The translations under genes and the position numbers were made by a program. The notes beneath the pieces were generated by a model. That model did not search any database. It was given only the letters and a program-made list of their open reading frames with translations, and was not told the DNA's origin. Below are positions 1-59,477 of a DNA stretch of 59,477 nucleotides, one piece after another; the stretch's first letter is position 1; every line of letters begins with the position of its first letter. Location of the stretch: the IMG/VR virus record IMGVR_UViG_3300022851_000003. One strand, written 5' to 3'. The DNA comes from a virus.

Positions 1-127
1 AGGTTAAATAATGGCAGACTCAGTAAGAATCCAAATCATCCGAGACGACGTCGTCGTAGACGACTCATCGGCGGTCCTCGGATCAATGCAAGACGGGACC
101 AAAGTGCTTGACGCAATGGTCGCCGCG
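1..127. repeat. terminal overlap copy 1
   Basis: Identical to 59351-59477. Confidence 0.95.
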
Positions 128-346
128 TTTGCGGACCAGTACGGTATCCACAAAGTCCCCGGTGAAACGGAGGAAGACGATCCCGTTCCAGTTAGCCTTT
201 ACCGAAACTTTTCGTTTCGCATCCGCGAGTTTGCTACCACGATTGTCAAGGCCTACGTCAGCAAGACCGCAGCAAACCAAGCAAAGGTCGCTGCCGATGC
301 CCAGTTCGACGACGCTCTATCAGCAGTAACAATCATAGAGAACTAA
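11..346 (+). CDS. hypothetical protein
   Basis: 111-aa ORF directly after the fibre-like gene; no recognisable motif. Confidence 0.45.
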   Translation: MADSVRIQIIRDDVVVDDSSAVLGSMQDGTKVLDAMVAAFADQYGIHKVPGETEEDDPVPVSLYRNFSFRIREFATTIVKAYVSKTAANQAKVAADAQFDDALSAVTIIEN

Positions 347-347
347 T

Positions 348-1904
348 ATGGCAACTCAAACGCTCGAATTCGACGCACCATCCGGCCTGACGCTCAGTTG
401 CAAGCTGTTTGCGATTGGCTCGGATACTGTCGTTGCCACAGCATCGGCAACTGAAAAGACCAACGATCTGAATCGGTACAGTGTGGCTTATACCGACTTG
501 GCCGCTGGTGCTTATCGGCTCAATGCGTTTGTTGGTGCGGTCGGTGGGTTTGCGAATGAGTTGTTTGATACCCTGGCCGCGACGGGTACTTATTATCCGC
601 GATCTGAGACTGCACCGCTCGACGCAGCCGGAACACGCACAGCGATCGGTCTGGCGGCAGCAAACCTCGATACGCAATTGGCCGACATACCAACCGTCTC
701 GGAGTTTGATGCAAGGACATTGGCATCGGCTGATTACTTTGTGGTCGGTGACTACACCGCACCCGACAACGCAAGTATTACTGCGATCCTTGCCTCCACT
801 GACGAACTACAAACGAATCAAGGCAACTGGTTGACTGCTACGGGTTTCAGTACGCACTCAGCCGCCGATGTTGTCACCGCACTCGGCACCGGCTCGACGC
901 TGACCGATTGTGCAACTGCTGACGTTTCGGGACTCGCTACCGCCGCATCAATTGCAGGACTCAATGACTTTGACCCCGCAGTCGATATAGTCGCCCGTGT
1001 CACGTTGACCGATACCACGACCGCCAATACGGACATGCGAGGCACAGACAGTGCGTTGCTTGCAGCAAACTACACTGCACCGGACAACGATAGCATCACA
1101 GAAATCCTACTCGACACCGGCACCACGATTCCAGGCACGATCACTACCGCACAGGGCACGCTGACGAAACTCGAAACGGCACTCGAAGCTGACGGATCAA
1201 GTGGCTGGCAGTACACGACGCTGGCTCTGGAAAACGGTCCTGCCGATGGCGGCGGCGGTGGTGATGCGACACTCGCGAAGCAAGAGGAAATCCTAACCGC
1301 AGTAGGCAATGTGGCGAATGTGTCTCTTACCGGACCCAATGTCGTCAACGTCAACGTCACCAACATTGCGGACGATGCGGCTATCGAGAATGCCACGGTT
1401 CGCGTCTTCAAGGCCGGTTCGTCTGAATCGAAAACGACCGACAGCGAAGGAGACATCGAACCATTTGCACTCGCTTCTGCGACTTGGACACTGGCAATCG
1501 ACGCCGAGAACTTCGGGAGCTACGTTGATACCGCGTTCGTGGTGGGCGGTGACATCTCCGAGGAAGTGCAACTCACCGTCAGTTCAATCTCTCCACCGTC
1601 CGCTGCCGATAAGTCCAACGTCGGACTTCGTGTCATCACGCAGTTTGGCGTGCCTGTGAAGTTCCAGAACGTTCGCGTGGAAATCTTCGAGAACGAATTC
1701 GGCGCGTCGAGCTACGTCGTCAATGCGGACGTTCCTTTGGCGACCGATGCAAGCGGGAACGTGCAGTTTGAGGTACTCAAGTCAACCGAGTTCACCGACG
1801 GAGCGGGCGTGTACCAAGTCACCGTCGGCACCGGACGAGACGCCAAGACGTTTAAGTTCGCGGCACCCTCGACGCCAACCTATCAACTCACGCAGAAGAT
1901 CTAG
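348..1904 (+). CDS. putative virion structural protein (Thr/Ala/Asp-rich, fibre-like)
   Basis: 518-aa ORF in structural arc; composition typical of fibre or decoration proteins. Confidence 0.5.
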   Translation: MATQTLEFDAPSGLTLSCKLFAIGSDTVVATASATEKTNDLNRYSVAYTDLAAGAYRLNAFVGAVGGFANELFDTLAATGTYYPRSETAPLDAAGTRTAIGLAAANLDTQLADIPTVSEFDARTLASADYFVVGDYTAPDNASITAILASTDELQTNQGNWLTATGFSTHSAADVVTALGTGSTLTDCATADVSGLATAASIAGLNDFDPAVDIVARVTLTDTTTANTDMRGTDSALLAANYTAPDNDSITEILLDTGTTIPGTITTAQGTLTKLETALEADGSSGWQYTTLALENGPADGGGGGDATLAKQEEILTAVGNVANVSLTGPNVVNVNVTNIADDAAIENATVRVFKAGSSESKTTDSEGDIEPFALASATWTLAIDAENFGSYVDTAFVVGGDISEEVQLTVSSISPPSAADKSNVGLRVITQFGVPVKFQNVRVEIFENEFGASSYVVNADVPLATDASGNVQFEVLKSTEFTDGAGVYQVTVGTGRDAKTFKFAAPSTPTYQLTQKI

Positions 1905-1907
1905 GAT

Positions 1908-3056
1908 ATGAAAACGCTCTACGATCTATTCTCGCACGTCCTTGATACCGAGGACGCTCACGACGACCATGTGAATCGTCGCCGTGCGTTGCGTGCTGCC
2001 GTCTGGGGATCGGAACAGACACAAAGCAGGCACCAGTGGGCGAACTACACCGTGACCACCGTGGCGAGACTCAACGCACCACTTACCGTGTTGGCAACTG
2101 TCTCGGCTACCGGCCTCGTTACACTCGATGCGGCTGAGGACGCACTGCCGGCGTGGGTGCAAGACGCCAGTGTCCAATACAGTGACCACACCTTTGTTAT
2201 CAGTCGACGAGTGTCCGATACGACGCTTCAGCTCGACGGGTGGGGTCTCGGTGCGATCGCCACCAACACCAGCATCCGAATTGTTGACGACCGATACGTT
2301 TTGCCCGATACGGTTCGCGAAATCTTCGAGGTGCGTGACGAAGACTCCGATATTGAACTTTACAGTGTCGGGCCAGAGCGATTTCGGCTGATGCAGCACA
2401 CGCAAAACGGAACACCTAGCGATCCGATCGCGGTCACCGAGGTGCGCACGACGGGACCACTGGGCCAGCAAACCGAACTGCGATTCGTACCCGCGCCGTC
2501 AAGTCAAACGGACATCGCCGTCTCCTATGTGCGTCGACCGCGCATCGCAAGTGCCCTCCACTCCTGCGGGAGCACGGCGATTGCAGGATCCACGGTGACG
2601 GTTTCCAGTTCGCTACCGTACGACCTGCTGTCTCCCGACGGTTTAATGCTTGTCGTCTCGACCACCGCAAGCGAGCCGGAACCGTCCTTTGGCTTTGGTG
2701 TTGATGAGCACGCTTCCCAGATCGGCGTGGTGCATCGTGTCAAGAGTCTCACCAGTCGCACAGAACTGGAACTCTTTGAGAGCGTCACGGCGGTCACCGG
2801 CAAAGCGGCAATCCTGACGCACGAACTCGACTTTCCCGAGGTTGCCTACAACGCGGCACAGCGATACGCCGAGGCCGAGTTTCGACGTGTCGGTCGTGGG
2901 GATGTGGGTGAGTATTGGCAAACGATCCAAATGGCAGATCGAGAATTGCGACTGGCCATGGAACAGGAATCCAAATTCACCCGACAACCGAGCGTCCCTC
3001 ACTCGCGACCGGCGACCTACAATTACCCTGAGAATGTTTCGCCGGGGGTCTCCTGA
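1908..3056 (+). CDS. hypothetical virion protein
   Basis: 382-aa ORF, 4-nt gap to upstream gene. Confidence 0.5.
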   Translation: MKTLYDLFSHVLDTEDAHDDHVNRRRALRAAVWGSEQTQSRHQWANYTVTTVARLNAPLTVLATVSATGLVTLDAAEDALPAWVQDASVQYSDHTFVISRRVSDTTLQLDGWGLGAIATNTSIRIVDDRYVLPDTVREIFEVRDEDSDIELYSVGPERFRLMQHTQNGTPSDPIAVTEVRTTGPLGQQTELRFVPAPSSQTDIAVSYVRRPRIASALHSCGSTAIAGSTVTVSSSLPYDLLSPDGLMLVVSTTASEPEPSFGFGVDEHASQIGVVHRVKSLTSRTELELFESVTAVTGKAAILTHELDFPEVAYNAAQRYAEAEFRRVGRGDVGEYWQTIQMADRELRLAMEQESKFTRQPSVPHSRPATYNYPENVSPGVS

Positions 3057-3520
3057 TGCCGGCCAACACTCTGCCCACGTACGACGACTGGACGATCGCC
3101 AAGAAGCATCGCGAGATCATCCTCGAGTTGCTGCCATCTGGAATGAGGGCGCCGATCCTGCAACGATCGATCCCTGGATTAATCAACGGACGGTTCACCA
3201 AAGACTTCAAGGCGGGCACGTACCTGATGCCACTGAAAAGCCAAATCGAGGATACGTTTTCCGATCGCCACGATGTCGCCCGCAGTACCATGCTCGTCGT
3301 CGCCGAGGGAGAAACCAGCATCCAATCCAACAGAACCCCGAACTCGATGGTCTTCATGGAACGAATCAGGAATCGTTTCGCTAGCCGACGGATCATGAAC
3401 ATCGTCGGTGAACTTTACTCGACGCACACCTCTCCCGAATACGACGTGGACGATACAATGTCGCGTCGACTCGAGATTATCCCCATTGTCCTAACCACAA
3501 CCATCCGCGAGATTCGCTAA
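3056..3520 (+). CDS. hypothetical protein
   Basis: 154-aa ORF, start overlaps upstream stop. Confidence 0.45.
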   Translation: MPANTLPTYDDWTIAKKHREIILELLPSGMRAPILQRSIPGLINGRFTKDFKAGTYLMPLKSQIEDTFSDRHDVARSTMLVVAEGETSIQSNRTPNSMVFMERIRNRFASRRIMNIVGELYSTHTSPEYDVDDTMSRRLEIIPIVLTTTIREIR

Positions 3521-3592
3521 ACAACCGACCACCCCAGGCGACCCTTTGAGATCGCCCAATCACACAATGCTTCATCACGCCCGCAAGGCGTC

Positions 3593-4588
3593 GTGGACAA
3601 CGTACTTACGGGGATGGCAGTCATGGCATGTAATTTTTGCGGCAGTTTTGGGATCAACACGAAGTTCGGTTTCGCTCCCAGCGGCGCTAACGTGGACGCG
3701 ACGCTCGTGGCGGCCACCACTCGTGAAGAAATCCTCGTCGAGAACCTGAACTACAGCGATAGTGTGGTCGGTGGACGCGGCATCACCGGATGGATGGACG
3801 CTTCCTCGCTGAAACTACGCAACGGCCAAAGGCTTGTCTCCGGTGGGTTGATTATGGAAATCGGCCCGAACCAGATCGCACCCTGGCTCAGCGCCCTCGT
3901 TGGCAACAGCGCGGCGGCGGTTGCGAACGTGTCAACGACCAAGGAGAAGTGGGACGCGATTCCGTTCGACCTCTCGGTTGAACGCGACAACGTCGATCAC
4001 GGCTACCGCTACTGCGTTGTCAACCGCGCCGTCATTCGAGGGCGATCAAACCCAAGAGACCAACAAGGCCAAATCGTCCAGATGGCATTGAGTTTCCTGG
4101 GCGTCGAAGAGGAAGACATTACGTTCCCCGGCGCGTTGGCATTGCCGAGCGACGCGCAGTACCCATGGCTCCTCGGTGACGCGAGCCTAGATTACGGTGG
4201 TGAAACCTGCTCGCTGATCTCGTTCGACATCACAATCGAAAACATGCTCAAGCCTCTGTTCCGCAACCGACTGACCCCTGGTTGCTTTCGATCGCTCGGC
4301 CGAAAAATCACGATGGACTTTGCCGTTCCCTACGGGGCCGATTCGTACGCGGGATACATCGACGACAACTCGGCGGACGCGGCAGCCGCACTCACGTTCG
4401 CGTCGACCAACCTGCCCGCTGCCGTCTCGGATTACTCAACGATCTTCACGTTCCCCCAGACGCGTCGGATTGCCCACAACTACACGACCGCGAGCAAGGA
4501 CGAAATTCCGTTGCAAATGAAACTCCAGGCTTACATCAAGGGGTCTTCGCCAGCAATGACGATTGCGAACGTGATCTCGGCCGCGTAA
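3593..4588 (+). CDS. hypothetical virion protein
   Basis: 331-aa ORF in structural arc. Confidence 0.5.
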   Translation: MDNVLTGMAVMACNFCGSFGINTKFGFAPSGANVDATLVAATTREEILVENLNYSDSVVGGRGITGWMDASSLKLRNGQRLVSGGLIMEIGPNQIAPWLSALVGNSAAAVANVSTTKEKWDAIPFDLSVERDNVDHGYRYCVVNRAVIRGRSNPRDQQGQIVQMALSFLGVEEEDITFPGALALPSDAQYPWLLGDASLDYGGETCSLISFDITIENMLKPLFRNRLTPGCFRSLGRKITMDFAVPYGADSYAGYIDDNSADAAAALTFASTNLPAAVSDYSTIFTFPQTRRIAHNYTTASKDEIPLQMKLQAYIKGSSPAMTIANVISAA

Positions 4589-4591
4589 TCC

Positions 4592-6046
4592 ATGGCATTC
4601 CAGCGGCGAAACGATGCCCCCGCCGATCAACGGCGGGAGGACGCAACCAAGTTCATGCAGGAGCTTACGGGCATTCCTGCGCGATCCATCGGTTCGCAGA
4701 TTTCCCCCATGCCTGCGGTTCCGCAGCCATCGAGCCCGCTTGCCTCGGTCGGACAGCCACCTACCGAGAATTCGCTGGAGGCTATCCCCGCAGCCGCAGC
4801 CGTGTCAACGATCGACGTGTTCGCGGGTATGGAAGATCCCGGCGATCCACCGATCACCGCATTCGATGAGTCGCCTCCTGACACAAACGAAACTGCGATA
4901 GAGCAGGTCGAATTGACGCTGGAGGACTCGGTCGCTACGGAAGCGGAGACCGCACCTGAGCCTTTGCCTGACTCTTCGATCGACACAGAGCCAGCGTCCG
5001 AACCCGCGATTGAGCAATTGCCCGAAACTGAGACGGCTCCCGAAGCGGAGATCCCGCCCGTTCCAGTCGCAGAGATGCAGCCGATGGTTGCGCCTGACGT
5101 GTCACATTCCGATAGGTCGCCCGATTTCGTGACGCCGGACCCTGTCGAGCCACAGCAACTTGATTCGCCGGATGAACCGATCGTGTCAGCGGAACCACCG
5201 ACCGCCGACATTCCATCGACGCCACAGTCCAACCAAGGCGACGACCTGCCGTTCTGGGCTCGCTATTCCGCACCCGTTGACGTGGAGGTTATTCAGGCCG
5301 GCGGCAATCCAATGATGGCCCGGCGATCGGACTTGACGCACGAACAGAAGATGGAAATCGCCGAGCGAAATACATCCGAACGGCAACAACTCCGCGAGGA
5401 ACGCCAGGAGCGATACGATCAGCGACAACCCGAACGAGACAGCCCGCCGTCGAACGCAACGAGCGATAGCACCGAAACGATCCAAGCACCCCTGTTGTTC
5501 TCCGATCCGCCTGCGAGTGATTCAGCACCAACGGAACCGACGCAACAGAGCGAGCCTGACAACGATCCGCCTGAGCAGGCACCGCAATCGTCTCAGACCG
5601 ACGAGGTGGCCGCTGATAGTGATACCGCATCGCCACCGAACATTGCTGCCAATGTGCCGCTCACTGCTGAGAATTTTGAACTGATTCGCCAGATGGTGAT
5701 GGAAGCCACAGGGCGACCACAGTCAGGGCAGCGGACGATCCCGGTCTCGCCCCAACCGTCCACGCTCAACCCGCAGGTCGCCAATGCAAGTCCAGTTGCA
5801 TTCGATCCCGAACCCACGTCGCAGATCGACACATCGCAAGACGCTCAGTACACCGAGCCCTTGGCGATGGCAAATGATTTCATCGACCGACACAATGAAG
5901 TCATCCGAATGATTATCGACGCCTTGTCCCGACTGACCGCTGGCTACACAGTCCATCGAGCGCGACTCTCAACGATCCTCGATCGACTTGACTCCGAATC
6001 GCAATCGAACGAATACGGTGAAGGAGACTCGACATGGATGGGGTAA
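4592..6046 (+). CDS. acidic Pro/Glu/Asp-rich low-complexity protein
   Basis: 484-aa ORF; long runs such as PEPLPDSSIDTEPASEPAIEQLPETETAPEAE. Confidence 0.5.
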   Translation: MAFQRRNDAPADQRREDATKFMQELTGIPARSIGSQISPMPAVPQPSSPLASVGQPPTENSLEAIPAAAAVSTIDVFAGMEDPGDPPITAFDESPPDTNETAIEQVELTLEDSVATEAETAPEPLPDSSIDTEPASEPAIEQLPETETAPEAEIPPVPVAEMQPMVAPDVSHSDRSPDFVTPDPVEPQQLDSPDEPIVSAEPPTADIPSTPQSNQGDDLPFWARYSAPVDVEVIQAGGNPMMARRSDLTHEQKMEIAERNTSERQQLREERQERYDQRQPERDSPPSNATSDSTETIQAPLLFSDPPASDSAPTEPTQQSEPDNDPPEQAPQSSQTDEVAADSDTASPPNIAANVPLTAENFELIRQMVMEATGRPQSGQRTIPVSPQPSTLNPQVANASPVAFDPEPTSQIDTSQDAQYTEPLAMANDFIDRHNEVIRMIIDALSRLTAGYTVHRARLSTILDRLDSESQSNEYGEGDSTWMG

Positions 6047-6789
6047 CGTTCTACCACGGCGACTTCACGCATCGACCTTGCGAGGTGTACCCGAAACGGT
6101 TCAGTGTCCAAAACCTTCGTGGTGCCAATGGTATCACCTGGGCCAAGAAGTACACGCTGGAGATTGGTGGTGATCTCGTCGGTGCCGATGGAACCGAACT
6201 CGATGCGAACGAGGTGGTGGCCCGCATCGCCCTCCTCGACGCGGCCTACGCGGACGAGTACCAAAACTGCGGGTTCACCATGCAGGACGGCGCGACTACC
6301 GTTCACACGTTACTGACAAACGACGCCGCGAACCTAACTGGCAACCGCATCGTCTACCGTTCATGGGAGCACCTTCACCCAGGCGAGCTTGCCAACACCC
6401 GGTCTTTTGCTGTTCGCTTTGAAGCCCTGTTTCGACACGACAACGGCCCCGTGTTTCAATACACCGAGCGAACGCGCAAGTTTGGAACCGGCGGGCCAAT
6501 GTGGAAATTGTACGAAGCCGCCAACGGAACAATCCAAAAAGTATTCGTCACCCCCAAAACCAAGGTGGTTCACATCACTGCGGGCGAACTGGTCAGTGGC
6601 GTCCCGTTGCCGCCAACCGACCCGCTCTGGCCCCTGGAAGAACAAGGGTGGCGGCGAGAGATTGAGATCGGAACGCCGGTCGACCATGGTCATCCGACCG
6701 GCAAGTTCACGCACTACCGTACCCGCTGGCAATACCACTTTGAGAGACTGGGTCCAAGCGCTCTGACCTCGACACCGAGGTACGCGTAA
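6034..6789 (+). CDS. hypothetical protein
   Basis: 251-aa ORF, overlaps upstream gene end. Confidence 0.5.
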   Translation: MDGVTFYHGDFTHRPCEVYPKRFSVQNLRGANGITWAKKYTLEIGGDLVGADGTELDANEVVARIALLDAAYADEYQNCGFTMQDGATTVHTLLTNDAANLTGNRIVYRSWEHLHPGELANTRSFAVRFEALFRHDNGPVFQYTERTRKFGTGGPMWKLYEAANGTIQKVFVTPKTKVVHITAGELVSGVPLPPTDPLWPLEEQGWRREIEIGTPVDHGHPTGKFTHYRTRWQYHFERLGPSALTSTPRYA

Positions 6790-8171
6790 TGCTCTCGATC
6801 AATCTCGCTGGGTTCCCTCCGGTTGTTCGCGCCCGCGTACGCGGCAGTTGCAATAGCACTCCCGGGCGTGCGACGGTTGAATGCGTTGTCGGAAACGGCA
6901 CCGCCCCGCCATGGCCTGACATGACGACGCTCACGATGTCTGACGGATCAACGTCGCTCTCCTGGGGTGACATGCGGGTCGTCAAATCGCCTCGCGTTCG
7001 TGGCGGTGTGATGAGGGTTGTGCTCGAAGACAGTCGTTGGAAGCTGCGAGAGACGATCCTTGGCGGCGATTACAATCAACTCGATTCGTCCGGTGTATCG
7101 CTGGTTGCTTCCCAGACGACCATGTCGGCGCTGGCTTCGACCGTCGGGTCTAAATCGTTCCTCGACGTGGTGGCTGGCGGGGTGATTCCCGCATACACAC
7201 CACCGGCTCCGTGGGGCGGATCGCTGGCATCGCAAGCACTCGACGGGTTGTTGCGGGACGCGGTTTGCCGACTTCATTACGATCCGACGACCGGACGGTA
7301 TAGCATTTGGTCGGCCGGAACCGGCAACTACCCCGCCCTCGCCAATCGCTTGTACTCGCCCTCACCCAATCGCGGAATCCGAACACTGTACGTTCGCAGC
7401 GCACCGATCCTCTACGAAGCATCCATGATCGCGGAGGCCGTGGTGGAAGATGGCACCGGGCAAATCGTCAACATCTCCGCACATGACCCCGATGAATACT
7501 TCAGCGGATTCCCCTCAATCGCCGACCCTGTCCTCCAAAGAAAACTCAAGGAGGGTGCCTTTCGATTGTGGCAAGTATCCGCCACCAACAAGCGTCTCAA
7601 GAACCACCGAGCCTTGTCGTTAATCTCCGGCAGTAACGAAGCGAAGTACATGGGAGCCAAGCTGGTTCACGCCGACCTCGCCGGGCAGATGCAAGAACTC
7701 GATGTCACACTCGTGCGATCCATCTCTCACCGCGACGAGACCGGGTACGGCATCTACTACAGTCCCACGCCGTTTCTTGAATCCTCGGGCGCCAGCCTGA
7801 AGACCACAGCGGAAATCATCGCGGCCTACAACACTGACTCAAACGCCGGACTTCAACGTGAGATCGTCACTCGAGCCGTCTCGTCCACCGGGTCTGATCG
7901 CGCAATCAATGTCCACTGGATCCGACCGATTGACTCGTCCCAACCGGACGTGCCTGCGAGCCAATGGACGACGCACCTCAATGCGGTCGCCAATGCCTTG
8001 CAAACCTCCTTCGCGAACAACCCTCACACGGTCACGCTGCCGGGACTCGTCGCATCGCCGCCTAGCGGTCACATCGGAGCCTATGAGTATTACGCACAGA
8101 TCCAACCGACCGCCACGTTGCTCACACGATTCGCTCTCGACTTCGACGCCAGCCCAGGAGACATCACCTAA
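6789..8171 (+). CDS. hypothetical protein
   Basis: 460-aa ORF. Confidence 0.5.
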   Translation: MLSINLAGFPPVVRARVRGSCNSTPGRATVECVVGNGTAPPWPDMTTLTMSDGSTSLSWGDMRVVKSPRVRGGVMRVVLEDSRWKLRETILGGDYNQLDSSGVSLVASQTTMSALASTVGSKSFLDVVAGGVIPAYTPPAPWGGSLASQALDGLLRDAVCRLHYDPTTGRYSIWSAGTGNYPALANRLYSPSPNRGIRTLYVRSAPILYEASMIAEAVVEDGTGQIVNISAHDPDEYFSGFPSIADPVLQRKLKEGAFRLWQVSATNKRLKNHRALSLISGSNEAKYMGAKLVHADLAGQMQELDVTLVRSISHRDETGYGIYYSPTPFLESSGASLKTTAEIIAAYNTDSNAGLQREIVTRAVSSTGSDRAINVHWIRPIDSSQPDVPASQWTTHLNAVANALQTSFANNPHTVTLPGLVASPPSGHIGAYEYYAQIQPTATLLTRFALDFDASPGDIT

Positions 8172-9184
8172 TGACAATGGGCGAGGGAACCGTATGGATG
8201 GTCGAGGCGAAGACGGGAGTCGGAGCAAGGGCCGCGTCGCAGGGCGAAGTCTTCCAGGCACACGCGTTGCTATTGGCCGGCAGTGATCCCGCGAGCGTAT
8301 CCAAGAACTCTAAGTGGTTCGACGTGGTCAATATGTCGATCAAAAGGGTCTGCCCCGGCGATCGAATGCCGGTTGCCAAAACACAACAAGGCCACTACAT
8401 CACCGTCGCCATGCAAGTCGGTCGTGCCATGTTCGCGAAGTTCGCCAAGAACGGCGAGTCGTGGGACGTGGTCGACTACTGGCAAGGCGAAGACCCATCT
8501 ATCTGCGACGAGCCAACGGTGGTGTTCGATTTCGATTCTAGTTGCCTTCAAGATGGTGCTGAAGTCGTGGCAAGCTACGACCCCGAGAACGATCAATACC
8601 GAGCCATCGCAACAGAATCGGCGATGCTTGGCCCGGCTTCGGATGTTACCGTCGTCGATGGTGCCGATCCTGGCATCCACTGGTCGACCGGCAACTGCGG
8701 TCAATTGGATTACGCCGTCCGAACAATCAAAGCATTCCGTTGCGGGGAAGACGAGGAAGCCGATCCTGATCCGAATTTGATCGAGAAAACCGCTCCATGG
8801 AACGGGACCATTGGCACGGTACTCGTCGGCGCTTCGATTACAACCAACGGTGCGGGGAATCCATGTTTGACATACACGACTGCCTACTCAATGATCTGCT
8901 CGGTGTCACAAGGGACACCAGATCCAATCGAGATCTGTGGACATCCTTGCTGCGATAAAGTAGTCTACTACAATCGCTACGCTTCCCCAGGAGCGATCCC
9001 AGCCGAGGCCACTCATGTCGGCCAATACACCGAAGGCTACGTGACTGATGAAGTAGCCGAACAATGCTTCCTGCCTGCCGATGCACCGGCTGGCTGGACT
9101 CAAGGATTCGCTGAGGAACTTGGTGCTGGGTTCACTCGAAACGCACTTCCCCCTGAATGCTGCCCACCCGAAGAAGGAGTTTAG
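8171..9184 (+). CDS. cysteine-rich hypothetical protein
   Basis: 337-aa ORF with clustered Cys (ICGHPCCDKV, PPECCPPEE). Confidence 0.5.
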   Translation: MTMGEGTVWMVEAKTGVGARAASQGEVFQAHALLLAGSDPASVSKNSKWFDVVNMSIKRVCPGDRMPVAKTQQGHYITVAMQVGRAMFAKFAKNGESWDVVDYWQGEDPSICDEPTVVFDFDSSCLQDGAEVVASYDPENDQYRAIATESAMLGPASDVTVVDGADPGIHWSTGNCGQLDYAVRTIKAFRCGEDEEADPDPNLIEKTAPWNGTIGTVLVGASITTNGAGNPCLTYTTAYSMICSVSQGTPDPIEICGHPCCDKVVYYNRYASPGAIPAEATHVGQYTEGYVTDEVAEQCFLPADAPAGWTQGFAEELGAGFTRNALPPECCPPEEGV

Positions 9185-11536
9185 ATGACCAGTCTAGTTC
9201 CCCAGTTCCGTAACGGCATTCCCTTGTTCGTTAAGGGCAAGCTGTCTTTTTGCGAGGAGGATTGTGATTGCCAGCCACCTAATCCGTGCGAGCCATGTTG
9301 TGGATTCATGTTCTGGCAAGACAACAAGCCAGGCGAACCTGAACCGGTAGTATGGGGCGAGTTCAATGCCAACGGCGATCTATTCGAGACATTGACATAC
9401 CCTGGTATATCAGACGCAACCGTCACAGAGACGATTACAATTGTCGTGCCAACTAAATTCAGTCGGTATATTTGCGAGGGGGAGGATATCGAAATTGAAC
9501 TGACCTACTCAACCGACTACATCCTTCCTAACATCGGTGCCGACAAGTATTTTCCTGACGTGGTTCCGGTTATCCAGTGGGATCGTTCGTGGACGGCAAA
9601 TTGCAATGTAATGCCCAACGGAGGTTGCGACCCTGGCGTCTCGATCGATGTAAACAAAAAGGGATTGATGGAGAACTGGGCTAACGATGTTGAGGAGATG
9701 TGGCTTCAGTTGACCTACACTGCTTGCTACCATGAGTACGAAAACGATCCGGCAGAACTGGTAGTAGGAAGCAGAAACTACGGCACCGCTCGGAAGTTGC
9801 GAGTCGTGCCATGCACGCCAGAAGTGACTTGCTGTCCTCATCCTTACGAGTGCGCTGATTGCTGTCTCTATTTGACGAGTTCTAAAATCCTCGCGGGCAT
9901 TCGCGGTTTGTCTGTCAGAGAGGTCATGAGCGATCCGGCCCTTGATATCAAGGAGGGCTTGGACAACATGGTAGATGAAGAGAGTATTATCTACTACAAA
10001 GAGGATCCAACAGGCGCGAGGATGTACGTGATTGCCACACCGGCTGGAGGAACAAAAAGGACAGTATGTCCGCTTGTTTCTGGGTTAGATGATCCAACGA
10101 ATGCGGGCAATTTCATTGAACTGGAAATTATCTACATCCCGTCGAGTCTTAATCCACGGATCGTGTGGAATCAAGAAATGTGCATTAGCTTTCACCCTGA
10201 CGTGTGGGAGTTAGCTGGAAGCTCCGACTCTGGGTGCGATGCGTTTGAAACAGTCTGTGTACCAACTGATCCCGATGATGTCGACGTACCTGGGTATAGC
10301 TGGACAGCCACTCTTTTACTGAAGTGCTATCCGTTCGGCGGTGCGCCACTAGACATAGCCAGAATGGCAGACATTGTCGTACAAATATCCGACCAAGACA
10401 CTAACCCAGACGGTCAGCCGTACACGTTTTTTGAGGGCATGGGAATCACGATTCCATTCGGATACTGCGGCGCAAACGACTACGAATGCTGCCCTGACAT
10501 AATCCCTGAATGCGAAGATTGTTGCATGATATTTGATTCAGCAGCCGGTCATATCTATGATTTGTCCGTTGATGGTGAAATAAATGCCACCATGCCTGTT
10601 TGTGATGATACCGGAGAATTGATTGGCTCACTAGGAATCTCTATTTTCGGGGACAAGCTATGCAAAGGTGCTGGCATGATTGTCAGTGTCGATAATGCCG
10701 GCGGCATGGAAATCGAAGTGTGCATTGAAGTCACTGGAGATTTCGAGGGGTTTGCTGATGAAGCACCGGAAGCTGACTCATTCCCTTCAATCAGCAAATT
10801 CTGCTGGGATCCCGCACCCGCAGTGATGAGTGTTACGAGAGTGGCTAAATGCAAGGATTTTTATGCGGGGGCTACGGTAGTAATTACGGCGGGTAATTCG
10901 CTAGCCACTTTTGAGTGGAAAGGATGCCCCGAGACAAGCTGCTGCTGCGAGGAATACGTTCCCTGCTGCGGCGGAAATTGCTATGTTCCTGATGCAACCA
11001 ACATTACACAACTGGAACTCATTTCTGACCTCGACGATGGCCGTCAAGAAATATACGATCAGAACGGTCCTAGTTTTTGGATCCATCCAGAATCAACGAT
11101 TGACGTGTCTTTGTGGAACTGTCCAGAAAAACTTGTGGATAAGCCGCGATGTGATTGGTATGTGCCGATCGAACAGCGGGCAGGAAGTGATACTGTATTT
11201 TTAACGGGCGTGTGGATTAATGGTATATTGGCGGCAGACTTAATCGTGGGCGCAGGAGCCAGCACAACACCACGGAACCCCCGATGGCAATTGCTAGGTC
11301 ACCTCCTGAACGCACCGCCCGGTGACGAAGATTGCTATGGAGAGATCACTGTGACCTCCCGAACCAATTCGCCTCCGGGAGATAGCGTTGCCACTTTTAC
11401 ATCTCAAGGCCCGTATCCATGGCCTACCGGAATGACGTGCTTTGATGATTGGGTCGTTTGGGAAGATGACCTTTTTGGCCCGCGTGTCTTGTTGTCGGAA
11501 TTCCCTGACGGTTTTTTTGATGGGCTGGCGATATGA
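9185..11536 (+). CDS. large cysteine-rich protein (putative virion or receptor-binding protein)
   Basis: 783-aa ORF with about 50 Cys in CC/CxC/CxxC clusters (CEEDCDCQPPNPCEPCC, ECCPDIIPECEDCC, CPETSCCCEEYVPCCGGNC). Confidence 0.55.
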   Translation: MTSLVPQFRNGIPLFVKGKLSFCEEDCDCQPPNPCEPCCGFMFWQDNKPGEPEPVVWGEFNANGDLFETLTYPGISDATVTETITIVVPTKFSRYICEGEDIEIELTYSTDYILPNIGADKYFPDVVPVIQWDRSWTANCNVMPNGGCDPGVSIDVNKKGLMENWANDVEEMWLQLTYTACYHEYENDPAELVVGSRNYGTARKLRVVPCTPEVTCCPHPYECADCCLYLTSSKILAGIRGLSVREVMSDPALDIKEGLDNMVDEESIIYYKEDPTGARMYVIATPAGGTKRTVCPLVSGLDDPTNAGNFIELEIIYIPSSLNPRIVWNQEMCISFHPDVWELAGSSDSGCDAFETVCVPTDPDDVDVPGYSWTATLLLKCYPFGGAPLDIARMADIVVQISDQDTNPDGQPYTFFEGMGITIPFGYCGANDYECCPDIIPECEDCCMIFDSAAGHIYDLSVDGEINATMPVCDDTGELIGSLGISIFGDKLCKGAGMIVSVDNAGGMEIEVCIEVTGDFEGFADEAPEADSFPSISKFCWDPAPAVMSVTRVAKCKDFYAGATVVITAGNSLATFEWKGCPETSCCCEEYVPCCGGNCYVPDATNITQLELISDLDDGRQEIYDQNGPSFWIHPESTIDVSLWNCPEKLVDKPRCDWYVPIEQRAGSDTVFLTGVWINGILAADLIVGAGASTTPRNPRWQLLGHLLNAPPGDEDCYGEITVTSRTNSPPGDSVATFTSQGPYPWPTGMTCFDDWVVWEDDLFGPRVLLSEFPDGFFDGLAI

Positions 11537-12690
11537 ATCCTTACATCGAAATGCGGCGAGCTGGCTACCTAATCACACGTCATTCCGACGATCAGATCCT
11601 CGTTCGACCAACGCCAGACGCCGAATGGCTTGAGTTTGCTAAAACACATAAACCCGAGATACTTGCATTCCTTCCCGCTAAGAAGGAAGACGAGGAGCGT
11701 GTTGAAGCCCAAGTCGCTAAGGCAATCAGCAAACCACTGGGCGGCGTCGGGACAGAACTGAAAAAGCTAATCCCCGATTGGTTTGAGAAGTCAGGCTGTG
11801 GTTGCAACGACTACGCACGAAAGCTCGATCGCAAGGGAGTTGATTGGTGCGACGAACACAGGGCCGAAATCGTTGAACACTTGGTCAAACAGGCCACCCA
11901 GACATTCCTTAAAGTCCTCGGTAAAGCATTCAACAAACTCGGCGCATCGGCGTTGCTTGCCACAGCGATTAGTCGATCGCGACTGCGGGACATCAAGGCT
12001 AACGGACTGCACCCTGCAAGCGACGCTCTCACGTTGGTCACGTCGCTGTCGACTACCTGCATTCGACGGCAATTGACATGCTTGCGAACGTGGCAATACA
12101 TGGGATTCCCGATCATTGCACAGCAAGTCGATCAAGAAGAAATCGACCAACTCGCTCCCCTGTTCCCCGACGTGACGTTCAAGATCGCGGAGGCAGTCCA
12201 CGAAAACAGGGTCACAATTCAATCACTGGCACAGGAAGCGAAAGAACAGCCCGTGCTAATCCTCAACGCTGACTTGGAAATTTATGCCGAGCAATCAATG
12301 TTCATTGAGCATTGGGCCGGTGGAACGGATTGCCGCATTGGCTTTCGCTGGAACTACGACGACATCCAATCTTGCACCCAAGAGCCCTGGGGTATTGATG
12401 CGGTGAGAATCACTCCGGCTATGGTGCCCCATATCGTCGAACCTACACTGCGACTCGGTTTCCCCGGTTGGGATTGGTGGTTGCCAACTCACTTGGAAAA
12501 AGCGGGGTTCCGTTTGTCCCGAGTGAACACTCCTGAACTCTTTCACCAGAACCATCCGACAACATGGGAGCCTCGCAGGAGCCTAGACGAACAAGCAAGG
12601 ATCGAAGCTGACTATGGGATCACAGTTGACGAGATGAGAGAGATGGCATCAAAGGACCGAAGCGGATGGAAGTGCAGTGTTACTTTTTGA
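11533..12690 (+). CDS. hypothetical protein co-operonic with sulfotransferase
   Basis: 385-aa ORF; overlaps both neighbours by a few nt. Confidence 0.5.
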   Translation: MNPYIEMRRAGYLITRHSDDQILVRPTPDAEWLEFAKTHKPEILAFLPAKKEDEERVEAQVAKAISKPLGGVGTELKKLIPDWFEKSGCGCNDYARKLDRKGVDWCDEHRAEIVEHLVKQATQTFLKVLGKAFNKLGASALLATAISRSRLRDIKANGLHPASDALTLVTSLSTTCIRRQLTCLRTWQYMGFPIIAQQVDQEEIDQLAPLFPDVTFKIAEAVHENRVTIQSLAQEAKEQPVLILNADLEIYAEQSMFIEHWAGGTDCRIGFRWNYDDIQSCTQEPWGIDAVRITPAMVPHIVEPTLRLGFPGWDWWLPTHLEKAGFRLSRVNTPELFHQNHPTTWEPRRSLDEQARIEADYGITVDEMREMASKDRSGWKCSVTF

Positions 12691-13291
12691 CCATTACCCG
12701 AAAGCCGCCGGAACGACGATCCGAACGTGGTTGCTCGAAAACTTCACCGACGCTTCCGTGGTATTCAACATCGACGACCTTGCACCGGGATTCACTAGCG
12801 GTGACTTCCGATCGCTTCCGAGGCACGAACGACACCGATTGAAATTGGTGATGGGACATGATGCCGGTGGACTCAGGAAAGAAATGCAGGAAGGCACCGT
12901 TTGCGTGACAGTCATCCGCGAACCAATCGGCCGACTTCTCAGTTTCTACCACTACGCCAAACAAACGCCGTTGATGGGAAACTTGCACGTTGATGCAAAT
13001 TACATGGACGTGACTTCGTATGCCGTCAAGCATGGCCTGACTCACGCCCTTGGGAAATACTACGGCAGCGTGGATCAAGTGCAGGCCAAATACGAGATAG
13101 TGGGTGACTCGGCAGACTTGCCTGAGTTTTGTAAACGGGTGCAAGATCGTATCTCGCTGCCCGTTGGGTTCACCGGCGAGCGACTGAACACGACACCGCA
13201 CCCGCAAGCAGCATCCTCAGAATTACAGAACCTATGCAAGTCGGATGTCGATTTCTACCAGGAATTGATGGGCCGCGTCGTCAATGCCTGA
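12677..13291 (+). CDS. sulfotransferase-family protein
   Basis: YPKAAGTT resembles the PAPS 5'-phosphosulfate-binding loop (PKxGTT); VIREPIGRLLSFY resembles the 3'-phosphate-binding motif (RxPxxRxxS). Confidence 0.6.
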   Translation: MLLFDHYPKAAGTTIRTWLLENFTDASVVFNIDDLAPGFTSGDFRSLPRHERHRLKLVMGHDAGGLRKEMQEGTVCVTVIREPIGRLLSFYHYAKQTPLMGNLHVDANYMDVTSYAVKHGLTHALGKYYGSVDQVQAKYEIVGDSADLPEFCKRVQDRISLPVGFTGERLNTTPHPQAASSELQNLCKSDVDFYQELMGRVVNA

Positions 13292-13386
13292 CAACGCCAG
13301 GAATTTCACGCTTAGTATTTTGATAGACCATTTGCGTTTGAGTGATACAATCACACCGAACTCCAGCACCTACCCAGAGAAGAACC

Positions 13387-14928
13387 ATGGATCCCAACAC
13401 TCGACAACAGCGTCCCAAGATCAAAAGAAAGATCGAAAACCCTGCTGACGTTGCAGAAGGCAGCAACATTTCGTCGCTCAGTCGGTTGATCGCCGCCAAC
13501 CCGATCACGTCCACGCCCGCTCGTGATGCGTCGGTGGCACGCACCAAGCGAACGATGGACAGTCTTCAAGGCGTGCAAGCCAATCTGGCATCTCCCACCT
13601 TCGGCATGGATACGCTCAACCGTGCTGGCAATTCCGCCAACACGCCGTCGATGATGGCACTCGGAACCGCACCGCTCGCTGTTCCCGGCCAAGCCGCCGG
13701 AGCGATGCAGTATGTCGCCAACCCGCGAAGCGCCGCCGGTGCGTTGGGCAGTACGGATCAATACAACATCACCACGCGGCGAGGTGCTTCAACTCCCGGT
13801 CCCGCAATGGGTAACCAAGGTGCGATCAGTGCCGCCTACGCAGCCCGCAATGCAAACCATGTCATGCCGTCGGTCCCTCAGGGTGACCGGGTTGCCCAGG
13901 GCATGAGCACAGATCGATTGTTCCCGAGCCCCGGCGATGCTGAAAACAAAGCCAAGTTTGAAGGGATCAAACTGGGTCGTGCCGCGCAGAAAGACAAGGC
14001 TCGCGACATGCGGATGCAACGGGCTCAGTGGCGAGGTGCGATCGGATACAACTCGCCCGCGATGGGTGGCGGTTACGCTGGTCGACGCAGCCCGATCTTT
14101 GACTCTGAGGGGAACATCGATCAGATGGCAACGACCGCGGCAAGTCAAATGGCGAGCAACCCGAAGCTCTCGGCACTGGCAACGCAGGCCAACCGCGAAC
14201 TCGGCCAAGGCGATCGGCGATTGAGCCAACTGGCGACACAGGAAGCGAACCGGGACGCATTGGCCCAGCTGCGTTTCGGACTCGACGAGACCCTTGGTAA
14301 CGCGAAGATCACCGACATGACGGAAGGTCGACGGATCGAAGAACTAAACATCGGAAATCAGTTCACGCTCGGGCAAGAACAGAATGCCAATCAGACTCAG
14401 ACGATTGAAAACCAGGGGACGTACCAAGCTGGTCAAATTGCCAACGACCAACGTCGCCTCTCTGACCTCGACGCACGGACTCAGATGGAACGCGATCGCA
14501 TGAAGTACGAAGAGGGAGAAACCGCGTCTGATCGGAAGATGCATATCAACGGAATGGGTGGATACGATGGCGAAAAGGCCGCCCGTGCCGCCATCCAGTT
14601 CGGTCAAATGCCGATCGATCAGCAAGACGCTTACACTTCCACGCTGGTTGGCCGCAGCCCAGAGGAACGTCAGGCAATGGCTTTGCAGATCCAACCGAGC
14701 CCTGAAGCCTACGCTCGCATGTACGAAGCCAATAAAGAAGACAGCACATGGTTTGGTGAGTCTCCCGAAGACAAGGCGATCCGCAAAGCACGTCGCGATG
14801 CCGGGCTCGCTGGCTTACGTGGGTACGGGATCAACCCCGAAGCGACCCCGGCCAACCCAACGCCCAAGCCGTTCCGAAATCCCATAACCTCAATGCCGAT
14901 GGTTATGAATCCGATGCTGAGCCTTTAG
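13387..14928 (+). CDS. Gln/Ala-rich hypothetical protein
   Basis: ORF 13342-14928; ATG at 13387 preceded by GAGAAG chosen over the upstream GTG. Confidence 0.45.
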   Translation: MDPNTRQQRPKIKRKIENPADVAEGSNISSLSRLIAANPITSTPARDASVARTKRTMDSLQGVQANLASPTFGMDTLNRAGNSANTPSMMALGTAPLAVPGQAAGAMQYVANPRSAAGALGSTDQYNITTRRGASTPGPAMGNQGAISAAYAARNANHVMPSVPQGDRVAQGMSTDRLFPSPGDAENKAKFEGIKLGRAAQKDKARDMRMQRAQWRGAIGYNSPAMGGGYAGRRSPIFDSEGNIDQMATTAASQMASNPKLSALATQANRELGQGDRRLSQLATQEANRDALAQLRFGLDETLGNAKITDMTEGRRIEELNIGNQFTLGQEQNANQTQTIENQGTYQAGQIANDQRRLSDLDARTQMERDRMKYEEGETASDRKMHINGMGGYDGEKAARAAIQFGQMPIDQQDAYTSTLVGRSPEERQAMALQIQPSPEAYARMYEANKEDSTWFGESPEDKAIRKARRDAGLAGLRGYGINPEATPANPTPKPFRNPITSMPMVMNPMLSL

Positions 14929-15136
14929 CTGCAAAGGCAATGATCGCCACACCGGTAGCAATAAACACTGCCGGTAGAGTTCGATTATGCAGTTGCACGA
15001 TAGCGAGCGAAGATCGATCCATGTTTGTGACGTACGAAGGACCGCTTAACGTCCTGCCGTCTTGCCGACAAGTGAAAGCGGCATAGAAAAAAACTAAGCC
15101 TGCTACCACCAAGAGAGCCCTCTTTACCATGTCCAT
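14903..15136 (-). CDS. candidate small two-helix membrane protein (antisense, moron-like)
   Basis: 77-aa ORF filling the gap between two plus genes; two hydrophobic helices; GGGAG 7 nt upstream of ATG. Confidence 0.3.
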   Translation of the reverse strand: MDMVKRALLVVAGLVFFYAAFTCRQDGRTLSGPSYVTNMDRSSLAIVQLHNRTLPAVFIATGVAIIAFAAKGSASDS

Positions 15137-18100
15137 CTACGATCTCCCTGTTGCCACTGCAACACGCCCCGGCCGTCTTCGTGGCCGATCGATCTATGAC
15201 AACGCCGGGTACGCTGCGCCGCCGATCGGTTTGGGCAATCTGCCCTCGCTTGCCGCCCCCACCATGCGAGTCGCGGGAGGGGCAGCATCGATTTACGATA
15301 CACCAAACCTGCCACCGATGCAGCCAGTTCCCGGTGCCGACCAGGCTGGACCCGCTGCGATGGGACCGCCAGTGGATCCCGACGATCCGTCTCTGTTCGC
15401 TCAAGCCCGCGACGTGGGACTCGGCGGATTGTCCATGCTTGGCAACTTACTCGACATTCCCGGTTCCATGGTTCGGGACGCTCTGACGTGGATCCCAGGC
15501 GGCATCGCGGCCCGCAATCCGTTAGACCAATTGCTCTCGCCGCTGTCCGACCAGAATCGCACGACGGGCGAGGAACTACTTCGCCTGGATGAGTGGCAAC
15601 CGGATTCGTGGTACGGATCGGTCGGTAAGTTCGGGGCTGGAATGGCTGCGGAAATTGCATTGGACCCCCTCACTTACATAACGCTCGGTGGAACCGCGCT
15701 GACGAAAACGGGTGGTCAACTGGCATCGCGGGCGGGAATGATGGGCGATGCCGCAAACGTCGCTAACCGCAAACTCGCAGCCCAAGCTGCCGAGGCCGGG
15801 ACCGACGCGGTGACCGTCGGCGCGAGAGAAGCACGGCAACTGGTCAATCCCCGCGAACTGGCGGCAAACCTCGATGAAGCCTCGCGTCGCAAGTTCCGTG
15901 ACGGAACGACCGGGGACATCCTCGACGATGCTGTCGAAACCGTTGCGCACACAGACGGCCACCCCATCGGCGTCGAAGAACTCGTGCGGTCCTACAACGG
16001 CATGAACGCTCGCGCCATCAAAGCCGGCGAGATGCCCGCTGCCAGTTTGTCCGACGACATGATCGATGCGTTCCGCACGGGAACCGCGTCGACCGATGAC
16101 CTGCTCGCTCAATCGAACATCCCGGCTGATTACCTCGACGAAGCGATCGGTGGAAACTTCCGGTTCAAGGTTCCGTTTGCGAACAAGCCGATCAACATCC
16201 CGTTCACCGACAGGGCCATCCCCGACGAATTCGTTTTCAACGACCTACGGTTGCCGATCCCTGGAAAAGCCCGCGAACTTGGCGGGTTGGGTGCGAGAGC
16301 AATTGGTGACCTTCCGATCCCGAAAACCGACAAGCGTATCCAAGACCTGATCCCTGATTTTGCGAGAGACCTGCCCGGCATGGCCGCTGACGGGCGCATC
16401 GAAGGGCGAACGATTGCGCGTGCGATGGACAAGACCGCCGATGCGGTGATGAATAACCGTCCAATGCTGACGGTGTCTTCGATGTTTGACCGAGTGGGTC
16501 GCGAAGCCAAGCACAAACTTTCCCGTGCCGCTGCCCGTGAATCGGCTCAACGTGGCGAAGAGATGGCTCGTGTTGTGCGAGAAGAAGCTGCGGGACCAAT
16601 GGCTGATGCTGACAAGAAAATGCAAGCCTACAGCCGAACCGAGGGCGTCACACAACAAGACGTACTGGACACTCAGTTCGATATTTTGGATCGCATGGAG
16701 GGAGCCTTGACCGACGATCAACTTAGTCCCGTTGCTGCTCAGTTCCAGCCTGCGATGGACTTCTTCACCAACGCCTTCCGCACGCAAGCCGATCAAGCAG
16801 AGGCGTTCGGCCAAAACCAACAACGGTTGCGTGAAGGCATCTCGTATGAAGTCCCCAAGGTCAACCCTGACGGAACCGAGGTTTTAGGCAAAGACGGAAA
16901 GCCCGAAATCGAAAAGGTTGTTCTGCAAAGTCCCATCGAGTATGTGCCTCGTAACCGGCAAAACGAATCGGGAGTAATGCGCCGCGTTGGCAATGCCATG
17001 AGCAAATCGGGACGGATGATTCAACCCGACGGATTCACCAAGGGCCGCGACGAGGCGATGCGACACCTTCGGACTTCGCAAATTCAACGCATGTCCCTTG
17101 ACAAAAAGTTCGCCGGTCGCGCTGACCGTGGAGTCCTGGGTGGAAAGCGATCGCGAGAACTCGCGGCAGGAAACACCGGGCAGTTTCCCGACACGGGCGT
17201 CATGGGAAGCTCGCTGCTTGAACGCGATACACCCGAGTGGGAACAAGCGTACTCCGCGTTCAAGAAAGCCTACCCGCCCGCAAAAGACTACATGCGACTG
17301 GCCGAACGTGGAGAACTCAAGGACATCAACGGGAACCTGGTCGAGTGGTCACCTGCGCTTGACGAAGCCCTCGACGACAAGCACCGGCAATTGTTCAGCA
17401 AGATCACACAGCTCGATCGCGCTCAGGTCGAGCGTGGTGTTCCGATGTTCGACACCAACGTCTTCCAGGCTGGATTGAACCGACTCGAGTCTGGCTACCA
17501 ATCCGCTGCCCAGGAACTCGGAACTCGAAAACTGCTATCCACGTCCGCACGATTGGCGAAACCACGTCCAGTTGCCGAACAGTCGGCCGCTCCCACAAGC
17601 AAACTTGCCTCCACCTCCGGTCGCAACATCGATTCAATGAACCTGCTTGGCGAGAACGGTGAGAACCTTGAACGTCTCGGACTCAATCACGATCGCGGAA
17701 AACAGAAACTACTGGGCGAATTGGCCGAACAGGGGCACGACATCGACGGCATGGCTGAATCGATCATGGCACCGAAGCGTGATAAAATTGCAACTGAGTT
17801 GACCGAACTGATCGCCAGGAACTCGGACACGCCCATTGCTGACCTGCAAGGACCGATTCGTGAGGCACTGGACAATGACCCCGATTCACTGCTGGCGGCG
17901 ATCACCACCGACGAAGCGATGCAGGAGCGGATCGGGAAGTTGGTTGACAAGTACACCAACGTCGAGGCCAAACCCGATGACATCTTGAAGAAATTCGAGA
18001 TCGACGCGGACTTAGGCAACGACATGATGGCCGTCAACACTCGGTTTTCCACGCCCGAGGAAATCAAAGCGTTCACCGAAGCGTTAGACGCATTCACCAA

Positions 18101-19625
18101 TATGTTCAAGACCAACGTCACCGCCGCGTTCCCCTCGTTCCATACGCGGAACTTGTTCTCGGCCATGATGCAAAACGCACTCAACGGCGTGACCGACACC
18201 TCCGCTACGCGATTGCGAGATCGATTCTTCAAGCCGTACTCGGATGCTCGAAAGGTAATCAATGGCGAGGTTCTTGCGGACGCGAATCAACTACCAGGAA
18301 TGGAAAAACTCTCACCCGAGGAAGCCACCGAAAAGTTCCGAGATGAAATCTTTGCCCAGAAAATCATTGATGCCACGGGCGACCACAACGACATCCCCGG
18401 CCTACCATCGGGTGGCGCGATCGATGCTCGGCCCGGTCAATCGCGTGGTCGTGCGGCGAACTTGCCTGAAAGCAAAGGGTGGGACTTGGTTGAAAAGATT
18501 CCATTTGCTAGGAACTTTGCCCGCAACGTTCGCGAGGCGTCATTGCCACCCAAAAAAACCCGATGGCGGGACACGTTCAACCCGCTCGAAAGTTCGGCCG
18601 TTCGTGGCACACGCGAAGGCACTGTGAAGTACGGCGGTGAGCGAATCGGTCGCGCCCTCGGTAACGAGATTGAATCCACGGTTCGGATCGCCCCGTACAT
18701 TGCCTTTCGTCGACAAGGTTTCACTGCATCAGAAGCCGCCAAAAAAGTTAAATCACTTCAGGTGGACTACAACGACCTAACCAGAACAGAACGCAAAGTG
18801 ATGCGGCGTGCTGCCCCTTTTTATTCGTTCAATAAAGGAGCCACCAAATACCTCGCGGGTGAATTATCCACTCGCCCCGGCGGCCCTGTGGCGATGACGA
18901 TCAAAGCCGCCGAGAACGCATCGGGCAACGACCCCGGCACGCCCGAGTACATTCGCGACGGACTCAACATTCCGCTTGGTGGTGCGGCAGAGGACGGATC
19001 ACGGAACTACCTGACTGGTGCCGGCCTCATGCACGAGCCTCCTGCTCAACTGCTTGGTAATAACATCCAAGAGACATTCTACAACGCAGCCAGCATGGCG
19101 CATCCGATCCCCAAAGCGTTGATCGAATACATCACCGACGAGTCCCTGTTCCTGCGGGACGGCAAGGGAGGCGGACGCGACCTGGACGACATCGACCCGC
19201 CCGTTGGCGGCACACTCCGTAATATCGGCCAATTCACGGGACTACTGGACAAGGAACGCCGTTCCCCCATTGACCTGCCGATCCCATTCGAGAAAGAGTT
19301 TGAACTGGCTGTCGCGAATTCGCCCGCTGCCCGATACCTGTCTCAGATTCGCAAGGCGACGGACAATCGAAAGAACCCTCTCGAAAAGCTGTTAAACGGC
19401 CTAACTGGATTCAATGTCGCCACGGTCGAACCGAATGACCGCGATGCGGTCCTGCGAGAACAACTGGAGCAACTTCTGCGAGACATGGGCGGTCGAACCT
19501 TCAGCCAAGCGTACATGCCCGATACGACACTCGCTGAAATGGGAATGTCGCAGCAAGACCAAGTCGCGAAGATCAAGGAAGCCCTCCGTCAGATCAACGC
19601 ACGACGACGAAACAGCAGCGATTGA
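15129..19625 (+). CDS. very large virion-associated protein (possibly tape-measure or internal protein)
   Basis: 1498-aa uninterrupted ORF ending the structural arc; no catalytic motif recognised. Confidence 0.6.
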   Translation: MSIYDLPVATATRPGRLRGRSIYDNAGYAAPPIGLGNLPSLAAPTMRVAGGAASIYDTPNLPPMQPVPGADQAGPAAMGPPVDPDDPSLFAQARDVGLGGLSMLGNLLDIPGSMVRDALTWIPGGIAARNPLDQLLSPLSDQNRTTGEELLRLDEWQPDSWYGSVGKFGAGMAAEIALDPLTYITLGGTALTKTGGQLASRAGMMGDAANVANRKLAAQAAEAGTDAVTVGAREARQLVNPRELAANLDEASRRKFRDGTTGDILDDAVETVAHTDGHPIGVEELVRSYNGMNARAIKAGEMPAASLSDDMIDAFRTGTASTDDLLAQSNIPADYLDEAIGGNFRFKVPFANKPINIPFTDRAIPDEFVFNDLRLPIPGKARELGGLGARAIGDLPIPKTDKRIQDLIPDFARDLPGMAADGRIEGRTIARAMDKTADAVMNNRPMLTVSSMFDRVGREAKHKLSRAAARESAQRGEEMARVVREEAAGPMADADKKMQAYSRTEGVTQQDVLDTQFDILDRMEGALTDDQLSPVAAQFQPAMDFFTNAFRTQADQAEAFGQNQQRLREGISYEVPKVNPDGTEVLGKDGKPEIEKVVLQSPIEYVPRNRQNESGVMRRVGNAMSKSGRMIQPDGFTKGRDEAMRHLRTSQIQRMSLDKKFAGRADRGVLGGKRSRELAAGNTGQFPDTGVMGSSLLERDTPEWEQAYSAFKKAYPPAKDYMRLAERGELKDINGNLVEWSPALDEALDDKHRQLFSKITQLDRAQVERGVPMFDTNVFQAGLNRLESGYQSAAQELGTRKLLSTSARLAKPRPVAEQSAAPTSKLASTSGRNIDSMNLLGENGENLERLGLNHDRGKQKLLGELAEQGHDIDGMAESIMAPKRDKIATELTELIARNSDTPIADLQGPIREALDNDPDSLLAAITTDEAMQERIGKLVDKYTNVEAKPDDILKKFEIDADLGNDMMAVNTRFSTPEEIKAFTEALDAFTNMFKTNVTAAFPSFHTRNLFSAMMQNALNGVTDTSATRLRDRFFKPYSDARKVINGEVLADANQLPGMEKLSPEEATEKFRDEIFAQKIIDATGDHNDIPGLPSGGAIDARPGQSRGRAANLPESKGWDLVEKIPFARNFARNVREASLPPKKTRWRDTFNPLESSAVRGTREGTVKYGGERIGRALGNEIESTVRIAPYIAFRRQGFTASEAAKKVKSLQVDYNDLTRTERKVMRRAAPFYSFNKGATKYLAGELSTRPGGPVAMTIKAAENASGNDPGTPEYIRDGLNIPLGGAAEDGSRNYLTGAGLMHEPPAQLLGNNIQETFYNAASMAHPIPKALIEYITDESLFLRDGKGGGRDLDDIDPPVGGTLRNIGQFTGLLDKERRSPIDLPIPFEKEFELAVANSPAARYLSQIRKATDNRKNPLEKLLNGLTGFNVATVEPNDRDAVLREQLEQLLRDMGGRTFSQAYMPDTTLAEMGMSQQDQVAKIKEALRQINARRRNSSD

Positions 19626-19630
19626 TCGAA

Positions 19631-19668
19631 CGTGTTACCCTGCGCCGCGCAGGGTAATTACTTGTTAG
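19631..19668. repeat. GC-rich palindromic element, copy 1
   Basis: cgtg TTACCCTGCGCcGCGCAGGGTAA ttacttgtta between convergent stops at 19625 and 19665; near-identical inverted copy at 43347-43384. Confidence 0.6.
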
Positions 19669-19874
19669 GACGACGACCGCCGACCTAGTTTGTAAATCCA
19701 CACGAATGGCCGCGACAGCAACCAAAACGCAGCATAAATCGGCCATCCGAAAATGACCGCCTCGTCCGCGAGTCCCTCGGCACCATCGCGGATTCCATCG
19801 GTACGACCAGCCGCGAACGCGCATCCAGCGACATAGATCACGAACGCGACAACGCACCACCAAAACGTGTTCAT
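19665..19874 (-). CDS. small membrane protein
   Basis: ORF 19665-19934; internal ATG (MNTFWWCVVAFVIYVAG) gives a two-helix peptide. Confidence 0.4.
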   Translation of the reverse strand: MNTFWWCVVAFVIYVAGCAFAAGRTDGIRDGAEGLADEAVIFGWPIYAAFWLLSRPFVWIYKLGRRSSS

Positions 19875-20089
19875 CGCCCCACACCTGCGTCGGCCTGCTC
19901 TACCGCTTCCATGTATCTCGCTGCTTCGCCGCAAACTATCAACGCTCGATGGAATGCGTGAGCCTGTTCGATTGTCTCAAACTTTGCCACTACCCTCGGT
20001 GAATGATTCGGCGATGACTCGCAAGTAATGAACGACGGTGCTCCGGCCACATCGAGCATCTTGATTGCGTCTACTGCTTCCTGACTCAT
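19871..20089 (-). CDS. hypothetical protein
   Basis: 72-aa ORF overlapping downstream start by 4 nt. Confidence 0.35.
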   Translation of the reverse strand: MSQEAVDAIKMLDVAGAPSFITCESSPNHSPRVVAKFETIEQAHAFHRALIVCGEAARYMEAVEQADAGVGR

Positions 20090-20183
20090 GGTCGCGATCC
20101 TAACAAGCCGTTGAAAAAGACGACGGCTTTAAGTTGGTTGGTTTGGTTTTACGTCTTCTCGCCGTCGCTTTTTAACGGCAGCG

Positions 20184-20519
20184 TTACGACGACTCTCGCC
20201 TTTGATTGCACGCATAACAAACGTCGCCCATGTGCATCGTCTTTCGCCCGCAATGCTTACAGCGTATCTCACGGAACTGCCGCAAGTTTCTGACGTTGTC
20301 GTTCATTGGTGGCTCAGGTGCTTCTAGCATCGCTGCAATCGCCTTGCGAATTGCCGTGGATTGTTTTACGCCGTGCTCATCGCACCACGCCTCAAGCGGC
20401 TGGCGAAGATCGCCGAGCCGCACTGTTGAAAAGACTGTCAACGAGGTTGTCTTTCCGATCGTTGAAAGCGTCAGCAACATTCGCGTACTAACGCTCACGT
20501 TCCTGGGTGTTCGTTTCAC
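20184..20519 (-). CDS. putative DNA-binding regulator with C-terminal zinc ribbon
   Basis: Segment LRQPLEAWCDEHGVKQSTAIRKAIAAMLE followed by CKHCGRK...CYAC. Confidence 0.4.
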   Translation of the reverse strand: MKRTPRNVSVSTRMLLTLSTIGKTTSLTVFSTVRLGDLRQPLEAWCDEHGVKQSTAIRKAIAAMLEAPEPPMNDNVRNLRQFREIRCKHCGRKTMHMGDVCYACNQRRESS

Positions 20520-20997
20520 TGCAATCGTGCCAAATATCTACGGCGGAGGGCCGAGCTACGGGGTAGCTGAACGCAGTATTTTTAACACTCAGACCTGGGA
20601 TTACTATTCGGATTCCGGGGTTGAAATCGACGCTGGCGAATATGCCGGTTTGATCGGGCCGCGAACACAAATAGAGTGGGGCGGCGGGTTTCGCGAATGG
20701 CGATTTCAACCAGTGTTTGAAACAACCACTGTCGATTTAACAACCATTAAAATGAATTTCGAACGCAAATGATTTCTAGGAAGATTGATCGGAGTCATCT
20801 ACGGCGATGTCTGCCAATTTGCCACTTATGCCAGCACTTTGCTGCATACGATTCAGACGGAAATTGTGGGTGTTTGTTACTGCGATCAAATTACAACATT
20901 TGCCCAGGCAAGATCGGCAAGCACTTGCTGCACGGCAAAGGATGCTTGGCCAATCCGCCGTTGTTCTTGTCTGCGAAAACAGAAAATCCCCAACACG

Positions 20998-21022
20998 CCG
21001 CATCACTGCGCGCAGGGGAATA
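20998..21022. repeat. degenerate copy of the palindromic element
   Basis: CTGCGCGCAGGGGAATAACAAG just downstream of the PAPS-reductase-like gene stop. Confidence 0.3.
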
Positions 21023-21042
21023 ACAAGTTCTCTGGATCTTCT

Positions 21043-21909
21043 TTACACGAAACACATGCCGAGCGTGCATTGCTGCACCTTTTCTGCCGATTCGTCGTAG
21101 TCAATATCCGCTTCGGCTAGAGGCACTCGACTGTGATGCAAGAAAACACCGCCTTGCTCGTCCGCTTCGCGAACTTCGCTGTCCGTTTCAATGGCTTTCT
21201 GCCATTGCTCGGGGTAGTTGTCACGGATGTCACGCCATTCGGCGTTGCGCTTGTGCGGGCACATCCAGCAAGACGACTGCTTAGGCAACGGCCAACCAAA
21301 CTCTTTAATGATCGTTAAACATGAGTGAGTGTTTAGCATCAAATCGACCAACGGACAAACCGTTGTCCATCGACCTTCGGTCTTGTGATGCAAGCCCTTC
21401 CATCGCTTCTTTTCTTCGATTCCAAAGCCTAGCCAACGCGTTCCGCCCTTGATTCCTTTGGCCCGCAAGTGTCGATCAACGACACGTTTCTTCCATTCGT
21501 TACTGCAATATGTTTTCAACTTTCCGGTCTGTGTGAACACAGGGAGCAACAGATCACCGTTGCCGGAATACATGTCGACCGTGGCTAGATCGTGGCTTGC
21601 CACTTCGACAGGACATCCGAGTTCGGTCATCATCGGTTGAGTGTACTTTTCGAGGTATTCCCATGTCGTCGGATTTTCTCGGCTGGTGTCTGCCATTACG
21701 ACAACATCAGGCTTCGGCAAAACGCCTTTGGCTATCATGATGCACATCGCAACGGTTTGGCGACCTCCACCGTAGTTGAAGACCAGAGAACAATTTGTTG
21801 CTGCGGATTTGCCGATTAAGTTTATTGGTTTGGTCATAGTTTTTTCTCGCGATGGCGGGACAATTCGAGCGTTACCACGACCTACGTGGCCTTCAAAAAT
21901 ACGATCCAA
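21043..21909 (-). CDS. PAPS-reductase-family protein (ATP pyrophosphatase fold)
   Basis: VVMADTSRENPTTWEYL matches the DTGxxFPET core of the PAPS reductase family; degenerate PP-loop FNYGGGRQT; Cys pair CWMCPHKR. Confidence 0.6.
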   Translation of the reverse strand: MDRIFEGHVGRGNARIVPPSREKTMTKPINLIGKSAATNCSLVFNYGGGRQTVAMCIMIAKGVLPKPDVVVMADTSRENPTTWEYLEKYTQPMMTELGCPVEVASHDLATVDMYSGNGDLLLPVFTQTGKLKTYCSNEWKKRVVDRHLRAKGIKGGTRWLGFGIEEKKRWKGLHHKTEGRWTTVCPLVDLMLNTHSCLTIIKEFGWPLPKQSSCWMCPHKRNAEWRDIRDNYPEQWQKAIETDSEVREADEQGGVFLHHSRVPLAEADIDYDESAEKVQQCTLGMCFV

Positions 21910-22388
21910 TGTGATTTGTAATGCTTCCCGTACTTGCTGCCGAAAAGCGGTTTCTCGGGTGTCAGCTTGAGGATGTCACCCACCGACACCTCGTCTTCGT
22001 TCCACTTAAAAACCAACGTTCCTTCTGGCCGCAACACTCGGAAACATTCGCGGAATCCCGACGTTATTTCCTCCCGCCAATTTTCGCCAAGCGTTCCGTA
22101 CTTTTTCGCTATCCAGCCTTTCGCACCGTTCCGGCCGAAGTGCGGCGGATCGAAAACGACCAACGCGAACGTATCATCCGCAAATGGCATGTCCGTAAAG
22201 TCCGCGATCAAATCAGGATCGACGATCAACTCACGACTGCCGCCCTTGCTGGACTTGTCCGGCAACGTGTGGCGCTCGCTTCGCTTGTCCATGAACGTCG
22301 CTCGTTCGTCGTCACGGTCGAACCAAAACATCTTGCTACCACAACATGCGTCGAGTACAGGCGTGGTAACAATTGATTGATCCGGCAT
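21882..22388 (-). CDS. putative DNA amino-methyltransferase
   Basis: N-terminal TPVLDACCGS and VVFDPPH (DPPY-like catalytic motif); overlaps downstream gene by 28 nt. Confidence 0.5.
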   Translation of the reverse strand: MPDQSIVTTPVLDACCGSKMFWFDRDDERATFMDKRSERHTLPDKSSKGGSRELIVDPDLIADFTDMPFADDTFALVVFDPPHFGRNGAKGWIAKKYGTLGENWREEITSGFRECFRVLRPEGTLVFKWNEDEVSVGDILKLTPEKPLFGSKYGKHYKSHWIVFLKAT

Positions 22389-22413
22389 TGCGGTTACGTC
22401 TTTCGGTTTGGGT

Positions 22414-23091
22414 TTAGTCTTCCGCTCGCGACCACATATCGCAAGCGTTCACAAAATCCGGTATCCACAGGCTAAAGCTACGACCTCGGTTCATTAACGC
22501 AATCGCGCGGGACGCATGGTAGATGTCGGGCCTCAATGTTCTCTCGGCGCCCATCGTAGTCCATGGCACCTCCACTGCGTAAGTCTCGCAATGAGATCGC
22601 TTGATCGCTTTCTCCGACCCAGTCTCGAACATCTTCCAGAATGGATGATTGTCTCGAACCGGGAACGCGTACGTGATCGCTGGAATCACCTTTGTTTTCA
22701 GTTCACGACGGTTCCAGTGAATCAAAAAGAAGCAAGCCGAACCGAACGACGCACGTTCGTACATGAACTTCAGTTGACGTGACCTCGCCTTTCGCATCTC
22801 AATGCGATACTTACTCAAGTCGAAACTGGCTTGGCTACAAACCTTCGCATCGAAGACAACTTCTTGCTGAGGTGTTCCGAACACGCCCTGGTAATCCGGC
22901 AACGATGCGATGAGTCTCGCACGAACTGACCCATCAGGAAACCTCTGCATCGGCACCGCAAACACACCTGGTTTATCGACTGCCATCGCCCGCTCTTGCT
23001 TCAACCATGATAATCGCGGATCGATCAAATCTTGGAAGCCGGTTCCGGTTAGATGATCTTCGCAAGTGACAAGTGGTTCTGTCTCCATCAT
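22414..23091 (-). CDS. hypothetical protein
   Basis: 225-aa ORF in the same operon as the methyltransferase. Confidence 0.5.
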   Translation of the reverse strand: MMETEPLVTCEDHLTGTGFQDLIDPRLSWLKQERAMAVDKPGVFAVPMQRFPDGSVRARLIASLPDYQGVFGTPQQEVVFDAKVCSQASFDLSKYRIEMRKARSRQLKFMYERASFGSACFFLIHWNRRELKTKVIPAITYAFPVRDNHPFWKMFETGSEKAIKRSHCETYAVEVPWTTMGAERTLRPDIYHASRAIALMNRGRSFSLWIPDFVNACDMWSRAED

Positions 23092-23723
23092 GATACCGTC
23101 CTTACTAAACCGTCCATGGAAATCCCAGCGGACTCGATAGCTGGTCGCTGAGAAGGTTTATTTGGAATCCTGGGTAAGTTTGCACGAGAGGGATCGCACG
23201 CAATACGGCGAGGCACAGGCTCTTGCAAAACACCGTCTCGCACCTCTGCTTGACCAAGGCCCGGCAAACAAGCCCCCGCCTCGCCATCGCACCCTTGCCT
23301 CCGAAACGACTGATACGCCTTCAGGAAATTCAATCGGTACCACTTCTCATCTTCGGTCGTGCCGCAACTCTCCAGCGCTGCCGGCCAGCCGCCGAGCACA
23401 CGAATCGTCGCATTGATCGCACGGTCCTCGAAATCGACGCTCTTGTACGAACCCAGCGGCATCGCCTTCAGGACTTCAGACCAAGCCGCGATCGCCAGAT
23501 CCTCCGTCGATCCGCCTTGACACGCTTGCCGAACCTCTGCCGGAACCGGCAACCGAGACGACGTGGCGATCAACGTCGCAACAGCCTGCTGAACCTCCGC
23601 GAGACCCAAGTCCTGAAGCCCGAGCCAGTAACCCAGCAACCGAGCCCGAGTTCCCTCCTGGCCGAACGTCTCGAGCATCGCTGTGATCGTCACCGCGAAA
23701 TCTTTTTTGTCTGCCTCAACCAT
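23088..23723 (-). CDS. hypothetical protein
   Basis: ORF 23088-23909; start moved to ATG at 23723, 2 nt after the upstream stop. Confidence 0.45.
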   Translation of the reverse strand: MVEADKKDFAVTITAMLETFGQEGTRARLLGYWLGLQDLGLAEVQQAVATLIATSSRLPVPAEVRQACQGGSTEDLAIAAWSEVLKAMPLGSYKSVDFEDRAINATIRVLGGWPAALESCGTTEDEKWYRLNFLKAYQSFRRQGCDGEAGACLPGLGQAEVRDGVLQEPVPRRIACDPSRANLPRIPNKPSQRPAIESAGISMDGLVRTVS

Positions 23724-24471
23724 TTGCAAAATCCTTGATCGCTTGGGCACTGTTTTCGACGCGCTGCTTGGCAAAAGTTTTGGGGCCATCGCGACTCTCG
23801 GGACGGCCACCAAAATCCCATCCGGCCCACCCGTTGGACATCGCTCGCTTGACCATGACCCGAAGCGACTCGAGACCATGTTGGTCAGCGAACTCTCGCA
23901 TCGATACACAAACAGCCCTCAGGCCGCGAGGCTTGTACCCCTGACGCCGTTCGATCTTATATCCGACCCAGTTGTCAACTATCTCCGCAAGCTCGTTAGA
24001 CGGGCACTCAGAGGCTATTATCTCGTTTGCCTTCAAATCGTCAATTTTTGGCTTGCTCGTTTTATTATTCTTAGAGTCCTTGTCCTTGTCCTTATCCTTA
24101 GCGCCTTCGGCAGACCCTTCTAAGGCGCTTGTAAGGCCCTTCTTTTCGACACCTAATTTCTCGAGTCGATTCAAGACGCTCTTGTGAACTCGGTTTTCTG
24201 GGTTCAGTTCGCCGTACTGAAAATGGCAGAACGCACGGACCCAAAATTTGCCGTCATCGAGCTTCACAATTCGGTCGCCACAGACCCCCGCAAACTCATC
24301 CCAATCGATCTCGCAACCGATCTGTAAATTGGCAATCGGCTCCACAATTTCGATGACCCCAGCGTGGTCGCATTCGTCGCAAACGAAGCCCCAAGCTAGC
24401 TTATGGCAAGGGGCTAGTGAAACGAACCAACGGTCCTTCCATTTCCCGGTTTCTGTGAATCGTTTTGCCAT
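23716..24471 (-). CDS. hypothetical protein with Lys/Asp-rich linker
   Basis: 251-aa ORF; N-terminal Cys cluster and KDKDKDKDSKNNK linker. Confidence 0.45.
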   Translation of the reverse strand: MAKRFTETGKWKDRWFVSLAPCHKLAWGFVCDECDHAGVIEIVEPIANLQIGCEIDWDEFAGVCGDRIVKLDDGKFWVRAFCHFQYGELNPENRVHKSVLNRLEKLGVEKKGLTSALEGSAEGAKDKDKDKDSKNNKTSKPKIDDLKANEIIASECPSNELAEIVDNWVGYKIERRQGYKPRGLRAVCVSMREFADQHGLESLRVMVKRAMSNGWAGWDFGGRPESRDGPKTFAKQRVENSAQAIKDFANG

Positions 24472-24503
24472 CGTTTTATCTCTCGAGAACCGCTTGAATT
24501 AGA

Positions 24504-24797
24504 TCAGAATGGGATGTCGAAAAGGTTGTCGTCGGACGCGTCGGAGTCGTGCCTCGCCCAGAGCACATTCTGTCGCACGACGGACGCCACTGACTCCATG
24601 ACCGTGAACGTTTGATGGGGATGCAGCTTTGCGAGCCTCTCCGCTTCGATGCACGCTTGGTGCTGCGTGTAGTGCCGGTACGTCGGCGGGCCTTCACCGA
24701 GGACCATCCAGAACTTGCGTTCGCTAATCATGATGGGCTCACCTGTTCTTCCATCGCTTCGCTCCATCGCACCCAGCCCCATCCGTAGACGTAACAC
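24504..24797 (-). CDS. small protein with SSB-like acidic C-terminal tip
   Basis: Ends DASDDNLFDIPF, resembling the bacterial SSB tail DDDIPF; true start may be an internal Met. Confidence 0.4.
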   Translation of the reverse strand: MLRLRMGLGAMERSDGRTGEPIMISERKFWMVLGEGPPTYRHYTQHQACIEAERLAKLHPHQTFTVMESVASVVRQNVLWARHDSDASDDNLFDIPF

Positions 24798-24906
24798 TGA
24801 ATGATCCCGCCGTGTTCTATCTGCAACGACTTGGCCGTTTTGCTATCAACGACGTAGCTCGTGCCTTCGCCGGGACCGTGAACAACGCGGAAGTTAAGTT
24901 TTGCAC

Positions 24907-25122
24907 TCACGGATTCACCTCCGCTGCCGCTTCATCGACCCTGCGTTGGATACGCTTCTGTAGTCCCGCCGCGTCGTACCACGAGAGATTGAGAGCTGGA
25001 TCGGATGCCATGCGACCAATCGAACGACGCACCTCATCAACCTGCTCATCAGTGTAGATAAAGACGTACCGATGTTCGTCTTTGACCAGCGTTAGGATGC
25101 TGAACCCGTTCATGTCGCACAC
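24907..25122 (-). CDS. hypothetical protein
   Basis: 71-aa ORF. Confidence 0.4.
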   Translation of the reverse strand: MCDMNGFSILTLVKDEHRYVFIYTDEQVDEVRRSIGRMASDPALNLSWYDAAGLQKRIQRRVDEAAAEVNP

Positions 25123-25871
25123 CCTTGCTCATCGCTCGGCGGATCGGGGTACTTGGTCACGCGGTAGGGTTCGTCCGCGAACTCATGAACGAAATTTTCA
25201 TTCCCGCCGTTTTTTTGCCAAACCGCATTGGAAGTGGTTTTATTGCGAAGAGCGTCGGCGGTCGATCGCATTTGATGTGCGACCATAGCCACAACCTTCG
25301 CAGTCACGTTGCTTCCCCTGACGTCAATCTCAGTCCCGACCGGCAGTAGGTAATTGTTCCCGCGACCAGGTCCAGCCATCCATTCACCGATCTCCGGTAG
25401 TTCTTCATACCACGGGTAATAATTAGGTGGCCCGTCGACAAACTGGTAGCCGTTTTTGCAGCGAACCCAACGGCCCGCCTTTGGCTCGACGCGACGACGG
25501 TAGTGCGAGTCCTTTAAGTAGTCCGTGTCGCAAGGGTACATTCTCCCGGCCCAATCTTTAGAGATGGGTCGCCAAATCTCATCGCCTTGCTGGGGCGTGT
25601 CGGTTGCTTGGTCGATCAATCGCCAACCTTCACCTGGATCGGGTATCCGACGTTTATCCACCCCTTCCTTTTCATTCACCAAAAACGGTTCAACGCCATT
25701 CACCGGAAAACGAACGCCCTCCGCCATCAGGTCAAGGAACTCGTTGATCCATATACCCGGCACAGTTTTGCCAGCGATCTTATACAGTCGCATGGCCGCT
25801 AACAGTTCTTTCCGTCGGTGCTCGAGCCAAATGTGCCTTGGCATCAGTCCCAGCGGTGCATTGTTACTCAT
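25110..25871 (-). CDS. hypothetical protein
   Basis: 253-aa ORF. Confidence 0.5.
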   Translation of the reverse strand: MSNNAPLGLMPRHIWLEHRRKELLAAMRLYKIAGKTVPGIWINEFLDLMAEGVRFPVNGVEPFLVNEKEGVDKRRIPDPGEGWRLIDQATDTPQQGDEIWRPISKDWAGRMYPCDTDYLKDSHYRRRVEPKAGRWVRCKNGYQFVDGPPNYYPWYEELPEIGEWMAGPGRGNNYLLPVGTEIDVRGSNVTAKVVAMVAHQMRSTADALRNKTTSNAVWQKNGGNENFVHEFADEPYRVTKYPDPPSDEQGCAT

Positions 25872-26107
25872 TTCGCTTTCTTCCTTTTTGAAACACGGAT
25901 ATTCTCACCTTCGACTGGGTACGCCACTCGTGCCCAATACCTCATCTTTTCCATCTTCATACCTGACCCGTTGCTGTAGAGTCGCGGGCCGTTGCGCCGG
26001 ACGACTGTGAAGTAACCGCCGTCGCGAAGGGTGGCGAGAACGTGCTCCTTGTCAGGAGGCAATTCGTCTTCGATTAACACCCACTCGATCGTTGATGACT
26101 TGCTCAT
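25868..26107 (-). CDS. DUF551-like small protein
   Basis: N-terminus EWVLIEDELPPD resembles the DUF551 WISVKDRLPE signature. Confidence 0.45.
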   Translation of the reverse strand: MSKSSTIEWVLIEDELPPDKEHVLATLRDGGYFTVVRRNGPRLYSNGSGMKMEKMRYWARVAYPVEGENIRVSKRKKAK

Positions 26108-26109
26108 GA

Positions 26110-26673
26110 TTAGAATTTCTTCCCGCCATCGGCCAACCGATGCTCTGCCTTGTGGTCGGCACGCTGCGCATTGAACGCCATCTTCTCCCGGTAGGCTCCT
26201 TCCAGATCCAATCCGTGACCGCCGCAGTAATCCAGAATGCGAATCACCGCGTCGGCCATCTCGACCTCTTCCATCTTGCGGTGCGGGAGCTTGTCATCCA
26301 TCAAGTCTTTGCGAGCTCCTTCCATCGCCTCGGCGATCTCGCTGACGATCAACATCATCTGCTCGCCTCTGTTGCGTTCGATCCGCTCCCCGGTCTTGGG
26401 ATCGTGCCACCATTTCAAGTTGGCTTCATGAGCCTCGGCCGCGTAGTCATTGAGAGTCATTCCCAGTTCTTCTTCCGATGCAACGTCTACGACACACTGC
26501 TGGCAAACAAAGTCGTATCCATCCCCGTAATCGTGATAGGGCTTGATCCGCCGCATCTCGTCTTCGTATTGGCACCGACCGCAGTTTCGGCACGTCCTAA
26601 TAGGTACGTCGCCGTCGATGTCGCTCGGCATACGACCGGGGCTTGCCAATCGTTTCTCTGGGATTGAATTCAT
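26110..26673 (-). CDS. MazG-like nucleotide pyrophosphohydrolase with N-terminal zinc ribbon
   Basis: EVEMADAVIRILD...AYREKMAFNAQR helical NTP-PPase motif; CRNCGRC...CQQC at N-terminus. Confidence 0.55.
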   Translation of the reverse strand: MNSIPEKRLASPGRMPSDIDGDVPIRTCRNCGRCQYEDEMRRIKPYHDYGDGYDFVCQQCVVDVASEEELGMTLNDYAAEAHEANLKWWHDPKTGERIERNRGEQMMLIVSEIAEAMEGARKDLMDDKLPHRKMEEVEMADAVIRILDYCGGHGLDLEGAYREKMAFNAQRADHKAEHRLADGGKKF

Positions 26674-26695
26674 CCGTGTGTCCTTTCAATTGGGT

Positions 26696-26947
26696 CTAAA
26701 ACAGGGAGGGTTGTTCCGACGAGCTTTCACCGCGATCGCGCCGGACGATCTGGACTCGCTCACCCGCAGCGATCACGTCGCCTGATTGGATGAGCGCGTC
26801 CAGGCCGTCCTGCCAATCAGACCGCTTGCCCTTGGGAGCATCGGGGCTAACCCGACAGATTCGCACCACTTCATTGAGAAGTGTTTCACGGTGAAGCGGT
26901 GCCGACTCGTGGGTCAGGTAATCAGCGAGGAATTGCTCGATGCTCAT
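26696..26947 (-). CDS. hypothetical protein
   Basis: 83-aa ORF. Confidence 0.4.
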   Translation of the reverse strand: MSIEQFLADYLTHESAPLHRETLLNEVVRICRVSPDAPKGKRSDWQDGLDALIQSGDVIAAGERVQIVRRDRGESSSEQPSLF

Positions 26948-27228
26948 TAGCCGACGATGCTGTGGATGTCTGCCGATCCGAACACGAGCAACGTCCCATC
27001 TGGGAGCTGCGATTGTAGGCGTTCGCCGATCACCGGGATGGTGGCGATTTCCAGGTTGATCTTTCGTGGCCGGTCATCGCCGGGACGATCGTCCATGTCC
27101 TGAGCGATACGCTTGAGGGCTTGCTTCCTCGCCTCCCCAATCCGCCCGCCGTCCATCTCCGCGATAGCCGACAGTGTCAACTCTTCCATTCCGTAAACTT
27201 GTCCCATCACATCAGTCCTCTTTTCCAA
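26947..27228 (-). CDS. hypothetical protein
   Basis: 93-aa ORF. Confidence 0.4.
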   Translation of the reverse strand: MEKRTDVMGQVYGMEELTLSAIAEMDGGRIGEARKQALKRIAQDMDDRPGDDRPRKINLEIATIPVIGERLQSQLPDGTLLVFGSADIHSIVG

Positions 27229-27264
27229 TTGGTTGAAGTAACATCCTCACCGCCACGCCGGCGG

Positions 27265-28233
27265 TTAATCCTTCTTGGCTAGCTCGTTGAGCAACTCGCC
27301 CAACTGCTTGCTTTCCGCCGGGCTCAAATCTTCATCGCCATCGAACTCGCCGCCGATCTCGATCAACGCGTCGTGACTCGATGCGGACAGGAGACGACGT
27401 TCGTACGATGCGAATGCTTCGCTCTTGCCGTCCGCTGATTCGGCGATCAGTGGCGATTCTTCTTGCATCTCTGTCGACAAGTCCAAACCGCTTCCCATGT
27501 CGCCGAGTTTGCGTCGTTGAATCCCGGTCGATCGGACGTGTCCTTCAAACACAACATCCTCGTCGTCCTTCTCAAACGCATCGCGAATCTCTGCCGACAA
27601 TGGCAACCACTTGGACACACGACGGAACACCGTTTTTTTAGCCATTTCGCTCCAATCGGTTTTCCATGGCCCGTTGTTGCCAGACTTGGACCGATTGCGG
27701 ATTGCCTCAACGGCATCCTTGGACATGACCTCGCACTTGGGTTCGCGGTCCTTCATTCGGACTTCGCAATACACCGCGATCACATCACCCTCGCTTTCCG
27801 GCTTGTCCTCGTCCCGTCGCAAATACCACGGGACATGATCGGCCACGATGCCTTTGCTGTACTCAAACAGGTCGCCTTCATGGACAACGTCGGCATGGAT
27901 CGACGACACAACACCGGATCGGTACGCCAGTTCCACCAATCCCTTGTAGTCAATGATGAGCTGGCAAGTGGTTCCATAGGGAATCAAGTGCGCCCTGCGA
28001 CCATCGGGCTCGAGTCCCCATTGGCTCAAGCTCATCATCGCCTCGAAGAACGAAGCCTGAGAACACTGGGCCAGTTTGGGAGTGCGGGTCAGTGCCGTAA
28101 TAGCAACCCGCACCATCCGCTCGGGCGTCATGTGGTCAGGGAGTATCTTGGCGATCTCGTTCTTAAAATGTTCACCCGAAAGATGATCGCGAATCGTTGG
28201 GGCGGACTTCGCAATTTGTTTGTCTTGACTCAT
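27265..28233 (-). CDS. recT: RecT-family single-strand annealing protein
   Basis: FKNEIAKILP...RMVRVAITALTRTPKLAQC...GLEPDGRRAHLIPYG...IIDYKGLVELAYRSG matches the RecT core. Confidence 0.8.
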   Translation of the reverse strand: MSQDKQIAKSAPTIRDHLSGEHFKNEIAKILPDHMTPERMVRVAITALTRTPKLAQCSQASFFEAMMSLSQWGLEPDGRRAHLIPYGTTCQLIIDYKGLVELAYRSGVVSSIHADVVHEGDLFEYSKGIVADHVPWYLRRDEDKPESEGDVIAVYCEVRMKDREPKCEVMSKDAVEAIRNRSKSGNNGPWKTDWSEMAKKTVFRRVSKWLPLSAEIRDAFEKDDEDVVFEGHVRSTGIQRRKLGDMGSGLDLSTEMQEESPLIAESADGKSEAFASYERRLLSASSHDALIEIGGEFDGDEDLSPAESKQLGELLNELAKKD

Positions 28234-28282
28234 ATCAATTTGATTTCTGTGGAAAGGAAGATTAGTTCGTCTTAGGTCGGAT

Positions 28283-29290
28283 TCAGCTTGCCTCCCATTC
28301 TTTCTTGTAGTTCAGGTAATTCGGCATTGGCAGCGACAACACATCTCCGTAATGTTCGTGCTTCCAGATACCGCTCGACTCGCATCGACGCAGACCACGG
28401 AACGCCTTCTCGATCTCTTCGACCGCTTGATCGATCCAAGCCGGTTCCAATTCGTAGACCTCCACGCGATAAGGTTTCTTTTTCTCAACGCAGACGAAGT
28501 GAAACGGAACCTCGCGACCCAGCAACGCGTTGACCATGCTGCCGTACAAGACTCGTTGCCGGGCATACCCGAAGTCGGCGACCGCGTTGGCAAACCCTTT
28601 CGGTGATGCACTCCGCACGGTCTTCAAGTCGGCAACGAAACCGCCCATCGCCGTCTCGCTATATCGATCCAACTTGCATCGCGTCAGAATGCCGGTGCCC
28701 GCGTGCTCGCCGATCAACGGAACCTCGCTTTCACCTTCACCGAACAGCAGACGATTGGCCGAGTCGTGAGCACGCAAGGCGTCCTCCATGTCACGAAGCT
28801 GATCGTACGTCTCGTTCGACGTGACAACCTGGCCCTCGGGAACAACGACCGACGATCGAACCTTTTGCTCGAGCTGATCGAACTCCTCGCTTTTCATCAA
28901 CACGCTGCCCTTATGCAACTTGGCCCAATCCGTGTAAGGCTTGCCACGGCAATAACCTTGCTCGTTCAACACATGATCGGGAATCCGAGTCGCGATCCGA
29001 AACTTCGAGGCGATCTTCAAATACTCATTACGCGAAACCCCGGTCACTTCGGGATCCAGCACGGTCGACGTTTGCAGCCCACCCTCGAGCGTCATCTCAT
29101 GAAGGGCGGTGCCGAGCAATCTATCCGGCGTATCGCCACTGGGTTCGATCAGACCCGTGTTGTAAAGACCGTCGTACAGAGCCGGGTCATCGAGGAACCT
29201 GCTCATCTTCGAGTTACTGACGCCTGGCCCAGCGTGATACTCTTCGTTGGTGCCAGCATCAAAACGTTCAATAGCGGTGAACTGAATCAC
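28283..29290 (-). CDS. RecE/YqaJ-like PD-(D/E)xK exonuclease
   Basis: N-terminal EEYHAGPGVSNSKMSRFLDDPALY typical of exonuclease VIII-like proteins; directly upstream of recT; GTG start overlaps csrA stop. Confidence 0.6.
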   Translation of the reverse strand: MIQFTAIERFDAGTNEEYHAGPGVSNSKMSRFLDDPALYDGLYNTGLIEPSGDTPDRLLGTALHEMTLEGGLQTSTVLDPEVTGVSRNEYLKIASKFRIATRIPDHVLNEQGYCRGKPYTDWAKLHKGSVLMKSEEFDQLEQKVRSSVVVPEGQVVTSNETYDQLRDMEDALRAHDSANRLLFGEGESEVPLIGEHAGTGILTRCKLDRYSETAMGGFVADLKTVRSASPKGFANAVADFGYARQRVLYGSMVNALLGREVPFHFVCVEKKKPYRVEVYELEPAWIDQAVEEIEKAFRGLRRCESSGIWKHEHYGDVLSLPMPNYLNYKKEWEAS

Positions 29291-29466
29291 TTATCATTAC
29301 TTTCATTCTTGGGTTGGGTTTGAATAATGTCATCCCGATGGATGTCGATGGTCCGATCCGCGTCGATACCGATACGAACCTTGTCGCCACGAATGTCAAC
29401 GACAACGACCTTGATGTCCTTGCCAATCATGATGGCTTCACCAATGCGTCTACTAAGAACCAACAC
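29287..29466 (-). CDS. csrA: CsrA/RsmA-family RNA-binding regulator
   Basis: VLVLSRRIGEAIMIGKDIKVVVVDIRGDKVRIGIDADRTIDIHRDDI aligns with CsrA ([46 protein letters not shown]); GTG start 6 nt after GGGAG. Confidence 0.7.
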   Translation of the reverse strand: MLVLSRRIGEAIMIGKDIKVVVVDIRGDKVRIGIDADRTIDIHRDDIIQTQPKNESNDK

Positions 29467-29509
29467 GCCACACTCCCTTTGGTGTTGAAGAACAGGACTT
29501 TCAAAACAT

Positions 29510-29594
29510 TCGAGGCGATCGGAATCGAACCGACGCACGCCACCTTTCCGCAAACGCTTCTTAAATGGCCGCTCTACCAGTGAGCTACGCCTCG
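29510..29594 (-). tRNA. tRNA-like element with non-canonical anticodon region
   Basis: Acceptor CGAGGCG/CGCCTCG, D-arm GCTC-ACTGGTA-GAGC, T-arm GTCGG-TTCGATT-CCGAT; a 4-bp stem with a 23-nt loop replaces the anticodon arm. Confidence 0.4.
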
Positions 29595-29703
29595 ATGGGT
29601 CACAATGGGGTGGCAAATCCCCGGTTCCTACCTTTCGGTAACGTCGCTTGCTTCACCACGACGCGCCGCCATGCCTATCTACAAATCCTTGATTGGTTCG
29701 ACC

Positions 29704-29976
29704 TCAGCTAGACAGTGGGATCAGGACTTCAAAGGTGGGGACGCATTCGACCTTGCTGACCTTCAGACCGTAGAGACTGTCGAGTTCCATCACCAAGTTG
29801 CCGGTGCGAATCTTGTCTCCGTGCTTAAAAGCGACGTTATGTCCCTTGAGCGTTTCCTTGATGGCGTCGCAAACAATCTTGCGTCGCTTCATCGCATCGT
29901 CCTGGGTCTTGTCGATCGAGGCGATCTCGTTGAGGGCTTCATCCAACATCAACGATTCATTATCACGAACATTCAT
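29704..29976 (-). CDS. hypothetical protein (first gene of early operon)
   Basis: ORF 29704-29994; ATG at 29976 preceded by AAAGGA. Confidence 0.4.
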   Translation of the reverse strand: MNVRDNESLMLDEALNEIASIDKTQDDAMKRRKIVCDAIKETLKGHNVAFKHGDKIRTGNLVMELDSLYGLKVSKVECVPTFEVLIPLSS

Positions 29977-29994
29977 CTCATTCCTTTCGAGCAC

Positions 29995-30043
29995 AAAAAA
30001 ACCCCGGTTCGTTCTGGAGTGTGCGGCCGAAACGAAACGGGGT
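29995..30043 (-). terminator. intrinsic terminator-like hairpin plus T6
   Basis: Minus-strand stem ACCCCGTTTCGTT/AACGAACCGGGGT with 17-nt loop followed by TTTTTT, 16 nt upstream of the next RBS. Confidence 0.45.
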
Positions 30044-30266
30044 AGGCCGAAGCCTTCAAAAGTTGAGTTGTCGACCGCACGAGTGGAAGATTAAGCGAGC
30101 GGCTGCGTGATTCCAGATCGGTGACCACGGACAATCACCGGCACCCGGCTAGCCAAGGATGGCGACGGCGCACCGAGGCTGACCGCAGGTAAAAGTTTCG
30201 GATTTCTTTGCAAACCGACAAATATCCATTTCCCCCGACTCAGGTGTCTCGATCCCCATCCATGTC

Positions 30267-30290
30267 GTGGTCACCAAATTGGTCACCAAA
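30267..30290 (+). repeat. candidate integrase arm-type site (GGTCACCAAA x2)
   Basis: GTGGTCACCAAATTGGTCACCAAA; second copy at 30516-30539. Confidence 0.45.
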
Positions 30291-30419
30291 CGGCGTGCGA
30301 ACCAACGCTCACGCCACGAAACGCAGGAATCCCCTTGCCTCCTATACGCAAAACAGCCCACGCGAATCAGGTTCACGAAGGCTGAGAGACGGCTAGCGTA
30401 AGACAAAGGGATTTAGGAT

Positions 30420-30463
30420 CCAGTTCCTTTACTGGAGTGCAGGTTCGATTCCTGTCAGCCCTA
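30420..30463 (+). other. tRNA 3' fragment (candidate attP core)
   Basis: T-arm GCAGG-TTCGATT-CCTGT plus acceptor 3' strand CAGCCCT-A; no complementary 5' acceptor strand upstream. Confidence 0.45.
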
Positions 30464-30515
30464 CTTATAAGAAATGTTTCACTTTTCAAAACCAATCAAA
30501 GTCAGGAAGACTCCC

Positions 30516-30539
30516 GTGGTCACCAAACTGGTCACCAAA
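30516..30539 (+). repeat. candidate integrase arm-type site, copy 2
   Basis: GTGGTCACCAAACTGGTCACCAAA overlapping the integrase 3' end. Confidence 0.45.
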
Positions 30540-31706
30540 TCACGATTGTTTGTACGGCGATTCATCGAAGTCGATCTTCCCTTGCAGATCACCGACGTAG
30601 AATTTCCGCGTCGTTGTCTCGCTCGAATGCCGCAGGATCTCCTGGCACAGTTGGATAGGCATCCCACGCAGGCTCCATCGCGTGACCATGCTCGACCGGA
30701 AGTGTTTGGCCGTGGCCGTCTTCGGTGGCGACCCGGGTTCGGCGATCACCTCGGCCTTGGCTCCGATCGCGGAGATCAGCTTGGACAGAGCGGTTCGGTC
30801 TTTCACTTCGCCGGTCTCGCAACGCGGCTGGTAAATCGCTTCCGTCCGATCCGCCCGCTCCCGCAGGTGCGATGCGAAGTCGTTGGTAATCCTGGCGACC
30901 TGCGCACGCCGGTTCTTCTGGGCGGAAGTCCACGACATCATCGGTGTCGGCGTGTCGAGTCCGATCGGGTAATGCCAGTCACGGCGGGTTGCGTGCATCC
31001 CCAACGGCTCTCGCATCCGACAACCACTGAGCCAAAGAGCTTCCAGGTATTCCTGAACACTCGCCGCCGACCGGGATCCAACCAGGCCCGGGCAAACGTC
31101 CTGCATCTTCCGCAGCGATTCCTCACTGATCGGGATCAACCGCATCGCAGGAAGGTTCTGCTCTTGTCGGCCACGTCTTCGATTCGGCGGCATGTATCGC
31201 ATCAACTCCAGGGAAGCCGCCCACGAAAGACCGCTTCGGAGCGTTGCCATGTAACTCGGGATCGATCCGACCGCGATCGGCTTAAAGCCATCAATCCCCC
31301 GTCGAAGCGCAGTTTCCACCGAGGCGAGGAACAGAGGGGACACGTCCGAAAGAACGAACTCCCCTTGAATGTCCCGGCCCGCAACGGCATCGACGCGTTT
31401 ACAGACGGCAGACCACTTGTATCGGTTGTCGCTCGATGTGTCACTGAGATGGTCAGTCAGGTAGCGATCGCAGAAACGATCCCACGTCCATCCCTCGTTC
31501 CCCGAATTCAGCTTGGAATTCAGTTTGCTCTGAAGCTCGTCGGCCAGTTTATCGGCCGCTCGCTTCGATCTCTTGGAACGGGTGATGATTTCGGTCTTCT
31601 GGGTCTTAACAGACCGCGAGCCGAAGGGCCGCCACTTCAAGTAGTAGCAGCCCTTCGACGATTTCCAAAACGCGCTCACCCGCACAGTGGGCGCACAATG
31701 ATTCAT
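30540..31706 (-). CDS. int: tyrosine integrase
   Basis: C-terminal catalytic region KHFRSSMVTRW ... LRHSSETTTRKFYV (HxxR, H, Y); next to tRNA-derived att core. Confidence 0.8.
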   Translation of the reverse strand: MNHCAPTVRVSAFWKSSKGCYYLKWRPFGSRSVKTQKTEIITRSKRSKRAADKLADELQSKLNSKLNSGNEGWTWDRFCDRYLTDHLSDTSSDNRYKWSAVCKRVDAVAGRDIQGEFVLSDVSPLFLASVETALRRGIDGFKPIAVGSIPSYMATLRSGLSWAASLELMRYMPPNRRRGRQEQNLPAMRLIPISEESLRKMQDVCPGLVGSRSAASVQEYLEALWLSGCRMREPLGMHATRRDWHYPIGLDTPTPMMSWTSAQKNRRAQVARITNDFASHLRERADRTEAIYQPRCETGEVKDRTALSKLISAIGAKAEVIAEPGSPPKTATAKHFRSSMVTRWSLRGMPIQLCQEILRHSSETTTRKFYVGDLQGKIDFDESPYKQS

Positions 31707-31981
31707 GGGGTTTTCGACGATTCCTTTGTCCGAGATGCCGCGCCCGACTTCCGCCGACGCTCGGCCTTAGCTTCCACTGTATCCACTTTGGTCGCGCCGA
31801 TGACCGCATTCTTGAAGTCCAGACCCAGAACCATTAGGCATCCTTCCCAGGGTTCGGAGTGGACACATTGCTCGCGAACGAATCGCTTCACCTCGGCCAT
31901 CGACTTCCCGAGGATCTCCCGTAGTTCATCGCAGGTGTATAGAACGTCGTCTTCAATTGCTCTAAATCGGGCTTTTGCCAT
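31703..31981 (-). CDS. excisionase-like DNA-binding protein
   Basis: ORF 31703-32026; ATG at 31981 gives MAKARFRAIEDDVLYTCDELREILGKSMAEVKRFV; stop overlaps int start. Confidence 0.4.
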   Translation of the reverse strand: MAKARFRAIEDDVLYTCDELREILGKSMAEVKRFVREQCVHSEPWEGCLMVLGLDFKNAVIGATKVDTVEAKAERRRKSGAASRTKESSKTP

Positions 31982-32129
31982 TTCAAATAATCCTTGACTT
32001 AGCCGCTGGCAGGCACTATCGTGCATCCATACCGGTAACGGCCACCCTCACTGGGTTGGTTTGTAATCTGGAAATAGCTGATTGGGAACTTTCTTAGGGT
32101 ATAACAATCAGCGACGAAAACTTGGAACA

Positions 32130-32155
32130 AGCACGCCTGCCAGCGTGCTTTTTTT
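32130..32155 (+). terminator. intrinsic terminator
   Basis: AGCACGC-ctgcca-GCGTGCT followed by TTTTTT. Confidence 0.5.
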
Positions 32156-32577
32156 TATGCGCGGTCAGTTCATCGACTCGCCTCCTTTCTGCGTGAGCGC
32201 GTGAATACACTTGTATTTCTGAACTTTGTTCTCCGCGCAGCTTCCCAGATGACTAATATCTGAGTGCGGAGGAAGCGCCATTGAAGTGAATCCATTCTGA
32301 GGGATTGGCTTAGATGGTCCGGCATCTGTGTCGTTAGCACATTCGCCGGCCTTCGTTTTTGTTCGGGGATCATAGCGGCAATTGGTCGACGATCAAGGGA
32401 GTTGGTGGAAAACATCCACTAAGCAGCGAGTGCGGGTGCCCAAAATACACCGCCTGGTGACACGTTTGGTCCCAGATCGCCCAGCAAGAAAAGAGAAAAC
32501 CCAGAGCCTCGGGACTCAAACCCGCTTGGTTGAAAGGATGTGTCTCACCCTGGGTTCTCTCTTGGGGAATCGCAGGA

Positions 32578-32931
32578 CTATCCCTGATCCTGCTTCTCCC
32601 GAAGGCGTTTGGCCGCCCACCCACGGCGCTGAGCTGTTGCTCGTTTATCCCGAACCTCCCTTTCCTCTTGCGTCCATTCCGCCAAGCGGATCGTGACAGC
32701 TCCGTTCTTGCCGACGTTCCTGAGAACCTTGTAGTCGTGCCCTTGATTGCGAAGCCATCCTTTGAGGCGATCGATCAAAGACCTGGGGGTTGCCCCCTTC
32801 GCAAAATCAACGCCGGGCTCAAATGTCCAGTCAGTGCCGATATCCATGAGACAGTCCCACATCGACTTCTTGCTCTGCTGTTGGCTCTTGTAAAAAGCCT
32901 CTGGCGTCTCAACCCGTACTTGCTTTGGCAT
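32578..32931 (-). CDS. hypothetical protein
   Basis: 117-aa basic ORF in a low-coding region. Confidence 0.4.
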   Translation of the reverse strand: MPKQVRVETPEAFYKSQQQSKKSMWDCLMDIGTDWTFEPGVDFAKGATPRSLIDRLKGWLRNQGHDYKVLRNVGKNGAVTIRLAEWTQEEREVRDKRATAQRRGWAAKRLREKQDQG

Positions 32932-33043
32932 GTTCCATCACTCCCATTGACCTGTGACTAACTCGAAATCGGTAAACATCGTCTCATTTTGAGACACAAT
33001 CTCATTCTGAGACAGCCAGAGTACAGGAAACGCGAACCAAAGT

Positions 33044-33060
33044 GAACGAAGTTGCGACAC
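33044..33060 (+). promoter_or_regulatory. TTGCGACAC motif, copy 1
   Basis: GAACGAAGTTGCGACAC; related copies at 44797-44817 and 54991-55021, all intergenic. Confidence 0.3.
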
Positions 33061-33632
33061 TTTTGATTTTTTTCCTTCCAATTGGTTGACGTTTACTGAA
33101 GAATCCGTAGGTCGGGTGTCGAGAACCGATGAAAGTTTTGAAACATCTCGACCAGGGGAACAGACGAAGCGGTCCCCGCGCCACCATGAGCTAGCACCTC
33201 AGCACCAACCGCTTCACCAAAGTCTGAAAGCTCAGGCCGGGTGAGAAACCCATAAGTCAGCCCTGAGCCAGCAAACCCCTTGCAAATGACTGACGGCGTG
33301 GACTGACAGGTAACCCCTGAACAGCGAGTGTGAGCCGGTGATTAACCTTAATCACAAATCTGGATCACTGGAAACCGTTCTGTAAACGCAGAAGCAAAGC
33401 GATAATCCCCCCTTATAAGTCACAGTCTACCCAGCTTCCCCAGTTCAACGACCGTTGGCCCTGTGGGGGACTAAATAGTTTGGGTGGGATATATAGTATA
33501 CAGCGGGGCCGGTCGGGGTCGGGCCACCCCCATCGACGTAACTCCTTGCTGCTGCTTGACTTACGCACGGCGAACGCGAACGAAAAGGATCAGGCATCTC
33601 GTTTCCACCATAAAACCGAATGCATGTCCCTG

Positions 33633-34060
33633 TTACGAGTTCTTGGCGAGTGCCTCGTCGGTAGTGGATTTGCCAGCGTTCACTGCTTGCTTGGCCTTCT
33701 CCACGCGATAGCTCGGCACGTTCAATTCGATGCTCACGCTGTGATGCACCAACAAGCTGCATGTCGTGAAGAGAACACTGCGTCCCGATAACACCAACTG
33801 CTCCGCCAACGCACATAAGGCATGGCTCTTCCCCGAGCCCGGTTTGCCGAACAGCAGAAGATTCTCTCGGCGATCCAAGAACGATCCCAGGAGATTCCCA
33901 GGAATACTTATCCACAATTGCTGCAGCGGTTTGAGTAGGCGAATCGTTGGATCTGAGCGTCGGTAGCGTGTTCGGAATTGCGCTTGTGGAAAATATTCTT
34001 GCGAGAATCGGAATTGACTTGCTGCAACGAGCTCGCGTAACGTCTCGCCAGACGTTTGAC
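33633..34060 (-). pseudogene. DnaC/IstB-like AAA+ ATPase fragment
   Basis: LLLFGKPGSGKSHALCALAEQLVLSGRSVLFTT (Walker A) but only about 55 aa follow and no Walker B; N-terminal region also short. Confidence 0.4.
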
Positions 34061-34107
34061 ACTTTGTCAGACGCAAACGCAATCCCGATAACCTAAAGGA
34101 TCGGATT

Positions 34108-35061
34108 ATGAAAGTTGCTGAATTAGACCTGTGTGGTGGCGTACGCGCTGCTTTTCCGTTTGCCTGCCCTTGGCGAACTGACCGGGAGTTACCTGAGACA
34201 ATGCCGCAGGGCTCGGTGGTGCGGCGATTGGAACCGTTTGACGATGGCGATGATGCCATCGTTGGCGATGATACCAACGATGGCATCATAACCGCGGGGC
34301 GCAAGCACGATAGGACGGGGCGTGATGATGCGCGGGGCGTCGGTGATGATTCGGAGCGATACGCAGCTCTGGCGGACGTGCTGGGTGATGATGACGCGAC
34401 GATGGATGAGCTGTGCGCCGCATTCCTCAGCGCATCGCGGGACGCTGTGCGTGGTGCCCTGGACGATGCGGAATCGGCCCTGCTTGCGGAGTCGTTCCAA
34501 GAGACCCTGCCCGCGCTCGAGAAGGCGTTGAAGCGATACTATCATAACAGAACCGGTAATGTCGACGATGCGGTGTCTTGGTGCGTGTCCGAGCTGTATA
34601 CGAGCGTGGTCGATGCGGTGTTGCGGGGTCGTCTTGCAGTCCCGGCCAATGCTAGCCAATGGATCGGCAGCGCTCGCAAAATTCGAGGTGGCTATTGGAG
34701 CTCCAACCAGATCGTGATAGATGGAATGCCCGTAGCGCTGTTCGGGTGTGATGACACGGCTAACGATCACTACGAAAGTAGCCACCTCGATAGCGATGAC
34801 ACAATCCGCGTCTCTCGCCTGCGTCTGGATAACGAGCAGTTTGCTAAACATCTCGTTTCGTTGTACGAACTCGGTGCGCAGTGTGACGACGCACCGGGCT
34901 GGGTAGTCGAATCCCTTTGCCTGCTAGTGGAGCATCCTACCGCTACGCAGTCAGAATACGCCGCACAACGTGGAGTCACGGTGGCATGGTGGAAGCGGTC
35001 GCTAGTCGACATCCGCAAAGCAATCCGGTTCGGCGCGTTGCTAGGCGTATTGGATTGCTAA
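34108..35061 (+). CDS. hypothetical acidic protein
   Basis: 317-aa ORF with AAAGGA RBS; followed by a strong terminator. Confidence 0.5.
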   Translation: MKVAELDLCGGVRAAFPFACPWRTDRELPETMPQGSVVRRLEPFDDGDDAIVGDDTNDGIITAGRKHDRTGRDDARGVGDDSERYAALADVLGDDDATMDELCAAFLSASRDAVRGALDDAESALLAESFQETLPALEKALKRYYHNRTGNVDDAVSWCVSELYTSVVDAVLRGRLAVPANASQWIGSARKIRGGYWSSNQIVIDGMPVALFGCDDTANDHYESSHLDSDDTIRVSRLRLDNEQFAKHLVSLYELGAQCDDAPGWVVESLCLLVEHPTATQSEYAAQRGVTVAWWKRSLVDIRKAIRFGALLGVLDC

Positions 35062-35073
35062 GAAACGAGAAAA

Positions 35074-35105
35074 CCCCGCGTGACACACAATCACGCGGGG
35101 TTTTT
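35074..35105. terminator. intrinsic terminator (bidirectional)
   Basis: CCCCGCGTGA-cacacaa-TCACGCGGGG followed by TTTTT; A-run upstream. Confidence 0.6.
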
Positions 35106-35134
35106 ATTTGCCTTGACCTGATCGGATCGGCGCA

Positions 35135-35181
35135 CGAAAAAACCGCTCGCCCCAATTGTTGAGGCGAGCGGTTGTGTTTTT
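35135..35181. terminator. intrinsic terminator (bidirectional)
   Basis: AAAAAA-ACCGCTCGCC-loop-GGCGAGCGGT-TGTGTTTTT, just downstream of minus gene 35193-35666. Confidence 0.5.
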
Positions 35182-35192
35182 CCTTGTGGAAC

Positions 35193-35666
35193 TCAACGGT
35201 TCAGTTGAGCCTTGACTCGATCGCCCATCGTTGATGCCGATTTAGCGGGCGTCTTGGCCTGCTTCGCGGGTTGAGCGGCCGCCGACGCCTCGTTTGACGG
35301 CGCCCCCCCCTGCGATGATATGAACTGGGCGAACATTGCGAGCATCTCGGCCGGCATGGCCGGCATGGCCGGCATGGCAACTGTCGGCGCTTCCACTGTC
35401 GGCGCTTCCACTTTCGGCGCTTCCACTTTCGGCGCGGCCTGCTGTGCCGTGGCTGCGTCCATCGCGTCGAGCATCTTTTGGAACGTCTTAGCGTCGCCAA
35501 GAATCGCGTGCAATTCGTCGCGATAGATGGAGCGGAAGCGCCCCCGGGCACCAGCCTGCAATTGCAGAACTGGTGTAGCATCGGATCGTCCACCGAACGT
35601 GGTGAGCTGTGCTGTAAAAGTCGTTTTGCCATGGACGACTTCCGAAATGATCTGATTCGTGGTCAT
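35193..35666 (-). CDS. hypothetical protein with internal tandem repeats
   Basis: 157-aa ORF containing APKVEAPKVEAPTVEAPTVAMPAMPAMPA. Confidence 0.5.
   Translation of the reverse strand: MTTNQIISEVVHGKTTFTAQLTTFGGRSDATPVLQLQAGARGRFRSIYRDELHAILGDAKTFQKMLDAMDAATAQQAAPKVEAPKVEAPTVEAPTVAMPAMPAMPAEMLAMFAQFISSQGGAPSNEASAAAQPAKQAKTPAKSASTMGDRVKAQLNR
35351..35440. repeat. in-frame tandem repeats (9-bp x3 and 15-bp x4)
   Basis: CGGCATGGC x3 then GTCGGCGCTTCCACT x4 inside the CDS. Confidence 0.6.
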
Positions 35667-35793
35667 TGTGATTCTCCAGTTTGTGAATCAAGTGAACGTC
35701 TTGCCCCGGTCTGTCGCCGGGTTCGTTTCAAGGTGCCGAGGGGGGTGGTTGGTCATGGATGCGTTGCGATGCGAACGCGATACGTCTATCGAA

Positions 35794-35833
35794 ATCCGCC
35801 AGTCGCGTTAAATCGCAATCCGTCAGTCGCGTT
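35794..35833 (+). promoter_or_regulatory. operator-like direct repeats in divergent intergenic region
   Basis: ATCCGCCAGTCGCGTT and ATCCGTCAGTCGCGTT spaced 24 bp apart between divergent operons. Confidence 0.35.
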
Positions 35834-35872
35834 TCCATTGCATCGATTGACTTGAATTGAATTCCGCCAGCC

Positions 35873-35894
35873 ACCACCCCCCTGCCCACCTTGG
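35873..35894 (+). promoter_or_regulatory. 22-bp ACCACCCC...CCACCTTG motif, copy A
   Basis: ACCACCCCCCTGCCCACCTTGG, 59 nt upstream of the ATG at 35953. Confidence 0.4.
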
Positions 35895-35952
35895 ACCGAC
35901 AGCACCGGGCACTTGGCTCGGTAGCACCTGGTTCATTCTGGAGATTGATACA

Positions 35953-36939
35953 ATGCCCGCTTACTTCGATAAGGGACTCATGGTCGGACAGTCCGCATGG
36001 CACAAAGAGGGAACGGTGATTCCCGAAGACGATGATCGACGATTCGACATTGCCGCCTGCATCGGACTCGCCGACATGGACGATACGATCATCAAAGGCC
36101 GCTGCTTCTACGTTCTCGATGAAGAGGACGGACAACCGTGTGACGAAGTTGAAGGGTCTTACGTCACTGTGCGTAGGTATGCCGATGGGTCTTACAAGGC
36201 CCTTGGGACCGTCGGCAGCAAGTACCAGCCATTGCAACCTCGGGAGGCGTTCGATTGGTTCCAACCGTGGCTCGAAACTCGGGAAGTGTCGATCGAGACC
36301 GCCGGGACTCTGCAAGGGGGCCGCGTTGATTGGGTGATGGCTCGCATCCTTCGGGACAACGTGGATGTCGGTGGGGGCGACGAGATCGCCAAGTATCTCA
36401 TGCTCTCGACCGCTCACGATGGGTCACAAGCGACGTATTTGGGGTTCACGCCTCAACGGGTCGTTTGCAGCAACACGTTGGCGATGGCCACGAGCAACAA
36501 CGCATCGAAGTTACTTCGTGTCCGTCACACCAAAGGGCAAGAGCAAGCGTTGTCGACGATTCGAGAGACCATCGACCTGATCGACCGCGAATTCAATGCG
36601 ACTGGCGAGCAGTATCGCACGATGATGGAATGCAAAGTCAATCTGTCGGACATTCGAGCGTATGTCAAAATGGTCAACTCGGTCGATCCTGACATTGACG
36701 ACGATGCGATCGGCAAGAAGATCGGCAAACGCATCAACGACATGGTGGGGATGGCCGTTGACGGTTTGGGGCAATCGCCAAACGATCTAACGGCATGGTC
36801 AGCGTACAACGGGGTCACTCAGTATTTGAGCCACAAGTACGGATCGGATAACGAGAAACGTGTCGTTTCGATGATGCGAGGGACCGCTGCCGATATGGGT
36901 CGTCGTGCTTACGATCTTGCGTTGCAATTGGCCAGCTAA
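35953..36939 (+). CDS. DUF932-family protein
   Basis: ORF 35857-36939; ATG at 35953 after GGAG; STAHDGSQATYLGFTPQRVVCSNTLAMA resembles the DUF932 core. Confidence 0.55.
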   Translation: MPAYFDKGLMVGQSAWHKEGTVIPEDDDRRFDIAACIGLADMDDTIIKGRCFYVLDEEDGQPCDEVEGSYVTVRRYADGSYKALGTVGSKYQPLQPREAFDWFQPWLETREVSIETAGTLQGGRVDWVMARILRDNVDVGGGDEIAKYLMLSTAHDGSQATYLGFTPQRVVCSNTLAMATSNNASKLLRVRHTKGQEQALSTIRETIDLIDREFNATGEQYRTMMECKVNLSDIRAYVKMVNSVDPDIDDDAIGKKIGKRINDMVGMAVDGLGQSPNDLTAWSAYNGVTQYLSHKYGSDNEKRVVSMMRGTAADMGRRAYDLALQLAS

Positions 36940-36960
36940 CCACCCCGGTCACCACCTTGC
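36939..36960 (+). promoter_or_regulatory. 22-bp motif, copy B
   Basis: ACCACCCCGGTCACCACCTTGC at the upstream gene stop. Confidence 0.4.
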
Positions 36961-36964
36961 TACA

Positions 36965-36997
36965 AGCCCTCAGTCTTCGGACTGGGGGCTTTTTTTG
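36965..36997 (+). terminator. intrinsic terminator
   Basis: AGCCCTCAGTC-ttcg-GACTGGGGGCT followed by TTTTTT. Confidence 0.5.
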
Positions 36998-37031
36998 TAG
37001 ACAGACCGTTCACTCACTTTGGAGATTCAAG

Positions 37032-37202
37032 ATGCTTGAGGAACTACATCCACTGATCGCAGCAAGAGTGCTGCAAATGATGGGAGAGCCCATTGAAGAC
37101 CTGGCCCCTTTCAATGATGAACATCGTGAGATTGTTATCAAGTCTTTGCGAGTTGCATCTGACAAACGTCGGCCACTCACCACCCCCCTCACCACCTTGT
37201 AG
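37032..37202 (+). CDS. small hypothetical protein
   Basis: ATG at 37032 preceded by GGAG. Confidence 0.35.
   Translation: MLEELHPLIAARVLQMMGEPIEDLAPFNDEHREIVIKSLRVASDKRRPLTTPLTTL
37179..37200 (+). promoter_or_regulatory. 22-bp motif, copy C
   Basis: ACCACCCCCCTCACCACCTTGT overlapping the last codons of the upstream gene. Confidence 0.4.
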
Positions 37203-37236
37203 CGGACAAACCGCCACACAAACCTGGAGAACAATC

Positions 37237-37485
37237 ATGGACCCCAACGCATGTCTTGCTCGCATCTTTGAAGCACTGGAAGATGGCGGTCACGAAGAGG
37301 CATTTTACGCTTGCCTTGATATGAAGGGCTGGCTCAACAAAGGCGGCTTCACGCCGACGCCCTACATGACACTCAAGAACGCTGACGGCGAAACGGCTTA
37401 CAACATCGACGATCTCAAGGGCTTCTTGAAGATCACGATGGACAACTGCAAGCGTCGTTCGTCTCTCAACCCAGCCAACGGATAG
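37237..37485 (+). CDS. hypothetical protein
   Basis: ATG at 37237 preceded by CTGGAGA. Confidence 0.4.
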   Translation: MDPNACLARIFEALEDGGHEEAFYACLDMKGWLNKGGFTPTPYMTLKNADGETAYNIDDLKGFLKITMDNCKRRSSLNPANG

Positions 37486-37498
37486 GAATCAAACGATC

Positions 37499-37879
37499 AT
37501 GACCACCGCAACACTCAAAGCCAAGCACGGCGACGACCCGACGTACCTGAAGTTCCGACGCGATCTTGCCCAACGCAAATGGGCCAAGCGGAAACGAGCA
37601 CGCAATGCGTTGTTCATCACCGCTGGGGCCAAGGCCGTTCGCCTAGTCAACGAATCTGGGGGCCAGTTGTTAATCCACCGGGCCACCCGAACCGACCGGA
37701 CGAGCGATTGGCAACTCACAACGGTCAGCGCTCACGATGGACGACCGTTCGGCCACAATAACCCGCCGACGTTCCAAGAGGCCGTCCTGCGAGCTGTGGG
37801 GGCCTCGGAGGATTGTTACTGGAACGAACACGGATACGAAATCGTCGAAGTCATCTCAAGCGAGGTGGTCGATGCTTGA
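37499..37879 (+). CDS. hypothetical protein
   Basis: 126-aa ORF with AGGAA RBS. Confidence 0.45.
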   Translation: MTTATLKAKHGDDPTYLKFRRDLAQRKWAKRKRARNALFITAGAKAVRLVNESGGQLLIHRATRTDRTSDWQLTTVSAHDGRPFGHNNPPTFQEAVLRAVGASEDCYWNEHGYEIVEVISSEVVDA

Positions 37880-38000
37880 TCTGTTCAACACAGCCTGCGA
37901 TTGGATCGGCCCCGAGTGGGTCGGTTCGATCATCGGGATCGTTATCGTCGTGCCGTATGCGGCATGGCTGTTTTCACCAACTACAAAGCAACGAGGATAG
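37872..38000 (+). CDS. small membrane peptide
   Basis: 42-aa ORF with GAGGTGG RBS; hydrophobic core SIIGIVIVVPYAAWLF. Confidence 0.3.
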   Translation: MLDLFNTACDWIGPEWVGSIIGIVIVVPYAAWLFSPTTKQRG

Positions 38001-38020
38001 CCCAGCTATCAAGTGGGCTG

Positions 38021-38042
38021 ACCACCCTGCGGTCCACCTTGC
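38021..38042 (+). promoter_or_regulatory. 22-bp motif, copy
   Basis: ACCACCCTGCGGTCCACCTTGC. Confidence 0.4.
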
Positions 38043-38188
38043 TTCGGCCCATCAGGCTGCTTACACTCCACTACAGAGGCGTAACCGCCGTGAACACGAG
38101 AGTCCCTGTAAGGGGCTCGACTGCCCGCGACGCTTGCGGTACCGACGCAACACGGTTTTCATGTTGCAACACATCTACAGGTTTCACG

Positions 38189-38599
38189 ATGTCAAACACA
38201 AGAACAATCACGCTCACCGGCCGTCCACCCGTGACGATCAATGAGGAAAACTGGCCGATGTTTGCCTCGGCCAGCGACAAGTCCCATGATGGACAGATCG
38301 AGTGTCAAGCTAACCGAATGACCAGATGGTTTATCGGTGTTCGCAAACACAAAGACGGCCGAGCGATCGTCAACGCAACTTACAGTTACACGTCCAACTG
38401 GCAGGGGGCGCGGGACTATTCCGCCAAGCGAGGCGTCTTGCTCGATGGATCGCCGGATGTATCACAGATCATCGACGCGATCCACGAAGTCGCCAACGAG
38501 ATTGCGGAAGCAGAGCACAACAGCGAGGAGCACATCGCAAGATGGCCGACACTCGTTGCCGAGGTGATCGCTGACATGCCAGCCGAAAATTTGGAATAA
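38189..38599 (+). CDS. hypothetical protein
   Basis: ORF 37901-38599; ATG at 38189 (MSNTRTITL) chosen because the upstream part overlaps the motif and intergenic sequence. Confidence 0.45.
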   Translation: MSNTRTITLTGRPPVTINEENWPMFASASDKSHDGQIECQANRMTRWFIGVRKHKDGRAIVNATYSYTSNWQGARDYSAKRGVLLDGSPDVSQIIDAIHEVANEIAEAEHNSEEHIARWPTLVAEVIADMPAENLE

Positions 38600-38612
38600 C
38601 CACCGTCTCTCC

Positions 38613-38658
38613 AGAGCCCCCTTTCCCGTCACTTCGGTGGCGGGTCTGGGGGTTTTTT
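38613..38658 (+). terminator. intrinsic terminator
   Basis: CCCGTCAC-ttcg-GTGGCGGG then GGGGGTTTTTT. Confidence 0.4.
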
Positions 38659-38673
38659 CGTTTCTGGACTCGA

Positions 38674-39309
38674 TCAACCGCGAGTATCGCACAGAAGCGA
38701 GACCGAGTAGATCACCGGTGTGACCGCCGTCCCCGTGGCCGCGTCGTTACAAGCGACCGCGATCCGCACGTCCAAGAGATCGCCAGGGTCAACGCCACTG
38801 GCATCAATGGTGAAGTCGACATCGGCCGGCGTCAGGCTGTTCATCGTCGCCGCTGCGGTCGTTACCAACTCCGCGCTGACACTGCCCGCCCCATCGCTCT
38901 TACGCGCCTCACAGTCCACCGTGCAGGTCGTGTCGGCAACGGTGGTTTCCATCGCACATCGCAGCCGCAACTGGATCGTCTCGCCGTCCTGATAGTGATC
39001 CGGCACCGGGATCTGGAACCTTGCGTACCGGGTGGTCGCCCCGGCTGCCTTGAGGTCTCCCGCTAGGAGTTCTGGGCAGTTAGTGCCAAACGATCCCGCG
39101 TCGATTCCCAGGTCATCGGATGCCGCTGAAGCTGGCAAGAGAGAGGTGATCGCATCGTGAACGCGACCATTGGTCAGTGCAACAGGGATCTCCTGCAACA
39201 CCCTTTGCGCTAGCTTCTCGACGCCGATCGCAGCCTGGGAACTGATACATCGATCAGTGACAAAGCTGTCAGGAAGGATAATTGTGGTTGACTCGACAAT
39301 GGTGGTCAT
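38674..39309 (-). CDS. hypothetical protein
   Basis: ORF 38674-39342 on opposite strand, fitting the gap between plus genes; ATG at 39309. Confidence 0.4.
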   Translation of the reverse strand: MTTIVESTTIILPDSFVTDRCISSQAAIGVEKLAQRVLQEIPVALTNGRVHDAITSLLPASAASDDLGIDAGSFGTNCPELLAGDLKAAGATTRYARFQIPVPDHYQDGETIQLRLRCAMETTVADTTCTVDCEARKSDGAGSVSAELVTTAAATMNSLTPADVDFTIDASGVDPGDLLDVRIAVACNDAATGTAVTPVIYSVSLLCDTRG

Positions 39310-39408
39310 TGAACTGATCTCAAATACGGGTAACTGATCCACTTAGAGGGTAAAGCGATGCCATATCGTATCGCCTCGAATCGAAAAACCAAGTCTATTT
39401 ATCGGCAG

Positions 39409-39430
39409 ACCACCCCGCTAACCACCTTGG
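39409..39430 (+). promoter_or_regulatory. 22-bp motif, copy D
   Basis: ACCACCCCGCTAACCACCTTGG, 59 nt upstream of the dnaN-like ATG. Confidence 0.4.
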
Positions 39431-39488
39431 TTCGACCGAGCAGCACACCGCTGCCAACCATGTTCCTTTCACTTCACTGGAGAATCTT

Positions 39489-40559
39489 ATGTCCGCTGCA
39501 ACATCGAGCGTCGTCTCACAAAAACGACTCGCCACCTTCCTGCGTTTGTTCAAGCCAAAGACGTGCCGTATCTCGTCCGACGGCGGATTGATCTGGGCCT
39601 TCCATCCCATCGAAGGCAGCCCGTGTCTCGTCGCACCCGCCATCTGCATCGGCGAAGGTGACGCCAAGGGGGCCATCGAGATCGACGTGAAAAAGTACGG
39701 CAAGTTCATCCGCTCATCGGGAACCAATGCCGACATCGCCGCGACCTACGATGGCAAGTCCCTGTCACTGGAGTCCGACAAGCTCGGCAGCATGGAGTTC
39801 GAGAAAGACGCCAAGCACGTCAGTGAGTACGCACCACTGGATGAACGGGGCGAATACCTCGTCACCATCCCGGCCGACGTGGTGAAGCAGATGGCGGGCT
39901 ACGCTGACCGAACTGATTCCGAGTCCAGACGCTACGCATTGAGCGGGTTCCTCGTCGAGCAAGAACACTTCATCGCCACCGATGGTCGTCGGTTACTGGT
40001 AGGCAAGATCGACCACCTCGGGGCTCAGGAGTTTGCCATCGGCGCCAAGGAAAACAAACCGGGAGACGAACTGGTTCCGTTTTCGGTCAATGTCCCCGCC
40101 GATCTGGTCCGCTACGCTGCCATGCTGGGCGAGTCGATCGACGTGTTCCAACAACGGCTGATCGCCGGCGACGTGGTGGCGGCTCCGGTCGATGGGCGCT
40201 TCCCAACCTGGCGGCAAGTGCTCGTGGAAACCGACACCGAAACGCCAGTCGACATTGACGATATGATCCAACGATGCGATAAGCAACTCGCCATTTCCAA
40301 GATCAACAATGGGGAGGAGATGGGGCTGGAACTGGTAATGAGCCACGACGATGAGGAATTCAAGGCCACGTTTGACTGCCGTTACCTGGCCGCCGCAATC
40401 AAGGGGCGATCCGCTGCGACGATCAACTACGCCAGCGACGGGGTTCAGTCGAAATACAACGAACGGTGCTTTGAATCGCCCATTGTGGTGACCAACGCCG
40501 ACGAGCCGAACGTCCAAGAGGTTATCATGGCAATGTCCCGCAATCCGAAGCGGGAATAA
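39489..40559 (+). CDS. dnaN: DNA polymerase III beta sliding-clamp homologue
   Basis: RRYALSGFLVEQEHFIATDGRRLLV aligns with E. coli beta RYYLNGMLFE...ATDGHRLAV; GRFPTWRQVL aligns with FPDYRRVLP; length 356 aa. Confidence 0.7.
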   Translation: MSAATSSVVSQKRLATFLRLFKPKTCRISSDGGLIWAFHPIEGSPCLVAPAICIGEGDAKGAIEIDVKKYGKFIRSSGTNADIAATYDGKSLSLESDKLGSMEFEKDAKHVSEYAPLDERGEYLVTIPADVVKQMAGYADRTDSESRRYALSGFLVEQEHFIATDGRRLLVGKIDHLGAQEFAIGAKENKPGDELVPFSVNVPADLVRYAAMLGESIDVFQQRLIAGDVVAAPVDGRFPTWRQVLVETDTETPVDIDDMIQRCDKQLAISKINNGEEMGLELVMSHDDEEFKATFDCRYLAAAIKGRSAATINYASDGVQSKYNERCFESPIVVTNADEPNVQEVIMAMSRNPKRE

Positions 40560-40565
40560 TCCTCA

Positions 40566-40587
40566 ACCACCCCCCTCCCCATCTTGT
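40566..40587 (+). promoter_or_regulatory. 22-bp motif, copy E
   Basis: ACCACCCCCCTCCCCATCTTGT just after the dnaN-like stop. Confidence 0.4.
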
Positions 40588-40710
40588 ACCGGGCGGCATC
40601 CGTGTCGCCCACCCTCGGCCCTCTATCTCGCTCGCCTGCTCGTTGGCGGGGGCTGCACAATCCAAGCGGTTTGGGTTGACTAGGAAGCGATACCATTCTG
40701 GAGAATTAAG

Positions 40711-41034
40711 ATGACCAAACTAATTGAATCCGTATCCGTCGAACGAGACTACGGAAGGACCGGAACCGATGCCATTGTCGAAGCGAACGACGGGGAGCGA
40801 TACCTGATTCGAGACGGGTTCGGCGGCGTCGATTCGCTCGAAGGCGGGGCGGTGCGTTGGAGCAATGGCGCGATGTACCATCTGCAACCAGAGGACACGA
40901 TCGCGTCACTCCAGTCGGAAGCGTGGAACGAGACCACTAGCGTTTGGGACGCAGTGGTCGCCGGATTCGACGGATCGCGACCAGTTGTTTTGATCGACCC
41001 AACAAACATGGCGAAGGCAGTCGGCCTCACCTGA
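40711..41034 (+). CDS. hypothetical protein
   Basis: 107-aa ORF. Confidence 0.45.
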   Translation: MTKLIESVSVERDYGRTGTDAIVEANDGERYLIRDGFGGVDSLEGGAVRWSNGAMYHLQPEDTIASLQSEAWNETTSVWDAVVAGFDGSRPVVLIDPTNMAKAVGLT

Positions 41035-41062
41035 AAACCACAACCACCCACCAAGGAACATC

Positions 41063-41593
41063 ATGGACATTCCCAATCTAATCAATCGGATGCGTAGCGG
41101 TGACACACTCGCTGCCCGTGGATTGATCGAGGCACAACGACACGGACGGGCGCTGCGATTGTATCCCGACGGACGCAACGGACCCAACGACGAAGGCGTC
41201 GCACCAATCCTGCTGGAACAAACCGAAAACCTGCTCGTCCATCTGCGACTAGGGCGACCCTGCATTGTCGTTCTCCGACGCGACCAACTCGGCCCGGTCT
41301 TGATGTTCCTGTTCCGCTGCTCTGCCCGTATGATGGCGAACCTAGATCGGTACGATGAATCATCGATCACGCCAGGCATCGGATACCAGACCGGATGCAC
41401 CAACGATCCATGGAAAATCGTGATTTCCTTTTCACCACACGGGCGAATCGATTACGATCTCGGCATCGAGGACTGCATCAGTATCATTACTTCATGGCTT
41501 ACGTTCATCGACCAGCACGAGTGGGAAATCGACGACTGCTCGCTGACCGACGAAGAATACATGGCCCTTTCCCATATCGCCAATCATGTGTGA
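41063..41593 (+). CDS. hypothetical protein
   Basis: 176-aa ORF. Confidence 0.45.
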   Translation: MDIPNLINRMRSGDTLAARGLIEAQRHGRALRLYPDGRNGPNDEGVAPILLEQTENLLVHLRLGRPCIVVLRRDQLGPVLMFLFRCSARMMANLDRYDESSITPGIGYQTGCTNDPWKIVISFSPHGRIDYDLGIEDCISIITSWLTFIDQHEWEIDDCSLTDEEYMALSHIANHV

Positions 41594-41717
41594 ACGCTTG
41601 CGATAACCGGTCGGCTTCGTGGCACTCATTGATCCTCAAAAGACAAAACCAAAAACCAATTTTACAACCCTCCCCAGATGATCGCCGATCCGCGTTCATC
41701 GCATTGTTACTCGTCTC

Positions 41718-42047
41718 ATGCACAAAATCACAGCAACGTCATTCAGTGAAATAGCTGAACTGTCAGCATCATCAGAGTGCGAGTCGTACTCACAAGCATC
41801 GTACAATGTCTTTTGTGCGTTAAATCAGCGGGCGAATACGCTCATGTTTGTGGGCGAACACGCCATCGTAGGAATTGAGCAAATCGTTTGTCACGACACC
41901 GATGGTTGCGACGAATACGAATTGAGAGAGGCTTGTGAGAATCTCCGAGCGATCGTCATATTTCTCAAAAGTACGAAACTTGAAACCGCTGTCAAATATG
42001 CCAGAGCAGTAGCGAAGGCCGAGAAGTTCCTGAAAGAGTACGAGTAA
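41718..42047 (+). CDS. hypothetical protein
   Basis: 109-aa ORF. Confidence 0.4.
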   Translation: MHKITATSFSEIAELSASSECESYSQASYNVFCALNQRANTLMFVGEHAIVGIEQIVCHDTDGCDEYELREACENLRAIVIFLKSTKLETAVKYARAVAKAEKFLKEYE

Positions 42048-42142
42048 CGCTTTGATTATCCCGTTTTGCGGCGGGAAAACTAAACCTAACCGATTGATCT
42101 TGACCGCAAACGGGATCAATCAATTGTTCGTGCGGTGCGATT

Positions 42143-42361
42143 ATGTGGGATGACATTGACGACGAGGGAATCGTTGCGGGCCGAGAAATCGAAACGCACT
42201 GGAAGTCATGCGGCGGGTTCGGGATCGACTGGGATCGAAACGTGTTTATCGTCGAAGGCGACGGCGGGCATGTGAATCTTGAAATTCGGATACCGCTATC
42301 GGATCTTGTAGACGCTGGATTTACCCTGCCAGACAAAGGCAGCAGCAAGAGCAATGGGTAA
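42143..42361 (+). CDS. hypothetical protein
   Basis: 72-aa ORF. Confidence 0.35.
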   Translation: MWDDIDDEGIVAGREIETHWKSCGGFGIDWDRNVFIVEGDGGHVNLEIRIPLSDLVDAGFTLPDKGSSKSNG

Positions 42362-42575
42362 AATTAAGGGCCGACCACGAAAGTCAAACGAGCCTGTTTA
42401 TGTCGTCAAAGGTTGCCCAGCAGACGAACGCCGCAGTGTCATTCGGACACTCGGCAAGTTTGCGAAACGCCAGCAAGCAAGGCAGTGGTGCCGCAACCAA
42501 GGCAGTTGGGAATATGCAGAATTGATAATCATCCACCCTGATGGAACGAGAGAGGAACACCAATGGCAGAGTTAA
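42354..42575 (+). CDS. hypothetical basic protein
   Basis: 73-aa ORF. Confidence 0.35.
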   Translation: MGKIKGRPRKSNEPVYVVKGCPADERRSVIRTLGKFAKRQQARQWCRNQGSWEYAELIIIHPDGTREEHQWQS

Positions 42576-42901
42576 AAGTTGGCGACCAAGTGGAAGTGAT
42601 AGACGAAGGGCTGGCGATGCTTCGCCGATTGTGTCCGGGGATGCCCCCGAACCATCGCGGAAGGATCGAGGAAATCGACGGCGAAGATGGCAAAGCACAA
42701 CGGACGGCGATACATCGGGATCGAAGTGAACCCGGAGTATTGCGAGATTGCAGAGAAACGCTTAGCGCAACAAGTGCTGTTCTAGGTCAGGGGAACGCTG
42801 CCGATAAAAAGCGACGGCGAGAAAACGTAACCATCACCAACCAACCCAAAGCCGTCGTCTTTTTCAACGGCTTGTTACGATCGCGACCAGTAAAACCATG
42901 A
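42563..42901 (+). CDS. hypothetical protein (reading frame uncertain)
   Basis: 112-aa ORF; a methyltransferase-like remnant is encoded in another frame inside it. Confidence 0.3.
   Translation: MAELKVGDQVEVIDEGLAMLRRLCPGMPPNHRGRIEEIDGEDGKAQRTAIHRDRSEPGVLRDCRETLSATSAVLGQGNAADKKRRRENVTITNQPKAVVFFNGLLRSRPVKP
42603..42785 (+). pseudogene. C-terminal remnant of an N6/N4 DNA methyltransferase
   Basis: 60-codon open frame ending GSRKSTAKMAKHNGRRYIGIEVNPEYCEIAEKRLAQQVLF, resembling the FxGSGTT...GRxFIGIE C-terminus of amino-methyltransferases; no N-terminal half. Confidence 0.4.
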
Positions 42902-43203
42902 TTACGAAAACCCGGAAAGAAGTGACGGAAGCGGTGTTGTCAGCATTGCACCAAGAGATCGGCGGTGACGTTTTGTTCCGCGAAGTTTACTACGGGCTGT
43001 TTTGGAACGGTCCGGAGAAAGAGCGATCGCCGGAGCAGTGGTTTGACGACTTTCAGTGGTTCACGAAAAAGTTCATTCACATCGCGGCAGCGAAAGACTT
43101 GCTGTTCGCGTGGCATACGTGCAATCCCGATAGCGACATCACGCCGACAGGATTCAGTGATGATCAGATGACGATGCACTTCAAGCGGAAGTCGTCGTCG
43201 TAA
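42898..43203 (+). CDS. hypothetical protein
   Basis: 101-aa ORF. Confidence 0.4.
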   Translation: MITKTRKEVTEAVLSALHQEIGGDVLFREVYYGLFWNGPEKERSPEQWFDDFQWFTKKFIHIAAAKDLLFAWHTCNPDSDITPTGFSDDQMTMHFKRKSSS

Positions 43204-43346
43204 CGCTTCCAATCAACCGGTTGCGGCCAGTTGATTTCCCACTTCAAAAACCTTTACCCGCAACTCGGTTGCATTGGATTGTTACGTTCGGGCACAAGTC
43301 CGGCAAGGCAGCAACAACGCACTGGGTGACGTTCATCAAGTGCGGA

Positions 43347-43384
43347 TAACAAGTAATTACCCTGCGCCGCGCAGGATAACACAC
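43347..43384. repeat. GC-rich palindromic element, copy 2 (inverted relative to copy 1)
   Basis: taacaagtaa TTACCCTGCGCcGCGCAGGATAA cacac; about 230 bp upstream of the serine recombinase operon. Confidence 0.6.
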
Positions 43385-43407
43385 CAGACTGTCATCAAAA
43401 GAATACC

Positions 43408-43617
43408 ATGCCTCTTCCCGATCTGACGACTCGCCAGCAATCCACTCTCATCAACAAGGTGGATCACAACTGCCGTCGAAATGGCAAGAGATTCCTGCGT
43501 GATCTCGGCGGAACTGGGCACGCCGCTGAACTCGACGCGCAATTACAAATCGCCCGTAACAATCCCGATGCGGTGAAAGCCGCCGAACTCTTTACGAAGG
43601 AGAAAGATCGGAAATGA
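43408..43617 (+). CDS. small protein co-transcribed with serine recombinase
   Basis: 69-aa ORF; stop overlaps recombinase start. Confidence 0.4.
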   Translation: MPLPDLTTRQQSTLINKVDHNCRRNGKRFLRDLGGTGHAAELDAQLQIARNNPDAVKAAELFTKEKDRK

Positions 43618-44438
43618 AAGTCATAGGATATGGTCGTGAATCGACCGCCGACCAATCGATTTCTGCCGAAGTGCAGCAGCGACAATGCCGCGAGTGGTTT
43701 GACCGAACATTCAAGGACAATCCTGACGCGAAGTTTGTGCGAATGCTCAACGACGAGTCCGTCTCAGGCAAGACACGCCTGTTCCAACGTCCGCAGGGGA
43801 GTCTCCTGTTGACCATGCTCGAACGAGGCGACACCGTCGTCGCGTCCAAAATGTCACGGATGTTTCGATCCATGCCCGACACGGTCAACACGCTCGACGT
43901 GTTCAATGAAGCCGGCATCAAGGTCGTGCTGCTCGACATCGGCATGGACTTCGACACGCCAGTGGGCAAACTAATCTTCCACATCCTCGGGGCAGTCAAT
44001 CAGTTTGAACGCGAACTAATCTCCGAGCGGACCAAGGAAGCTCTCGCCCAGCTCCGTGAACGTGGCCAATACCTCGGCTCACCACCGCCGGGGTGGAAGT
44101 TCGACAGCAAGCGGACCAACGGGATTCGGGAACTGATCCCTGACATGGACCGCCGCACCTTCGGGGAATACTCCCTCGATCAACTGGTCGAAGGCCGATC
44201 CGCCAAGTCGATTGCCTGCGAGATCGAAGCACTATTGCGGCGCGAGCACATCCAACGACACGGCACCAACCTGAAGGAAAAACGAGAGAAGATCGCGTTC
44301 TCCGACACCGATGTCGTTCGACTCGCCGCCTTTGCAGTGGCCGGGTTCCCGCCGATCAATAGCACGGCGCTGAAAAAAGTCCTCGGTGTCAATCCATTCC
44401 GAGTTGAAACCCTGCGGCAACTGGCAGCGTCCGCCTAA
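43614..44438 (+). CDS. serine recombinase (resolvase/invertase family)
   Basis: N-terminal VIGYGRESTADQS with catalytic Ser context; resolvase-like core through QFERELISERTKEAL; C-terminal extension. Confidence 0.75.
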   Translation: MKVIGYGRESTADQSISAEVQQRQCREWFDRTFKDNPDAKFVRMLNDESVSGKTRLFQRPQGSLLLTMLERGDTVVASKMSRMFRSMPDTVNTLDVFNEAGIKVVLLDIGMDFDTPVGKLIFHILGAVNQFERELISERTKEALAQLRERGQYLGSPPPGWKFDSKRTNGIRELIPDMDRRTFGEYSLDQLVEGRSAKSIACEIEALLRREHIQRHGTNLKEKREKIAFSDTDVVRLAAFAVAGFPPINSTALKKVLGVNPFRVETLRQLAASA

Positions 44439-44725
44439 CCGGACTTCGAGCCGATGAATTCTTTCGCCCAGCGGATCGTGCTGTAGCGGACGTTGCCGAT
44501 CCACTGGATCTTCAGTGTCTTGGAATGCTTCTTCTTCTTCCGTGAGAGCCCGCCGGTTGCCCATCGCTGATACGTGCGATACGTGCAATTGATGACACCC
44601 GCCTTCTCCATCGCTTTCGCAAGCTGCGGTAGCGTCATCAGGGTTGTCTCCTCAGCGACATCCTGATCGCCCCAAATCTCTTGCGCCTCGTGGCTTGTAG
44701 CCACCGTCTTCTTCGTCGCAGTCAT
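44435..44725 (-). CDS. HTH DNA-binding protein (excisionase/MerR-like)
   Basis: ORF 44435-44776 begins with TTG; ATG at 44725; segment MTLPQLAKAMEKAGVINCTYRTYQRWATGG. Confidence 0.45.
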   Translation of the reverse strand: MTATKKTVATSHEAQEIWGDQDVAEETTLMTLPQLAKAMEKAGVINCTYRTYQRWATGGLSRKKKKHSKTLKIQWIGNVRYSTIRWAKEFIGSKSG

Positions 44726-44796
44726 GCGATCATTCCCACCATGGTGTGCTGAAACTGCCCTTCCGTGAGCAAACAAAACTGTACAAATCTTAACGA

Positions 44797-44817
44797 CTTT
44801 ATACGAAGTTGCGACAC
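44797..44817 (+). promoter_or_regulatory. TTGCGACAC motif, copy 2
   Basis: CTTTATACGAAGTTGCGACAC in the divergent region before the structural arc. Confidence 0.35.
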
Positions 44818-44916
44818 AAACACCGAAAAACTATTGCTGCTTTACCACTCGTCGGTTTCATTGCAAAAGCTGAACTGCCTTTACAGACGCAATGAATTCT
44901 TGGGAAAGCCGACGCA

Positions 44917-46068
44917 ATGCCTGTCGAAGACACCACCAACGACGACGCGATTGACAACGAAACCGATGTCGTAGTCGACGATGCGATCGATCAAACCGAC
45001 GTGGCCTCGGTCGATGACCAAGCGGTCGATGCGGTCGACGACAACGCGATCGATGAAGTGGGTGTTGGCGCAAACGCTACCGATGATTCCGCCGCCGATG
45101 ATTGGCAAGCGCCCTATCGCGAACTCGGTTTTGAAAACCTGGAGTCGCCCGAGCAGGCCCAGCAACGCGTCATGGAATCGCTGCGTCAAGAGCGGATGCG
45201 TGCCCAGGAAGCCGTTCAACAGGCGCGTTACTTCCAAACCGCCTACACCAATCACGTCGGGCAAGCCTCTCCTGCGCAGCCCGATACGCCGACCGCTCCC
45301 GAGCAACCCTCTTCGTTGTTCGCCCAGATGGCATCCGATTGGCCCGAGATTGCCCAAGACGAGATCGATCCGTTCATCGAAAAGGATGACAACGGACGGG
45401 CGACCGGATGGAAGAACGGCACGCCCCCGAGTCTGATCGAGAAATCGAACGCTTACATTCGCGCCCGTGCCAAGTGGGACGAAGTTGTCAGCGATCCACG
45501 ACGCCTCTCCGAAGCGATCGAGCAACAGTTCCAAACGATGCTCGACTCACACCTCGATGGTCGACTGGAACAACGCGAGCAGGTCACCACCGAACAGCGC
45601 GCCGAACAGGAATTCCTCACCAGCAACTCGGATTGGCTGTACGAAAAAGACCCGTACTCCGGCCAGCCATCGAACCAACCGACCGCCGCCGGCCGCCAGT
45701 TCCATTCGATCTTCGAGTCCACGAAGGAGCAGTACGGCGTGACCAACATGGCCAAACGGATTCAACTCGCCACGCAGTTATTCCAAGCACAACAAGCCGC
45801 CGCCGGAATCACACCCAACCAACCTGCCGCTGCGCCAGTTCCCGCTCGCCCCGCTACGGTGCCTGCCGGTCAACAACAACCCGCTGCGACTCAAACCACC
45901 GCCGCCGATGTCCGCCGTCAAATGCTCGGTCAACGCAACGGCGCTCCCGCTCGACCAACTTCCGCCGCCGGTGTGAACGATGGACCGGGCGGTTCACCCG
46001 CTGGCGCATCACGCATGTCCTATGGGCAATTGGTCGCAAGCGGAATGAAACAAGAGGGCACGTTATAG
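44917..46068 (+). CDS. hypothetical acidic protein (possible scaffolding protein)
   Basis: 383-aa ORF, very acidic N-terminus, Gln/Ala-rich helical middle; first gene of late arc. Confidence 0.45.
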   Translation: MPVEDTTNDDAIDNETDVVVDDAIDQTDVASVDDQAVDAVDDNAIDEVGVGANATDDSAADDWQAPYRELGFENLESPEQAQQRVMESLRQERMRAQEAVQQARYFQTAYTNHVGQASPAQPDTPTAPEQPSSLFAQMASDWPEIAQDEIDPFIEKDDNGRATGWKNGTPPSLIEKSNAYIRARAKWDEVVSDPRRLSEAIEQQFQTMLDSHLDGRLEQREQVTTEQRAEQEFLTSNSDWLYEKDPYSGQPSNQPTAAGRQFHSIFESTKEQYGVTNMAKRIQLATQLFQAQQAAAGITPNQPAAAPVPARPATVPAGQQQPAATQTTAADVRRQMLGQRNGAPARPTSAAGVNDGPGGSPAGASRMSYGQLVASGMKQEGTL

Positions 46069-46139
46069 CGAGACGCCACGGCGGACTTTGAAGCCGTCGC
46101 CTCCACATCTCCGATTACGAATCACAGAGGAACGTTACG

Positions 46140-47303
46140 ATGCCCGAACAGGTACTCGGACTTTTTGACGGGCGGCTAACCGAACGCCAACTCCAGTCAA
46201 ACCGCACCAACATTCTCGAGGGCATCACCGATGCCTGTACCCGCAACCTGCAAATGATGGCCCTGCTTCAGCAATCGGGCAACATTTTGTACGGACAAGG
46301 TGGGTTCGGAATGTTCTGGAAGATCAAGCACAAGTTGCACCGACTGATTGGCAGCAACGGCGAACGTGCGCGTAACTACAACCAGGTCAACCAGTACAAG
46401 ACCGCTCGGTTGGACTATCGCGGTTACGAAGTCAACGACACGATCAGCCGCAAGGAACTCAAGCAGAACCGTGGCGACTCGGCGGTCATTAAGATCTTCG
46501 ACGACTTCGAGCAAAACCTCATCACGTCCATGGAACAGGGGCTCGGCCCGCAGTTCTACGGCGATGGTGACAACGTCGCCAATCCCGATAGCTGGCACGG
46601 TCTGTTGTCGATGGTTCGCCAGAACGGGGAAACCATCAACGCCGCGACCAATACCGCACGGGCTCGCAACGGTGCCGACAAGGTCGTCTCGCCGACGGGA
46701 ACCTACGCCGGATTGGAATGCGGTCTTGGTGAATACGGGGGCGCTCAAAACGAGACCAACGTGACCTGGCCGGAAGGAACCGCTGGCACCGAGTACGACT
46801 TCTGGTCGCCGCTCATGCTGCAATGGGACGGAACCGGATTCGGCACGTCCGCCTCGCCGACCGATGGGGAGAAACTTGTTGACGCGCTGCAGTATGGATT
46901 GATCCATGCCCAACGCAACACCAACAAGAACGGTGCGATCTCCAACTTCTGGACCGATCGCACAAGTTTCTTCTCGCTCAAACGCCACGCCACTTCGTTG
47001 CAAACGATCGAAGTCACCACCGGCGGCGACCTCTACAAACTCGGCTTCAAAAACACGATTGAAGTCGACGGCGTGACCTGCTCATTCGAGAACGCGATCC
47101 CCGTTGGATACGGTTTCGGAATGAACATGGCCGACATGGAACTGCGATGCCTCGATGACCAGATGTTCGAGATCGACGGGCCGGAATGGGACATGGATCT
47201 GCAACTCTGGAAGACCGCCGTTCAAACGAACAGCAACCTCGTCTTCCGCAGCCCTCGCAACTGCCTGTTCCTGTTGCCGGCGTCGGCCATCGTCGCTGCC
47301 TAA
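46140..47303 (+). CDS. hypothetical protein (possible major capsid protein)
   Basis: 387-aa ORF; assignment by size and position only. Confidence 0.4.
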   Translation: MPEQVLGLFDGRLTERQLQSNRTNILEGITDACTRNLQMMALLQQSGNILYGQGGFGMFWKIKHKLHRLIGSNGERARNYNQVNQYKTARLDYRGYEVNDTISRKELKQNRGDSAVIKIFDDFEQNLITSMEQGLGPQFYGDGDNVANPDSWHGLLSMVRQNGETINAATNTARARNGADKVVSPTGTYAGLECGLGEYGGAQNETNVTWPEGTAGTEYDFWSPLMLQWDGTGFGTSASPTDGEKLVDALQYGLIHAQRNTNKNGAISNFWTDRTSFFSLKRHATSLQTIEVTTGGDLYKLGFKNTIEVDGVTCSFENAIPVGYGFGMNMADMELRCLDDQMFEIDGPEWDMDLQLWKTAVQTNSNLVFRSPRNCLFLLPASAIVAA

Positions 47304-47395
47304 GCCTCGCTGTTGATTGTCGCCACGCCCGCACACCGGGCGTGGTTGTTTGCCCTCCATCCTGAACCAATCCAAAACCTTCCGCGAGGAATCCT

Positions 47396-47986
47396 ATGTC
47401 AGTTATCAAAGACGGTGTCACCGTCATCCGCCCAGGCGAAGCGCTCATGGGCACCCATGAAACACGCTTGGTCAACTCCGATCTGGAAGGCCGCGAAGTC
47501 GTTATCTCTCACGAGAACGTCATCGACGCCTCCGATCCCAAGCTGGTTGCCACCGCGATCGGTCGACGGACCCACGCTCGCATCATGCGAAACACCACCG
47601 GCTCCAAGCTCAACCCCGGTGAGATCGTCACGATCGACCTCAGTGCGGGGCTTGCTGGAACCGGCAAGGCATCGTCGCTCGGTGGTGCAGAAGACCGCTT
47701 CTGTTATGTGGTCGACCCGTTGTTGCCTACTGCGACGGGCTGTCCCGACGACGACCTGTTCCTGGCTTACTACCGAGGCCCGGCCAAGGTGTTGATGAAC
47801 GGCACCGGGATTGACCTCAGCGCCGGCGAGGGGATTCAGTTCACGTCCGGCGCCAGCGGTCACCCGGCCATCGTTGACGGATCGCCAGTCGATGGGACTC
47901 TCATGGGCACCTTCCTGGTGGACTCGCTTGCGGCGGCCAACCTCGACCAACTCGTTGAAGTGATCTTGCATCCCGAGTGGGAATAG
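47396..47986 (+). CDS. hypothetical protein
   Basis: 196-aa ORF. Confidence 0.45.
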   Translation: MSVIKDGVTVIRPGEALMGTHETRLVNSDLEGREVVISHENVIDASDPKLVATAIGRRTHARIMRNTTGSKLNPGEIVTIDLSAGLAGTGKASSLGGAEDRFCYVVDPLLPTATGCPDDDLFLAYYRGPAKVLMNGTGIDLSAGEGIQFTSGASGHPAIVDGSPVDGTLMGTFLVDSLAAANLDQLVEVILHPEWE

Positions 47987-47995
47987 GAAGCCGCC

Positions 47996-48586
47996 GTGCC
48001 CCGCCCTGCTGACGAACCTGCTTTCACGCCCGAGCATCCGCCGGGCGACGAAAAGTTCTGCACGCTATGCGGGGAAGAAAAACCCATCGACGAATTCCAC
48101 GTCGATGAGTCGGCTCATGACGGACGCAAGTCCAATTGCAAGGCGTGCCGATCACTTCAGCACGCCGAAGATGTGGAGTCTAAGGTCGACCCCCGCCTCG
48201 CCAAGATTGAAGAGGCAGGACTCGAAGCGCTCGACGCCTTCGCGGGTGGCGGATCATTCAACCCGCACACCCAAGAGCTGATCGACGGGTTTATGAGATT
48301 CCTGGGCGGTCACTACGGCCTGGTGAAACTGACGATGGCCCACTACCACGCGGCCAAACCAGGCAGTGCCGAGCGAGGGAAGACACTCGATAAAATCTAC
48401 CGGCTGATCGCCGCTGAGGACAAGCAGGATGGCTCGCTCGACAAACTTGACCGACGCCAACTCGAAGCCCTCGTCGTCAGCATCGGCACCAAAGCCGGGA
48501 TGCTGCCCAAGCCGAACGACACGCTGTCTCTCGATCACCCCGAAACCGTCAACGCGATCGCCCGTTCCAAAGGCGACGCACTATGA
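47996..48586 (+). CDS. zinc-ribbon protein (possible terminase small subunit)
   Basis: CTLCGEEK...CKAC; directly upstream of and overlapping the large terminase start. Confidence 0.35.
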   Translation: MPRPADEPAFTPEHPPGDEKFCTLCGEEKPIDEFHVDESAHDGRKSNCKACRSLQHAEDVESKVDPRLAKIEEAGLEALDAFAGGGSFNPHTQELIDGFMRFLGGHYGLVKLTMAHYHAAKPGSAERGKTLDKIYRLIAAEDKQDGSLDKLDRRQLEALVVSIGTKAGMLPKPNDTLSLDHPETVNAIARSKGDAL

Positions 48587-51441
48587 TTGACGACATCGAA
48601 TTCAGTGACATCGATCTTTCGACACACCTCGACACCGCCAACGAGATGCAGTCGGGCAGCGAAGCCAACGACTACGTGATCGACGAGTATCACCTGCACA
48701 AGATGCACTCCGCAGCGTCGGAGATCCAGCGCCGGGACATGGAGGCGATGCGGATCTATCGCCCCTCCAAAATCCAAGAGCAGTACCACGCATCCACTGC
48801 CAAGGAGACCGTGTTCGTTGCCGGGAACCAAATCGGCAAATCCATTGCCGGATACTCGGAAGACGGACGAGCTGCCGGTGGATGCGACCCGTACGGCAAG
48901 TACCCCGAGAAAGATGGCATCCTGGCCATCGTGGTCTACAAGGAATCGCAGATCAGGCTGAACACCTATCGGTATCTCCTCAAGCCCGGTGCGTTCGACA
49001 TCATCCAAGACGAAGAGACCGGCATCTGGAAACCCTATTATCCCTGGGTTCCCTCCGATGTTGCTCGCGCCGATCAACGGCGGCCCGCCCCACCGATCCT
49101 TCCACCGCGAATGATTAAGAGAATCCACTGGAAGTCCAAGATGGGCAACGTCCTGTCTCGGATCGACATGGAGAACGGTTGGGAGATTCACGTCTTCTCG
49201 TCGACCGCGAAACCAGATGCCGGGTTCCAAGCCGACCTCGTTCATATCGATGAAGACATCGCCAACGAAGAATGGTACGTCGAGATGATCGCCCGTCTCT
49301 CGATCCGCAAGGGACTCCTGCGATGGACCGCCCTACCGCTGTTCGATAACGACGCGCTGCCTCGTATCGTCGAACGGGCCGACGACGAAGCGGAGAAGCA
49401 CGCACGCGGCGGACCTGTGCCTACCACGACGGTCGTTCGCGGAACCATTTTCGATAACCCGTACCTGACCGACGATACCCGCGAAGAAAACATCAAGCGA
49501 TGGAAGGACGCGGGCGACGATGTCTACCGGCAACGTGCCCTCGGAGAACTCATCACCGACACGGTTCGGATGTACCCGACGTTCACGCCGGAAATCCATG
49601 CCGTCCAACGTTACGGCGAATCGCATCCTGAGTTGTTCGGCGAGTACCTTCGCACCCGTCGAATCCCCGACGATTGGTGTCTGAGATTGTTTGTTGACCC
49701 TGGGTTCTCCACCTGTGCCGCGTTGCTGTTCGCGACCCTGCGACCCGAGGGCGGCGACGACTCCGAACCAATGATTCACGTTGCTGTGCGTGAAATCTAT
49801 CGCCAGCAATGTGACGCCTCGATCTTTGCCCAACTCGCCTCGCAAACCGTTGGCGATCGATGGTTGCAAGCGATGGTCATCGACGCCCACGGTGGTCGAC
49901 TCACCGGCATCGGCGATGGTCGGCGTCCACAAGAGATCTACGAAAGCGAACTGGCCGAACGAAACGTCGTGTGCGTGGAGACCGGCTCTCGCTTCCGTGC
50001 TGGCTGCGACGACATCGTCTACCGGGAAACCGCACTGCGACAACGGTTGATCGTCTCGCCAGTCACCGGGCTACCGGAGTTTATGTACGACGAGGAGATG
50101 TGCCCGAACCTTGAAAAAGAAATGGTGCGGTTCCGAAAGCTGAGAACCCGTGGCGTCATCACCGATAAAGGCAACCGCAAAGCATTTACGCACGCTGTCG
50201 AGTGTTTCTGTGACCAAACCGAAGTCCTTACTGAAAGTGGCTGGAAGCGTTTTGCAGACGCCAGTATCAGCGACCGTTTAGCGACCGTGAACTTGGATAC
50301 CGATACGCTTGAGTTTCAGCATCCATCTCGAATTGTTGAAAGACCTCACAACGGACCGATGGTTCATGTTCACGCACAGAAGCTCAATGCGATGGTCACT
50401 CCTAATCATCGGATGGTTTACTACTCCGACACCGCAAGGCGAAAAAAGACAGGTCCATCTATCTGTTTCGCGGGCGACCTGTCTCCAAGCTATGCGTTAA
50501 AGCTGGCGGCAAAAAACTGGAACGCAGTTTCACCAAAGACATTCGTGCTGCCTGCGGTAGAACTGGATTCGCGACCAGGTAAGCCTGCCGAATTAAACAG
50601 ACTCGACTTCGCCCGGTTCATGGGATGGTACATCGCCGAAGGCTCTGCGGACAAAACAGTGCGTTGCCCTGGAAAGGGCTATCGCGTGTGCATTGCACAG
50701 AGAAAAGAACACGGCATCAACGCGATTCGCGAAATGCTTTCAAAGCTACCGTTTCATTTCGTTGTATCGGGCGACTGCTTCGTGATCTCCAACAAGCAAC
50801 TGTGGTCGTACCTTCGCCAGTTCGGAGACTGCTACACCAAGTTCGTTCCAGACTGGGTGCGACACGGAAGCAGAGAAGTCATCGAGTCGTTTATGGAAGG
50901 CGCTATGGCTGGCGATGGGTGGGTACAAAAGAACGCTCGACGATACGGAACCTCCAGCCCCCGCCTCGCCGACGACATCCAAGAACTATTCCTCAAACTC
51001 GGTTGTTCTGCATCTGTCACTGTTCGGTCGGCAGAGACGGCCGTGTCAAGGATGGTGAGAGGAAAGCCCTGCAAATCTACCTGTGATTTCTTCACGGTAA
51101 TCGAGAGGCTTGTTCCGAGCGTCCGCCTTAGTGACGCACACGACAAGCCGAATTTCAGCACAACGAACTACACCGGAAAGGTGTTCTGCGCAACCGTCCC
51201 CAATGGGACTCTTGTTGTAAGACGCAACGGCCAACCGCTCGTCGCTGGCAATTGCTATGAGTACGCAGCCGCCGACGAACTCAAGTACCACGCACCTCCC
51301 GCCCGTCGAACCCGCGAAACCCCCGGCGAACGTCGTGTTCGGATGTGGCGGGAACGCCAAGCGAAGCGACGAAAACAAATGGGTGGCGCTCTCGGCGTCA
51401 TCCATGGCGGCATCGACCTGTCTGCTCCCATGCCCACTTAA
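48583..51441 (+). CDS. terL: terminase large subunit interrupted by an intein
   Basis: P-loop-like VFVAGNQIGKS, Walker B-like ADLVHIDE, nuclease-like RLFVDPGFS and AMVIDAHGG; 350-aa intein in the C-terminal region. Confidence 0.65.
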   Translation: MIDDIEFSDIDLSTHLDTANEMQSGSEANDYVIDEYHLHKMHSAASEIQRRDMEAMRIYRPSKIQEQYHASTAKETVFVAGNQIGKSIAGYSEDGRAAGGCDPYGKYPEKDGILAIVVYKESQIRLNTYRYLLKPGAFDIIQDEETGIWKPYYPWVPSDVARADQRRPAPPILPPRMIKRIHWKSKMGNVLSRIDMENGWEIHVFSSTAKPDAGFQADLVHIDEDIANEEWYVEMIARLSIRKGLLRWTALPLFDNDALPRIVERADDEAEKHARGGPVPTTTVVRGTIFDNPYLTDDTREENIKRWKDAGDDVYRQRALGELITDTVRMYPTFTPEIHAVQRYGESHPELFGEYLRTRRIPDDWCLRLFVDPGFSTCAALLFATLRPEGGDDSEPMIHVAVREIYRQQCDASIFAQLASQTVGDRWLQAMVIDAHGGRLTGIGDGRRPQEIYESELAERNVVCVETGSRFRAGCDDIVYRETALRQRLIVSPVTGLPEFMYDEEMCPNLEKEMVRFRKLRTRGVITDKGNRKAFTHAVECFCDQTEVLTESGWKRFADASISDRLATVNLDTDTLEFQHPSRIVERPHNGPMVHVHAQKLNAMVTPNHRMVYYSDTARRKKTGPSICFAGDLSPSYALKLAAKNWNAVSPKTFVLPAVELDSRPGKPAELNRLDFARFMGWYIAEGSADKTVRCPGKGYRVCIAQRKEHGINAIREMLSKLPFHFVVSGDCFVISNKQLWSYLRQFGDCYTKFVPDWVRHGSREVIESFMEGAMAGDGWVQKNARRYGTSSPRLADDIQELFLKLGCSASVTVRSAETAVSRMVRGKPCKSTCDFFTVIERLVPSVRLSDAHDKPNFSTTNYTGKVFCATVPNGTLVVRRNGQPLVAGNCYEYAAADELKYHAPPARRTRETPGERRVRMWRERQAKRRKQMGGALGVIHGGIDLSAPMPT
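50203..51252 (+). mobile_element. intein with LAGLIDADG homing endonuclease
   Basis: Block A CFCDQTEVLTESG, block B TPNH, LAGLIDADG motifs FMGWYIAEGS and FMEGAMAGDG, C-terminal VAGN followed by Cys +1. Confidence 0.7.
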
Positions 51442-51464
51442 CCCTCTTCCTCGATTGGAAAACC

Positions 51465-51803
51465 ATGCCAAAGCCCGCGATCAACCCAACCGCCACCGAC
51501 ACCACCGATACGCCGTGGAAAATGCCACAGCCCCACCGTGGGCAAACGGTCATCTTCCATCGCCTCGGACTCAAGAACGAAGTCACTGACGTGCTCGCCA
51601 TCGTGCTCGCCGTCAGCCCGGTCAACGTCGAAATGTCGATCAACGGAATCGTTTACGAATCCATTCGGCACTGCGACGACCCTCGCGCAAAGGGACGGCC
51701 GGAACTGCGAGACCCTGGAACCTGGGACTTCAGTGACCACGAGAAGGAACTCTGGGATCGCATCGCCAAGCTGGAAGAACAGATGGCGGAACTCCTGAAG
51801 TAG
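51465..51803 (+). CDS. hypothetical protein
   Basis: ORF 51345-51803 overlaps the terminase end; ATG at 51465 chosen. Confidence 0.4.
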   Translation: MPKPAINPTATDTTDTPWKMPQPHRGQTVIFHRLGLKNEVTDVLAIVLAVSPVNVEMSINGIVYESIRHCDDPRAKGRPELRDPGTWDFSDHEKELWDRIAKLEEQMAELLK

Positions 51804-51837
51804 ACACCACCACCCCCTACGCCTGTACCACGCAACC

Positions 51838-53994
51838 ATGACCGACTTCGATCCCATCACCGCCGACGGCAATAACTCGAAACGACGATTCGCCCCATTG
51901 GTGGAGCGTTGGAAGGGGGCCATCAAGGCTGCCACAGAGCACCGTAAAAAGGAATTCGATTGCGTGGCCGATGAGGCACGTCGGTTCTTCGACGGCAAAG
52001 CGTCGGACTTTTGGGAGGGCATGGCCAAGCAGGCGTCCGAATCCACGGACCAAGGATTCCTGGCGGGATCGTCGCTCGTTCCTCAGTTCAAGATCTCACT
52101 CAACCGGATGTTCGATGCGGTCGCCATGTTCGGCCCCGCACTGTACCACCAAAACCCAACGATCGCGGTCACGTCGCGGCCGTCCACTGGCGTCTCGATC
52201 GACACGTTCTACGCGGGCAACCCGCAAGCGACTCAGATCCTCGATCTTATCCCGGCATTGCAGTCGGGACAGATCCAAGACCCTAACGTCGGATTCATGG
52301 TCACGCAGCTCCAGCAGCAGTACGACAATGCCATTCGAGCGAACCAACGACGCATCGACATCAACAACGATCACGCGATCTTGATGCAGTCGCTCTCCAA
52401 TTACTACCAAAACGAAGGGCACAAGCAGGATGAAGCACGCCTCGCGATCACCGAGGCCATCGTCACCGGGCTCGGACTGCTCGAACCCATCCTTGAGTCT
52501 TCACCCGCTGGCGGACCACGTATCCCCGCTTGTCGCTTCATCTCCAACAAAGACTTCATCATCGATCCCGATGCGTGCTACTGGCGTGACGTGACCTGGA
52601 TCGCTGTCCGTCGCGCCAGCCCGCGAAACGTCGTCGAACAGAAATTCAATTTGCCACCGGGTTCACTCAAGGGAAAGCACGCCTCCAACACGGCACTGAC
52701 CGGCGAAAACCCACGGCAAAAGAAACGCCACGGCAACGGCAAGGTCGTCAACCGATCGCACGAAATCGTGGAATACTACGATCTCTTTTCCAAGAACGGC
52801 GCAGGCCAGAACCTCCAAATCCTCGAAAACCAAAAGGGACTCTCGCCAGAACTGGAACTGCTCGGTGACTTCGTCTACTTGGCGATCTGCCCGGGCTGCC
52901 ATTACCCGCTGAATTTGCCTGACGAACTGCCACTCGTCGCACCTCCCGAGATGGTGATCGGGGAAGACGGTCTTCCAATGATGCCGGAGATGTCGGCGCC
53001 TCCCGAACCCAACCCGGCGGCACTCGAAGCGACCGCTTGGCCCGCTCCGTTCTGGGATGACGTTCACACCGATGGCGGTTGGCCTATCTGTCGACTGACG
53101 TTCTACGAGAACCCGGGCAAGACCTGGCCCCTGTCCATGGCCGCGCCGTGCATCGGCGAAATGAAGTTCATCAACTGGTGCATGTCGTTCCTCGCCGATG
53201 GGGTCGCTGCCGGATCCAAGATCTACGTCGCCTGCCAGAAGTCCGCTGCGGAGAACCTCAAGTCCCAATTGGTCGGTGGCGGCGGACCCTTCACGACGAT
53301 CGAACTGGAAGCAATCACCGGCAAGAACATCAACGAGATCATCTCGTTCTTGACCGCTCCCACGTTCAACGTCGACATCTGGAACATGATCGCCCAAGTC
53401 AACGACCAGATCGACAAGCGACTCGGACTCAACGAGCTGATGTACGGGTCGTCGTCACGACAAATGCGATCGGCCGCCGAGGCCCAGTACCGTCAATCCA
53501 ATATCAACATCCGTCCCGACGACATGGCGTCCCGCGTGGAGGATTGGTTGTCCATCACTGCGGTTCGTGAGATTCAACTACTGCGATGGGACGGAACGTA
53601 CGAAGATGTCCAACCGATCATCGGGGACATCGGAGCCCGCGTCTTCGCCGAACAGATTCAAACCCGCAGCGTCTCCGATGTGACACGAGAGTTTCACTTC
53701 CGAGTCGAAGCCGGCACGGCACGCAAGCCGAACAAAGACACCCGAATCGCACAACTCAACGAACTCTCGCAATACCTCCTGCCGACCGCCCAACAAGCGA
53801 TGTCCATGGGACTGCCGGGGCCGTTCAATGCGTTCATGGAAGACCTCGGTCGTGCGATGGACATTGATCCAACACGCTACATGATCGACGCGGAAGACCA
53901 AGCCATGATGCAAGCCCAGGCGATGCAGCAGGCCACCATGAACCAGCAAGCGATGCAAGCCAACGAGGCAAACGCTCCAGCGGAGGCGGCATGA
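51838..53994 (+). CDS. putative portal protein
   Basis: 718-aa ORF just downstream of the terminase; assignment by size and position. Confidence 0.45.
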   Translation: MTDFDPITADGNNSKRRFAPLVERWKGAIKAATEHRKKEFDCVADEARRFFDGKASDFWEGMAKQASESTDQGFLAGSSLVPQFKISLNRMFDAVAMFGPALYHQNPTIAVTSRPSTGVSIDTFYAGNPQATQILDLIPALQSGQIQDPNVGFMVTQLQQQYDNAIRANQRRIDINNDHAILMQSLSNYYQNEGHKQDEARLAITEAIVTGLGLLEPILESSPAGGPRIPACRFISNKDFIIDPDACYWRDVTWIAVRRASPRNVVEQKFNLPPGSLKGKHASNTALTGENPRQKKRHGNGKVVNRSHEIVEYYDLFSKNGAGQNLQILENQKGLSPELELLGDFVYLAICPGCHYPLNLPDELPLVAPPEMVIGEDGLPMMPEMSAPPEPNPAALEATAWPAPFWDDVHTDGGWPICRLTFYENPGKTWPLSMAAPCIGEMKFINWCMSFLADGVAAGSKIYVACQKSAAENLKSQLVGGGGPFTTIELEAITGKNINEIISFLTAPTFNVDIWNMIAQVNDQIDKRLGLNELMYGSSSRQMRSAAEAQYRQSNINIRPDDMASRVEDWLSITAVREIQLLRWDGTYEDVQPIIGDIGARVFAEQIQTRSVSDVTREFHFRVEAGTARKPNKDTRIAQLNELSQYLLPTAQQAMSMGLPGPFNAFMEDLGRAMDIDPTRYMIDAEDQAMMQAQAMQQATMNQQAMQANEANAPAEAA

Positions 53995-54356
53995 GAAAGC
54001 GGACGCAACGAATTCACGATGGTCGTGTCGAGCTAACAATCAGCCGACATGCCATCGATCGGTTCCGCTTTCGGGTTGCCAAGATTCGGCCAGATCTCAT
54101 TCCCGCCGAAGTCGCCAGGATGATGCGGGACGTGACGCCCATCCACCGAAACAGCCACGACGACAACAAAATCTACCTGTCTCACAAAGAATGTGTCTTC
54201 GTCATTGCCCGTCGATCCGGTGTGCTCGTCACCGTTCTCCCGCCCGATGGTGAAAGCACCTCGCGATTCTCCAAGTCCTACAAGGACCAACGTTCTGAAC
54301 GACGCACTCGAAAGCTGCGTTCATTCGCTCCCCATCAACGCCCCCGACAGGAATGA
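53991..54356 (+). CDS. hypothetical protein
   Basis: 121-aa ORF. Confidence 0.45.
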   Translation: MRKRTQRIHDGRVELTISRHAIDRFRFRVAKIRPDLIPAEVARMMRDVTPIHRNSHDDNKIYLSHKECVFVIARRSGVLVTVLPPDGESTSRFSKSYKDQRSERRTRKLRSFAPHQRPRQE

Positions 54357-54362
54357 TCCACC

Positions 54363-54980
54363 TTGACTATCAAGCAGACCATCGACGCCTTCGACGCCGC
54401 ATGTGACAAGCACGGCATCTCGCTGACGCAACGTGAATCCATGCTGCAAGAATCACTCGACAAGAATGTGACCGGTCGGATGCTCGACATGGTTCTCAAT
54501 GGCGAGTCGCCGCGAATGGCACTAATGCTCGCGATGCAGCAACCACCCGGCACCAAGGGAACCGATTCCGTGTTCAATGCTGCCGAAAATCGACGCGTCG
54601 GCCAACAGTACAGTGACGAATACATGAGCAAGATCACCGCGATCGCCAAGCGGGCAGGCGTCGACACCACCGGCAAAACCTACAACGGGCAACTCGGAAA
54701 GTATCACGACCCGCACGCCTGGGTATCAGGACTCGGCGACGTTCGCGCCGCAGCCAAGGCCAAGGGCTACCGAATCGAGGGCGCGGTCAACGTCGATCAC
54801 CTCGATGAGAACGCACCGCCCAAGCCTGCCCCGAAATTGTCCGAGAGATTGATTCGCGAGCAAACCGAAAACGTGGTGGCTCAGAACCCAGGGATCGCCG
54901 CTAAGGTTGCACAGTCACCCAGGGCGGCGAAGACCCTGCGAGAGCAGATCATCGACCGGCACGGCTCCAAGCGAACCTGA
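54363..54980 (+). CDS. hypothetical protein
   Basis: 205-aa ORF. Confidence 0.45.
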   Translation: MTIKQTIDAFDAACDKHGISLTQRESMLQESLDKNVTGRMLDMVLNGESPRMALMLAMQQPPGTKGTDSVFNAAENRRVGQQYSDEYMSKITAIAKRAGVDTTGKTYNGQLGKYHDPHAWVSGLGDVRAAAKAKGYRIEGAVNVDHLDENAPPKPAPKLSERLIREQTENVVAQNPGIAAKVAQSPRAAKTLREQIIDRHGSKRT

Positions 54981-54990
54981 TCGCTTACCA

Positions 54991-55021
54991 AACTGAACGA
55001 ATTTATACGAACTTGCGACAC
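54991..55021 (+). promoter_or_regulatory. TTGCGACAC motif, copy 3
   Basis: AACTGAACGAATTTATACGAACTTGCGACAC. Confidence 0.35.
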
Positions 55022-55112
55022 TTCGGAGTTCTTGTTCTTCCCAGAGCCAGATGGGTTCTTATCTTCGAGTGGTCTGACTCACGGTGCCTATTCCTGTTTT
55101 CACGGCGACCCC

Positions 55113-55469
55113 ATGCCCCACCCACCACTCGGCCTGACTGCTCGCGCAACGATCGACCGTGTAATCGACGGCGATACGGTAGTCTTATCGCATCCGTGGC
55201 CGATGACGCTCCGGCTGAAGGATTGCTGGGCACCCGAGCTGCGTGGCGAGCAATCGGAAGCTGGGGTTGAATCCCGCGATGCTTTGGTTGACATGCTCGA
55301 CCCGCCTTGTGAAGTCGTGGTGCATATCCCGACTGGCGAGGCTCGCTCATTGTCGGATGTGATTTCTTTCGGTCGGCCCGTGGCAAATATCTGGCGGCTG
55401 GGAATCGATGCGACTTTGAGCGACGAGTTGATCAACCTCGGATTTGCGACAGCGGAGAAGGAATCTTGA
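55113..55469 (+). CDS. staphylococcal-nuclease-like (SNase/thermonuclease-fold) protein
   Basis: ORF 55032-55469; ATG at 55113; TIDRVIDGDTVVL matches the SNase signature. Confidence 0.5.
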   Translation: MPHPPLGLTARATIDRVIDGDTVVLSHPWPMTLRLKDCWAPELRGEQSEAGVESRDALVDMLDPPCEVVVHIPTGEARSLSDVISFGRPVANIWRLGIDATLSDELINLGFATAEKES

Positions 55470-55690
55470 TCCAACTCCCTTGGCAAATCATTGCCGCGTC
55501 CATTGCGTTGTTCGGCCTGCATTTAATCATCGGCTACCTCCGCCGGACCAACTGCGACGAGCGGATCGAAGTTGCCAAGCGGCAACAGCACCGCGATTCG
55601 ATAAGCATCTATCGCGAAGCCTATCTGGCGGGATGGGTCCACGGGGACCAGGACTCAACCAAACTCACAGAGGAGATCGACCGTGCGTGA
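55466..55690 (+). CDS. small membrane protein (holin- or spanin-like candidate)
   Basis: 74 aa with N-terminal helix WQIIAASIALFGLHLIIGYL and charged C-terminus. Confidence 0.45.
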   Translation: MIQLPWQIIAASIALFGLHLIIGYLRRTNCDERIEVAKRQQHRDSISIYREAYLAGWVHGDQDSTKLTEEIDRA

Positions 55691-56927
55691 TTTTATCCTG
55701 ATTGTCTTGCTTTTTTTGCCGGTGCCTGTATTTGCGCAACCGCAGACGTCATTGGGTCGCATCTCGCAATCCAACATTGGCCGGCAGACCGACGCATCAA
55801 TCGGGCTAGTCCGGCTGAAGTCGGACCAACCGATCCCGGCGGCAGTGAGAGAGGCGGCGAAGTCAGTCTGCCGCGTGAATATCCGTGGCCGTGACGGCGG
55901 CGGTTACGCAGGATCGGGAACGTACATTGGCGAACGAACGATCGTCACAGCTCGGCATGTTGTCGCCGAAGGCGTTTTGACCACGACCACTGTTGACTTC
56001 GCAGGTCAGGTTTTCTCCGGTCGCGGATTCCTGGCGAACAAGACGGCCGATCAGTATTTGATTCAGATTGCCGAGACGCCCAACGTTCGGCCGATCCCGC
56101 TTGCCAGCCGACAGCCCGAACCGGGTGAAGTCGTCTTCGTCATGGGATTCGGCCACAACAAGTTTGACATTTGGTCGGCTCGTCTCACGTCCTACGGCTC
56201 AGCGGTTAGCCAACAAGACTCAGGGTTTTACACAGGCCGACGAAGCCGATCGGGCGACAGTGGCGGGGCGGTACTCAACGCGGCTGGCGAATACGTAGGC
56301 ACGATTTGGGGCGGAGGCAAGAACGACGCTGTTGCGGTCACGTACACACAGACTCGATCGTTTTTTCAGCGGTCAGGATTGCTCGGTCGATTGTTCGGCA
56401 GACGTGGCACGCCGGTGACCGAGGAGCAAACGATCACCGCAGGATGTTTCGGTGGCCAATGCACGCCACGCCCAAGACAACCATCACCGCAGCCATCGCC
56501 GCAGCCATCAACGAACGATCAAGGCTACGTGCCTGGGCCTGACTACTTTGGACAGCCGCCATCTAATCCGCCGGTGGACGCGCCGGCACCTTCTCTTGAT
56601 GTCGACGGACTGGTCGACGCGATCGCGGATCGAATCGGCACTCCGAAGTGTGAGTGTGATTGTGAATCAAAGCCGGGGGCACCTGGGCCGGTTGGCCCCA
56701 AGGGCGATGCCGGGCCACGCGGGCCGCCCGGTGATTCGGCAAGCATCACGCAAGAGCAACTCGAACAAGTTGCGGTCATGGTTCTTAGGCAGATGCCGAA
56801 GCCATCTCCGCAACGAGTCATGCTCGTCAATGGTGCAACCGGCAAAGTACTCGACGACGAAACATACCAAGATGGCGAACCGATCGTGATCGATTTCCAA
56901 AGGGTCATCAATGCCGCAACCAAATGA
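55683..56927 (+). CDS. secreted trypsin-like serine protease with collagen-like repeat
   Basis: Signal-peptide-like ILIVLLFLPVPVFAQP; His motif TARHV; Ser motif GDSGGAV; GAPGPVGPKGDAGPRGPPGD and QPSPQPSPQPS repeats. Confidence 0.65.
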   Translation: MRDFILIVLLFLPVPVFAQPQTSLGRISQSNIGRQTDASIGLVRLKSDQPIPAAVREAAKSVCRVNIRGRDGGGYAGSGTYIGERTIVTARHVVAEGVLTTTTVDFAGQVFSGRGFLANKTADQYLIQIAETPNVRPIPLASRQPEPGEVVFVMGFGHNKFDIWSARLTSYGSAVSQQDSGFYTGRRSRSGDSGGAVLNAAGEYVGTIWGGGKNDAVAVTYTQTRSFFQRSGLLGRLFGRRGTPVTEEQTITAGCFGGQCTPRPRQPSPQPSPQPSTNDQGYVPGPDYFGQPPSNPPVDAPAPSLDVDGLVDAIADRIGTPKCECDCESKPGAPGPVGPKGDAGPRGPPGDSASITQEQLEQVAVMVLRQMPKPSPQRVMLVNGATGKVLDDETYQDGEPIVIDFQRVINAATK

Positions 56928-56988
56928 AGAAGCGTGCAAAACCCCCGAACAATTATTGCACTTAGTCACCGCGCTGAAAGGTGAATAA

Positions 56989-57294
56989 GTGCCAGCCGAG
57001 CAATTGCCAGAAAGCCCCGTCATTGGCGATGGGGTTGTAACGTTACCTCCAATCGAAAGAGAAATTGCAATGGACATTTCCCCAGGCTTCGGAACCTTGC
57101 TGATGAATGAATCGGCGGGCAACGTGCAAAACACCAACCTCAGCGGCCGAAACATCGCGAACATCGCAATGGGTTCGCTTCAAGCCGGTGTGGCCCGGAC
57201 TCATAACGAAATGGGCACGGAAGAAAGTCGTGCGATCAGTGGTGTGATGGCCACGCCGATTGCCCCGCCTTCGATGCAACCCGCTGGCGCTTAA
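56989..57294 (+). CDS. hypothetical protein
   Basis: 101-aa ORF. Confidence 0.4.
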   Translation: MPAEQLPESPVIGDGVVTLPPIEREIAMDISPGFGTLLMNESAGNVQNTNLSGRNIANIAMGSLQAGVARTHNEMGTEESRAISGVMATPIAPPSMQPAGA

Positions 57295-57564
57295 GTGAGT
57301 GAGTTTGACGACGCCGCACAGGCGATCATCAAAGCAAACCAACAAGCTCGTGAGGGTTTCCATGCGAAATCCTTGCAGCTTGTTTCTTCCATTCTTGCAG
57401 ACACGGAGAAAGAACTTGACGACTTCAACGCCGGACTGGAAGAAGAGATTCGAGACATTTTTGCACGGTCGGGGGAAGATCCAACAGCTAGCGGAACTGA
57501 CGGCAGTGGAGTCGATGCAAGCGACAGCGGAGGAGCAACGCAAGAATCAGGAAGCGGAATCTAG
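57295..57564 (+). CDS. hypothetical helical protein
   Basis: 89-aa ORF. Confidence 0.4.
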   Translation: MSEFDDAAQAIIKANQQAREGFHAKSLQLVSSILADTEKELDDFNAGLEEEIRDIFARSGEDPTASGTDGSGVDASDSGGATQESGSGI

Positions 57565-57883
57565 CAAAGTAAGAAAACAGCTTTGGGATTGGGATGAGTC
57601 CGTGAAAGACGATGACGAAATGAGGCAAACAATCTTGGGCGATACCAACACGACATACCCCGCGCCGATCATCATGCAATCGCCGCCTCAGCAGGAAAAG
57701 CAATCACTGTTGCCCGCCGTAGCGATGGCCGCAGTCGCCGGTCTCGGCGGATACCTACTCGCGAATCACGATGACTCGCCGACACCAACGCCGCCCCCAG
57801 TGGCCCCGGTCAACTACACGGACGAAACAATCTCAGTCGGCCTTGGTCGCATTGAGGACTACCTCAAGAGCGATCCCAGATGA
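57515..57883 (+). CDS. membrane protein (start uncertain)
   Basis: Frame of ORF 57299-57883; internal ATG at 57515; helix LLPAVAMAAVAGLGGYLLA. Confidence 0.35.
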   Translation: MQATAEEQRKNQEAESSKVRKQLWDWDESVKDDDEMRQTILGDTNTTYPAPIIMQSPPQQEKQSLLPAVAMAAVAGLGGYLLANHDDSPTPTPPPVAPVNYTDETISVGLGRIEDYLKSDPR

Positions 57884-58278
57884 CAGTTTCAGAAGTAATC
57901 GAAAAGGCTTTCAATTACGGACTACCGACAGTTTTGTTAATCGGACTTGTATTCGGGATCGTGAAAGCAGTCGCATGGCTGGGGCCGAATTTCCTGACGC
58001 CGATCAAAGATCAGATCGTTATCCACCTTTCTAAGTTGGACTCGGCGATTGACTCAATGATGTTACTGATTCGTGGCCAAACGGACGCACTCGAGAAACA
58101 AAACCACGTTCTGCACCGGGTCGAAACGAGCATCGAGGAAGCAGGCAACGACGCTCACAGCAACACCGAAGTGCTCAACAGGATCGATCGCAACGTGCAA
58201 GACATCAAGCGAAACGCGACACGATTTTTTGAAGAATCACATACTGACTTTGAGCGGCATCACGACGACGAAGATTGA
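57880..58278 (+). CDS. membrane protein with N-terminal TM helix
   Basis: GLPTVLLIGLVFGIVKAVAWLG then coiled-coil-like region. Confidence 0.45.
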   Translation: MTVSEVIEKAFNYGLPTVLLIGLVFGIVKAVAWLGPNFLTPIKDQIVIHLSKLDSAIDSMMLLIRGQTDALEKQNHVLHRVETSIEEAGNDAHSNTEVLNRIDRNVQDIKRNATRFFEESHTDFERHHDDED

Positions 58279-58337
58279 ACCCGCACCAGCCTCCTTAGCC
58301 CACTACGCATCCAAAACCGCCTACTCCGACTTTTCTA

Positions 58338-59357
58338 ATGTCTGGCACATCCCTCGATCTATCGCAAATTCGCACCGACGCTCTCACGAGCGCCGCGACG
58401 TTTCGGACGTTGATCGGTGTGTACTCGACTGCGGACGTCGATGGGCTGATCGCTGCGATTACAGCGTTGACAAGCGAGGACATTGACACCCTTGCTGAAA
58501 TCAACGCGATCATTGGAGATGCCGATGTTGCGTCAGTGTCTTATGTCGATGGACTGGCAGCGAACTACGCCACAGCGGCACAGGGGGCACTTGCTGACAC
58601 CGCGTTGCAATCCGCCGACATCACAAGCGGTGCGATCACGGCGGGGACGGGAGACATTGATTTTGACGCTCTAGGTGGTGCAGGGTCGCCTCTTGTTTTG
58701 ACTGCTTCACTAGCGACTGAAGTCCCTCTAACAGTCAAAGCCGCAGCAAGTCAAACGGCCAACTTGACTGAGTGGCAGGATAATGCTGGGACTAATCTGA
58801 CTTGGGTCGACAAACTCGGTAATATCTATCTACAAGGTGCAGCCAGTAGATTATTTCGAATTTATATGGAAGGTTCTAACCCGGTACTAGATGCCACTGT
58901 CGGAGCTGCGTCTGCGAGGATAAGCCTAAAAGGCGCGCCTGTTAGACTGATGGGAAACGTGGAGTTTAGCAACGTAACAAACCAGATAATGGCTCAAATA
59001 ATCACGAGTAGTTTTGACGTCCAACTGATCGGTAATACCGCTGGTAGTTTCTCTATATCTATTCCACAATCGAGCAACGGAAACCAAGGCAATGAAACTC
59101 TCTCGATCACTGGACAAACAGCCGAGGAACTTTCTACCAATGTAATTGTTGGCGGCGATGTCGTGATAACGGCTGGTGACGGAGCATCAGCTAGTGCCGG
59201 TGCTGCTGACGGAGGTGATTTAATTCTCCAAGGTGGTACAGGATACGGGACCGGGAGACAAGGGCTTATACTGGCTAGCAATTTACCTACGTCTGATCCC
59301 ACCGTTGCCGGAGCACTTTGGAACGACAGCGGCACTCTTAAAATATCAGTAGGTTAA
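58338..59357 (+). CDS. tail-fibre-like protein
   Basis: Ala/Thr/Gly/Ser-rich 339-aa ORF ending AGALWNDSGTLKISVG; stop lies in the terminal overlap. Confidence 0.5.
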   Translation: MSGTSLDLSQIRTDALTSAATFRTLIGVYSTADVDGLIAAITALTSEDIDTLAEINAIIGDADVASVSYVDGLAANYATAAQGALADTALQSADITSGAITAGTGDIDFDALGGAGSPLVLTASLATEVPLTVKAAASQTANLTEWQDNAGTNLTWVDKLGNIYLQGAASRLFRIYMEGSNPVLDATVGAASARISLKGAPVRLMGNVEFSNVTNQIMAQIITSSFDVQLIGNTAGSFSISIPQSSNGNQGNETLSITGQTAEELSTNVIVGGDVVITAGDGASASAGAADGGDLILQGGTGYGTGRQGLILASNLPTSDPTVAGALWNDSGTLKISVG

Positions 59358-59477
59358 ATAATGGCAGACTCAGTAAGAATCCAAATCATCCGAGACGACG
59401 TCGTCGTAGACGACTCATCGGCGGTCCTCGGATCAATGCAAGACGGGACCAAAGTGCTTGACGCAATGGTCGCCGCG
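59351..59477. repeat. terminal overlap copy 2
   Basis: Identical to 1-127. Confidence 0.95.

Follow-up and report, generated by a model that had tools for sequence, protein, structure and literature searches.

The adhesion device of lactococcal phage TP901-1 comprises the tape measure protein (TMP), Dit, Tal, an adaptor (BppU-like) and the receptor-binding protein (RBP), and to our knowledge the RBPs of TP901-1-like devices are Cys-poor. In cyanophage Pam3, the fibres (gp24) are disulfide-linked to the Cys-rich wedge (gp22/gp23), from which they are freed by DTT (PMC9942802). The distal siphophage tail protein gpL of lambda carries one [4Fe-4S] cluster with four widely spaced cysteines, C173, C182, C205 and C212 (Tam et al. 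2013; PMC10721106), and Ig-like, FN3 and BIg domains have been described on the surfaces of phage tails and heads (Fraser et al. 2006, as cited in PMC10721106).

The window analysed here, the whole 59,477-nt stretch of viral DNA (IMG/VR record IMGVR_UViG_3300022851_000003), belongs to an uncultured tailed phage that probably infects planctomycete bacteria. Its gene block was assigned to the tail because a tail tube-like gene (PF18906), also present in relatives L002-L005, anchors the block; this gene is followed, in the same orientation, by genes 484, 251 and 460 and by the Cys-rich genes A and B (Table 1). As judged from order and size, p251 and p460 may be Dit-like and Tal-like, respectively; neither had a Pfam or PDB match, and p251, p460, A and B had no sequence match to known tail families. 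L026 and L027 encode homologs of p251 and p460 ahead of Cys-rich proteins. In another related genome, L024, the order was head-tail joining, tape measure (PF10145), a 267-aa gene, a 616-aa gene and a B homolog, the last sitting in the canonical siphovirus RBP slot. The locus resembles siphophage adhesion devices in gene order and sizes (TMP, 267 aa, 616 aa and B-like in L024; p251, p460, A and B in the window), in an adaptor that is either free-standing or fused to the C-terminus of Tal, and in the RBP being the most variable gene, but neither sequence nor profile comparison linked it to Dit, Tal, BppU or any RBP family.

The 616-aa protein at the tail-tip position of L024 has a homolog of protein A as its C-terminal half (aa 348-614; E 2e-41), and a 392-aa protein of L027 is a further homolog (E 3e-14); A ends in an invariant PECC motif and always directly precedes a B-like gene. 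Identity among relatives dropped along the gene order, from 59-82% for p251 through 53-62% for p460 and 50-54% for A to 23-46% for B, and only the distal proteins were rich in cysteine (A-like, 3.2-3.7%; B-like, 4.7-6.7%; the tape measure and the 267-aa protein contain none). A and B lay in co-oriented, translationally coupled tail gene blocks in all phage contigs examined. B is most likely a putative receptor-binding tail protein, as far as its sequence and context tell, and A most likely a putative adaptor of B that is elsewhere fused to a tail-tip-position protein.

Table 1. Features of the tail-tip region and of protein B (window coordinates)
Feature	Position	Strand	Description
Tail tube-like protein	3593..4588	+	PF18906 Phage_tube_2, E 9e-12, 45.5 bits vs cutoff 27
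p251	6034-6789	+	Dit-like position; Cys-poor, conserved
p460	6789-8171	+	Tal-like position; Cys-poor, conserved
Protein A	8171-9184	+	337 aa, 13 Cys (3.9%)
Protein B	9185-11536	+	783 aa, 43 Cys (5.49%)
B N-terminal segment	9185..9250	+	aa 1-22; consensus M-x-G-L-x-F-x-N-G-x-L-L-F-x-x-G-x-L
Knot K1	9251..9301	+	aa 23-39; C-x3-C-x-C-x5-C-x2-CC
Module M1	9302..9811	+	aa 40-209; predicted beta-sandwich; invariant C97, W136, C181
Knot K2	9812..9865	+	aa 210-227; C-x5-CC-x5-C-x2-CC
Module M2	9866..10465	+	aa 228-427; duplicate of M1; invariant C295, W341, C381
Knot K3	10466..10525	+	aa 428-447; C-x6-CC-x6-C-x2-CC
Module M3	10526..10924	+	aa 448-580; predicted third beta-sandwich; insertion
Knot K4	10925..10981	+	aa 581-599; C-x4-CCC-x5-CC-x3-C; 7 Cys
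Module M4	10982..11536	+	aa 600-783 plus stop; distinct C-terminal domain
Protein D	11533..12690	+	385 aa; GT8-like glycosyltransferase candidate travelling with B
Sulfotransferase-like protein	12677..13291	+	204 aa; third gene of the B cassette

Both ORFs and their coordinates agreed with the original prediction; the ATG start of B abuts the TAG stop of A and is preceded by AAGGAG 5 nt upstream. The predicted number of about 50 cysteines in B was too high, as 43 were counted, a content to be compared with means of 1.36% in the other window ORFs and 0.83% in the structural arc (binomial P, 4e-14 for B and 8.6e-4 for A). The clustering in B was genuine: at least six cysteines per 20-residue stretch occurred at four positions (aa 23-39, 210-227, 428-447 and 581-599), a number that none of 20,000 shuffles reached (mean 0.07), and B had eight CC (shuffled mean 2.3; eight reached in 26 of 20,000), two CxC (one within a CCC) and three CxxC. 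Similar clusters had also been claimed for A, in which the 13 cysteines turned out to be scattered without a dense window; they include one C-x3-CC and a C-terminal CC, and its CC count was non-significant (attained in 1464 of 20,000 shuffles). No profile similarity of A to any B module was found, and A is a moderately Cys-rich putative adaptor unrelated to B, not a smaller copy of it.

B starts with a short putative N-terminal anchor, continues with three successive pairs of knot and module, and ends in a 7-Cys knot followed by a distinct C-terminal domain. The N-terminal segment is kept in every full-length family member and may be a virion anchor; L014, a natural deletion variant, has lost all of B but this segment, and the existence of this B-less variant means that B may be dispensable or replaceable. 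K1, K2 and K3 contain six cysteines each (consensus C-x4-7-CC-x5-6-C-x2-CC) and K4 contains seven. Exactly six were present in K1 of every member with an intact N-terminus, where the terminal C-x2-CC is fixed and the first three cysteines drift (CCC, CC-x-C, C-x-C-x-C, C-x3-CC). The six cysteines of K2 were invariant in 12 of 12 aligned sequences, with the pattern C-x4-7-CC-x5-C-x2-CC in 13 of 13 family proteins, and seven members had the 7-Cys pattern of K4 ahead of the C-terminal domain. M1 and M2 are homologous (hhalign probability 87%, E 4.2e-6); M3, found in 4 of 12 family members, was weakly related to M2 (E 3.6e-4, probability 37%), and hhalign revealed no relation of M4 to M1-M3. The N-terminus and K1-M1-K2 are common to all full-length members, and the later modules have been inserted, lost or replaced.

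Structure prediction, suggested with the original prediction, yielded structured domains, M1-M3 being modelled by AF2 as beta-sandwiches (pLDDT about 70-87; whole-model mean 57). M1 was all-beta (pLDDT roughly 55-87 over aa 60-210), M2 consisted of beta strands (about 60-79) and M3 reached about 69-84; M4 was poorly modelled and no usable model of the knots was obtained. Foldseek returned generic tandem sandwich proteins (arrestin, RbmA, factor XIII, complement MG domains) with TM 0.1-0.3. The earlier statement that no known fold was recognised therefore needs amendment for M1-M3, predicted to be generic beta-sandwiches, and stands in that the Foldseek matches are non-specific only. The models support this fold class for M1-M3, and Pfam and Foldseek gave no hit and no specific match, respectively, to place the B modules in the Ig, FN3 or Big families. 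As in the displayed Ig-like, FN3 and BIg domains, B would be an exposed phage protein bearing a row of beta-sandwich beads in tandem; however, its modules are larger (130-200 aa) and phage Ig-like domains are normally without disulfides and Cys-rich linkers. M1 and M2 share an invariant Cys-Trp-Cys, a core that recalls the immunoglobulin pin disulfide.

Between B and a homolog at 42-46% identity, 42 of the 43 cysteines were invariant versus 307 of 740 other residues, and in the 12-sequence family alignment cysteines made up 14 of the 18 invariant columns. For A, 12 of 13 cysteines were invariant among six A homologs. These alignments indicate that the cysteines of both proteins are under selection. 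Module cysteines were gained or lost in pairs (140/148, clade-specific in M1 and gained together; 333/358, co-occurring across the family in M2; alignment columns 427/460), evidence that amounts to few independent events because clades share ancestry. Totals per B family protein were often odd (43, 45, 37, 47, 31), so not every cysteine can be in an intrachain disulfide.

The window gene was compared with allele 2 (L011 = P0016). The flanks of B, about 10.8 kb, differ between this pair of near-identical genomes by 9 substitutions, against 42 differences within nt 11018-11476. Of the 44 nucleotide differences between the alleles, 42 lie in M4, as do 31 of the 33 amino-acid differences. In the last 184 codons (aa 600-783), Nd was 40 and Sd was 2 (dN/dS about 6.4), whereas codons 1-599 had two nonsynonymous and zero synonymous changes. 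The variable residues alternate i/i+2 over aa 690-706; W, Y and H are swapped between alleles, and no cysteine is altered. Positive selection is strong and confined to the C-terminal domain of B, and M4 may be the receptor-binding tip. The tail-module position, the conserved N-terminus with a mosaic C-terminal part, and this selection support the original proposal that the structural arc encodes an extracellular protein for receptor binding or adhesion.

The B family is very rare, with 11 matches among 1.84 billion representatives and none in Pfam, PHROGs, NCBIfam, PDB or cultured phages; A and B themselves had no Pfam, PHROG or NCBIfam hit at E <= 0.1, and A/B family profiles had no sequence match among solved structures (PDB). 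One B homolog occurs in an integrated element of the cultured strain Novipirellula rosea JCM 17759 (Planctomycetota), a small integrase-flanked island without obvious tail genes or an adjacent A-like gene. Protein D directly follows B in window-type lineages and in L024, and its N-terminal part is homologous to a 426-aa protein of L024 (E 2e-26) that clears the Pfam GT8 threshold (26.5 > 24.3 bits); weak matches to the same profile region came from other D homologs, and window D had no GT8 hit. The 204-aa protein had weak Sulfotransfer_2 and PHROG 3347 matches, and its L024 counterpart clears the Pfam threshold (27.7 > 22 bits).

We consider it fairly probable that A and B are the distal tail adaptor and the RBP or fibre, with disulfide-stapled knots between sandwiches, of a Planctomycetota-linked phage. 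In this design, A would join B to the tail tip and B would be the distal host-recognising tail protein, with three homologous beta-sandwiches, each after a Pro/Asp/Glu-rich six-Cys knot of about 20 residues and each probably pinned by a Cys...Trp...Cys core disulfide, and with the domain past the seven-Cys knot contacting the receptor. The knots would most likely become three-disulfide staples, intrachain or interchain, after the particle exits the reducing cytoplasm; they would stiffen the inter-module hinges and could tie B covalently to A, as the Cys-rich regions of the Pam3 baseplate do with its fibres. Virion presence, oligomeric state, disulfide chemistry and contact between A and B are parts of the design that we infer. 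The likeness to Pam3 lies in a covalent wedge-fibre tie in the mature virion, comparable to the proposed relation of A and B with post-assembly disulfides; however, Pam3 uses few cysteines (three per docking site and some wedge disulfides) in a myophage baseplate, whereas B has 43 in four knots.

The sequence patterns favour disulfides over metals in the knots: a set of six cysteines per knot whose positions shift, the vicinal CC, and module cysteines that come and go in pairs. The same architecture and tail role could be combined with knots that acquire Zn-thiolate or Fe-S clusters in the cytoplasm, as structural metal centres stabilising the hinges as in gpL, a reading that we regard as possible but rather unlikely. 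It would accord with synthesis and assembly in a reducing cytoplasm and with the window having no recognisable gene for a thiol oxidase, thioredoxin or DsbA, circumstances under which disulfides would have to form after lysis; metal sites, unlike disulfides, could form inside the cell. A CxxC(C) closes each knot with Asp/Glu flanking, six thiolates could bind two metals, the odd Cys totals are easier to fit, and a Cys-ligated [4Fe-4S] on the outer siphophage tail tip provides a precedent (PMC10721106). Nevertheless, each knot has only one CxxC and the remaining thiols are vicinal CC/CCC, unusual for Zn(Cys)4 or 4Fe-4S; the drift of K1 spacing at a constant six cysteines fits pairing better than a rigid chelate geometry, no conserved His lies within or close to the knots, pairwise covariation is seen among the scattered module cysteines, and neither gpL nor any metal-binding Pfam family showed similarity. 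Like gpL, B would be a distal siphophage tail protein with conserved cysteines, which in gpL are exposed on the tip exterior, but B packs 6-7 cysteines, vicinal CC among them, into 17-20 residues and does so four times. Membership of A and B in gpL/Phage_tail_L was rejected on the different Cys pattern and the absence of a family or PDB match. A metallothionein-like nature of B (small proteins, 15-30% Cys, few aromatics) was likewise rejected, B being 783 aa long with its 5.5% Cys gathered mainly in four short knots that alternate with large, aromatic-rich beta modules.

With respect to the tip, targeted hypermutation (a diversity-generating retroelement, DGR, in cis or trans, or another mechanism) in place of ordinary selection could have produced the excess of nonsynonymous changes over quiet flanks, with codon positions 1 and 2 taking 38 of the 44 changes, many adjacent double changes, 31 transversions versus 13 transitions and a location at the extreme C-terminus of a tail protein, much as the near-wholly nonsynonymous hypervariation at the C-terminus of the receptor-binding protein Mtd of Bordetella phage BPP-1, which has a DGR. 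We think this improbable, since a Pfam scan of the 47 larger window ORFs, all but about 20 short ones, revealed no reverse transcriptase, blastn (word size 7) found no second copy of nt 10980-11536 in the window, and two invariant 35-mers occurred in IMG/VR only in B genes, with no template-like copy; with neither reverse transcriptase nor template repeat found, the window therefore gives no sign of a DGR. Again unlike Mtd, B has two discrete, stable alleles, each recurring unchanged in several samples without a variant cloud, and the related lineage L003-L008 was free of variation. At about 460 nt, the stretch of variable sites in B greatly exceeds the usual length of a DGR variable region. 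A role outside the virion, as accessory or lysogenic-conversion proteins (a surface adhesin or an envelope-modifying complex acting with the GT- and sulfotransferase-like products), appears very improbable. The constant linkage of B to the GT8-like and sulfotransferase-like genes, the N. rosea island and the B-less variant would agree with such a role, but A and B have no signal peptide or hydrophobic N-terminus, both lie inside tail blocks, L024 has an A-like domain as part of its tail-tip-position protein, and a conserved N-terminus with a hypervariable C-terminus is the pattern of an RBP. There is also a slim chance that the device is redox-active, with a fibre covalently crosslinked to A and, on contact, thiol-disulfide exchange with the reportedly disulfide-bonded planctomycete envelope, and that its tip undergoes non-DGR targeted diversification; adsorption would then be covalent or redox-gated, with the knots and leftover unpaired cysteines responsible.

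The disulfide-stapled adaptor and RBP that we favour would most likely make B a rare new design for a familiar job, host recognition by a phage tail. Phage receptor-binding proteins are normally Cys-poor and non-covalent, and a family in which cysteines are the most conserved residues and form repeated six-Cys hinges between beta-sandwiches would represent a distinct rigid, stable fibre design, adding to Pam3, the only structural precedent for tail assembly that depends on disulfides. The presence of linked glycosyltransferase and sulfotransferase genes hints that glycans may be recognised or modified, and the two-allele hypervariable tip is a ready natural experiment on host range. Because a homolog resides in cultured N. 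rosea JCM 17759, the B family is one of the few sequence handles on Planctomycetota phages.

The two ORFs, A and the adjacent B, were located exactly as the original prediction had claimed, and their richness in cysteine is real, with the figures corrected. B contains 43 Cys instead of the approximately 50 counted earlier; the mean Cys content was 1.36% in the other ORFs of the window and 0.83% in the other proteins of the structural arc (enrichment P = 4e-14 for B and 8.6e-4 for A). Dense clustering was upheld for B, in which 25 of the 43 Cys fell within four short stretches (knots K1 to K4 in the table), and four such dense windows were obtained in 0 of 20,000 shuffles. Similar clusters had also been claimed for A, which has one C-x3-CC and one C-terminal CC, with no dense stretch; the earlier reading was broadly right for B and only loosely right for A.

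Coordinates of A, B and other features of the window, and layout of B
Feature	Window (nt)	B residues	Description
Tube-like protein	3593-4588		
484-aa protein	4592-6046		Cys-free, very acidic, Pro/Glu/Ser-rich; between tube gene and p251
p251	6034-6789		Upstream of A
A	8171-9184 (+)		337 aa, 13 Cys (3.9%)
B	9185-11536 (+)		783 aa, 43 Cys (5.5%)
N-terminal segment		1-22	Conserved; consensus M-x-G-L-x-F-x-N-G-x-L-L-F-x-x-G-x-L
K1		23-39	Six-Cys knot
M1		40-209	Predicted beta-sandwich module
K2		210-227	Knot, C-x5-CC-x5-C-x2-CC
M2		228-427	Predicted beta-sandwich module
K3		428-447	Six-Cys knot
M3		448-580	Predicted beta-sandwich module
K4		581-599	Seven-Cys knot
M4		600-783	Distinct C-terminal domain
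D	11533-12690		Directly after B; GT8-like glycosyltransferase candidate
204-aa protein	12677-13291		After D, overlapping; sulfotransferase-like
1498-aa protein	15129-19625		Cys-free, no family match; downstream of fibre cassette; 1742-1998 aa in relatives
Recombination module	21882-29290 (-)		RecT, PD-(D/E)XK nuclease DUF3799, RecU-like
Serine recombinase	43614-44438		Resolvase
Large terminase (TerL)	48583-51441		952 aa; contains LAGLIDADG homing-endonuclease domain
Portal	51838-53994		P22-like by Pfam

Neither A nor B had a match in Pfam, PHROGs, NCBIfam or PDB sequences, and p251, p460 (upstream of A in Dit-like and Tal-like positions, respectively, by order and size) and the tube protein had none among PDB sequences. 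By tblastn, nothing was found in 50,697 deposited phage genomes for B, p251, the tube protein or the portal, the last three of which thus indicate a lineage without a cultured or deposited relative. Literature searches on PF18906 and planctomycete YTV proteins found nothing. An indexed search of 5.8 billion proteins returned, besides B itself, a single homolog with 42% identity, whereas 11 B-family proteins in all were recovered when 1.84 billion cluster representatives were scanned exhaustively with HMMER, most of which the word-indexed search had overlooked even with a profile. Four homolog clusters were found for A, and their contigs keep the gene order PF18906 tube-like protein, approximately 440 aa, 251 aa, 460 aa and A, followed by a 583- to 792-aa Cys-rich protein and then D. 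These Cys-rich proteins in the B slot, overlooked by the word search, are clear relatives of B.

Based on the family alignment and motif tabulation, B was divided into the segments listed in the table. M1 is homologous to M2 (hhalign E 4.2e-6, 105-138 columns), the two having in common an invariant Cys...Trp...Cys (C97/W136/C181 and C295/W341/C381, respectively); a weak relation was found between M3 and M2 (E 3.6e-4) and none between M4 and the other modules. AlphaFold2 gave a pLDDT of 32 with a 2-sequence alignment and became partly usable with 11 sequences, predicting all-beta modules with pLDDT of approximately 70-87 (M1 and M3) and 60-79 (M2), and with values <50 in the knots and M4. In Foldseek searches of PDB and BFVD, all hits were to generic tandem beta-sandwich proteins, and TM-scores were low. 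Structure prediction, which had been proposed as a check, supported the beta-sandwich fold class for the modules and no specific family, and did not model the knots and M4 confidently.

Comparison with a 42-46%-identical homolog revealed that 42 of the 43 Cys of B were invariant versus 307 of the 740 other residues, and Cys made up 14 of the 18 invariant columns in a 12-sequence alignment (22-45% identity to B; Fisher P = 6e-16); for A, the counts were 12 of 13 Cys versus 89 of 324 other residues. In all members whose N-terminus is intact, K1 has exactly six Cys, the first three of which move (C-x3-C-x-C, CCC, CC-x-C, C-x-C-x-C or C-x3-CC), K2 reads C-x4-7-CC-x5-C-x2-CC in 13 of 13 proteins, and the knot preceding the C-terminal domain reads C-x3-7-CCC-x5-CC-x2-3-C in seven proteins. 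Non-universal module Cys were gained or lost together (140 with 148, 333 with 358, and alignment columns 427 with 460), these paired gains amounting to only a few independent events.

The conserved even number of Cys with flexible spacing, the vicinal CC, the lack of a conserved His and the paired gain and loss favour disulfides over fixed metal chelates in the knots of B, and we consider disulfides roughly twice as likely as metals. Metal binding, with about half that likelihood, would suit the reducing cytoplasm in which tails are assembled, and the search for a phage redox enzyme was negative: a CxxC scan and Pfam scans detected no thioredoxin, Erv or DsbA of a phage-encoded disulfide-forming pathway. 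It also has a precedent in lambda gpL, with a Cys-ligated [4Fe-4S] cluster that can be located at the exterior of the tail tip (PMC10721106). However, there is no similarity to gpL, each knot has a single CxxC with the other thiols vicinal, and the spacing of the thiols drifts, all of which count against metal.

A directly precedes a B-like gene in all phage contigs that contain it, and the ATG of B, preceded at 5 nt by AAGGAG, abuts the stop codon of A, an arrangement suggestive of translational coupling. In a different phage (L024, NCBI assembly GCA_033813915.1), the C-terminal half of a 616-aa protein in tail-tip position is homologous to A (33% identity, E 2e-41), and in L027, a distant relative, a 392-aa A-like protein (E 3e-14, 14 Cys) is encoded upstream of the B-like gene. 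Since A always lies before a B-like gene and an A-like domain is part of the tail-tip-position protein of L024, A is best read as a free-standing tail-tip extension that would dock B. The possibility that A is a paralogue of B was ruled out by hhalign (E > 0.05 against all B modules). By analogy with cyanophage Pam3, in which Cys-rich wedge regions are disulfide-bonded to fibres that are freed by DTT (PMC9942802), we infer that the invariant PECC at the C-terminus of A and the N-proximal knot of B are candidate sites for a covalent link. It was also noticed that p460 (window 7486-7541) differs from its counterpart in L011, an otherwise near-identical strain, by two insertions and a 2-nt deletion within 55 nt, representing either a compensated frameshift or an assembly error.

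The canonical gene order of siphoviruses is tape measure, Dit, Tal and receptor-binding protein. In L024, genes for head-tail joining, a PF10145 tape measure, a 267-aa protein and the 616-aa protein are followed by the B homolog, which by this order would occupy the receptor-binding slot; the tape measure and the 267-aa protein have zero Cys. All full-length members of the B family share the region that runs from the N-terminus through K2, modules downstream of K2 have been inserted, deleted or replaced among relatives, and identity declines along the cluster from 59-82% (p251) through 53-62% (p460) and 50-54% (A) to 23-46% (B). Position and mosaicism, along with the micro-evolution of the tip described below, point to B as a receptor-binding tail protein. 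In the window, the 484-aa protein lies in the slot where a tape measure would be expected. Small proteins of 149 aa (9.4% Cys), 147 aa (8.2%) and 160 aa (5.0%), more Cys-rich still, are encoded directly downstream of the B-like gene in two distant loci (L026:10721-11170 and L027:3723-4648); they have no counterpart in the window and could be further parts of the distal tail or chaperones.

In a genome (L011, P0016) with only 9 substitutions relative to the window over approximately 10.8 kb of flanks, B is present as a second allele, and 42 differences between the two alleles were located within nt 11018-11476. Overall, there were 33 amino-acid changes versus one synonymous codon, 31 of the 33 being in M4 (Nei-Gojobori Nd = 40, Sd = 2, dN = 0.10, dS = 0.016, dN/dS = 6.4), with two nonsynonymous and zero synonymous changes in codons 1-599. 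Variable residues of M4 alternate in an i/i+2 manner (690, 692, 694, 696; 700, 702, 704, 706), the pattern expected of one exposed beta-strand face, and several changes exchange Trp, Tyr or His, with none involving Cys. Codon positions 1 and 2 carried 38 of the 44 changes, adjacent double changes were present, and there were 31 transversions versus 13 transitions.

This nonsynonymous excess, codon-position bias, adjacent doubles and transversion excess resemble the output of a diversity-generating retroelement (DGR), but the evidence against a DGR is stronger. No reverse transcriptase was detected by Pfam among the 47 larger ORFs of the window (approximately 20 short ORFs lay outside the scan), and no second copy of the variable region occurs in the window, which covers 59,477 of the 59,491 nt of the contig. 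Two invariant 35-mers within M4 were confined to B genes in IMG/VR, only two alleles were found, each identical across several samples, and a sister lineage had zero variation. A resident DGR was rejected on the lack of a reverse transcriptase among the ORFs scanned, the lack of a template repeat and there being only two stable alleles, and an invertible or alternative C-terminal cassette by the lack of a second M4 copy in the window. On this evidence, strong diversifying selection between two putative host-range alleles is taken as the source of the pattern; a trans-acting or novel mutagenic mechanism that diversifies the tip is considered to have a low probability.

The L024 counterparts (11363-13167) of D and the 204-aa protein score above the Pfam thresholds of glycosyltransferase family 8 and sulfotransferase, respectively, and the N-terminal part of D is homologous to its L024 counterpart (E 2e-26); in Pfam, the copies in the window itself score weakly or not at all. 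On these grounds, A, B and the glycosyltransferase- and sulfotransferase-like genes behave as a cassette moving between different tail cores. The trio without A persists in a phage whose tail core is entirely different, suggesting that the fibre or the surface of the host undergoes glycan modification. In L014 (IMGVR_UViG_3300035034_002093), a natural in-frame deletion (window 9259/11690) removes nearly all of B and fuses its aa 1-23 to D from approximately aa 54 across a 7-nt microhomology (CGAGGAG); hence, a B-less variant circulates in which the putative N-terminal anchor of B is joined to the glycosyltransferase-like D.

Novipirellula rosea JCM 17759 (Planctomycetota, Pirellulaceae) encodes a 712-aa B homolog with 46 Cys (32% identity, E 3e-82) next to a homolog of the window's 528-aa protein. 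The two genes belong to an island of approximately 10 kb (NZ_BAABGA010000008.1, 3785-16051) that lies between two tyrosine-integrase genes, with UvrD and DUF2237 on its flanks; it also contains a ParB/HTH-like gene but lacks obvious genes for a head or tail core. The island may be a prophage remnant or a satellite with its own fibre, and its B homolog links the B family, not necessarily the window phage, to planctomycetes. A haloarchaeal virus, suspected from the very acidic B, was ruled out by a median proteome pI of 6.3, only the outer virion proteins of the window being acidic. No tRNAs were found in the window. The LAGLIDADG domain of the large terminase ORF, together with its matches to PHROGs dominated by intein-containing proteins, suggests an intein inserted in TerL, and the recombination module and serine recombinase fit what would be a temperate or recombination-proficient phage.

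A and B are a new, very rare sequence family in what is probably a familiar job, that of adaptor and receptor-binding protein; the tip of B experiences intense positive selection, and its build is unusual in having repeated, strictly conserved six-Cys hinges between Cys-pinned, predicted beta-sandwiches.

Follow-up and report, generated by a model that had tools for sequence, protein, structure and literature searches.

The palindromic element that follows the last late gene of this phage, here called Y, occurs in the window (the whole stretch of 59,477 nucleotides that was analyzed) as two mutually inverted copies, and each copy is the outermost member of a mirror-image set of three short elements, Z, X and Y, that fences a region of variable accessory genes. 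Our preferred reading, held tentatively and drawn by analogy with the promoter-early stem-loops (PeSLs) of T4-type phages, is that Y may be a cassette-end stem-loop, a weak inward-facing terminator or insulator that would also serve as a homology patch for cassette shuffling. The argument starts from the architecture of the two regions, the breakpoints between strains, the strand asymmetry of Y and its absence beside homologous recombinases, all of which were directly observed. An earlier note on this DNA had described the inverted repeat and suggested termination, binding of a dimeric regulator or site-specific inversion as its function. Its interpretation is partly supported overall; it missed two further collinear inverted pairs (X and Z) and the hypervariable DNA just inside each Y.

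Genome organization

The first and last 127 bases of the window are identical (1-127 = 59351-59477, an exact direct repeat), which shows the window to be an assembly of 59,350 bp that is circular or permuted and not a linear fragment. The plus-strand arc carries, in order, a 69-aa ORF, a 274-aa small serine recombinase, the major capsid protein, the large terminase, the portal, tail genes and a 1498-aa protein. This order is interrupted before the major capsid protein by a 96-aa minus-strand ORF convergent with the recombinase, which looks like a real gene from its coding score of 0.285, its GC3 of 0.75 and its match at E = 2e-8 to a counterpart in the relative L053. The 23.7-kb early/recombination segment consists of two divergent operons: the leftward one holds a tyrosine-recombinase-like gene, CsrA, a PDDEXK exonuclease, RecT, RecU and then accessory genes, and the rightward one DUF932 and many unknown genes. 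One copy of Y (Y_A) is the junction of the leftward arm with the end of the late arc, and the other (Y_B) is the junction of the rightward arm with the recombinase operon. The earlier statement that the two copies part a structural from an early arc was borne out, since they separate the mostly structural plus-strand arc (from 43.4 kb via the origin to 19.6 kb) from the segment with the two divergent operons. The genes nearest to Y on the outside are:

15129..19625, + strand: last late-arc gene, 1498 aa; ends 9 nt ahead of the Y_A stem; conserved in relatives, with no palindrome after it there
43408..44438, + strand: 69-aa ORF and 274-aa small serine recombinase; Resolvase N-terminal domain; best solved relative is the Gin invertase
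44435..44725, - strand: 96-aa ORF; N-terminal sequence helix-turn-helix-like by eye, no family match; convergent with the recombinase

Isolated phages gave neither a megablast match nor a tblastn match to the portal, and none of them is related to this phage. The large terminase (952 aa, 48583-51441) is longer than those of its relatives (~581-586 aa) and has a LAGLIDADG domain at residues 766-815; its tblastn matches in isolated phages are confined to the intein-like insert, cover only residues 460-919 and lie within unrelated host proteins. The extra sequence fits an intein or a homing-endonuclease insert. Alignment of the portal against genome contigs returned only two short MAG contigs, one from Gemmatimonadetes and one from Pirellulaceae, too weak a match to name a host.

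Two inverted copies of element Y

A repeat search of the window recovered Y as a pair of inverted 36-nt arms, at 19632-19667 and 43347-43382, that are 94% complementary (34 of 36 bases):

19632..19667, + strand: Y copy 1 (Y_A), GTG-TTACCCTGCGC-C-GCGCAGGGTAA-TTACTTGTTA; the + strand gives a hairpin and an interrupted U-tract
43347..43382, - strand: Y copy 2 (Y_B), inverted copy, 34/36 bases; 25 nt before the operon of the 69-aa ORF and the recombinase

The whole-genome pattern search that had been proposed as a check on the repeat found two full copies of Y and none in shuffled sequence. The core TTACCCTGCGC-N-GCGCAGGGTAA had exactly two matches in the window, with 0.00 expected from 100 shuffles, and so had the pattern of flank plus half-site (0.00 expected, 100 shuffles). 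The repeat is confirmed as real and non-random. The element had been described as a 38-bp palindrome in inverted copies; an inverted repeat is present, but the unit common to both copies is 36 nt, the palindrome of copy 2 is imperfect and the central base is not inverted. Y_A and Y_B differ at that central base and by a G-to-A change, by which Y_B has GGATAA where Y_A has GGGTAA and its palindrome becomes imperfect. On the + strand both copies have a central C, which becomes C or G when the copies are oriented by their flanks. The dyad is 11+1+11, odd-centred and GC-rich at its centre, its symmetry continues through the would-be loop, and the palindrome as DNA has a fold z-score of -3.9. The conserved flank is asymmetric, 10 nt long at one end of the dyad and 3 nt at the opposite end. 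The degenerate third copy that had been reported proved to be, at ~21009-21032, one half-site with one mismatch plus AACAAGT, with a blastn-short E of ~0.6, and is not significant; half-sites of Y are not enriched in the window (11 found, 12.6 expected).

Copy 1 does lie between convergent stops, filling the 39-nt gap from the TGA of the 1498-aa gene (19623-19625) to the TAA of the last minus-strand ORF (19665-19667), and this TAA falls within Y_A. Copy 2 lies upstream of the recombinase operon as had been claimed, but the distance is only 25 nt, to the 69-aa ORF (43408-43617), and not the ~230 bp given before; because this ORF overlaps the recombinase start, Y_B stands directly in front of the operon.

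Lax Rfam searches of both arms found no known RNA family at X or Y, and at gathering score the sole Rfam match in the whole window was a tRNA-like sequence at 29.5 kb. Two other identities were considered for Y and rejected. Tn3-like 38-bp terminal repeats were dismissed because Pfam scans of most of the larger ORFs contained no DDE transposase, and they are also disfavoured by the 1498-aa gene beside Y_A, a conserved late gene in relatives that have no repeat. A protelomerase-type telomere site was rejected by reasoning, there being two copies, each of only 23 bp.

Two other assemblies break at the palindrome. In scaffold L004 a 20-N gap (2412-2431, window 43355) begins 9 nt into Y_B, and the short contig L082 ends 13 nt into Y_A (window 19655). 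The sequence coming from inside is the one that breaks in both, which could reflect strain heterogeneity inside Y or hairpin-related trouble in assembly.

Direction and strength of the predicted terminator

Y had been suggested to be a bidirectional terminator without a U-tract. It is terminator-like, at best weakly, but in one direction only, with the flank TTACTTGTTA forming an interrupted U-tract on one strand. A loose consensus terminator scan called Y_A on the + strand and Y_B on the - strand, both facing into the segment. The hairpin consists of a 10-pair stem with a 3-nt loop, and the inward RNA has a dG of -15.2 for Y_A and -12.6 for Y_B. On a d'Aubenton-Carafa-type discriminant the inward directions scored -8.5 and -18 and the outward directions -49 and -77; five canonical terminators (A-tract/GC-stem/T-tract) in this genome reached +10 to +48. 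The inward tail UUACUUGUUA reached a T-score of 2.5 against 2.9-5.4 in these canonical terminators, and the outward direction has no U-tract. As judged from these scores, Y may at best be a weak, inward-only terminator.

The last late gene stops 9 nt ahead of the Y_A stem, which places Y_A at the 3' end of that unit. For the 96-aa gene, whose transcript would run leftward, Y_B is the terminator-like site met first, 1 kb downstream. The differences between Y_A and Y_B are neutral for the inward hairpin, being one loop base and one G·U on the - strand RNA; on the outward (+ strand) RNA of Y_B the G-to-A change gives C·A. A comparable hairpin after the big gene was found in none of 33 relatives, and therefore the family needs no terminator there.

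Intrinsic terminators occur at convergent operon junctions in phages, TD1 of phi29 being an example. Like this type of terminator, Y_A is a GC-rich hairpin that stands exactly between convergent genes, 9 nt downstream of the final gene of the late arc. On the other hand, the U-tract of Y is interrupted and confined to one strand, its score is below that of the canonical terminators of the genome, its loop is part of a perfect dyad and a near-identical second copy lies 23.7 kb away.

Mirror-image elements and accessory-gene regions

Three inverted pairs are collinear, with Y outermost, then X and innermost Z. They enclose two accessory-gene regions, one at the distal end of each of the divergently transcribed arms, and within each region the order from the inside out is Z, variable genes, X, variable genes, Y:

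20089..20185, - strand: X copy A (X_A), 97 nt, ends at the ATG of a 72-aa ORF
42794..42889, + strand: X copy B, ~91% identical to X_A, ends 8 nt before the ATG of a 101-aa ORF
22437..22449, - strand: Z copy A, exact 13-mer AACGCTTGCGATA, ~25 nt at 88% when extended; inner boundary of region A
41593..41605, + strand: Z copy B, the same 13-mer AACGCTTGCGATA, starts at the stop codon of a 176-aa gene; inner boundary of region B
21816..21881, - strand: partial X-like sequence upstream of a 264/288-aa gene; deletion junction in strains L071 and L075-L080
19665..20089, - strand: arm A cassette genes, a 72-aa ORF (19871-20089) and a 69-aa two-helix membrane-like ORF (19665-19874)
42898..43203, + strand: arm B cassette gene, a 101-aa ORF with a good coding score

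X, Y and Z thus occur twice each in the genome, besides the one partial X, and are its only notable inverted repeats. X sits ~420-460 nt inside each Y. X_A contains two inverted GCCGTT-N7-9-GACGGC motifs around a CCAA-rich loop, and most other strains have kept no more than its 3' 72 nt. Z is related to the start of X, and its core also occurs at cassette junctions in strains L076 and L166. The inverted arms are patchily similar (97 + 36 + 13-25 nt). Because each element is sense-oriented in its arm and the arms diverge, the copies of Z, X and Y are mutually inverted, and no inversion event is therefore needed to explain their orientation.

The DNA between the elements is unrelated in the two arms and the cassette proteins of arm A are unrelated to that of arm B, tblastx and blastn comparison of the two arms revealed no hidden paralogy beyond X and Y, and none of the cassette ORFs had a family match. 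A search for the sigma-70 consensus, which may not be the promoter type of the host, gave no match in X, Y or Z. The 101-aa ORF is followed by a 17-nt remnant resembling the start of X and by a weak hairpin (43211-43236). Three small ORFs end in (R/K)-x-S-S-(S)-stop, encoded by GTCGTCGT..TAAC, near 19665-19680, 20184-20200 and 43190-43210; the motif stands just before X, Y or the X-start remnant as a recurring cassette-end junction motif.

Strain variation and breakpoints

Accessory DNA differs among strains that are ~99% identical or better, and the breakpoints fall at the inner edge of Y or inside X and Z. The exact patterns of Y and X found only the same phage among viral contigs, and nothing among genome contigs or in a first scan of metagenomes; a second scan of metagenomes with a degenerate pattern gave two informative strain variants. 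These contigs, L166 and L167, one for each copy of Y, are 99.4-99.8% identical to the window outside Y and switch to unrelated sequence exactly at the inner edge of Y, before AACAAGTAATTACCC. The DNA that they carry inside Y is foreign and not that of the opposite arm. The inner junction of L166 falls in the Z core. In many other strains (L071 and L075-L080) a deletion or replacement junction lies within X-like homology, and 20161-21815 of the window is replaced via this junction. The same Y element borders five different inner contexts.

In the relatives L163, L053, L164 and L006 region B (41591-43382) is absent, and the 176-aa homologue is followed directly by a small ORF and then by the recombinase, an arrangement that marks accessory region B as an insertion. 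X and Y were found only in this species, save for one diverged Y (TGAACAAGTTATTATCCTGCGCCGCGCCGGAATAATCC) in L065, whose portal is 62% identical, where it lies directly after a stop codon in the same arm. This Y keeps ~23/25 core bases in a phage whose proteins are only 38-62% identical. Across the three Y sequences the stem pair 17-33 reads C-G, U·G and U-A on the inward strand, which also carries the U-rich tail and is the strand read by late-arc transcription. With three sequences and one pair the covariation is not significant (an equally high score came from 328 of 500 shuffles), and the pattern is no more than suggestive. When a covariance model of the three distinct Y sequences was run over 2.1 Mb of loci from relatives, no additional copy was detected.

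A possible role in termination and cassette exchange

For Y, a conserved stem-loop of 35-36 nt at the outer (3') end of each accessory region, we infer two roles, as an RNA hairpin and as a homology patch. The hairpin with its interrupted U-tract would form on the strand entering from the conserved late arc. At copy 1 it would cause a partial stop or insulate against read-through from the late operon, and at copy 2 it would act likewise on the leftward transcript of the 96-aa gene. Outward transcripts would cross Y, which the recombinase operon behind copy 2 requires. Y, along with X and Z, would also provide short patches of homology at which RecT and the exonuclease, or host recombination, could swap accessory cassettes between genomes; that the phage encodes RecT and a PDDEXK exonuclease was counted in favour of this role. 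Several findings weigh against the preferred reading. The dyad symmetry through the loop is not required by a function in RNA, the transcript arriving at copy 2 must first run 1 kb antisense through the recombinase gene, the terminator score is below threshold, the 33 relatives have no comparable hairpin after the big gene, the covariation is not significant, and there are two copies per genome as opposed to tens for PeSLs.

PeSLs of T4-type phages are short conserved intergenic regulatory motifs that bound cassettes of orphan genes (PMC2839356, PMC4122927), and they recombine via homology patches of <50 bp (PMC2839356). The elements described here are similar in being conserved short intergenic stem-loop motifs that flank small orphan genes of variable, hyperplastic regions, and in both systems the breakpoints of indels and replacements between near-identical phages fall in the motifs. 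The differences lie in composition and layout. Three distinct elements with two copies each are found here, whereas PeSLs are one composite motif in tens of copies, and the present elements form mirror-image sets on two divergent arms. A PeSL has its stem-loop with or without a promoter-like part; Y lacks a promoter part, and its U-rich tail faces against the cassette genes.

If the preferred reading is correct, an uncultivated phage lineage would confine its accessory genes, which probably deal with host defence, to two regions fenced by short conserved elements, and the fencing elements would shape transcription and guide recombination alike. The principle of the T4-type PeSLs would then also hold, in another layout, for a family of phages unrelated to them. 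The elements give exact boundaries for finding fast-evolving phage genes in metagenomes. They also call for caution: a DNA switch should not be deduced simply from an inverted repeat that lies next to a recombinase gene.

A more active version of cassette exchange, which we regard as improbable, would make the mirror-image Z-X-Y sets docks through which a phage-encoded system passes accessory genes from arm to arm and from one co-infecting phage to another. The mover could be the RecT/exonuclease pair or the serine recombinase acting on a hairpin-forming Y, and occasional flips of the whole 23-kb early module would yield low-frequency isomers as in cyanophages; minor isomers and exchange intermediates are invisible in assemblies.

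Alternative explanations for Y

The reading of Y as the crossover site of the adjacent small serine recombinase had been raised in the earlier note. The enzyme would flip the 23.7-kb segment in the manner of Gin or Hin, which now appears extremely unlikely. The gix, hix and cix sites of Gin, Hin and Cin are 26 bp long (12+2+12), have an A/T-rich centre around a 2-bp overlap and flank segments of ~1-4 kb, which are found in both orientations. Y resembles them in having two inverted sites with a small serine recombinase gene directly next to one of them, on its outer side, as in gix-gin of Mu, and the Gin invertase as the best solved relative of the enzyme speaks for the same reading. So do the absence of other notable inverted repeats besides X, Y and Z and the possible presence of a separate tyrosine integrase, which would leave the serine enzyme without an obvious job. 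Serine recombinases cleave with a symmetric 2-nt stagger about an even-centred dyad, and the 11+1+11 GC-rich dyad of Y therefore does not match this; its odd centre, with a central base that differs between the flank-oriented copies, departs from gix-type sites, as do its lack of conservation with the recombinase and the single orientation seen. For a Y-Y inversion the predicted recombinant junctions are GATCGAACGTGTTACCCTGCGCSGCGCAGGGTAATTACTTGTTATCCGCACTTGATG (junction 1) and GGTCGTCGTCCTAACAAGTAATTACCCTGCGCSGCGCAGGATAACACACCAGACTG (junction 2). The two parental junctions are each spanned by ten distinct contigs (20 in all, from many samples), all of which have the same isomer, at the level of assemblies. 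Homologous recombinases in L163, L053, L164 and L006 (73-40% identity) come directly after the upstream gene and have no palindrome nearby. The closest distinct one, that of L163, is 73% identical and its upstream ORF 78% identical. Moreover, since the segment is divergently transcribed, both isomers would share one transcriptional topology. Large invertible modules have precedent: a ~30-kb invertible region flanked by inverted repeats of 400-700 nt was recently reported in Anabaena cyanophages, where both isomers coexist and isolates differ in orientation (bioRxiv 10.64898/2026.02.14.705889). The 22.6-23.7 kb bracketed here by inverted-repeat arms (X to Y ~550-590 nt, more with Z) is comparable, but only ~133 nt of each X-to-Y arm are similar and every assembly has one orientation. 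Recombination of another kind, with Y as an attC- or dif-like site where a phage recombinase inserts or exchanges cassettes, is highly improbable. Breakpoints at one identical position of Y in two independent strain variants, at both copies, would suit such a site, as would the hairpin-forming sequence, the serine recombinase gene adjoining Y_B and the tyrosine-recombinase-like gene inside the segment; yet homologous exchange at a short conserved patch predicts sharp breakpoints equally well, and the closest recombinase homologues have neither Y nor cassettes beside them. Y does not by eye fit the integron attC core (GTTRRRY / RYYYAAC), and the junctions at X and Z behave alike despite their different sequences.

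Y may instead have no function of its own and be the leftover end of an accessory region duplicated or exchanged between the arms; it would persist only through being recent and would serve passively as homology. We consider this unlikely. X and Y are confined to this species apart from the diverged Y of L065, the copies of X and of Y have diverged alike (~5-9%), and relatives do without Y at both positions, all of which a relic would explain; it would not lead one to expect that ~23/25 core bases and the stem are kept in L065, at 38-62% protein identity, that the inner edge of Y is sharp and identical in five contexts, or that three short elements are kept at 88-95% while the interiors of the regions are wholly replaced. 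Quite unlikely, too, is a binding site for a dimeric DNA-binding protein, either a phage regulator or a roadblock, which was among the earlier suggestions and for which nothing specific was found. The candidates would be the 96-aa ORF (helix-turn-helix-like by eye), a possible ribbon-helix-helix ORF of 111 aa, or the recombinase at an accessory site; accessory resolvase subsites can show odd spacing, res site III being a case, and to that extent the odd centre of Y is compatible with such a site. A perfect 11+1+11 dyad spanning the would-be loop, the strength of the palindrome as DNA (fold z-score -3.9) and the position of Y_B, 25 nt ahead of the ORF that opens the recombinase operon, also argue for protein binding. 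The half-sites are, however, not enriched and a genome has only two sites, Y_A is placed between convergent genes, where a site that controls initiation would be pointless, the conserved flanks are unequal (10 nt and 3 nt), the G-to-A change breaks the DNA symmetry of Y_B, and Y is missing from relatives that have homologues of the recombinase and the 96-aa protein.

Other features of the genome

A 388-aa protein (30540-31706, - strand) has a weak Phage_integrase match and C-terminal HxxR...H...Y motifs. About 1 kb from its gene lies the 85-nt tRNA-like sequence (29510-29594, - strand), which scored 48 bits in Rfam and was not called by ARAGORN; the two may form a lysogeny module with an attP-related piece of tRNA. 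The genes for the exonuclease and RecT are immediately preceded by a 59-aa CsrA-family gene (29287-29466, - strand).

Three copies of the 15-mer ACGAAGTTGCGACAC are present, all on the + strand (33046-33060, 44803-44817 and 55007-55021; two copies exact and one with one mismatch). Each copy precedes a gene block, and the Z core has the hexamer TTGCGA in common with it; the copies are likely promoters. A motif of ~24 nt, ACCACCCC(C/G)..CACCACCTTG, has seven intergenic copies in the rightward early operon (35721-40591), six direct and one inverted, and could be a family of promoters or regulator-binding sites. Between the divergent arms, ~1 kb (33080-34100) has no ORF with a good coding score and may be an origin, a regulatory region or a non-coding RNA. 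At 35380-35435, in or beside a 157-aa minus-strand ORF, the 15-nt unit ACTGTCGGCGCTTCC is present in three to four tandem copies.

In the relative L065 a TnpB/IS605 OrfB gene (5640-6776) splits the structural region, and in L067 the leftward arm holds an Acb2/Tad1-hairpin (anti-defence) gene (19926-20165). Strain L166 has ~1 kb of the 1498-aa gene (3419-4405, window ~18825) swapped for a version of ~67% identity that is closest to that of L067, which from the sequence is a mosaic exchange inside the late gene.

Follow-up and report, generated by a model that had tools for sequence, protein, structure and literature searches.

The genes at the distal end of a leftward gene string in this viral genome probably make up a lambda-style, nin-like accessory region with two independent counter-defence genes, not a dedicated four-enzyme pathway; we give this reading a probability of roughly 0.6. 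The window, which here means the whole 59,477-nt stretch of DNA that was analysed, is a complete phage genome of about 59 kb, probably that of a temperate phage and probably from a planctomycete host. What is new here is another member of known gene kinds, a small methyltransferase encoded beside a relative of lambda NinC (Table 1).

Table 1. Features of the locus and of the gene string in which it lies (positions in the window)
Feature	Position	Strand	Remarks
CsrA-like gene	29287-29616		leftward string
RecE-like exonuclease gene	28283-29290		leftward string
RecT gene	27265-28233		leftward string
MazG-like gene	26110-26673		leftward string; small ORFs between it and the 251-aa gene
251-aa gene directly upstream of the four genes	23716-24471	-	no family match
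DUF6475 / phrog_10105 protein gene	23088-23723	-	211 aa, ATG 23723
Predicted RecU-type PD-(D/E)xK Holliday-junction resolvase gene	22414-23091	-	225 aa
Predicted small orphan SAM-dependent amino-methyltransferase gene	21882-22388	-	168 aa
PAPS-reductase-like NinC-family gene	21043-21837	-	264 aa, ATG 21837
Low-GC stretch past the last gene, 523 bp, GC 48.9%	20520-21042	no strand	leftward string ends

The earlier note had described four minus-strand ORFs at 23088-23723, 22414-23091, 21882-22388 and 21043-21909, and all four are present, as are the peptides that it quoted: TPVLDACCGS and FDPPH in the 168-aa protein and DTSRENPTTWEY in the fourth. Profile and sequence searches returned many homologues for each of the four proteins, so these are real genes and not chance ORFs. 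The ORF of the DUF6475 gene extends mechanically to a GTG at 23909, and its ATG start is supported because the alignment to phrog_10105 (5e-28) begins at residue 1. For the fourth gene, the start is most likely the ATG at 21837 rather than 21909; the resulting 264-aa form is identical to a public gene call (P0001), and homologues start at or past the same position. With this start, the overlap once proposed between the methyltransferase gene and the fourth gene gives way to a 44-nt gap. The tight packing otherwise holds, with spacings of -8 nt between the 251-aa and DUF6475 genes, -4 nt between the DUF6475 and RecU-type genes and +25 nt between the RecU-type and methyltransferase genes.

The four genes are the distal end of a leftward string of about 8.6 kb, the tail of an ordinary phage operon for replication and recombination, and not the self-contained operon first proposed. 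The low-GC stretch beyond them has no minus-strand ORF, and the plus-strand ORFs at 20230-20772 and 20769-21023 match no family. Scans for promoter and terminator consensus sequences gave scores no better than those of shuffled sequence.

Upstream, the 251-aa protein found no match in Pfam, PHROG, NCBIfam or the PDB. Its partial homologues adjoin NinC-like genes in two other loci (L017 and L026), followed in L017 by a DnaB-type helicase; judged by position only, it is probably a replication-initiation or organiser protein. The DUF6475 protein scores 23 bits against PF20081, under the cut-off. In the closest syntenic relative of the locus, L146, the gene in the corresponding place just upstream of RecU weakly matches IstB_IS21 (helicase-loader-like). 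The protein encoded at 22414-23091 shows the PD-(D/E)xK pattern when read from the sequence (LPD...x13...FDAK), passes the threshold of PF03838 RecU (30.2 bits, cut-off 25) and matches the Holliday-junction resolvase family phrog_843 at 3e-10. Because its scores against the NCBIfam RecU equivalogs lie far under their cut-offs, it is best read as a divergent RecU-like protein and not as an orthologue of Bacillus RecU. Of the two proteins that had been left as unknown partners in a four-gene modification pathway, one is thus a resolvase of the RecU type and the other a DUF6475 protein encoded where a replication gene would be expected, and a four-gene pathway is not supported.

The nuclease gene ends only 25 nt before the methyltransferase gene, an arrangement that also recalls a phage-borne restriction-modification pair, in which the PD-(D/E)xK protein would be the endonuclease partnered with the adjacent methyltransferase. 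We give this almost no credence: the nuclease scores above the Pfam RecU cut-off and matches a resolvase PHROG, its 67%-identical orthologue in L146 (annotated PF03838) has no methyltransferase in its locus, and no homologue of it occurs in 80 loci of the window methyltransferase family. Homologues of the DUF6475 protein are likewise found in 0 of these 80 loci.

The third gene was correctly recognised as a methyltransferase gene, and its 168-aa product is predicted to be a (D/N)PP(Y/F/H)-type SAM methyltransferase. Motif I (LDACCGS) and motif IV (FDPPH) are invariant in 20 homologues, and the protein matches phrog_954 at 7e-71, the PADLOC model MTase_II (PDLC03288) at 2e-68 and the PADLOC orphan methyltransferase PDLC03730 at 7e-48. 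Its homologues number more than 4,700, the best 120 at 67-87% identity, and 252 records of cultured phages, spread over many phyla, contain members at less than 60% identity (about 44-54% among the matches listed). It is one of the small orphan amino-methyltransferases of phages, highly conserved and very widespread, with DNA as its target by annotation. Its structure model is of moderate quality (pLDDT 68), and Foldseek returned weak, mixed matches with TM below 0.5 (Trm11, Trm14 and TrmN; CamA, M.TaqI and an N4C methyltransferase), among which tRNA m2G enzymes rank level with or above DNA m6A/m4C enzymes. A length of 168 aa leaves no room for a separate target-recognition domain.

The fourth protein belongs to the PAPS-reductase superfamily, as the earlier note held. 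It matches phrog_424 at 2e-34 (residues 42-287 of a 288-aa form on profile positions 163-411), and its core residues are conserved across 25 sequences. In the alignment of these sequences, NinC included, G25, D50, T51, E54, C111, K116, E142, R145, C190, C193 and C257 are invariant, among them four cysteines. The motifs are a PP-loop-like YGGGRQT, ADTxRE, CSxEWK, CWMC and a C-terminal QCxLGxC. The loop reads GGGRQT against the canonical SGGxDS, and because it is non-canonical, ATP pyrophosphatase activity is not assured. An AF2 model (pLDDT 82.5, pTM 0.81) takes the fold of PP-loop ATP pyrophosphatases and adenine-nucleotide alpha-hydrolases, a Rossmann-like alpha/beta structure in which the nucleotide-binding loop is N-terminal. 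Foldseek matched it with probability 1.00 to LarE, GMP synthase, NcsA, TtuA and PAPS reductase at TM 0.35-0.50, the nearest folds being [4Fe-4S] LarE, NcsA, GMP synthase and yeast PAPS reductase.

Within this superfamily, profile comparisons place the protein in the phage lambda NinC family. Lambda NinC itself matches phrog_424 at 1e-89, and hhalign aligns a profile of the window family to it over 170 columns (92% probability, E 6.6e-7), pairing SFSGGRTS with NYGGGRQT, MDTGCEHP with ADTSRENP, FCTDRLK with YCSNEWK and GNCIFC with SSCWMC. To SspD, DndC, BrxP and CysH the protein appears to be related only remotely. The PADLOC SspD model PDLC02782, for which PADLOC sets no curated cut-off, is matched weakly by the window protein (8.6e-11, 40 bits, 215 of 277 profile positions) and by all 25 family members (best 5.6e-15), a score consistent with superfamily-level homology and probably too low for membership. 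Searches with the window protein gave no match to the PADLOC models of DndC and BrxP and none to NCBIfam DndC at E<=0.1, nor does NCBIfam return a DndC, SspD or CysH family match; of the 25 relatives, two touch DndC models and three match the BrxP model, all at about 1e-5. Against PF01507 it reaches 14.2 bits (cut-off 22.5) over residues 42-94 only, and six homologues scanned match no Pfam family at E<=0.001. Membership in DndC is not supported, as the protein has no model match and no dnd partner genes were found, nor is membership in BrxP (BREX type 4), for which both a model match and a BREX neighbourhood are lacking.

The weak but consistent SspD homology could still suggest a true DndC/SspD-like enzyme, and so could the conserved cysteines and the nucleotide-binding loop, which recall Fe-S PP-loop sulfurtransferases. 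Such an enzyme would introduce phosphorothioate (PT) linkages into phage DNA with the help of IscS and of DndDE or SspBC, all supplied by the host, and so imitate the host's own mark; the anti-Dnd phenotype of a related fusion, described below, fits this too. We consider it distinctly unlikely. The SspD score stays near 40 bits beside the missing DndC, BrxP and NCBIfam matches, no dndA/iscS, dndD or dndE gene was found in the window or among 150 near neighbours of homologues, no sspA, sspB or sspC in the window or related loci, and no BREX gene nearby in the window. The family is also very widespread, in varied contexts, which we judge hard to square with dependence on a host PT system of sporadic distribution.

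Databases annotate NinC-like proteins as (P)APS reductases, and an auxiliary metabolic gene boosting host sulfate assimilation during infection would account for the DT..E motif, for a C...CxxC pattern like that of Fe-S APS reductases and for a fold like the yeast and plant enzymes (TM 0.41-0.50). The C-terminal Cys-x-Leu-Gly, which resembles the ECGLH motif of CysH, speaks for it too, and the Gly-rich, PP-loop-like motif, atypical for CysH, against it. This reading is very improbable given the sub-threshold PF01507 score and the lack of a CysH model match, and the gene lies amid replication and recombination genes in a window with no other sulfur-assimilation gene, while its homologues lie between terminase and portal genes or in nin regions.

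Two comparisons show that the four genes are not a conserved module. First, of the 49 viral loci with a NinC-like gene only 1 has a member of the window methyltransferase family, and of 80 loci with this methyltransferase 2 have a NinC-like gene, which does not support a conserved methyltransferase/PAPS-reductase pair. Second, in L146 the RecU gene is followed directly, after 24 nt, by the NinC-like gene (75% identity), with no methyltransferase between them. The neighbours of NinC-like genes vary and include terminase, portal, primase-polymerase, helicase and RecT genes. Nearly all of the best 150 among 5,631 cluster representatives (E<=1e-3) are about 250 aa long, and none of these 150 is fused to a methyltransferase. 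By these comparisons the NinC-like protein appears to be stand-alone and mobile in character.

DNA methyltransferases of several unrelated families are nonetheless the commonest class adjoining NinC-like genes: 150 near neighbours in 47 loci include PF01555 four times, PF02086 three times and PF00145 twice. Up to 1 kb from the NinC-like gene there are 0.85 methyltransferase genes per 10 kb, and at 4-8 kb there are 0.20, in a comparison biased by methyltransferase queries taken from the near neighbours themselves. In a close relative (L002), a Dam-like methyltransferase gene lies 616 bp downstream of the NinC-like gene in place of the window methyltransferase, and another locus (L058) repeats the order methyltransferase then NinC-like. 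The enrichment could be real functional coupling that a reading of independent genes underrates.

Piel et al. conferred resistance to Dnd on a Vibrio phage by transferring a segment of two genes that includes p0018 of a Vibrio crassostreae podophage, a PAPS/Dam fusion of 479 aa; the effect maps to the two-gene insert, not to the window subfamily (bioRxiv 10.1101/2021.05.05.442762). In Vibrio phage 75E35.1 (MW824405.1), the 479-aa p0018 has a NinC-like N-terminal domain and about 260 further residues, and is entered in its record as a modification methylase. No match of the window protein was obtained to phrog_33262 (495 positions), the first 275-280 positions of which are matched by lambda NinC and two Vibrio phage homologues. 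The anti-restriction role raised in the earlier note is plausible on the strength of this homologous fusion, with Dnd resistance belonging to the insert and not to the window subfamily. Its remark that a role in phages is not established is still largely true, and overlooks both the one published anti-Dnd experiment and the placement of the protein in the lambda NinC family.

These observations allow a reading in which the methyltransferase and the NinC-like protein would form a coupled DNA-protection unit, the unfused counterpart of the Vibrio phage fusion: one enzyme would bind or methylate DNA and the other would make a sulfur-based or adenylate-dependent modification, protecting against PT-dependent and classical restriction. 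The genes are adjacent, co-oriented and 44 nt apart; methyltransferases of at least four families recur beside NinC-like genes at a density that falls with distance; L002 pairs the orthologue with a different methyltransferase, L058 repeats the order, and a natural fusion sits on a segment conferring anti-Dnd activity. We nevertheless hold this to be unlikely, since about four in five NinC-like loci have no DNA methyltransferase near (9 matches among the 150 neighbours), the co-occurrence in 2 of 80 loci and the arrangement in L146 go against it, the fusion carries, by annotation, a methyltransferase that has no relation to the window enzyme, and the best 150 representatives hold no such fusion. 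In a further form of this reading, likewise unlikely, the NinC-like protein would be an Fe-S/PP-loop enzyme that adds a mark to phage DNA or takes one off, the mark containing sulfur or depending on an adenylate, and the methyltransferase would engage the DNA; were joint action true, it would give the lambda NinC family its first biochemical function.

The preferred reading, two independent counter-defence genes in a nin-like setting, would make the region the far end of an early leftward operon like that of lambda, in the order RecE-like, RecT, MazG, 251-aa probable replication initiator, DUF6475, RecU-type resolvase and two accessory genes. In lambda the replication genes are followed by NinB, NinC and NinG (Rap resolvase), and in Vibrio phage K43b a member of the window methyltransferase family lies between an O-like initiator and NinB. 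The methyltransferase gene would be independently mobile, inserted between the RecU and NinC-like genes, and we infer that its product methylates nucleic acid of the phage, DNA being the likeliest target, at N6-adenine or N4-cytosine, allowing escape from restriction. The NinC-like protein, which has four invariant cysteines and is predicted to be an adenine-nucleotide alpha-hydrolase of the PP-loop type, may bind an adenine nucleotide and carry a reactive C-terminal cysteine, an Fe-S cluster or both, and may act together with host factors, by sulfur transfer or adenylation, on a substrate related to nucleic acids; its role would be counter-defence, for example against phosphorothioate-dependent Dnd/Ssp restriction. 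The accessory genes would stand together because such genes collect in this part of the genome, not as an obligate pathway.

Compared with known systems, the methyltransferase is without distinctive difference from the orphan phage DNA methyltransferases (phrog_954; PADLOC PDLC03288 and PDLC03730): its matches are near full length and high scoring, and it occupies their usual site after replication genes, as in K43b. The NinC-like protein shares superfamily and conserved cysteines with SspD, DndC and BrxP, whereas none of the genes that accompany these (for cysteine desulfurase, the DndD/SspC ATPase and DndE/SspB) turned up in the window. Among solved structures, sequence searches found one chain only, PDB 21fy chain C 'PptA' (270 aa; 25-sequence profile E 7.8e-10, residues 10-227), for which a literature search found no describing paper; this chain has the C..K and CxxC positions in common with the NinC-like protein but the loop SCGAPS, and ITEEHP in place of ADT.RE. 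Between the N-terminal domain of the p0018 fusion and the window protein, hhalign finds homology (88%, E 3e-6); that domain is physically linked to an annotated methyltransferase, with NinG nearby; it differs in being part of one 479-aa polypeptide where the window has two genes, and its C-terminal part is unrelated to the window methyltransferase. Lambda NinC (Orf290) is non-essential and its function is still unexplained (PMC10695390, PMC3224144). It falls in the same PHROG as the window protein, and nucleotide-binding loop, DT..E, C..K and CxxC all align. Identity is only about 19-22%, NinC has a longer tail whereas QCxLGxCF lies at the very end of the window protein, and the window subfamily goes unrecognised by PF01507. 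Both are stand-alone proteins of about 250-290 aa, and the gene for each follows replication genes and has a junction resolvase gene close by, that of NinG/Rap in lambda and of the RecU-type protein here.

The four minus-strand genes that the earlier note had put forward as a candidate DNA-modification operon do not form a module. A methyltransferase of the gene 3 type lies within 8 kb of a NinC-like gene in 1 of 49 viral loci, which is the window's own contig, and a NinC-like gene lies within 6 kb of this methyltransferase in 2 of 80. Homologues of the RecU-like protein (gene 2), the DUF6475 protein (gene 1) and the 251-aa protein encoded directly upstream of gene 1 occur in 0 of 80 viral methyltransferase loci. 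With these linkage counts (1/49, 2/80 and 0/80), the proposed operon is not supported. In the closest syntenic relative, contig L146, the RecU gene (67% identical) sits 24 nt upstream of the NinC-like gene (75% identical) with nothing between them; because L146 lacks the methyltransferase there, this gene was either inserted in the lineage of the window or lost in L146. After the NinC-like gene, L146 encodes a 5′(3′)-deoxyribonucleotidase (5026–5550; PF06941, NT5C). Upstream it has a gene for a protein with an Acb2/Tad1-type anti-defence hairpin domain, as would be expected of a neighbourhood of accessory or anti-defence genes. Around the NinC-like genes of other close relatives are LexA-like, VRR_NUC, YqaJ/RecT and ParB genes, and remoter homologues adjoin terminase, portal or primase-polymerase genes.

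All four open reading frames (ORFs) and the peptides quoted for them are present in the sequence, with one boundary revised: gene 4 most likely starts not at the TTG at 21909 but at the ATG at 21837, at or after which its homologues start, giving a 264-aa product identical to the public gene call P0001. Nor is the operon a closed set of four, as had been proposed. Genes 1–4 are the end of a leftward string of about 8.6 kb, in which the spacings from the 251-aa gene through gene 4 are −8, −4, +25 and +44 nt. The CsrA-like gene stands at the head of this recombination operon and shares 4 nt with the gene for the RecE-like exonuclease. Consensus scans for promoters and terminators performed no better than on shuffled sequence, so the operon boundaries are drawn from spacing. 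Beyond gene 4, ORFs compete on both strands; none has a PHROG match, and one of them, 20769–21023, was scanned against PHROGs alone.

Features of the leftward gene string, its surroundings and the wider window
Feature	Coordinates	Strand	Remarks
Terminal direct repeat, 127 bp	1–127; 59351–59477		Two copies identical
ORF	20184–20519	−	Pfam matches sub-threshold only
ORFs	20230–21023	+	20230–20772 without Pfam match
ORF, Cys-rich	20769–21023	+	84 aa
Low-GC gap after gene 4	20520–21042		523 bp, 48.9% GC
Gene 4, NinC-like protein	21043–21837	−	End of leftward string
Gene 3, methyltransferase	21882–22388	−	168 aa
Gene 2, RecU-like protein	22414–23091	−	
Gene 1, DUF6475 protein	23088–23723	−	
251-aa gene, preceded by several small ORFs	23716–24471	−	Between MazG-like gene and genes 1–4
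MazG-like pyrophosphatase	26110–26673	−	Part of leftward string
RecT	27265–28233	−	Part of leftward string
RecE-like PDDEXK exonuclease	28283–29290	−	Part of leftward string
CsrA-like RNA-binding regulator	29287–29616	−	PF02599, 67 bits; ~50-residue N-terminal extension
ORF	30474–31997	+	No PHROG match
ORF	30540–31706	−	Weak tyrosine-integrase PHROG match, 3e-10
Serine recombinase	43614–44438		

The first 127 bases of the window are the same as the last 127; the assembly is therefore circularly closed and represents the entire phage genome, about 59,350 bp. It also encodes head, portal, terminase and tail proteins and a serine recombinase; two further ORFs, one with a weak integrase match, overlap almost fully on opposite strands. 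No tRNAs were found in the window, and no near-identical DNA was found among cultured phages. A whole-genome PHROG summary lists single matches to 'thymidylate synthase' (6.6e-12), 'Lar-like restriction alleviation protein' (6e-11), 'PhoH-like' and 'ribonucleotide reductase' somewhere in the window, and a thymidylate-synthase-like enzyme could bear on base modification. The host is suggested to be a planctomycete, since the NinC-like relatives in the genome collection (loci L135–L141) lie mostly on contigs of Planctomycetota metagenome-assembled genomes: Pirellulaceae (73% identity), Fuerstiella (77%, a partial match), Planctomycetaceae (52%), Schlesneria (42%) and Phycisphaeraceae (39%). The remaining contigs are one from Alphaproteobacteria (72%) and one from Opitutae (38%).

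The product of gene 1 matches phrog_10105 (5e-28) from residue 1, with DUF6475 below threshold; its position, and a weak IstB_IS21 match of the gene immediately upstream of RecU in L146, suggest a putative replication accessory protein. Gene 2 carries a PD...DAK motif, scores 30.2 bits against the Pfam RecU model (cut-off 25) and matches the Holliday-junction resolvase family phrog_843. PDB sequence searches with these two proteins and the 251-aa protein returned nothing usable. We also considered whether the RecU-like protein and the methyltransferase are a restriction–modification pair. The two genes are neighbours here, and we reject the pairing: gene 2 passes the RecU model and belongs with the resolvases, no homologue of it accompanies the methyltransferase in any of the 80 loci, and L146 keeps RecU without a methyltransferase.

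The earlier note had correctly identified genes 3 and 4, as profile matches place them among methyltransferases and in the PAPS-reductase superfamily. Gene 3 encodes an S-adenosylmethionine (SAM) methyltransferase (phrog_954, 7e-71; PADLOC MTase_II, 2e-68) with invariant LDACCGS and FDPPH motifs. Its family is not only very large but also conserved to an unusual degree, the best 120 of more than 4,700 metagenomic homologues being 67–87% identical. Members occur in 252 cultured phage records, from hosts in the Firmicutes, Actinobacteria, Proteobacteria, Bacteroidota and Verrucomicrobia, among them Streptococcus, Listeria, Enterococcus, Lactobacillus, Escherichia (an Stx2c-converting phage), Salmonella, Acinetobacter, Vibrio, Gordonia, Corynebacterium, Akkermansia and Porphyromonas. 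The protein has no target-recognition domain and no room for one. An AlphaFold2 (AF2) model of moderate quality (pLDDT 68) gives weak fold matches in which tRNA m2G enzymes are mixed with CamA, M.TaqI and an N4C methyltransferase, the predicted fold ranking the tRNA enzymes level with or above the DNA enzymes. Because of the missing domain and these weak, mixed matches, 'DNA methyltransferase' is an annotation rather than a result, and the real substrate of the family may merit testing.

Gene 4 is barely recognised by Pfam (PF01507, 14 bits; cut-off 22.5). It matches phrog_424 (2e-34), the same family that lambda NinC, annotated as a PAPS reductase, matches at 1e-89, and a profile of 20 homologues aligns with NinC at 92% probability (E 6.6e-7) with motifs in register. 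Loss of active-site residues, which the earlier note had named among its refuting observations, is not seen: the core is strongly conserved in a set of 25 sequences that takes in NinC as well as homologues from Vibrio and Pseudomonas phages, with G25 (in the GGGRQT loop), D50, T51, E54, C111, K116, E142, R145, C190, C193 and C257 invariant. The AF2 model (pLDDT 82.5) predicts a PP-loop/adenine-nucleotide alpha-hydrolase fold. Its nearest folds, all with low TM-scores (0.35–0.50), are [4Fe-4S] LarE, GMP synthase, NcsA, TtuA and yeast PAPS reductase; among viral proteins, phage 'PAPS reductases' match it best. DndC, BrxP and CysH models did not match the protein; it has a weak SspD match (40 bits), and all 25 relatives also match SspD weakly. 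The sole solved chain similar in sequence to the family is 'PptA' (PDB 21fy chain C, 270 aa; E 7.8e-10 against the profile of the 25-sequence alignment, A4). A literature search for this entry found no matching paper, and the structure may already hold the answer to the role of the family.

Searching with the subfamily profile at E ≤ 0.001 yields 5,631 cluster representatives. Among the best 150, nearly all are about 250 aa, that is, overwhelmingly stand-alone proteins, and none is a methyltransferase fusion. Rare architectures include tandem domain duplications (homologues P0377 and P0359) and N-terminal Cys-rich, zinc-ribbon-like segments (P0360 and P0341), P0360 also having a GIY-YIG-like C-terminal tail; judged by eye, these hint at a nucleic-acid substrate.

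A looser association with methyltransferases is seen. At 47 loci, 150 proteins are encoded no more than about 1.3 kb from a NinC-like gene, and no class among them is commoner than DNA methyltransferases (PF01555, four; PF02086, three; PF00145, two). Methyltransferase density drops from 0.85 per 10 kb in the nearest 1 kb to 0.20 per 10 kb at 4–8 kb, a comparison biased towards near matches because the queries were drawn from near neighbours. In a 71% identical relative (L002), a Dam-like methyltransferase gene lies 616 bp downstream of the NinC-like gene, and in another locus (L004) a PF01555 enzyme is encoded 2.3 kb away. The N-terminal half of a 479-aa protein of Vibrio phage 75E35.1 is homologous to gene 4 (88% probability, E 3e-6); the rest has no similarity to the window methyltransferase. 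A Vibrio crassostreae phage gained Dnd resistance when recombination transferred a 479-aa PAPS/Dam fusion of this kind and one adjacent gene (bioRxiv 10.1101/2021.05.05.442762), a segment likewise cited as anti-Dnd in PMC13551039.

On the comparative evidence, NinC-type genes travel alone yet tend to adjoin DNA methyltransferases of unrelated families, a combination that supports counter-defence over a metabolic role and argues against the CysH label. NinC-type 'PAPS reductases' rank among the commonest phage accessory genes and routinely carry a sulfur-metabolism annotation; to our knowledge, biochemical activity has been established for none. The window adds a divergent member, unrecognised by Pfam, from a probable planctomycete phage. 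The four genes add members to known families, their context is ordinary, and the locus reveals no new system; what NinC-type proteins do is an interesting question, to which this locus offers no easier route than lambda or the Vibrio phages.

On the best-supported reading, the region is nin-like and holds two accessory genes that counter host defence independently of each other. The data show gene identities and comparative genomics; in the biochemistry, all of which we infer, the methyltransferase would pre-empt restriction. The NinC-like enzyme would act with host factors on a nucleic-acid-related substrate, using nucleotide-dependent, cysteine/Fe-S chemistry, and the defence it targets would plausibly be phosphorothioate-dependent restriction. 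Lambda NinC itself is dispensable and still unexplained (PMC10695390, PMC3224144). The arrangement in the window mirrors lambdoid replication and nin regions: in lambda, O, P and ren are followed by NinB, NinC and onwards to NinG (the Rap resolvase), and in Vibrio phage K43b an O-like initiator is followed by a member of the gene 3 methyltransferase family and then by NinB.

What the first reader, a model, noticed from the sequence alone, without database searches (positions are those of the whole stretch)
29287..29594. Phage CsrA homologue fused into an exonuclease-RecT operon, with a tRNA-like element just upstream
The 59-codon ORF at 29287-29466 (minus) aligns along its whole length with CsrA/RsmA and has a GGGAG RBS. 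Its stop overlaps the GTG start of the RecE-like exonuclease, which is followed by recT, so a global post-transcriptional regulator appears translationally coupled to the recombination module. A tRNA-shaped element lies 43 nt upstream on the same strand. That element's enlarged loop carries GGA-containing sequence (GCGGAAAGG), the core of CsrA binding sites, so it could act as a cis decoy or autoregulatory site.
Basis: partly seen in the sequence, partly recalled or inferred. Interest (0 to 1): 0.8.

Follow-up and report, generated by a model that had tools for sequence, protein, structure and literature searches.

The report
Phage csrA operon with tRNA-like leader
A temperate phage carries a genuine CsrA RNA-binding regulator as the first gene of its RecE/RecT recombination operon, just after a disabled tRNA-Phe look-alike; similar tRNA or tRNA-like elements precede csrA in many unrelated phages, which suggests an undescribed RNA leader or processing signal, not the CsrA decoy first proposed.

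Summary
The ORF at 29287-29466(-) is a CsrA homologue (Pfam 74.8 bits; all 15 best PDB fold matches are CsrA/RsmA/RsmE). Its stop overlaps by 4 nt (GTGA) the only usable start of an exonuclease VIII/DUF3799 gene, and recT follows. Forty-three nt upstream lies an 85-nt cloverleaf (Rfam tRNA 48.2 bits). It has a tRNA-Phe(GAA) body with 14 extra nt in the anticodon loop, so it probably cannot decode.

Phage csrA is already known (a PHROG family; 1.2% of phage genomes). The new part is the arrangement. Pattern scans found about 120 loci, in 26 CsrA clusters, where a tRNA or tRNA-like element ends 25-55 nt before csrA. Many are non-decoding, down to a bare acceptor/T-arm minihelix. In several lineages csrA again abuts a nuclease gene.

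GGA is not conserved in these elements, so comparison gives the decoy idea no support. The element is not the attP either: that is a tRNA-Leu(UAG) 3' fragment beside the integrase.

My best reading, inferred and not shown, is a co-transcribed tRNA-like leader recognised by RNase P or RNase Z. A decaying tRNA-Phe gene kept only by old synteny remains a serious rival. Moderately interesting; a new variant of known kinds.

The parts
29510..29594 (-). tRNA-like element A. It has a tRNA-Phe(GAA)-type body: 7-bp acceptor stem, canonical D arm (U8, A14, G18G19), T arm with loop UUCGAUU, 4-nt variable loop and discriminator A. The anticodon loop is 21 nt. No CCA is encoded.
   Evidence: Rfam RF00005 48.2 bits, E 3e-7. 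ARAGORN -i calls tRNA-Phe(gaa) i(34,14); ARAGORN default finds nothing. Cloverleaf minimum-energy fold. Invariant in all near-identical contigs except a TT->CC change at loop positions 32/33 in one sub-lineage.
29549..29562 (-). 14-nt insertion AAGAAGCGUUUGCG in the anticodon loop, as placed by ARAGORN between positions 33 and 34. The GAA 'anticodon' follows at 29546-29548.
   Evidence: The placement of the insert within the 21-nt loop is ARAGORN's choice, not a mapped boundary.
29467..29509 (-). 43-nt leader between the tRNA-like element and csrA. The Shine-Dalgarno GGGAG is at 29473-29477, in the context AGGGA (= A-N-GGA, a possible CsrA autoregulatory site). No sigma-70-type promoter or intrinsic terminator was found here.
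   Evidence: Sequence; promoter/terminator scan.
29287..29466 (-). csrA: 59 aa, GTG start. Residues L2, L4, R6, R7, H43, R44 and I47 are kept. Pro37 is replaced by Asp, and the C-terminal tail is short.
   Evidence: Pfam, PHROG and PDB matches; alignment with 30 homologues; structure model and fold search.
28283..29290 (-). RecE-like exonuclease (DUF3799 PD-(D/E)XK; PHROG exonuclease VIII). Its GTG start overlaps the csrA stop by 4 nt.
27265..28233 (-). RecT single-strand annealing protein.
   Evidence: Pfam RecT E 8.6e-51; PHROG 148 E 9e-73.
29704..29994 (-). 96-aa ORF of unknown function upstream on the same strand. It ends 109 nt before the tRNA-like element and could be co-transcribed with it.
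   Evidence: no family match. Called as a 90-aa gene in public contigs.
30408..30463 (+). attP: the 3' two-thirds of a tRNA-Leu(UAG) gene, running from the anticodon loop UUAGGA through the long variable arm and T arm to the 3' acceptor strand. It lies 77 nt from the 3' end of the integrase gene. It belongs to the phage but not to the csrA module.
   Evidence: The 23-mer GCAGGTTCGATTCCTGTCAGCCC lies within a ~60-nt conserved block with unrelated flanks in 4 other viral contigs.
30540..31706 (-). Tyrosine integrase.
   Evidence: PHROG integrase E 3.4e-10; weak Pfam Phage_integrase hit, E 0.0011.

Best explanation
Shown. The window is the circular genome of a temperate phage. Its CsrA homologues and the related loci point to a Planctomycetota host. 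The phage encodes a bona fide CsrA-family RNA-binding protein as the first cistron of an early csrA-exonuclease VIII-recT operon. The 4-nt stop/start overlap makes exonuclease synthesis depend on csrA translation (overlap shown, coupling inferred).

Inferred. CsrA binding to its own AGGGA Shine-Dalgarno would then throttle both csrA and the nuclease. The protein could also act on host GGA-containing mRNAs.

The 85-nt element 43 nt upstream derives from a phage tRNA-Phe(GAA) gene. An intact tRNA-Phe sits at the same place and distance in another phage (L041). The 14-nt expansion of the anticodon loop most likely makes it non-decoding, yet it keeps the acceptor stem, D arm and T arm.

Proposed mechanism (inferred, not shown). 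The element is transcribed with csrA as a tRNA-like leader or intercistronic 'punctuation' element. RNase P would cut at its 5' end. RNase Z or another 3'-processing activity would cut after the discriminator, since no CCA is encoded. That would release a csrA-exo-recT mRNA with a short, defined ~43-nt leader, and perhaps a stable tRNA-like RNA. It is one member of a recurrent phage architecture: tRNA or tRNA-like element, then csrA, then nuclease, recombination or replication genes.
For: CsrA identity.

Operon. Public gene calls give the same coordinates.

Recurrence of csrA at the head of nuclease, recombination or replication genes: DUF3799 (L272, -4 nt, with a RecT match in the same locus), YqaJ (L293, -4 nt), PD-(D/E)XK (L028, L014), AAA_24 (5 loci), clamp-like (13 loci).

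tRNA-Phe origin. A canonical tRNA-Phe(GAA) lies 44 nt upstream of csrA in L041/L144/L174.

Recurrence of the adjacency: a T-loop motif 35-65 nt before a CsrA start gave 9 of 59 true CsrA hits in IMG/VR, 11 of 32 in GTDB genomes (mostly Planctomycetota) and 99 of 113 in metagenomes. The hits with a perfect acceptor helix and a CsrA ORF of at least 45 aa (94 loci) fall into 26 CsrA clusters at 70% identity.

Shape conservation. The T loop was imposed by my pattern, but acceptor pairing was not. 104 of 118 cases have a perfect 7-bp acceptor helix against 45.5 expected, with 50 different sequences.

Non-decoding forms. Thirty-eight of 99 are not called as tRNA even in intron mode and 11 only in intron mode. 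Examples are a 46-nt acceptor/T-arm minihelix and 110-141-nt forms. L131 has the same 7-bp stem and 18-nt loop as the window.

Co-transcription. Spacers of 25-55 nt leave little room for a separate promoter. In AT-rich loci, 17 of 30 have a -10-like hexamer 4-13 nt upstream of the tRNA 5' end, against 2.8 at control positions. No promoter or terminator motif lies between element and csrA in the window. None of the 12 commonest trailers, which cover 71 of the 77 elements, is CCA.

Phage context of the other groups.
Against: There are no transcript or cleavage data, so processing is purely inferred from shape.

All contigs of the window's own lineage are 97-100% identical. They cannot show selection on the element. 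A recently broken tRNA-Phe gene would look the same.

The pattern scans are conditioned on a T loop and a CsrA start. They prove recurrence, not frequency. In an unconditioned sample of 78 viral csrA loci, only 2 have a strict tRNA-like element within 150 nt upstream. There, tRNA-like elements also occur next to other genes, so the element may not be specific to csrA.

Folding energy is not exceptional.

Planctomycete promoters are poorly defined, so a promoter between element and csrA cannot be excluded.
Confidence: 0.45

Rival explanations
1. Decaying gene. The element is simply a phage tRNA-Phe gene recently inactivated by a 14-nt insertion. It has no function of its own. Its position before csrA is inherited synteny from an ancestor with an intact tRNA-Phe-csrA unit.
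For: An intact tRNA-Phe lies at the same position in L041. The body is still 48 bits tRNA-like. The only polymorphism in the lineage is in the loop, and it changes U33, as expected if decoding is not under selection. Folding energy is unexceptional. All available genomes are near-identical, so there is no test of purifying selection.
Against: Many independent lineages keep non-decoding tRNA-like elements in exactly this position, with intact acceptor and T helices of unrelated sequence. L131 has the same 7-bp stem and ~17-18-nt loop on a different tRNA body. This argues that non-decoding forms are maintained and are not merely transient wrecks.
Confidence: 0.25
2. The enlarged loop presents a GGA that binds the phage (or host) CsrA, so the element acts as a cis decoy or second autoregulatory site together with the Shine-Dalgarno GGA.
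For: GCGGAA sits in a 17-nt loop closed by a 7-bp stem. The csrA Shine-Dalgarno is AGGGA. L134/L130 carry a CAGGAU hairpin and L109 a GGAGGA stretch in their elements. Leaders contain 2 or more GGA in 23 of 77 cases.
Against: GGA is not enriched in the elements: 1.31 against 1.48 expected overall, and 1.10 against 0.89 in the middle part; 31 of 77 have none. The minimal forms lack any anticodon arm. L131's loop has no GGA. The window motif lacks the A-N-GGA context. The two GGAs are about 70 nt apart, beyond the 10-63 nt range reported for dual-site binding (my own knowledge of the CsrA literature). If the element is cleaved off, it cannot act in cis.
Confidence: 0.12
3. Functional tRNA. The 14 nt are removed as an intron, or tolerated, and the element supplies tRNA-Phe (or another specificity) during infection.
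For: ARAGORN intron mode yields a canonical loop UU-GAA-AG after removal of the insert. L131 gives CU-UCC-AG in the same way. The tRNA-Phe-like features A73, U59 and U60 are present.
Against: Bacterial tRNA introns are group I introns of more than 200 nt, and no bacterial machinery is known for a 14-nt insert (established knowledge). No bulge-helix-bulge motif appears in the fold. The 33/34 placement is a free choice of the program within a 21-nt loop. One sub-lineage has C at position 33, which is a universally conserved U. Many related elements have no anticodon arm at all.
Confidence: 0.05
4. Attachment site. The tRNA-like element is the phage attP, or a scar of integration into a host tRNA gene, and csrA lies next to it because cargo genes accumulate at att sites.
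For: The integrase gene is 1 kb away. In Planctomycetota genomes the module lies a few kb from tRNA-Met genes, and an integrase gene lies between them in L176.
Against: A separate, classical attP was found next to the integrase 3' end: a tRNA-Leu(UAG) 3' fragment at 30408-30463. It is shared as a ~60-nt block with unrelated flanks by 4 other viral contigs. The 3' half of element A occurs only in this phage lineage. An attP needs no 5' acceptor strand, yet 104 of 118 elements have one.
Confidence: 0.03

Closest known systems
Phage-encoded CsrA homologues (Burkholderia Bcep22-like/Lessievirus phages such as JC1 gp47; RsmM-type genes of P. aeruginosa phages; PHROG 9500)
   Same: A small CsrA-family protein encoded by a phage. 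It was reported in 30 of 2517 phage genomes (PMC7366521). In JC1 it is treated as a moron gene (PMC9144972). The window protein matches PHROG 9500.
   Different: In JC1 the gene sits among the head genes and may be virion-associated. Here it is the first cistron of the RecE/RecT early operon, overlaps the nuclease gene, and follows a tRNA-like element. No function of any phage CsrA has been shown in those papers.
RecET-type recombination modules (Rac prophage recE-recT and relatives)
   Same: An exonuclease VIII-family nuclease followed by RecT on one strand.
   Different: The known modules are not described with a CsrA cistron fused upstream (my own knowledge; not found in the literature searches).
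tRNA and tRNA-like processing signals in longer transcripts: bacterial tRNA-mRNA co-transcripts (e.g. the E. coli tufB operon), RNase P cleavage in intercistronic regions of E. coli operons, mitochondrial tRNA punctuation, MALAT1 mascRNA, murine gammaherpesvirus 68 tRNA-miRNA units (all from my own knowledge)
   Same: A tRNA-shaped module (acceptor plus T arm) is embedded in a transcript next to another functional RNA or ORF. It provides RNase P and RNase Z cut sites.
   Different: None of these is a phage csrA leader. Cleavage here is untested. The elements range from intact tRNAs to 46-nt minihelices.
Stable tRNA-like RNAs of phage T4 (species 1 and 2 RNAs in the tRNA cluster; my own knowledge)
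   Same: Phage-encoded, non-decoding RNAs with tRNA-like ends, made from tRNA-containing transcripts. Their function is unknown.
   Different: They lie inside a tRNA gene cluster, not directly before a protein-coding operon. There is no sequence relation.
CsrB/RsmZ-type sponge RNAs
   Same: They would be the model for the decoy idea: GGA in hairpin loops binding CsrA.
   Different: Sponges carry many GGA hairpins. This element has one GGA, in a poor context, and GGA is not conserved among related elements. There is no Rfam match to any Csr/Rsm RNA.
Bacterial Y RNA-like YrlA (tRNA-mimicking domain; PMC4201824)
   Same: A non-coding RNA with a T-arm/D-arm tRNA mimic. Some are phage-borne.
   Different: In YrlA the RNA ends lie in the Ro-binding stem, not the acceptor stem, and the gene accompanies an rsr (Ro60) gene. 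There is no Rfam YrlA match, and no Ro60-type protein among the window ORFs that were scanned.

Membership tests
CsrA/RsmA family (PF02599) | Profile match over the whole ~50-residue domain, above the curated cutoff | tested here: met
   74.8 bits against a cutoff of 27, residues 1-49 of the 53-position model. PHROG 9500 E 1.7e-17.
CsrA/RsmA family (PF02599) | Conserved RNA-binding residues (L2, L4, R6, R7, R44, I47 in E. coli numbering; the list is from my own knowledge) | tested here: met
   The alignment of 31 sequences shows M1 L2 V3 L4 S5 R6 ... H43 R44 invariant and present in the window protein. P37 is replaced by D and E46 by D.
CsrA/RsmA family (PF02599) | Beta-strand core plus C-terminal helix fold | tested here: met
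   AlphaFold monomer: strands 11-14, 18-26, 29-36 and helix 44-50, pLDDT 74. The top 15 Foldseek PDB matches are all CsrA/RsmA/RsmE, TM about 0.58. The domain-swapped dimer was not modelled.
CsrA/RsmA family (PF02599) | Binds GGA-containing RNA and regulates translation | not testable with these tools
   Needs gel shift, RIP-seq or reporter assays.
tRNA (Rfam RF00005) | Cloverleaf covariance-model score above the gathering threshold | tested here: met
   48.2 bits against 29, full-length model match.
tRNA (functional, decoding) | 7-nt anticodon loop with U33 and a defined anticodon | tested here: not met
   The loop is 21 nt. ARAGORN default finds no tRNA. One sub-lineage has C at positions 32/33. 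It is therefore filed as tRNA-like or tRNA-derived, not as a tRNA gene.
tRNA (functional, decoding) | Aminoacylation and 3' CCA | not testable with these tools
   No CCA is encoded: the trailer is AUG. None of the 12 commonest trailers, which cover 71 of the 77 related elements, is CCA.
RecE/RecT-type recombination module | A PD-(D/E)XK 5'-3' exonuclease gene next to a RecT-family annealase gene on one strand | tested here: met
   DUF3799 E 9e-21 and PHROG exonuclease VIII E 6.7e-53; RecT E 8.6e-51; 49-nt gap, same strand.
RNase P / RNase Z substrate (tRNA-like processing element) | Coaxial acceptor stem plus T arm with a T loop, and 5' leader and 3' trailer present | tested here: met
   7-bp acceptor stem, 5-bp T stem and UUCGAUU loop in the window element. 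A perfect acceptor helix is present in 104 of 118 related cases against 45.5 expected.
RNase P / RNase Z substrate (tRNA-like processing element) | Actual cleavage at the predicted sites | not testable with these tools
   Needs end mapping or in vitro cleavage.
Csr/Rsm sponge or CsrA-binding leader | Several A(N)GGA motifs presented in hairpin loops and conserved among relatives | tested here: not met
   There is one GGA, in GCGGAA context. GGA is not enriched or conserved in 77 related elements. No Rfam Csr/Rsm family match.
Phage attP in a tRNA gene | A block identical to the 3' part of a host tRNA, next to the integrase gene, shared among phages with unrelated flanks | tested here: not met
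   Not met for element A: its 3' half occurs only in this lineage. Met instead by the tRNA-Leu(UAG) fragment at 30408-30463.

The most novel reading that the evidence does not exclude
Acceptor/T-arm tRNA mimics, ranging from intact tRNAs to 46-nt minihelices and 85-141-nt forms with expanded arms, form a previously undescribed class of cis-acting leaders of phage csrA-headed early operons. They would be matured by RNase P and RNase Z to set the dose or stability of the csrA-nuclease mRNA. The released tRNA-like RNA might have a role of its own, for example as bait for tRNA-targeting host defences or as a CsrA partner.
Probability: 0.3. Interest if true: 0.75.

Novelty: new variant of a known kind. 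Interest (0 to 1): 0.55.

Why it matters
CsrA is a master post-transcriptional regulator of bacteria. What phages do with their own copies is unknown.

This work shows that in many unrelated phages csrA is the first gene of the early nuclease, recombination or replication operon, often overlapping the next gene. That ties host-style translational control to phage DNA metabolism and suggests built-in feedback on a potentially toxic nuclease.

The recurrent tRNA or tRNA-like element directly upstream, often clearly non-decoding, points to tRNA-shaped RNA processing or leader signals in phage operons. That is a bacterial-virus counterpart of mitochondrial tRNA punctuation and of herpesviral tRNA-miRNA units. 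It also means that some 'pseudo-tRNAs' in phage annotation may be regulatory elements.

The idea is directly testable by end mapping and by RNase P and RNase Z assays.

Tried and rejected
- Element A as attP: rejected. The real attP is a tRNA-Leu(UAG) fragment at 30408-30463. The 3' half of A is unique to this lineage.
- Search for lysogen junctions through exact-protein look-ups of CsrA and the integrase: all contigs (9 for CsrA, 11 for the integrase) show the phage arrangement, so no attB was found.
- blastn-short of elements A and B against about 300 fetched loci: no hits outside the lineage.
- Similarity to annotated phages: only a weak RecT DNA match to mycobacteriophages, which is uninformative.
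- Relatives of the exonuclease in IMG/VR: only near-identical contigs.
- Rfam at permissive E-values around the element and over 20 loci with odd tRNA-like elements: nothing but tRNA. They are therefore not YrlA, tmRNA, Csr/Rsm RNAs or any other curated family.
- Host-type csrA context (Calycomorphotria): next to flagellin with no tRNA, so the module was not copied from that host locus.
- Loop-to-leader pairing, read by eye from the sequence: only a 5-bp AAGAA/UUCUU match. I judged this to be chance.
- A 10-mer, GTTTGCGGAA, is shared between the window loop and the L095 element. It is noted, but too little to build on.
- Folding a 271-nt stretch showed no extra significant structure (z +1.7).
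- Literature searches for a tRNA-like element upstream of csrA or for phage tRNA-like leaders found nothing relevant.
- Not attempted: a custom covariance model. The elements are too heterogeneous to align, and only two lineages share the window's exact architecture.
Full report
**What the window is.** The first and last 127 nt of the window are identical, so it is a circular assembly of about 59.35 kb. It carries phage structural genes on the + strand: a tail tube, a P22-like portal, and a terminase large subunit with an intein-like LAGLIDADG insertion. An early region on the - strand between about 20 and 33 kb includes a tyrosine integrase at 30540-31706. Near-identical genomes (97-100%) occur in several metagenomes and in IMG/VR. 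The closest named CsrA relatives come from Planctomycetota, and so do most genomic copies of the related module. The host is therefore probably a planctomycete. This is inference.

**Checking the observation.** All four statements hold.

1. The ORF 29287-29466(-) starts at GTG, 6 nt after GGGAG, and encodes 59 aa beginning MLVLSRR.
   - It scores 74.8 bits against Pfam CsrA, E 5.2e-21.
   - It matches PHROG 9500 'CsrA-like regulator' and solved CsrA structures, E 9e-14.
   - In an alignment with 30 homologues it keeps the invariant L2, L4, R6, H43 and R44, but has Asp for the nearly invariant Pro37.
   - An AlphaFold model (pLDDT 74) has the expected strands and C-terminal helix. Its 15 best PDB fold matches are all CsrA/RsmA/RsmE.
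2. The csrA stop TGA overlaps the GTG of the next ORF (GTGA). That ORF matches DUF3799 and PHROG exonuclease VIII (E 6.7e-53), aligned from residue 14. No other in-frame start exists before residue 29, so the overlapping start is the real one.
3. recT follows after 49 nt.
4. The element 29510-29594(-) ends 43 nt before csrA and scores 48.2 bits against the Rfam tRNA model, E 3e-7 for the whole window.
   - ARAGORN misses it by default. With introns allowed it calls tRNA-Phe(GAA) with a 14-nt insert between positions 33 and 34.
   - The fold is a cloverleaf with a 7-bp anticodon stem and a 17-nt loop. Folding energy alone is not significant (z -1.2).

**What the tRNA-like element is.** Its body is of the tRNA-Phe type. 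It has the UAGCUCA..GGUAGAGC D arm, a UUCGAUU T loop and discriminator A, and GAA is present at the 3' side of the loop. Its stems differ from those of other tRNA-Phe genes. With a 21-nt anticodon loop it is very unlikely to decode. One sub-lineage even has C at the universally conserved U33. Bacteria have no known way to remove a 14-nt insert (established knowledge), and no bulge-helix-bulge motif is visible.

**It is not the attachment site.** A second T-loop motif lies at 30442-30452(+), 77 nt from the integrase 3' end. It belongs to a block that reads as the 3' two-thirds of a tRNA-Leu(UAG) gene: anticodon loop, long variable arm, T arm and 3' acceptor strand. Four unrelated viral contigs carry the same ~60-nt block with unrelated flanks on both sides. 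That is the classical picture of an attP in a tRNA gene. The 3' half of element A occurs only in this phage lineage.

**The lead that changed the picture.**
- *First example.* Another viral contig (L041) has a canonical tRNA-Phe(GAA) 44 nt upstream of its csrA, on the same strand.
- *The scans.* I then scanned for a T-loop motif 35-65 nt before a CsrA-like start. True CsrA genes followed in 9 of 59 hits in IMG/VR, 11 of 32 in GTDB genomes and 99 of 113 in metagenomes. The genome hits include Anatilimnocola sp. NA78, Planctopirus hydrillae and several Planctomycetota MAGs.
- *Diversity.* The 94 hits with a perfect acceptor helix and a CsrA ORF of at least 45 aa fall into 26 CsrA clusters at 70% identity.
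- *What the upstream elements are (99 metagenome hits).* 35 are tRNA-Leu(UAA), a few are Met, Phe, Cys, Asn and others, 11 are called only in 'intron' mode, and 38 are not called at all.
- *The uncalled elements.* They include a freshwater group whose element is just a 7-bp acceptor helix stacked on a T arm with a 12-nt bulge. It lies between an upstream ORF and csrA.
- *The enlarged elements.* There are also forms of 110-141 nt with large insertions. L131 has exactly the window's architecture, a 7-bp stem and an 18-nt loop, on a different tRNA body. L272 has a similar stem and loop but no D arm.
- *No known family.* None of these matches any other Rfam family, and most do not even reach the tRNA threshold.

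**Is the shape more than my search imposed?** The T loop was required by the pattern. The acceptor helix was not. Even so, 104 of 118 cases have a perfect 7-bp acceptor helix at the right place, against 45.5 expected from shuffled 3' strands, and 50 different sequences are used. Spacers to csrA are 25-55 nt. None of the 12 commonest 3' trailers, which cover 71 of 77 distinct elements, is CCA, and 56 of 77 have discriminator A. In AT-rich loci, 17 of 30 have a -10-like hexamer 4-13 nt upstream of the tRNA 5' end, against 2.8 at control positions. There the tRNA is the very start of the csrA transcript. Long loci of that group carry phage genes.

**Limits.** The scans are conditioned, so they show recurrence, not frequency.
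- In 78 viral csrA loci chosen only by protein similarity, 2 have a strict tRNA-like element within 150 nt upstream.
- My rough expectation from the background density in the same loci is about 0.2. That is an estimate, not a tool result.
- In those loci all 18 strict hits lie on the csrA strand. Several are non-canonical elements of 88-134 nt next to other genes. The elements may therefore be general punctuation of these early operons and not specific to csrA.

**The operon side.**
- *Genes immediately after csrA.* In the collected loci these include DUF3799 (L272, -4 nt overlap, with a RecT match in the same locus), YqaJ (L293, -4 nt), PD-(D/E)XK nucleases (L028 -1 nt, L014), AAA_24/Sak4-like ATPases (5 loci) and clamp-like proteins (13 loci).
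- *A further example.* The closest CsrA relative outside the lineage (P0002) lies in a phage early region with ArdA and YqaJ.
- *Conclusion.* A csrA gene at the head of phage DNA-metabolism genes, often overlapping the next gene, is thus a recurrent design.

**The decoy hypothesis.** GGA is not enriched in the elements: 1.31 against 1.48 expected overall, and 1.10 against 0.89 in the middle part. Thirty-one of 77 have none. Leaders are enriched, as expected for Shine-Dalgarno sequences. The minimal forms have no anticodon arm. The window's GGA is in GCGGAA context, whereas the Shine-Dalgarno has AGGGA. Comparison therefore does not support the loop as a conserved CsrA site. An idiosyncratic role in this phage is not excluded.

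**Most likely mechanism.**
- *The common denominator.* The feature shared by all these elements is the acceptor/T-arm 'top half'. That is the part recognised by RNase P, RNase Z and the CCA-adding enzyme (established knowledge).
- *Context.* The element sits 25-55 nt before the csrA start, inside or at the start of transcripts.
- *Proposal.* I therefore propose a co-transcribed tRNA-like leader or punctuation element whose processing defines the 5' end of the csrA-exo-recT mRNA. CsrA could then act on its own AGGGA Shine-Dalgarno and, through the overlap, on the nuclease.
- *What is shown.* The gene identities, the overlap, the tRNA likeness, the recurrence and the shape conservation.
- *What is inferred.* Co-transcription in this phage, cleavage, autoregulation and coupling.
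- *Main rival.* The window's element may be a recently broken tRNA-Phe gene kept only by old synteny.

**Comparison with what is known.**
- Phage csrA genes are documented in 30 of 2517 phage genomes (PMC7366521), in Bcep22-like JC1 (PMC9144972) and as PHROG 9500. The CsrA part is a new member of a known kind.
- I found no report of csrA fused to a RecE/RecT module or of tRNA-like elements upstream of csrA.
- tRNA-shaped processing signals are known elsewhere: bacterial tRNA-mRNA co-transcripts, RNase P cuts in operon mRNAs, mitochondrial punctuation, mascRNA, herpesviral tRNA-miRNA units and phage T4 species 1/2 RNAs (all from my own knowledge).
- Overall this is a new variant of known kinds and is moderately interesting.

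Noticed in passing
window 30408-30463 (+), next to integrase 30540-31706 (-); also L299-L302: Classical attP: the 3' two-thirds of a tRNA-Leu(UAG) gene. The same ~60-nt block, with unrelated flanks, occurs in four other IMG/VR contigs. Several different phages therefore appear to target the same or a similar host tRNA-Leu(UAG) gene. No attB or host was identified.
   Followed up: partly
window 1-127 and 59351-59477: The first and last 127 nt are identical, so this is a circular assembly and a complete ~59.35-kb phage genome.
   Followed up: yes
window 48583-51441 (+): A 952-aa ORF. Residues 54-459 match the terminase large subunit. The rest matches a LAGLIDADG_3 domain and intein-bearing PHROG families (thymidylate synthase, RNR, PhoH). 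It is probably a terminase interrupted by an intein with a homing endonuclease.
   Followed up: partly
window 43614-44438 (+): A serine recombinase (Resolvase N-terminal domain; PHROG DNA invertase) is present in addition to the tyrosine integrase. Its target, possibly an invertible segment, was not looked for.
   Followed up: no
window 26110-26673 (-): A MazG-like pyrophosphatase (PHROG 5658, E 1e-55) lies downstream in the same early operon as csrA-exo-recT.
   Followed up: no
window 29563-29564 (-); L002, L012, L138 and the L247 lineage: The only polymorphism in the tRNA-like element among near-identical phages is TT->CC at loop positions 32/33. ARAGORN then switches its call to 'tRNA-???(agaa)' or tRNA-Arg(gcg). 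The same sub-lineage has changes in the CsrA C-terminal tail.
   Followed up: partly
L109 (oriented ~3730-3866) and L221: A 136-nt element upstream of csrA with a tRNA frame (acceptor stem, D arm, T arm) and a 9-bp 'anticodon' stem. Its 53-nt insert itself looks like a permuted tRNA (T arm, then acceptor-like hairpin, then D arm) and carries GGAGGA.
   Followed up: partly
L189, L199, L206, L230, L241, L245, L252, L281, L298 and other freshwater metagenome contigs: A 46-48-nt acceptor/T-arm minihelix with a 12-nt bulge starts 9 nt after the stop of an upstream ORF and ends 36-38 nt before csrA. A DUF3799 exonuclease gene lies further downstream in at least three of these contigs. This is the most reduced form of the tRNA-like leader.
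   Followed up: partly
L188, L193, L194, L208, L213, L228 and other AT-rich metagenome contigs: tRNAs with anticodon UAA (Leu) but of type-I size (72-74 nt, no long variable arm) lie directly after a TATAAT-like box and before csrA. Related contigs have normal type-II tRNA-Leu(UAA) in the same place. The second csrA codon is UUA in these loci.
   Followed up: no
L035 2765-2898, 3349-3448 and 4571-4658; L022 3300-3431; L051 1894-2023; L047 2694-2798; L072 4906-5036: Several non-canonical tRNA-like elements of 88-134 nt lie within 3 kb of viral csrA genes, all on the gene strand. L035 and L051 share the motif AAUAUCGGGAG. This may be an unclassified family of phage tRNA-like RNAs.
   Followed up: no
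L178 (oriented ~7404-7486): A tRNA-Met(CAU)-like gene with a ~10-nt insertion in the D arm lies directly upstream of csrA in a Pirellulaceae MAG. It still scores 40 bits in Rfam.
   Followed up: no
window 29549-29558 (-) and L095/L238: The 10-mer GUUUGCGGAA in the window's enlarged loop also occurs in the 133-nt tRNA-like element upstream of csrA in a Planctopirus hydrillae prophage. This could be chance or distant homology.
   Followed up: no
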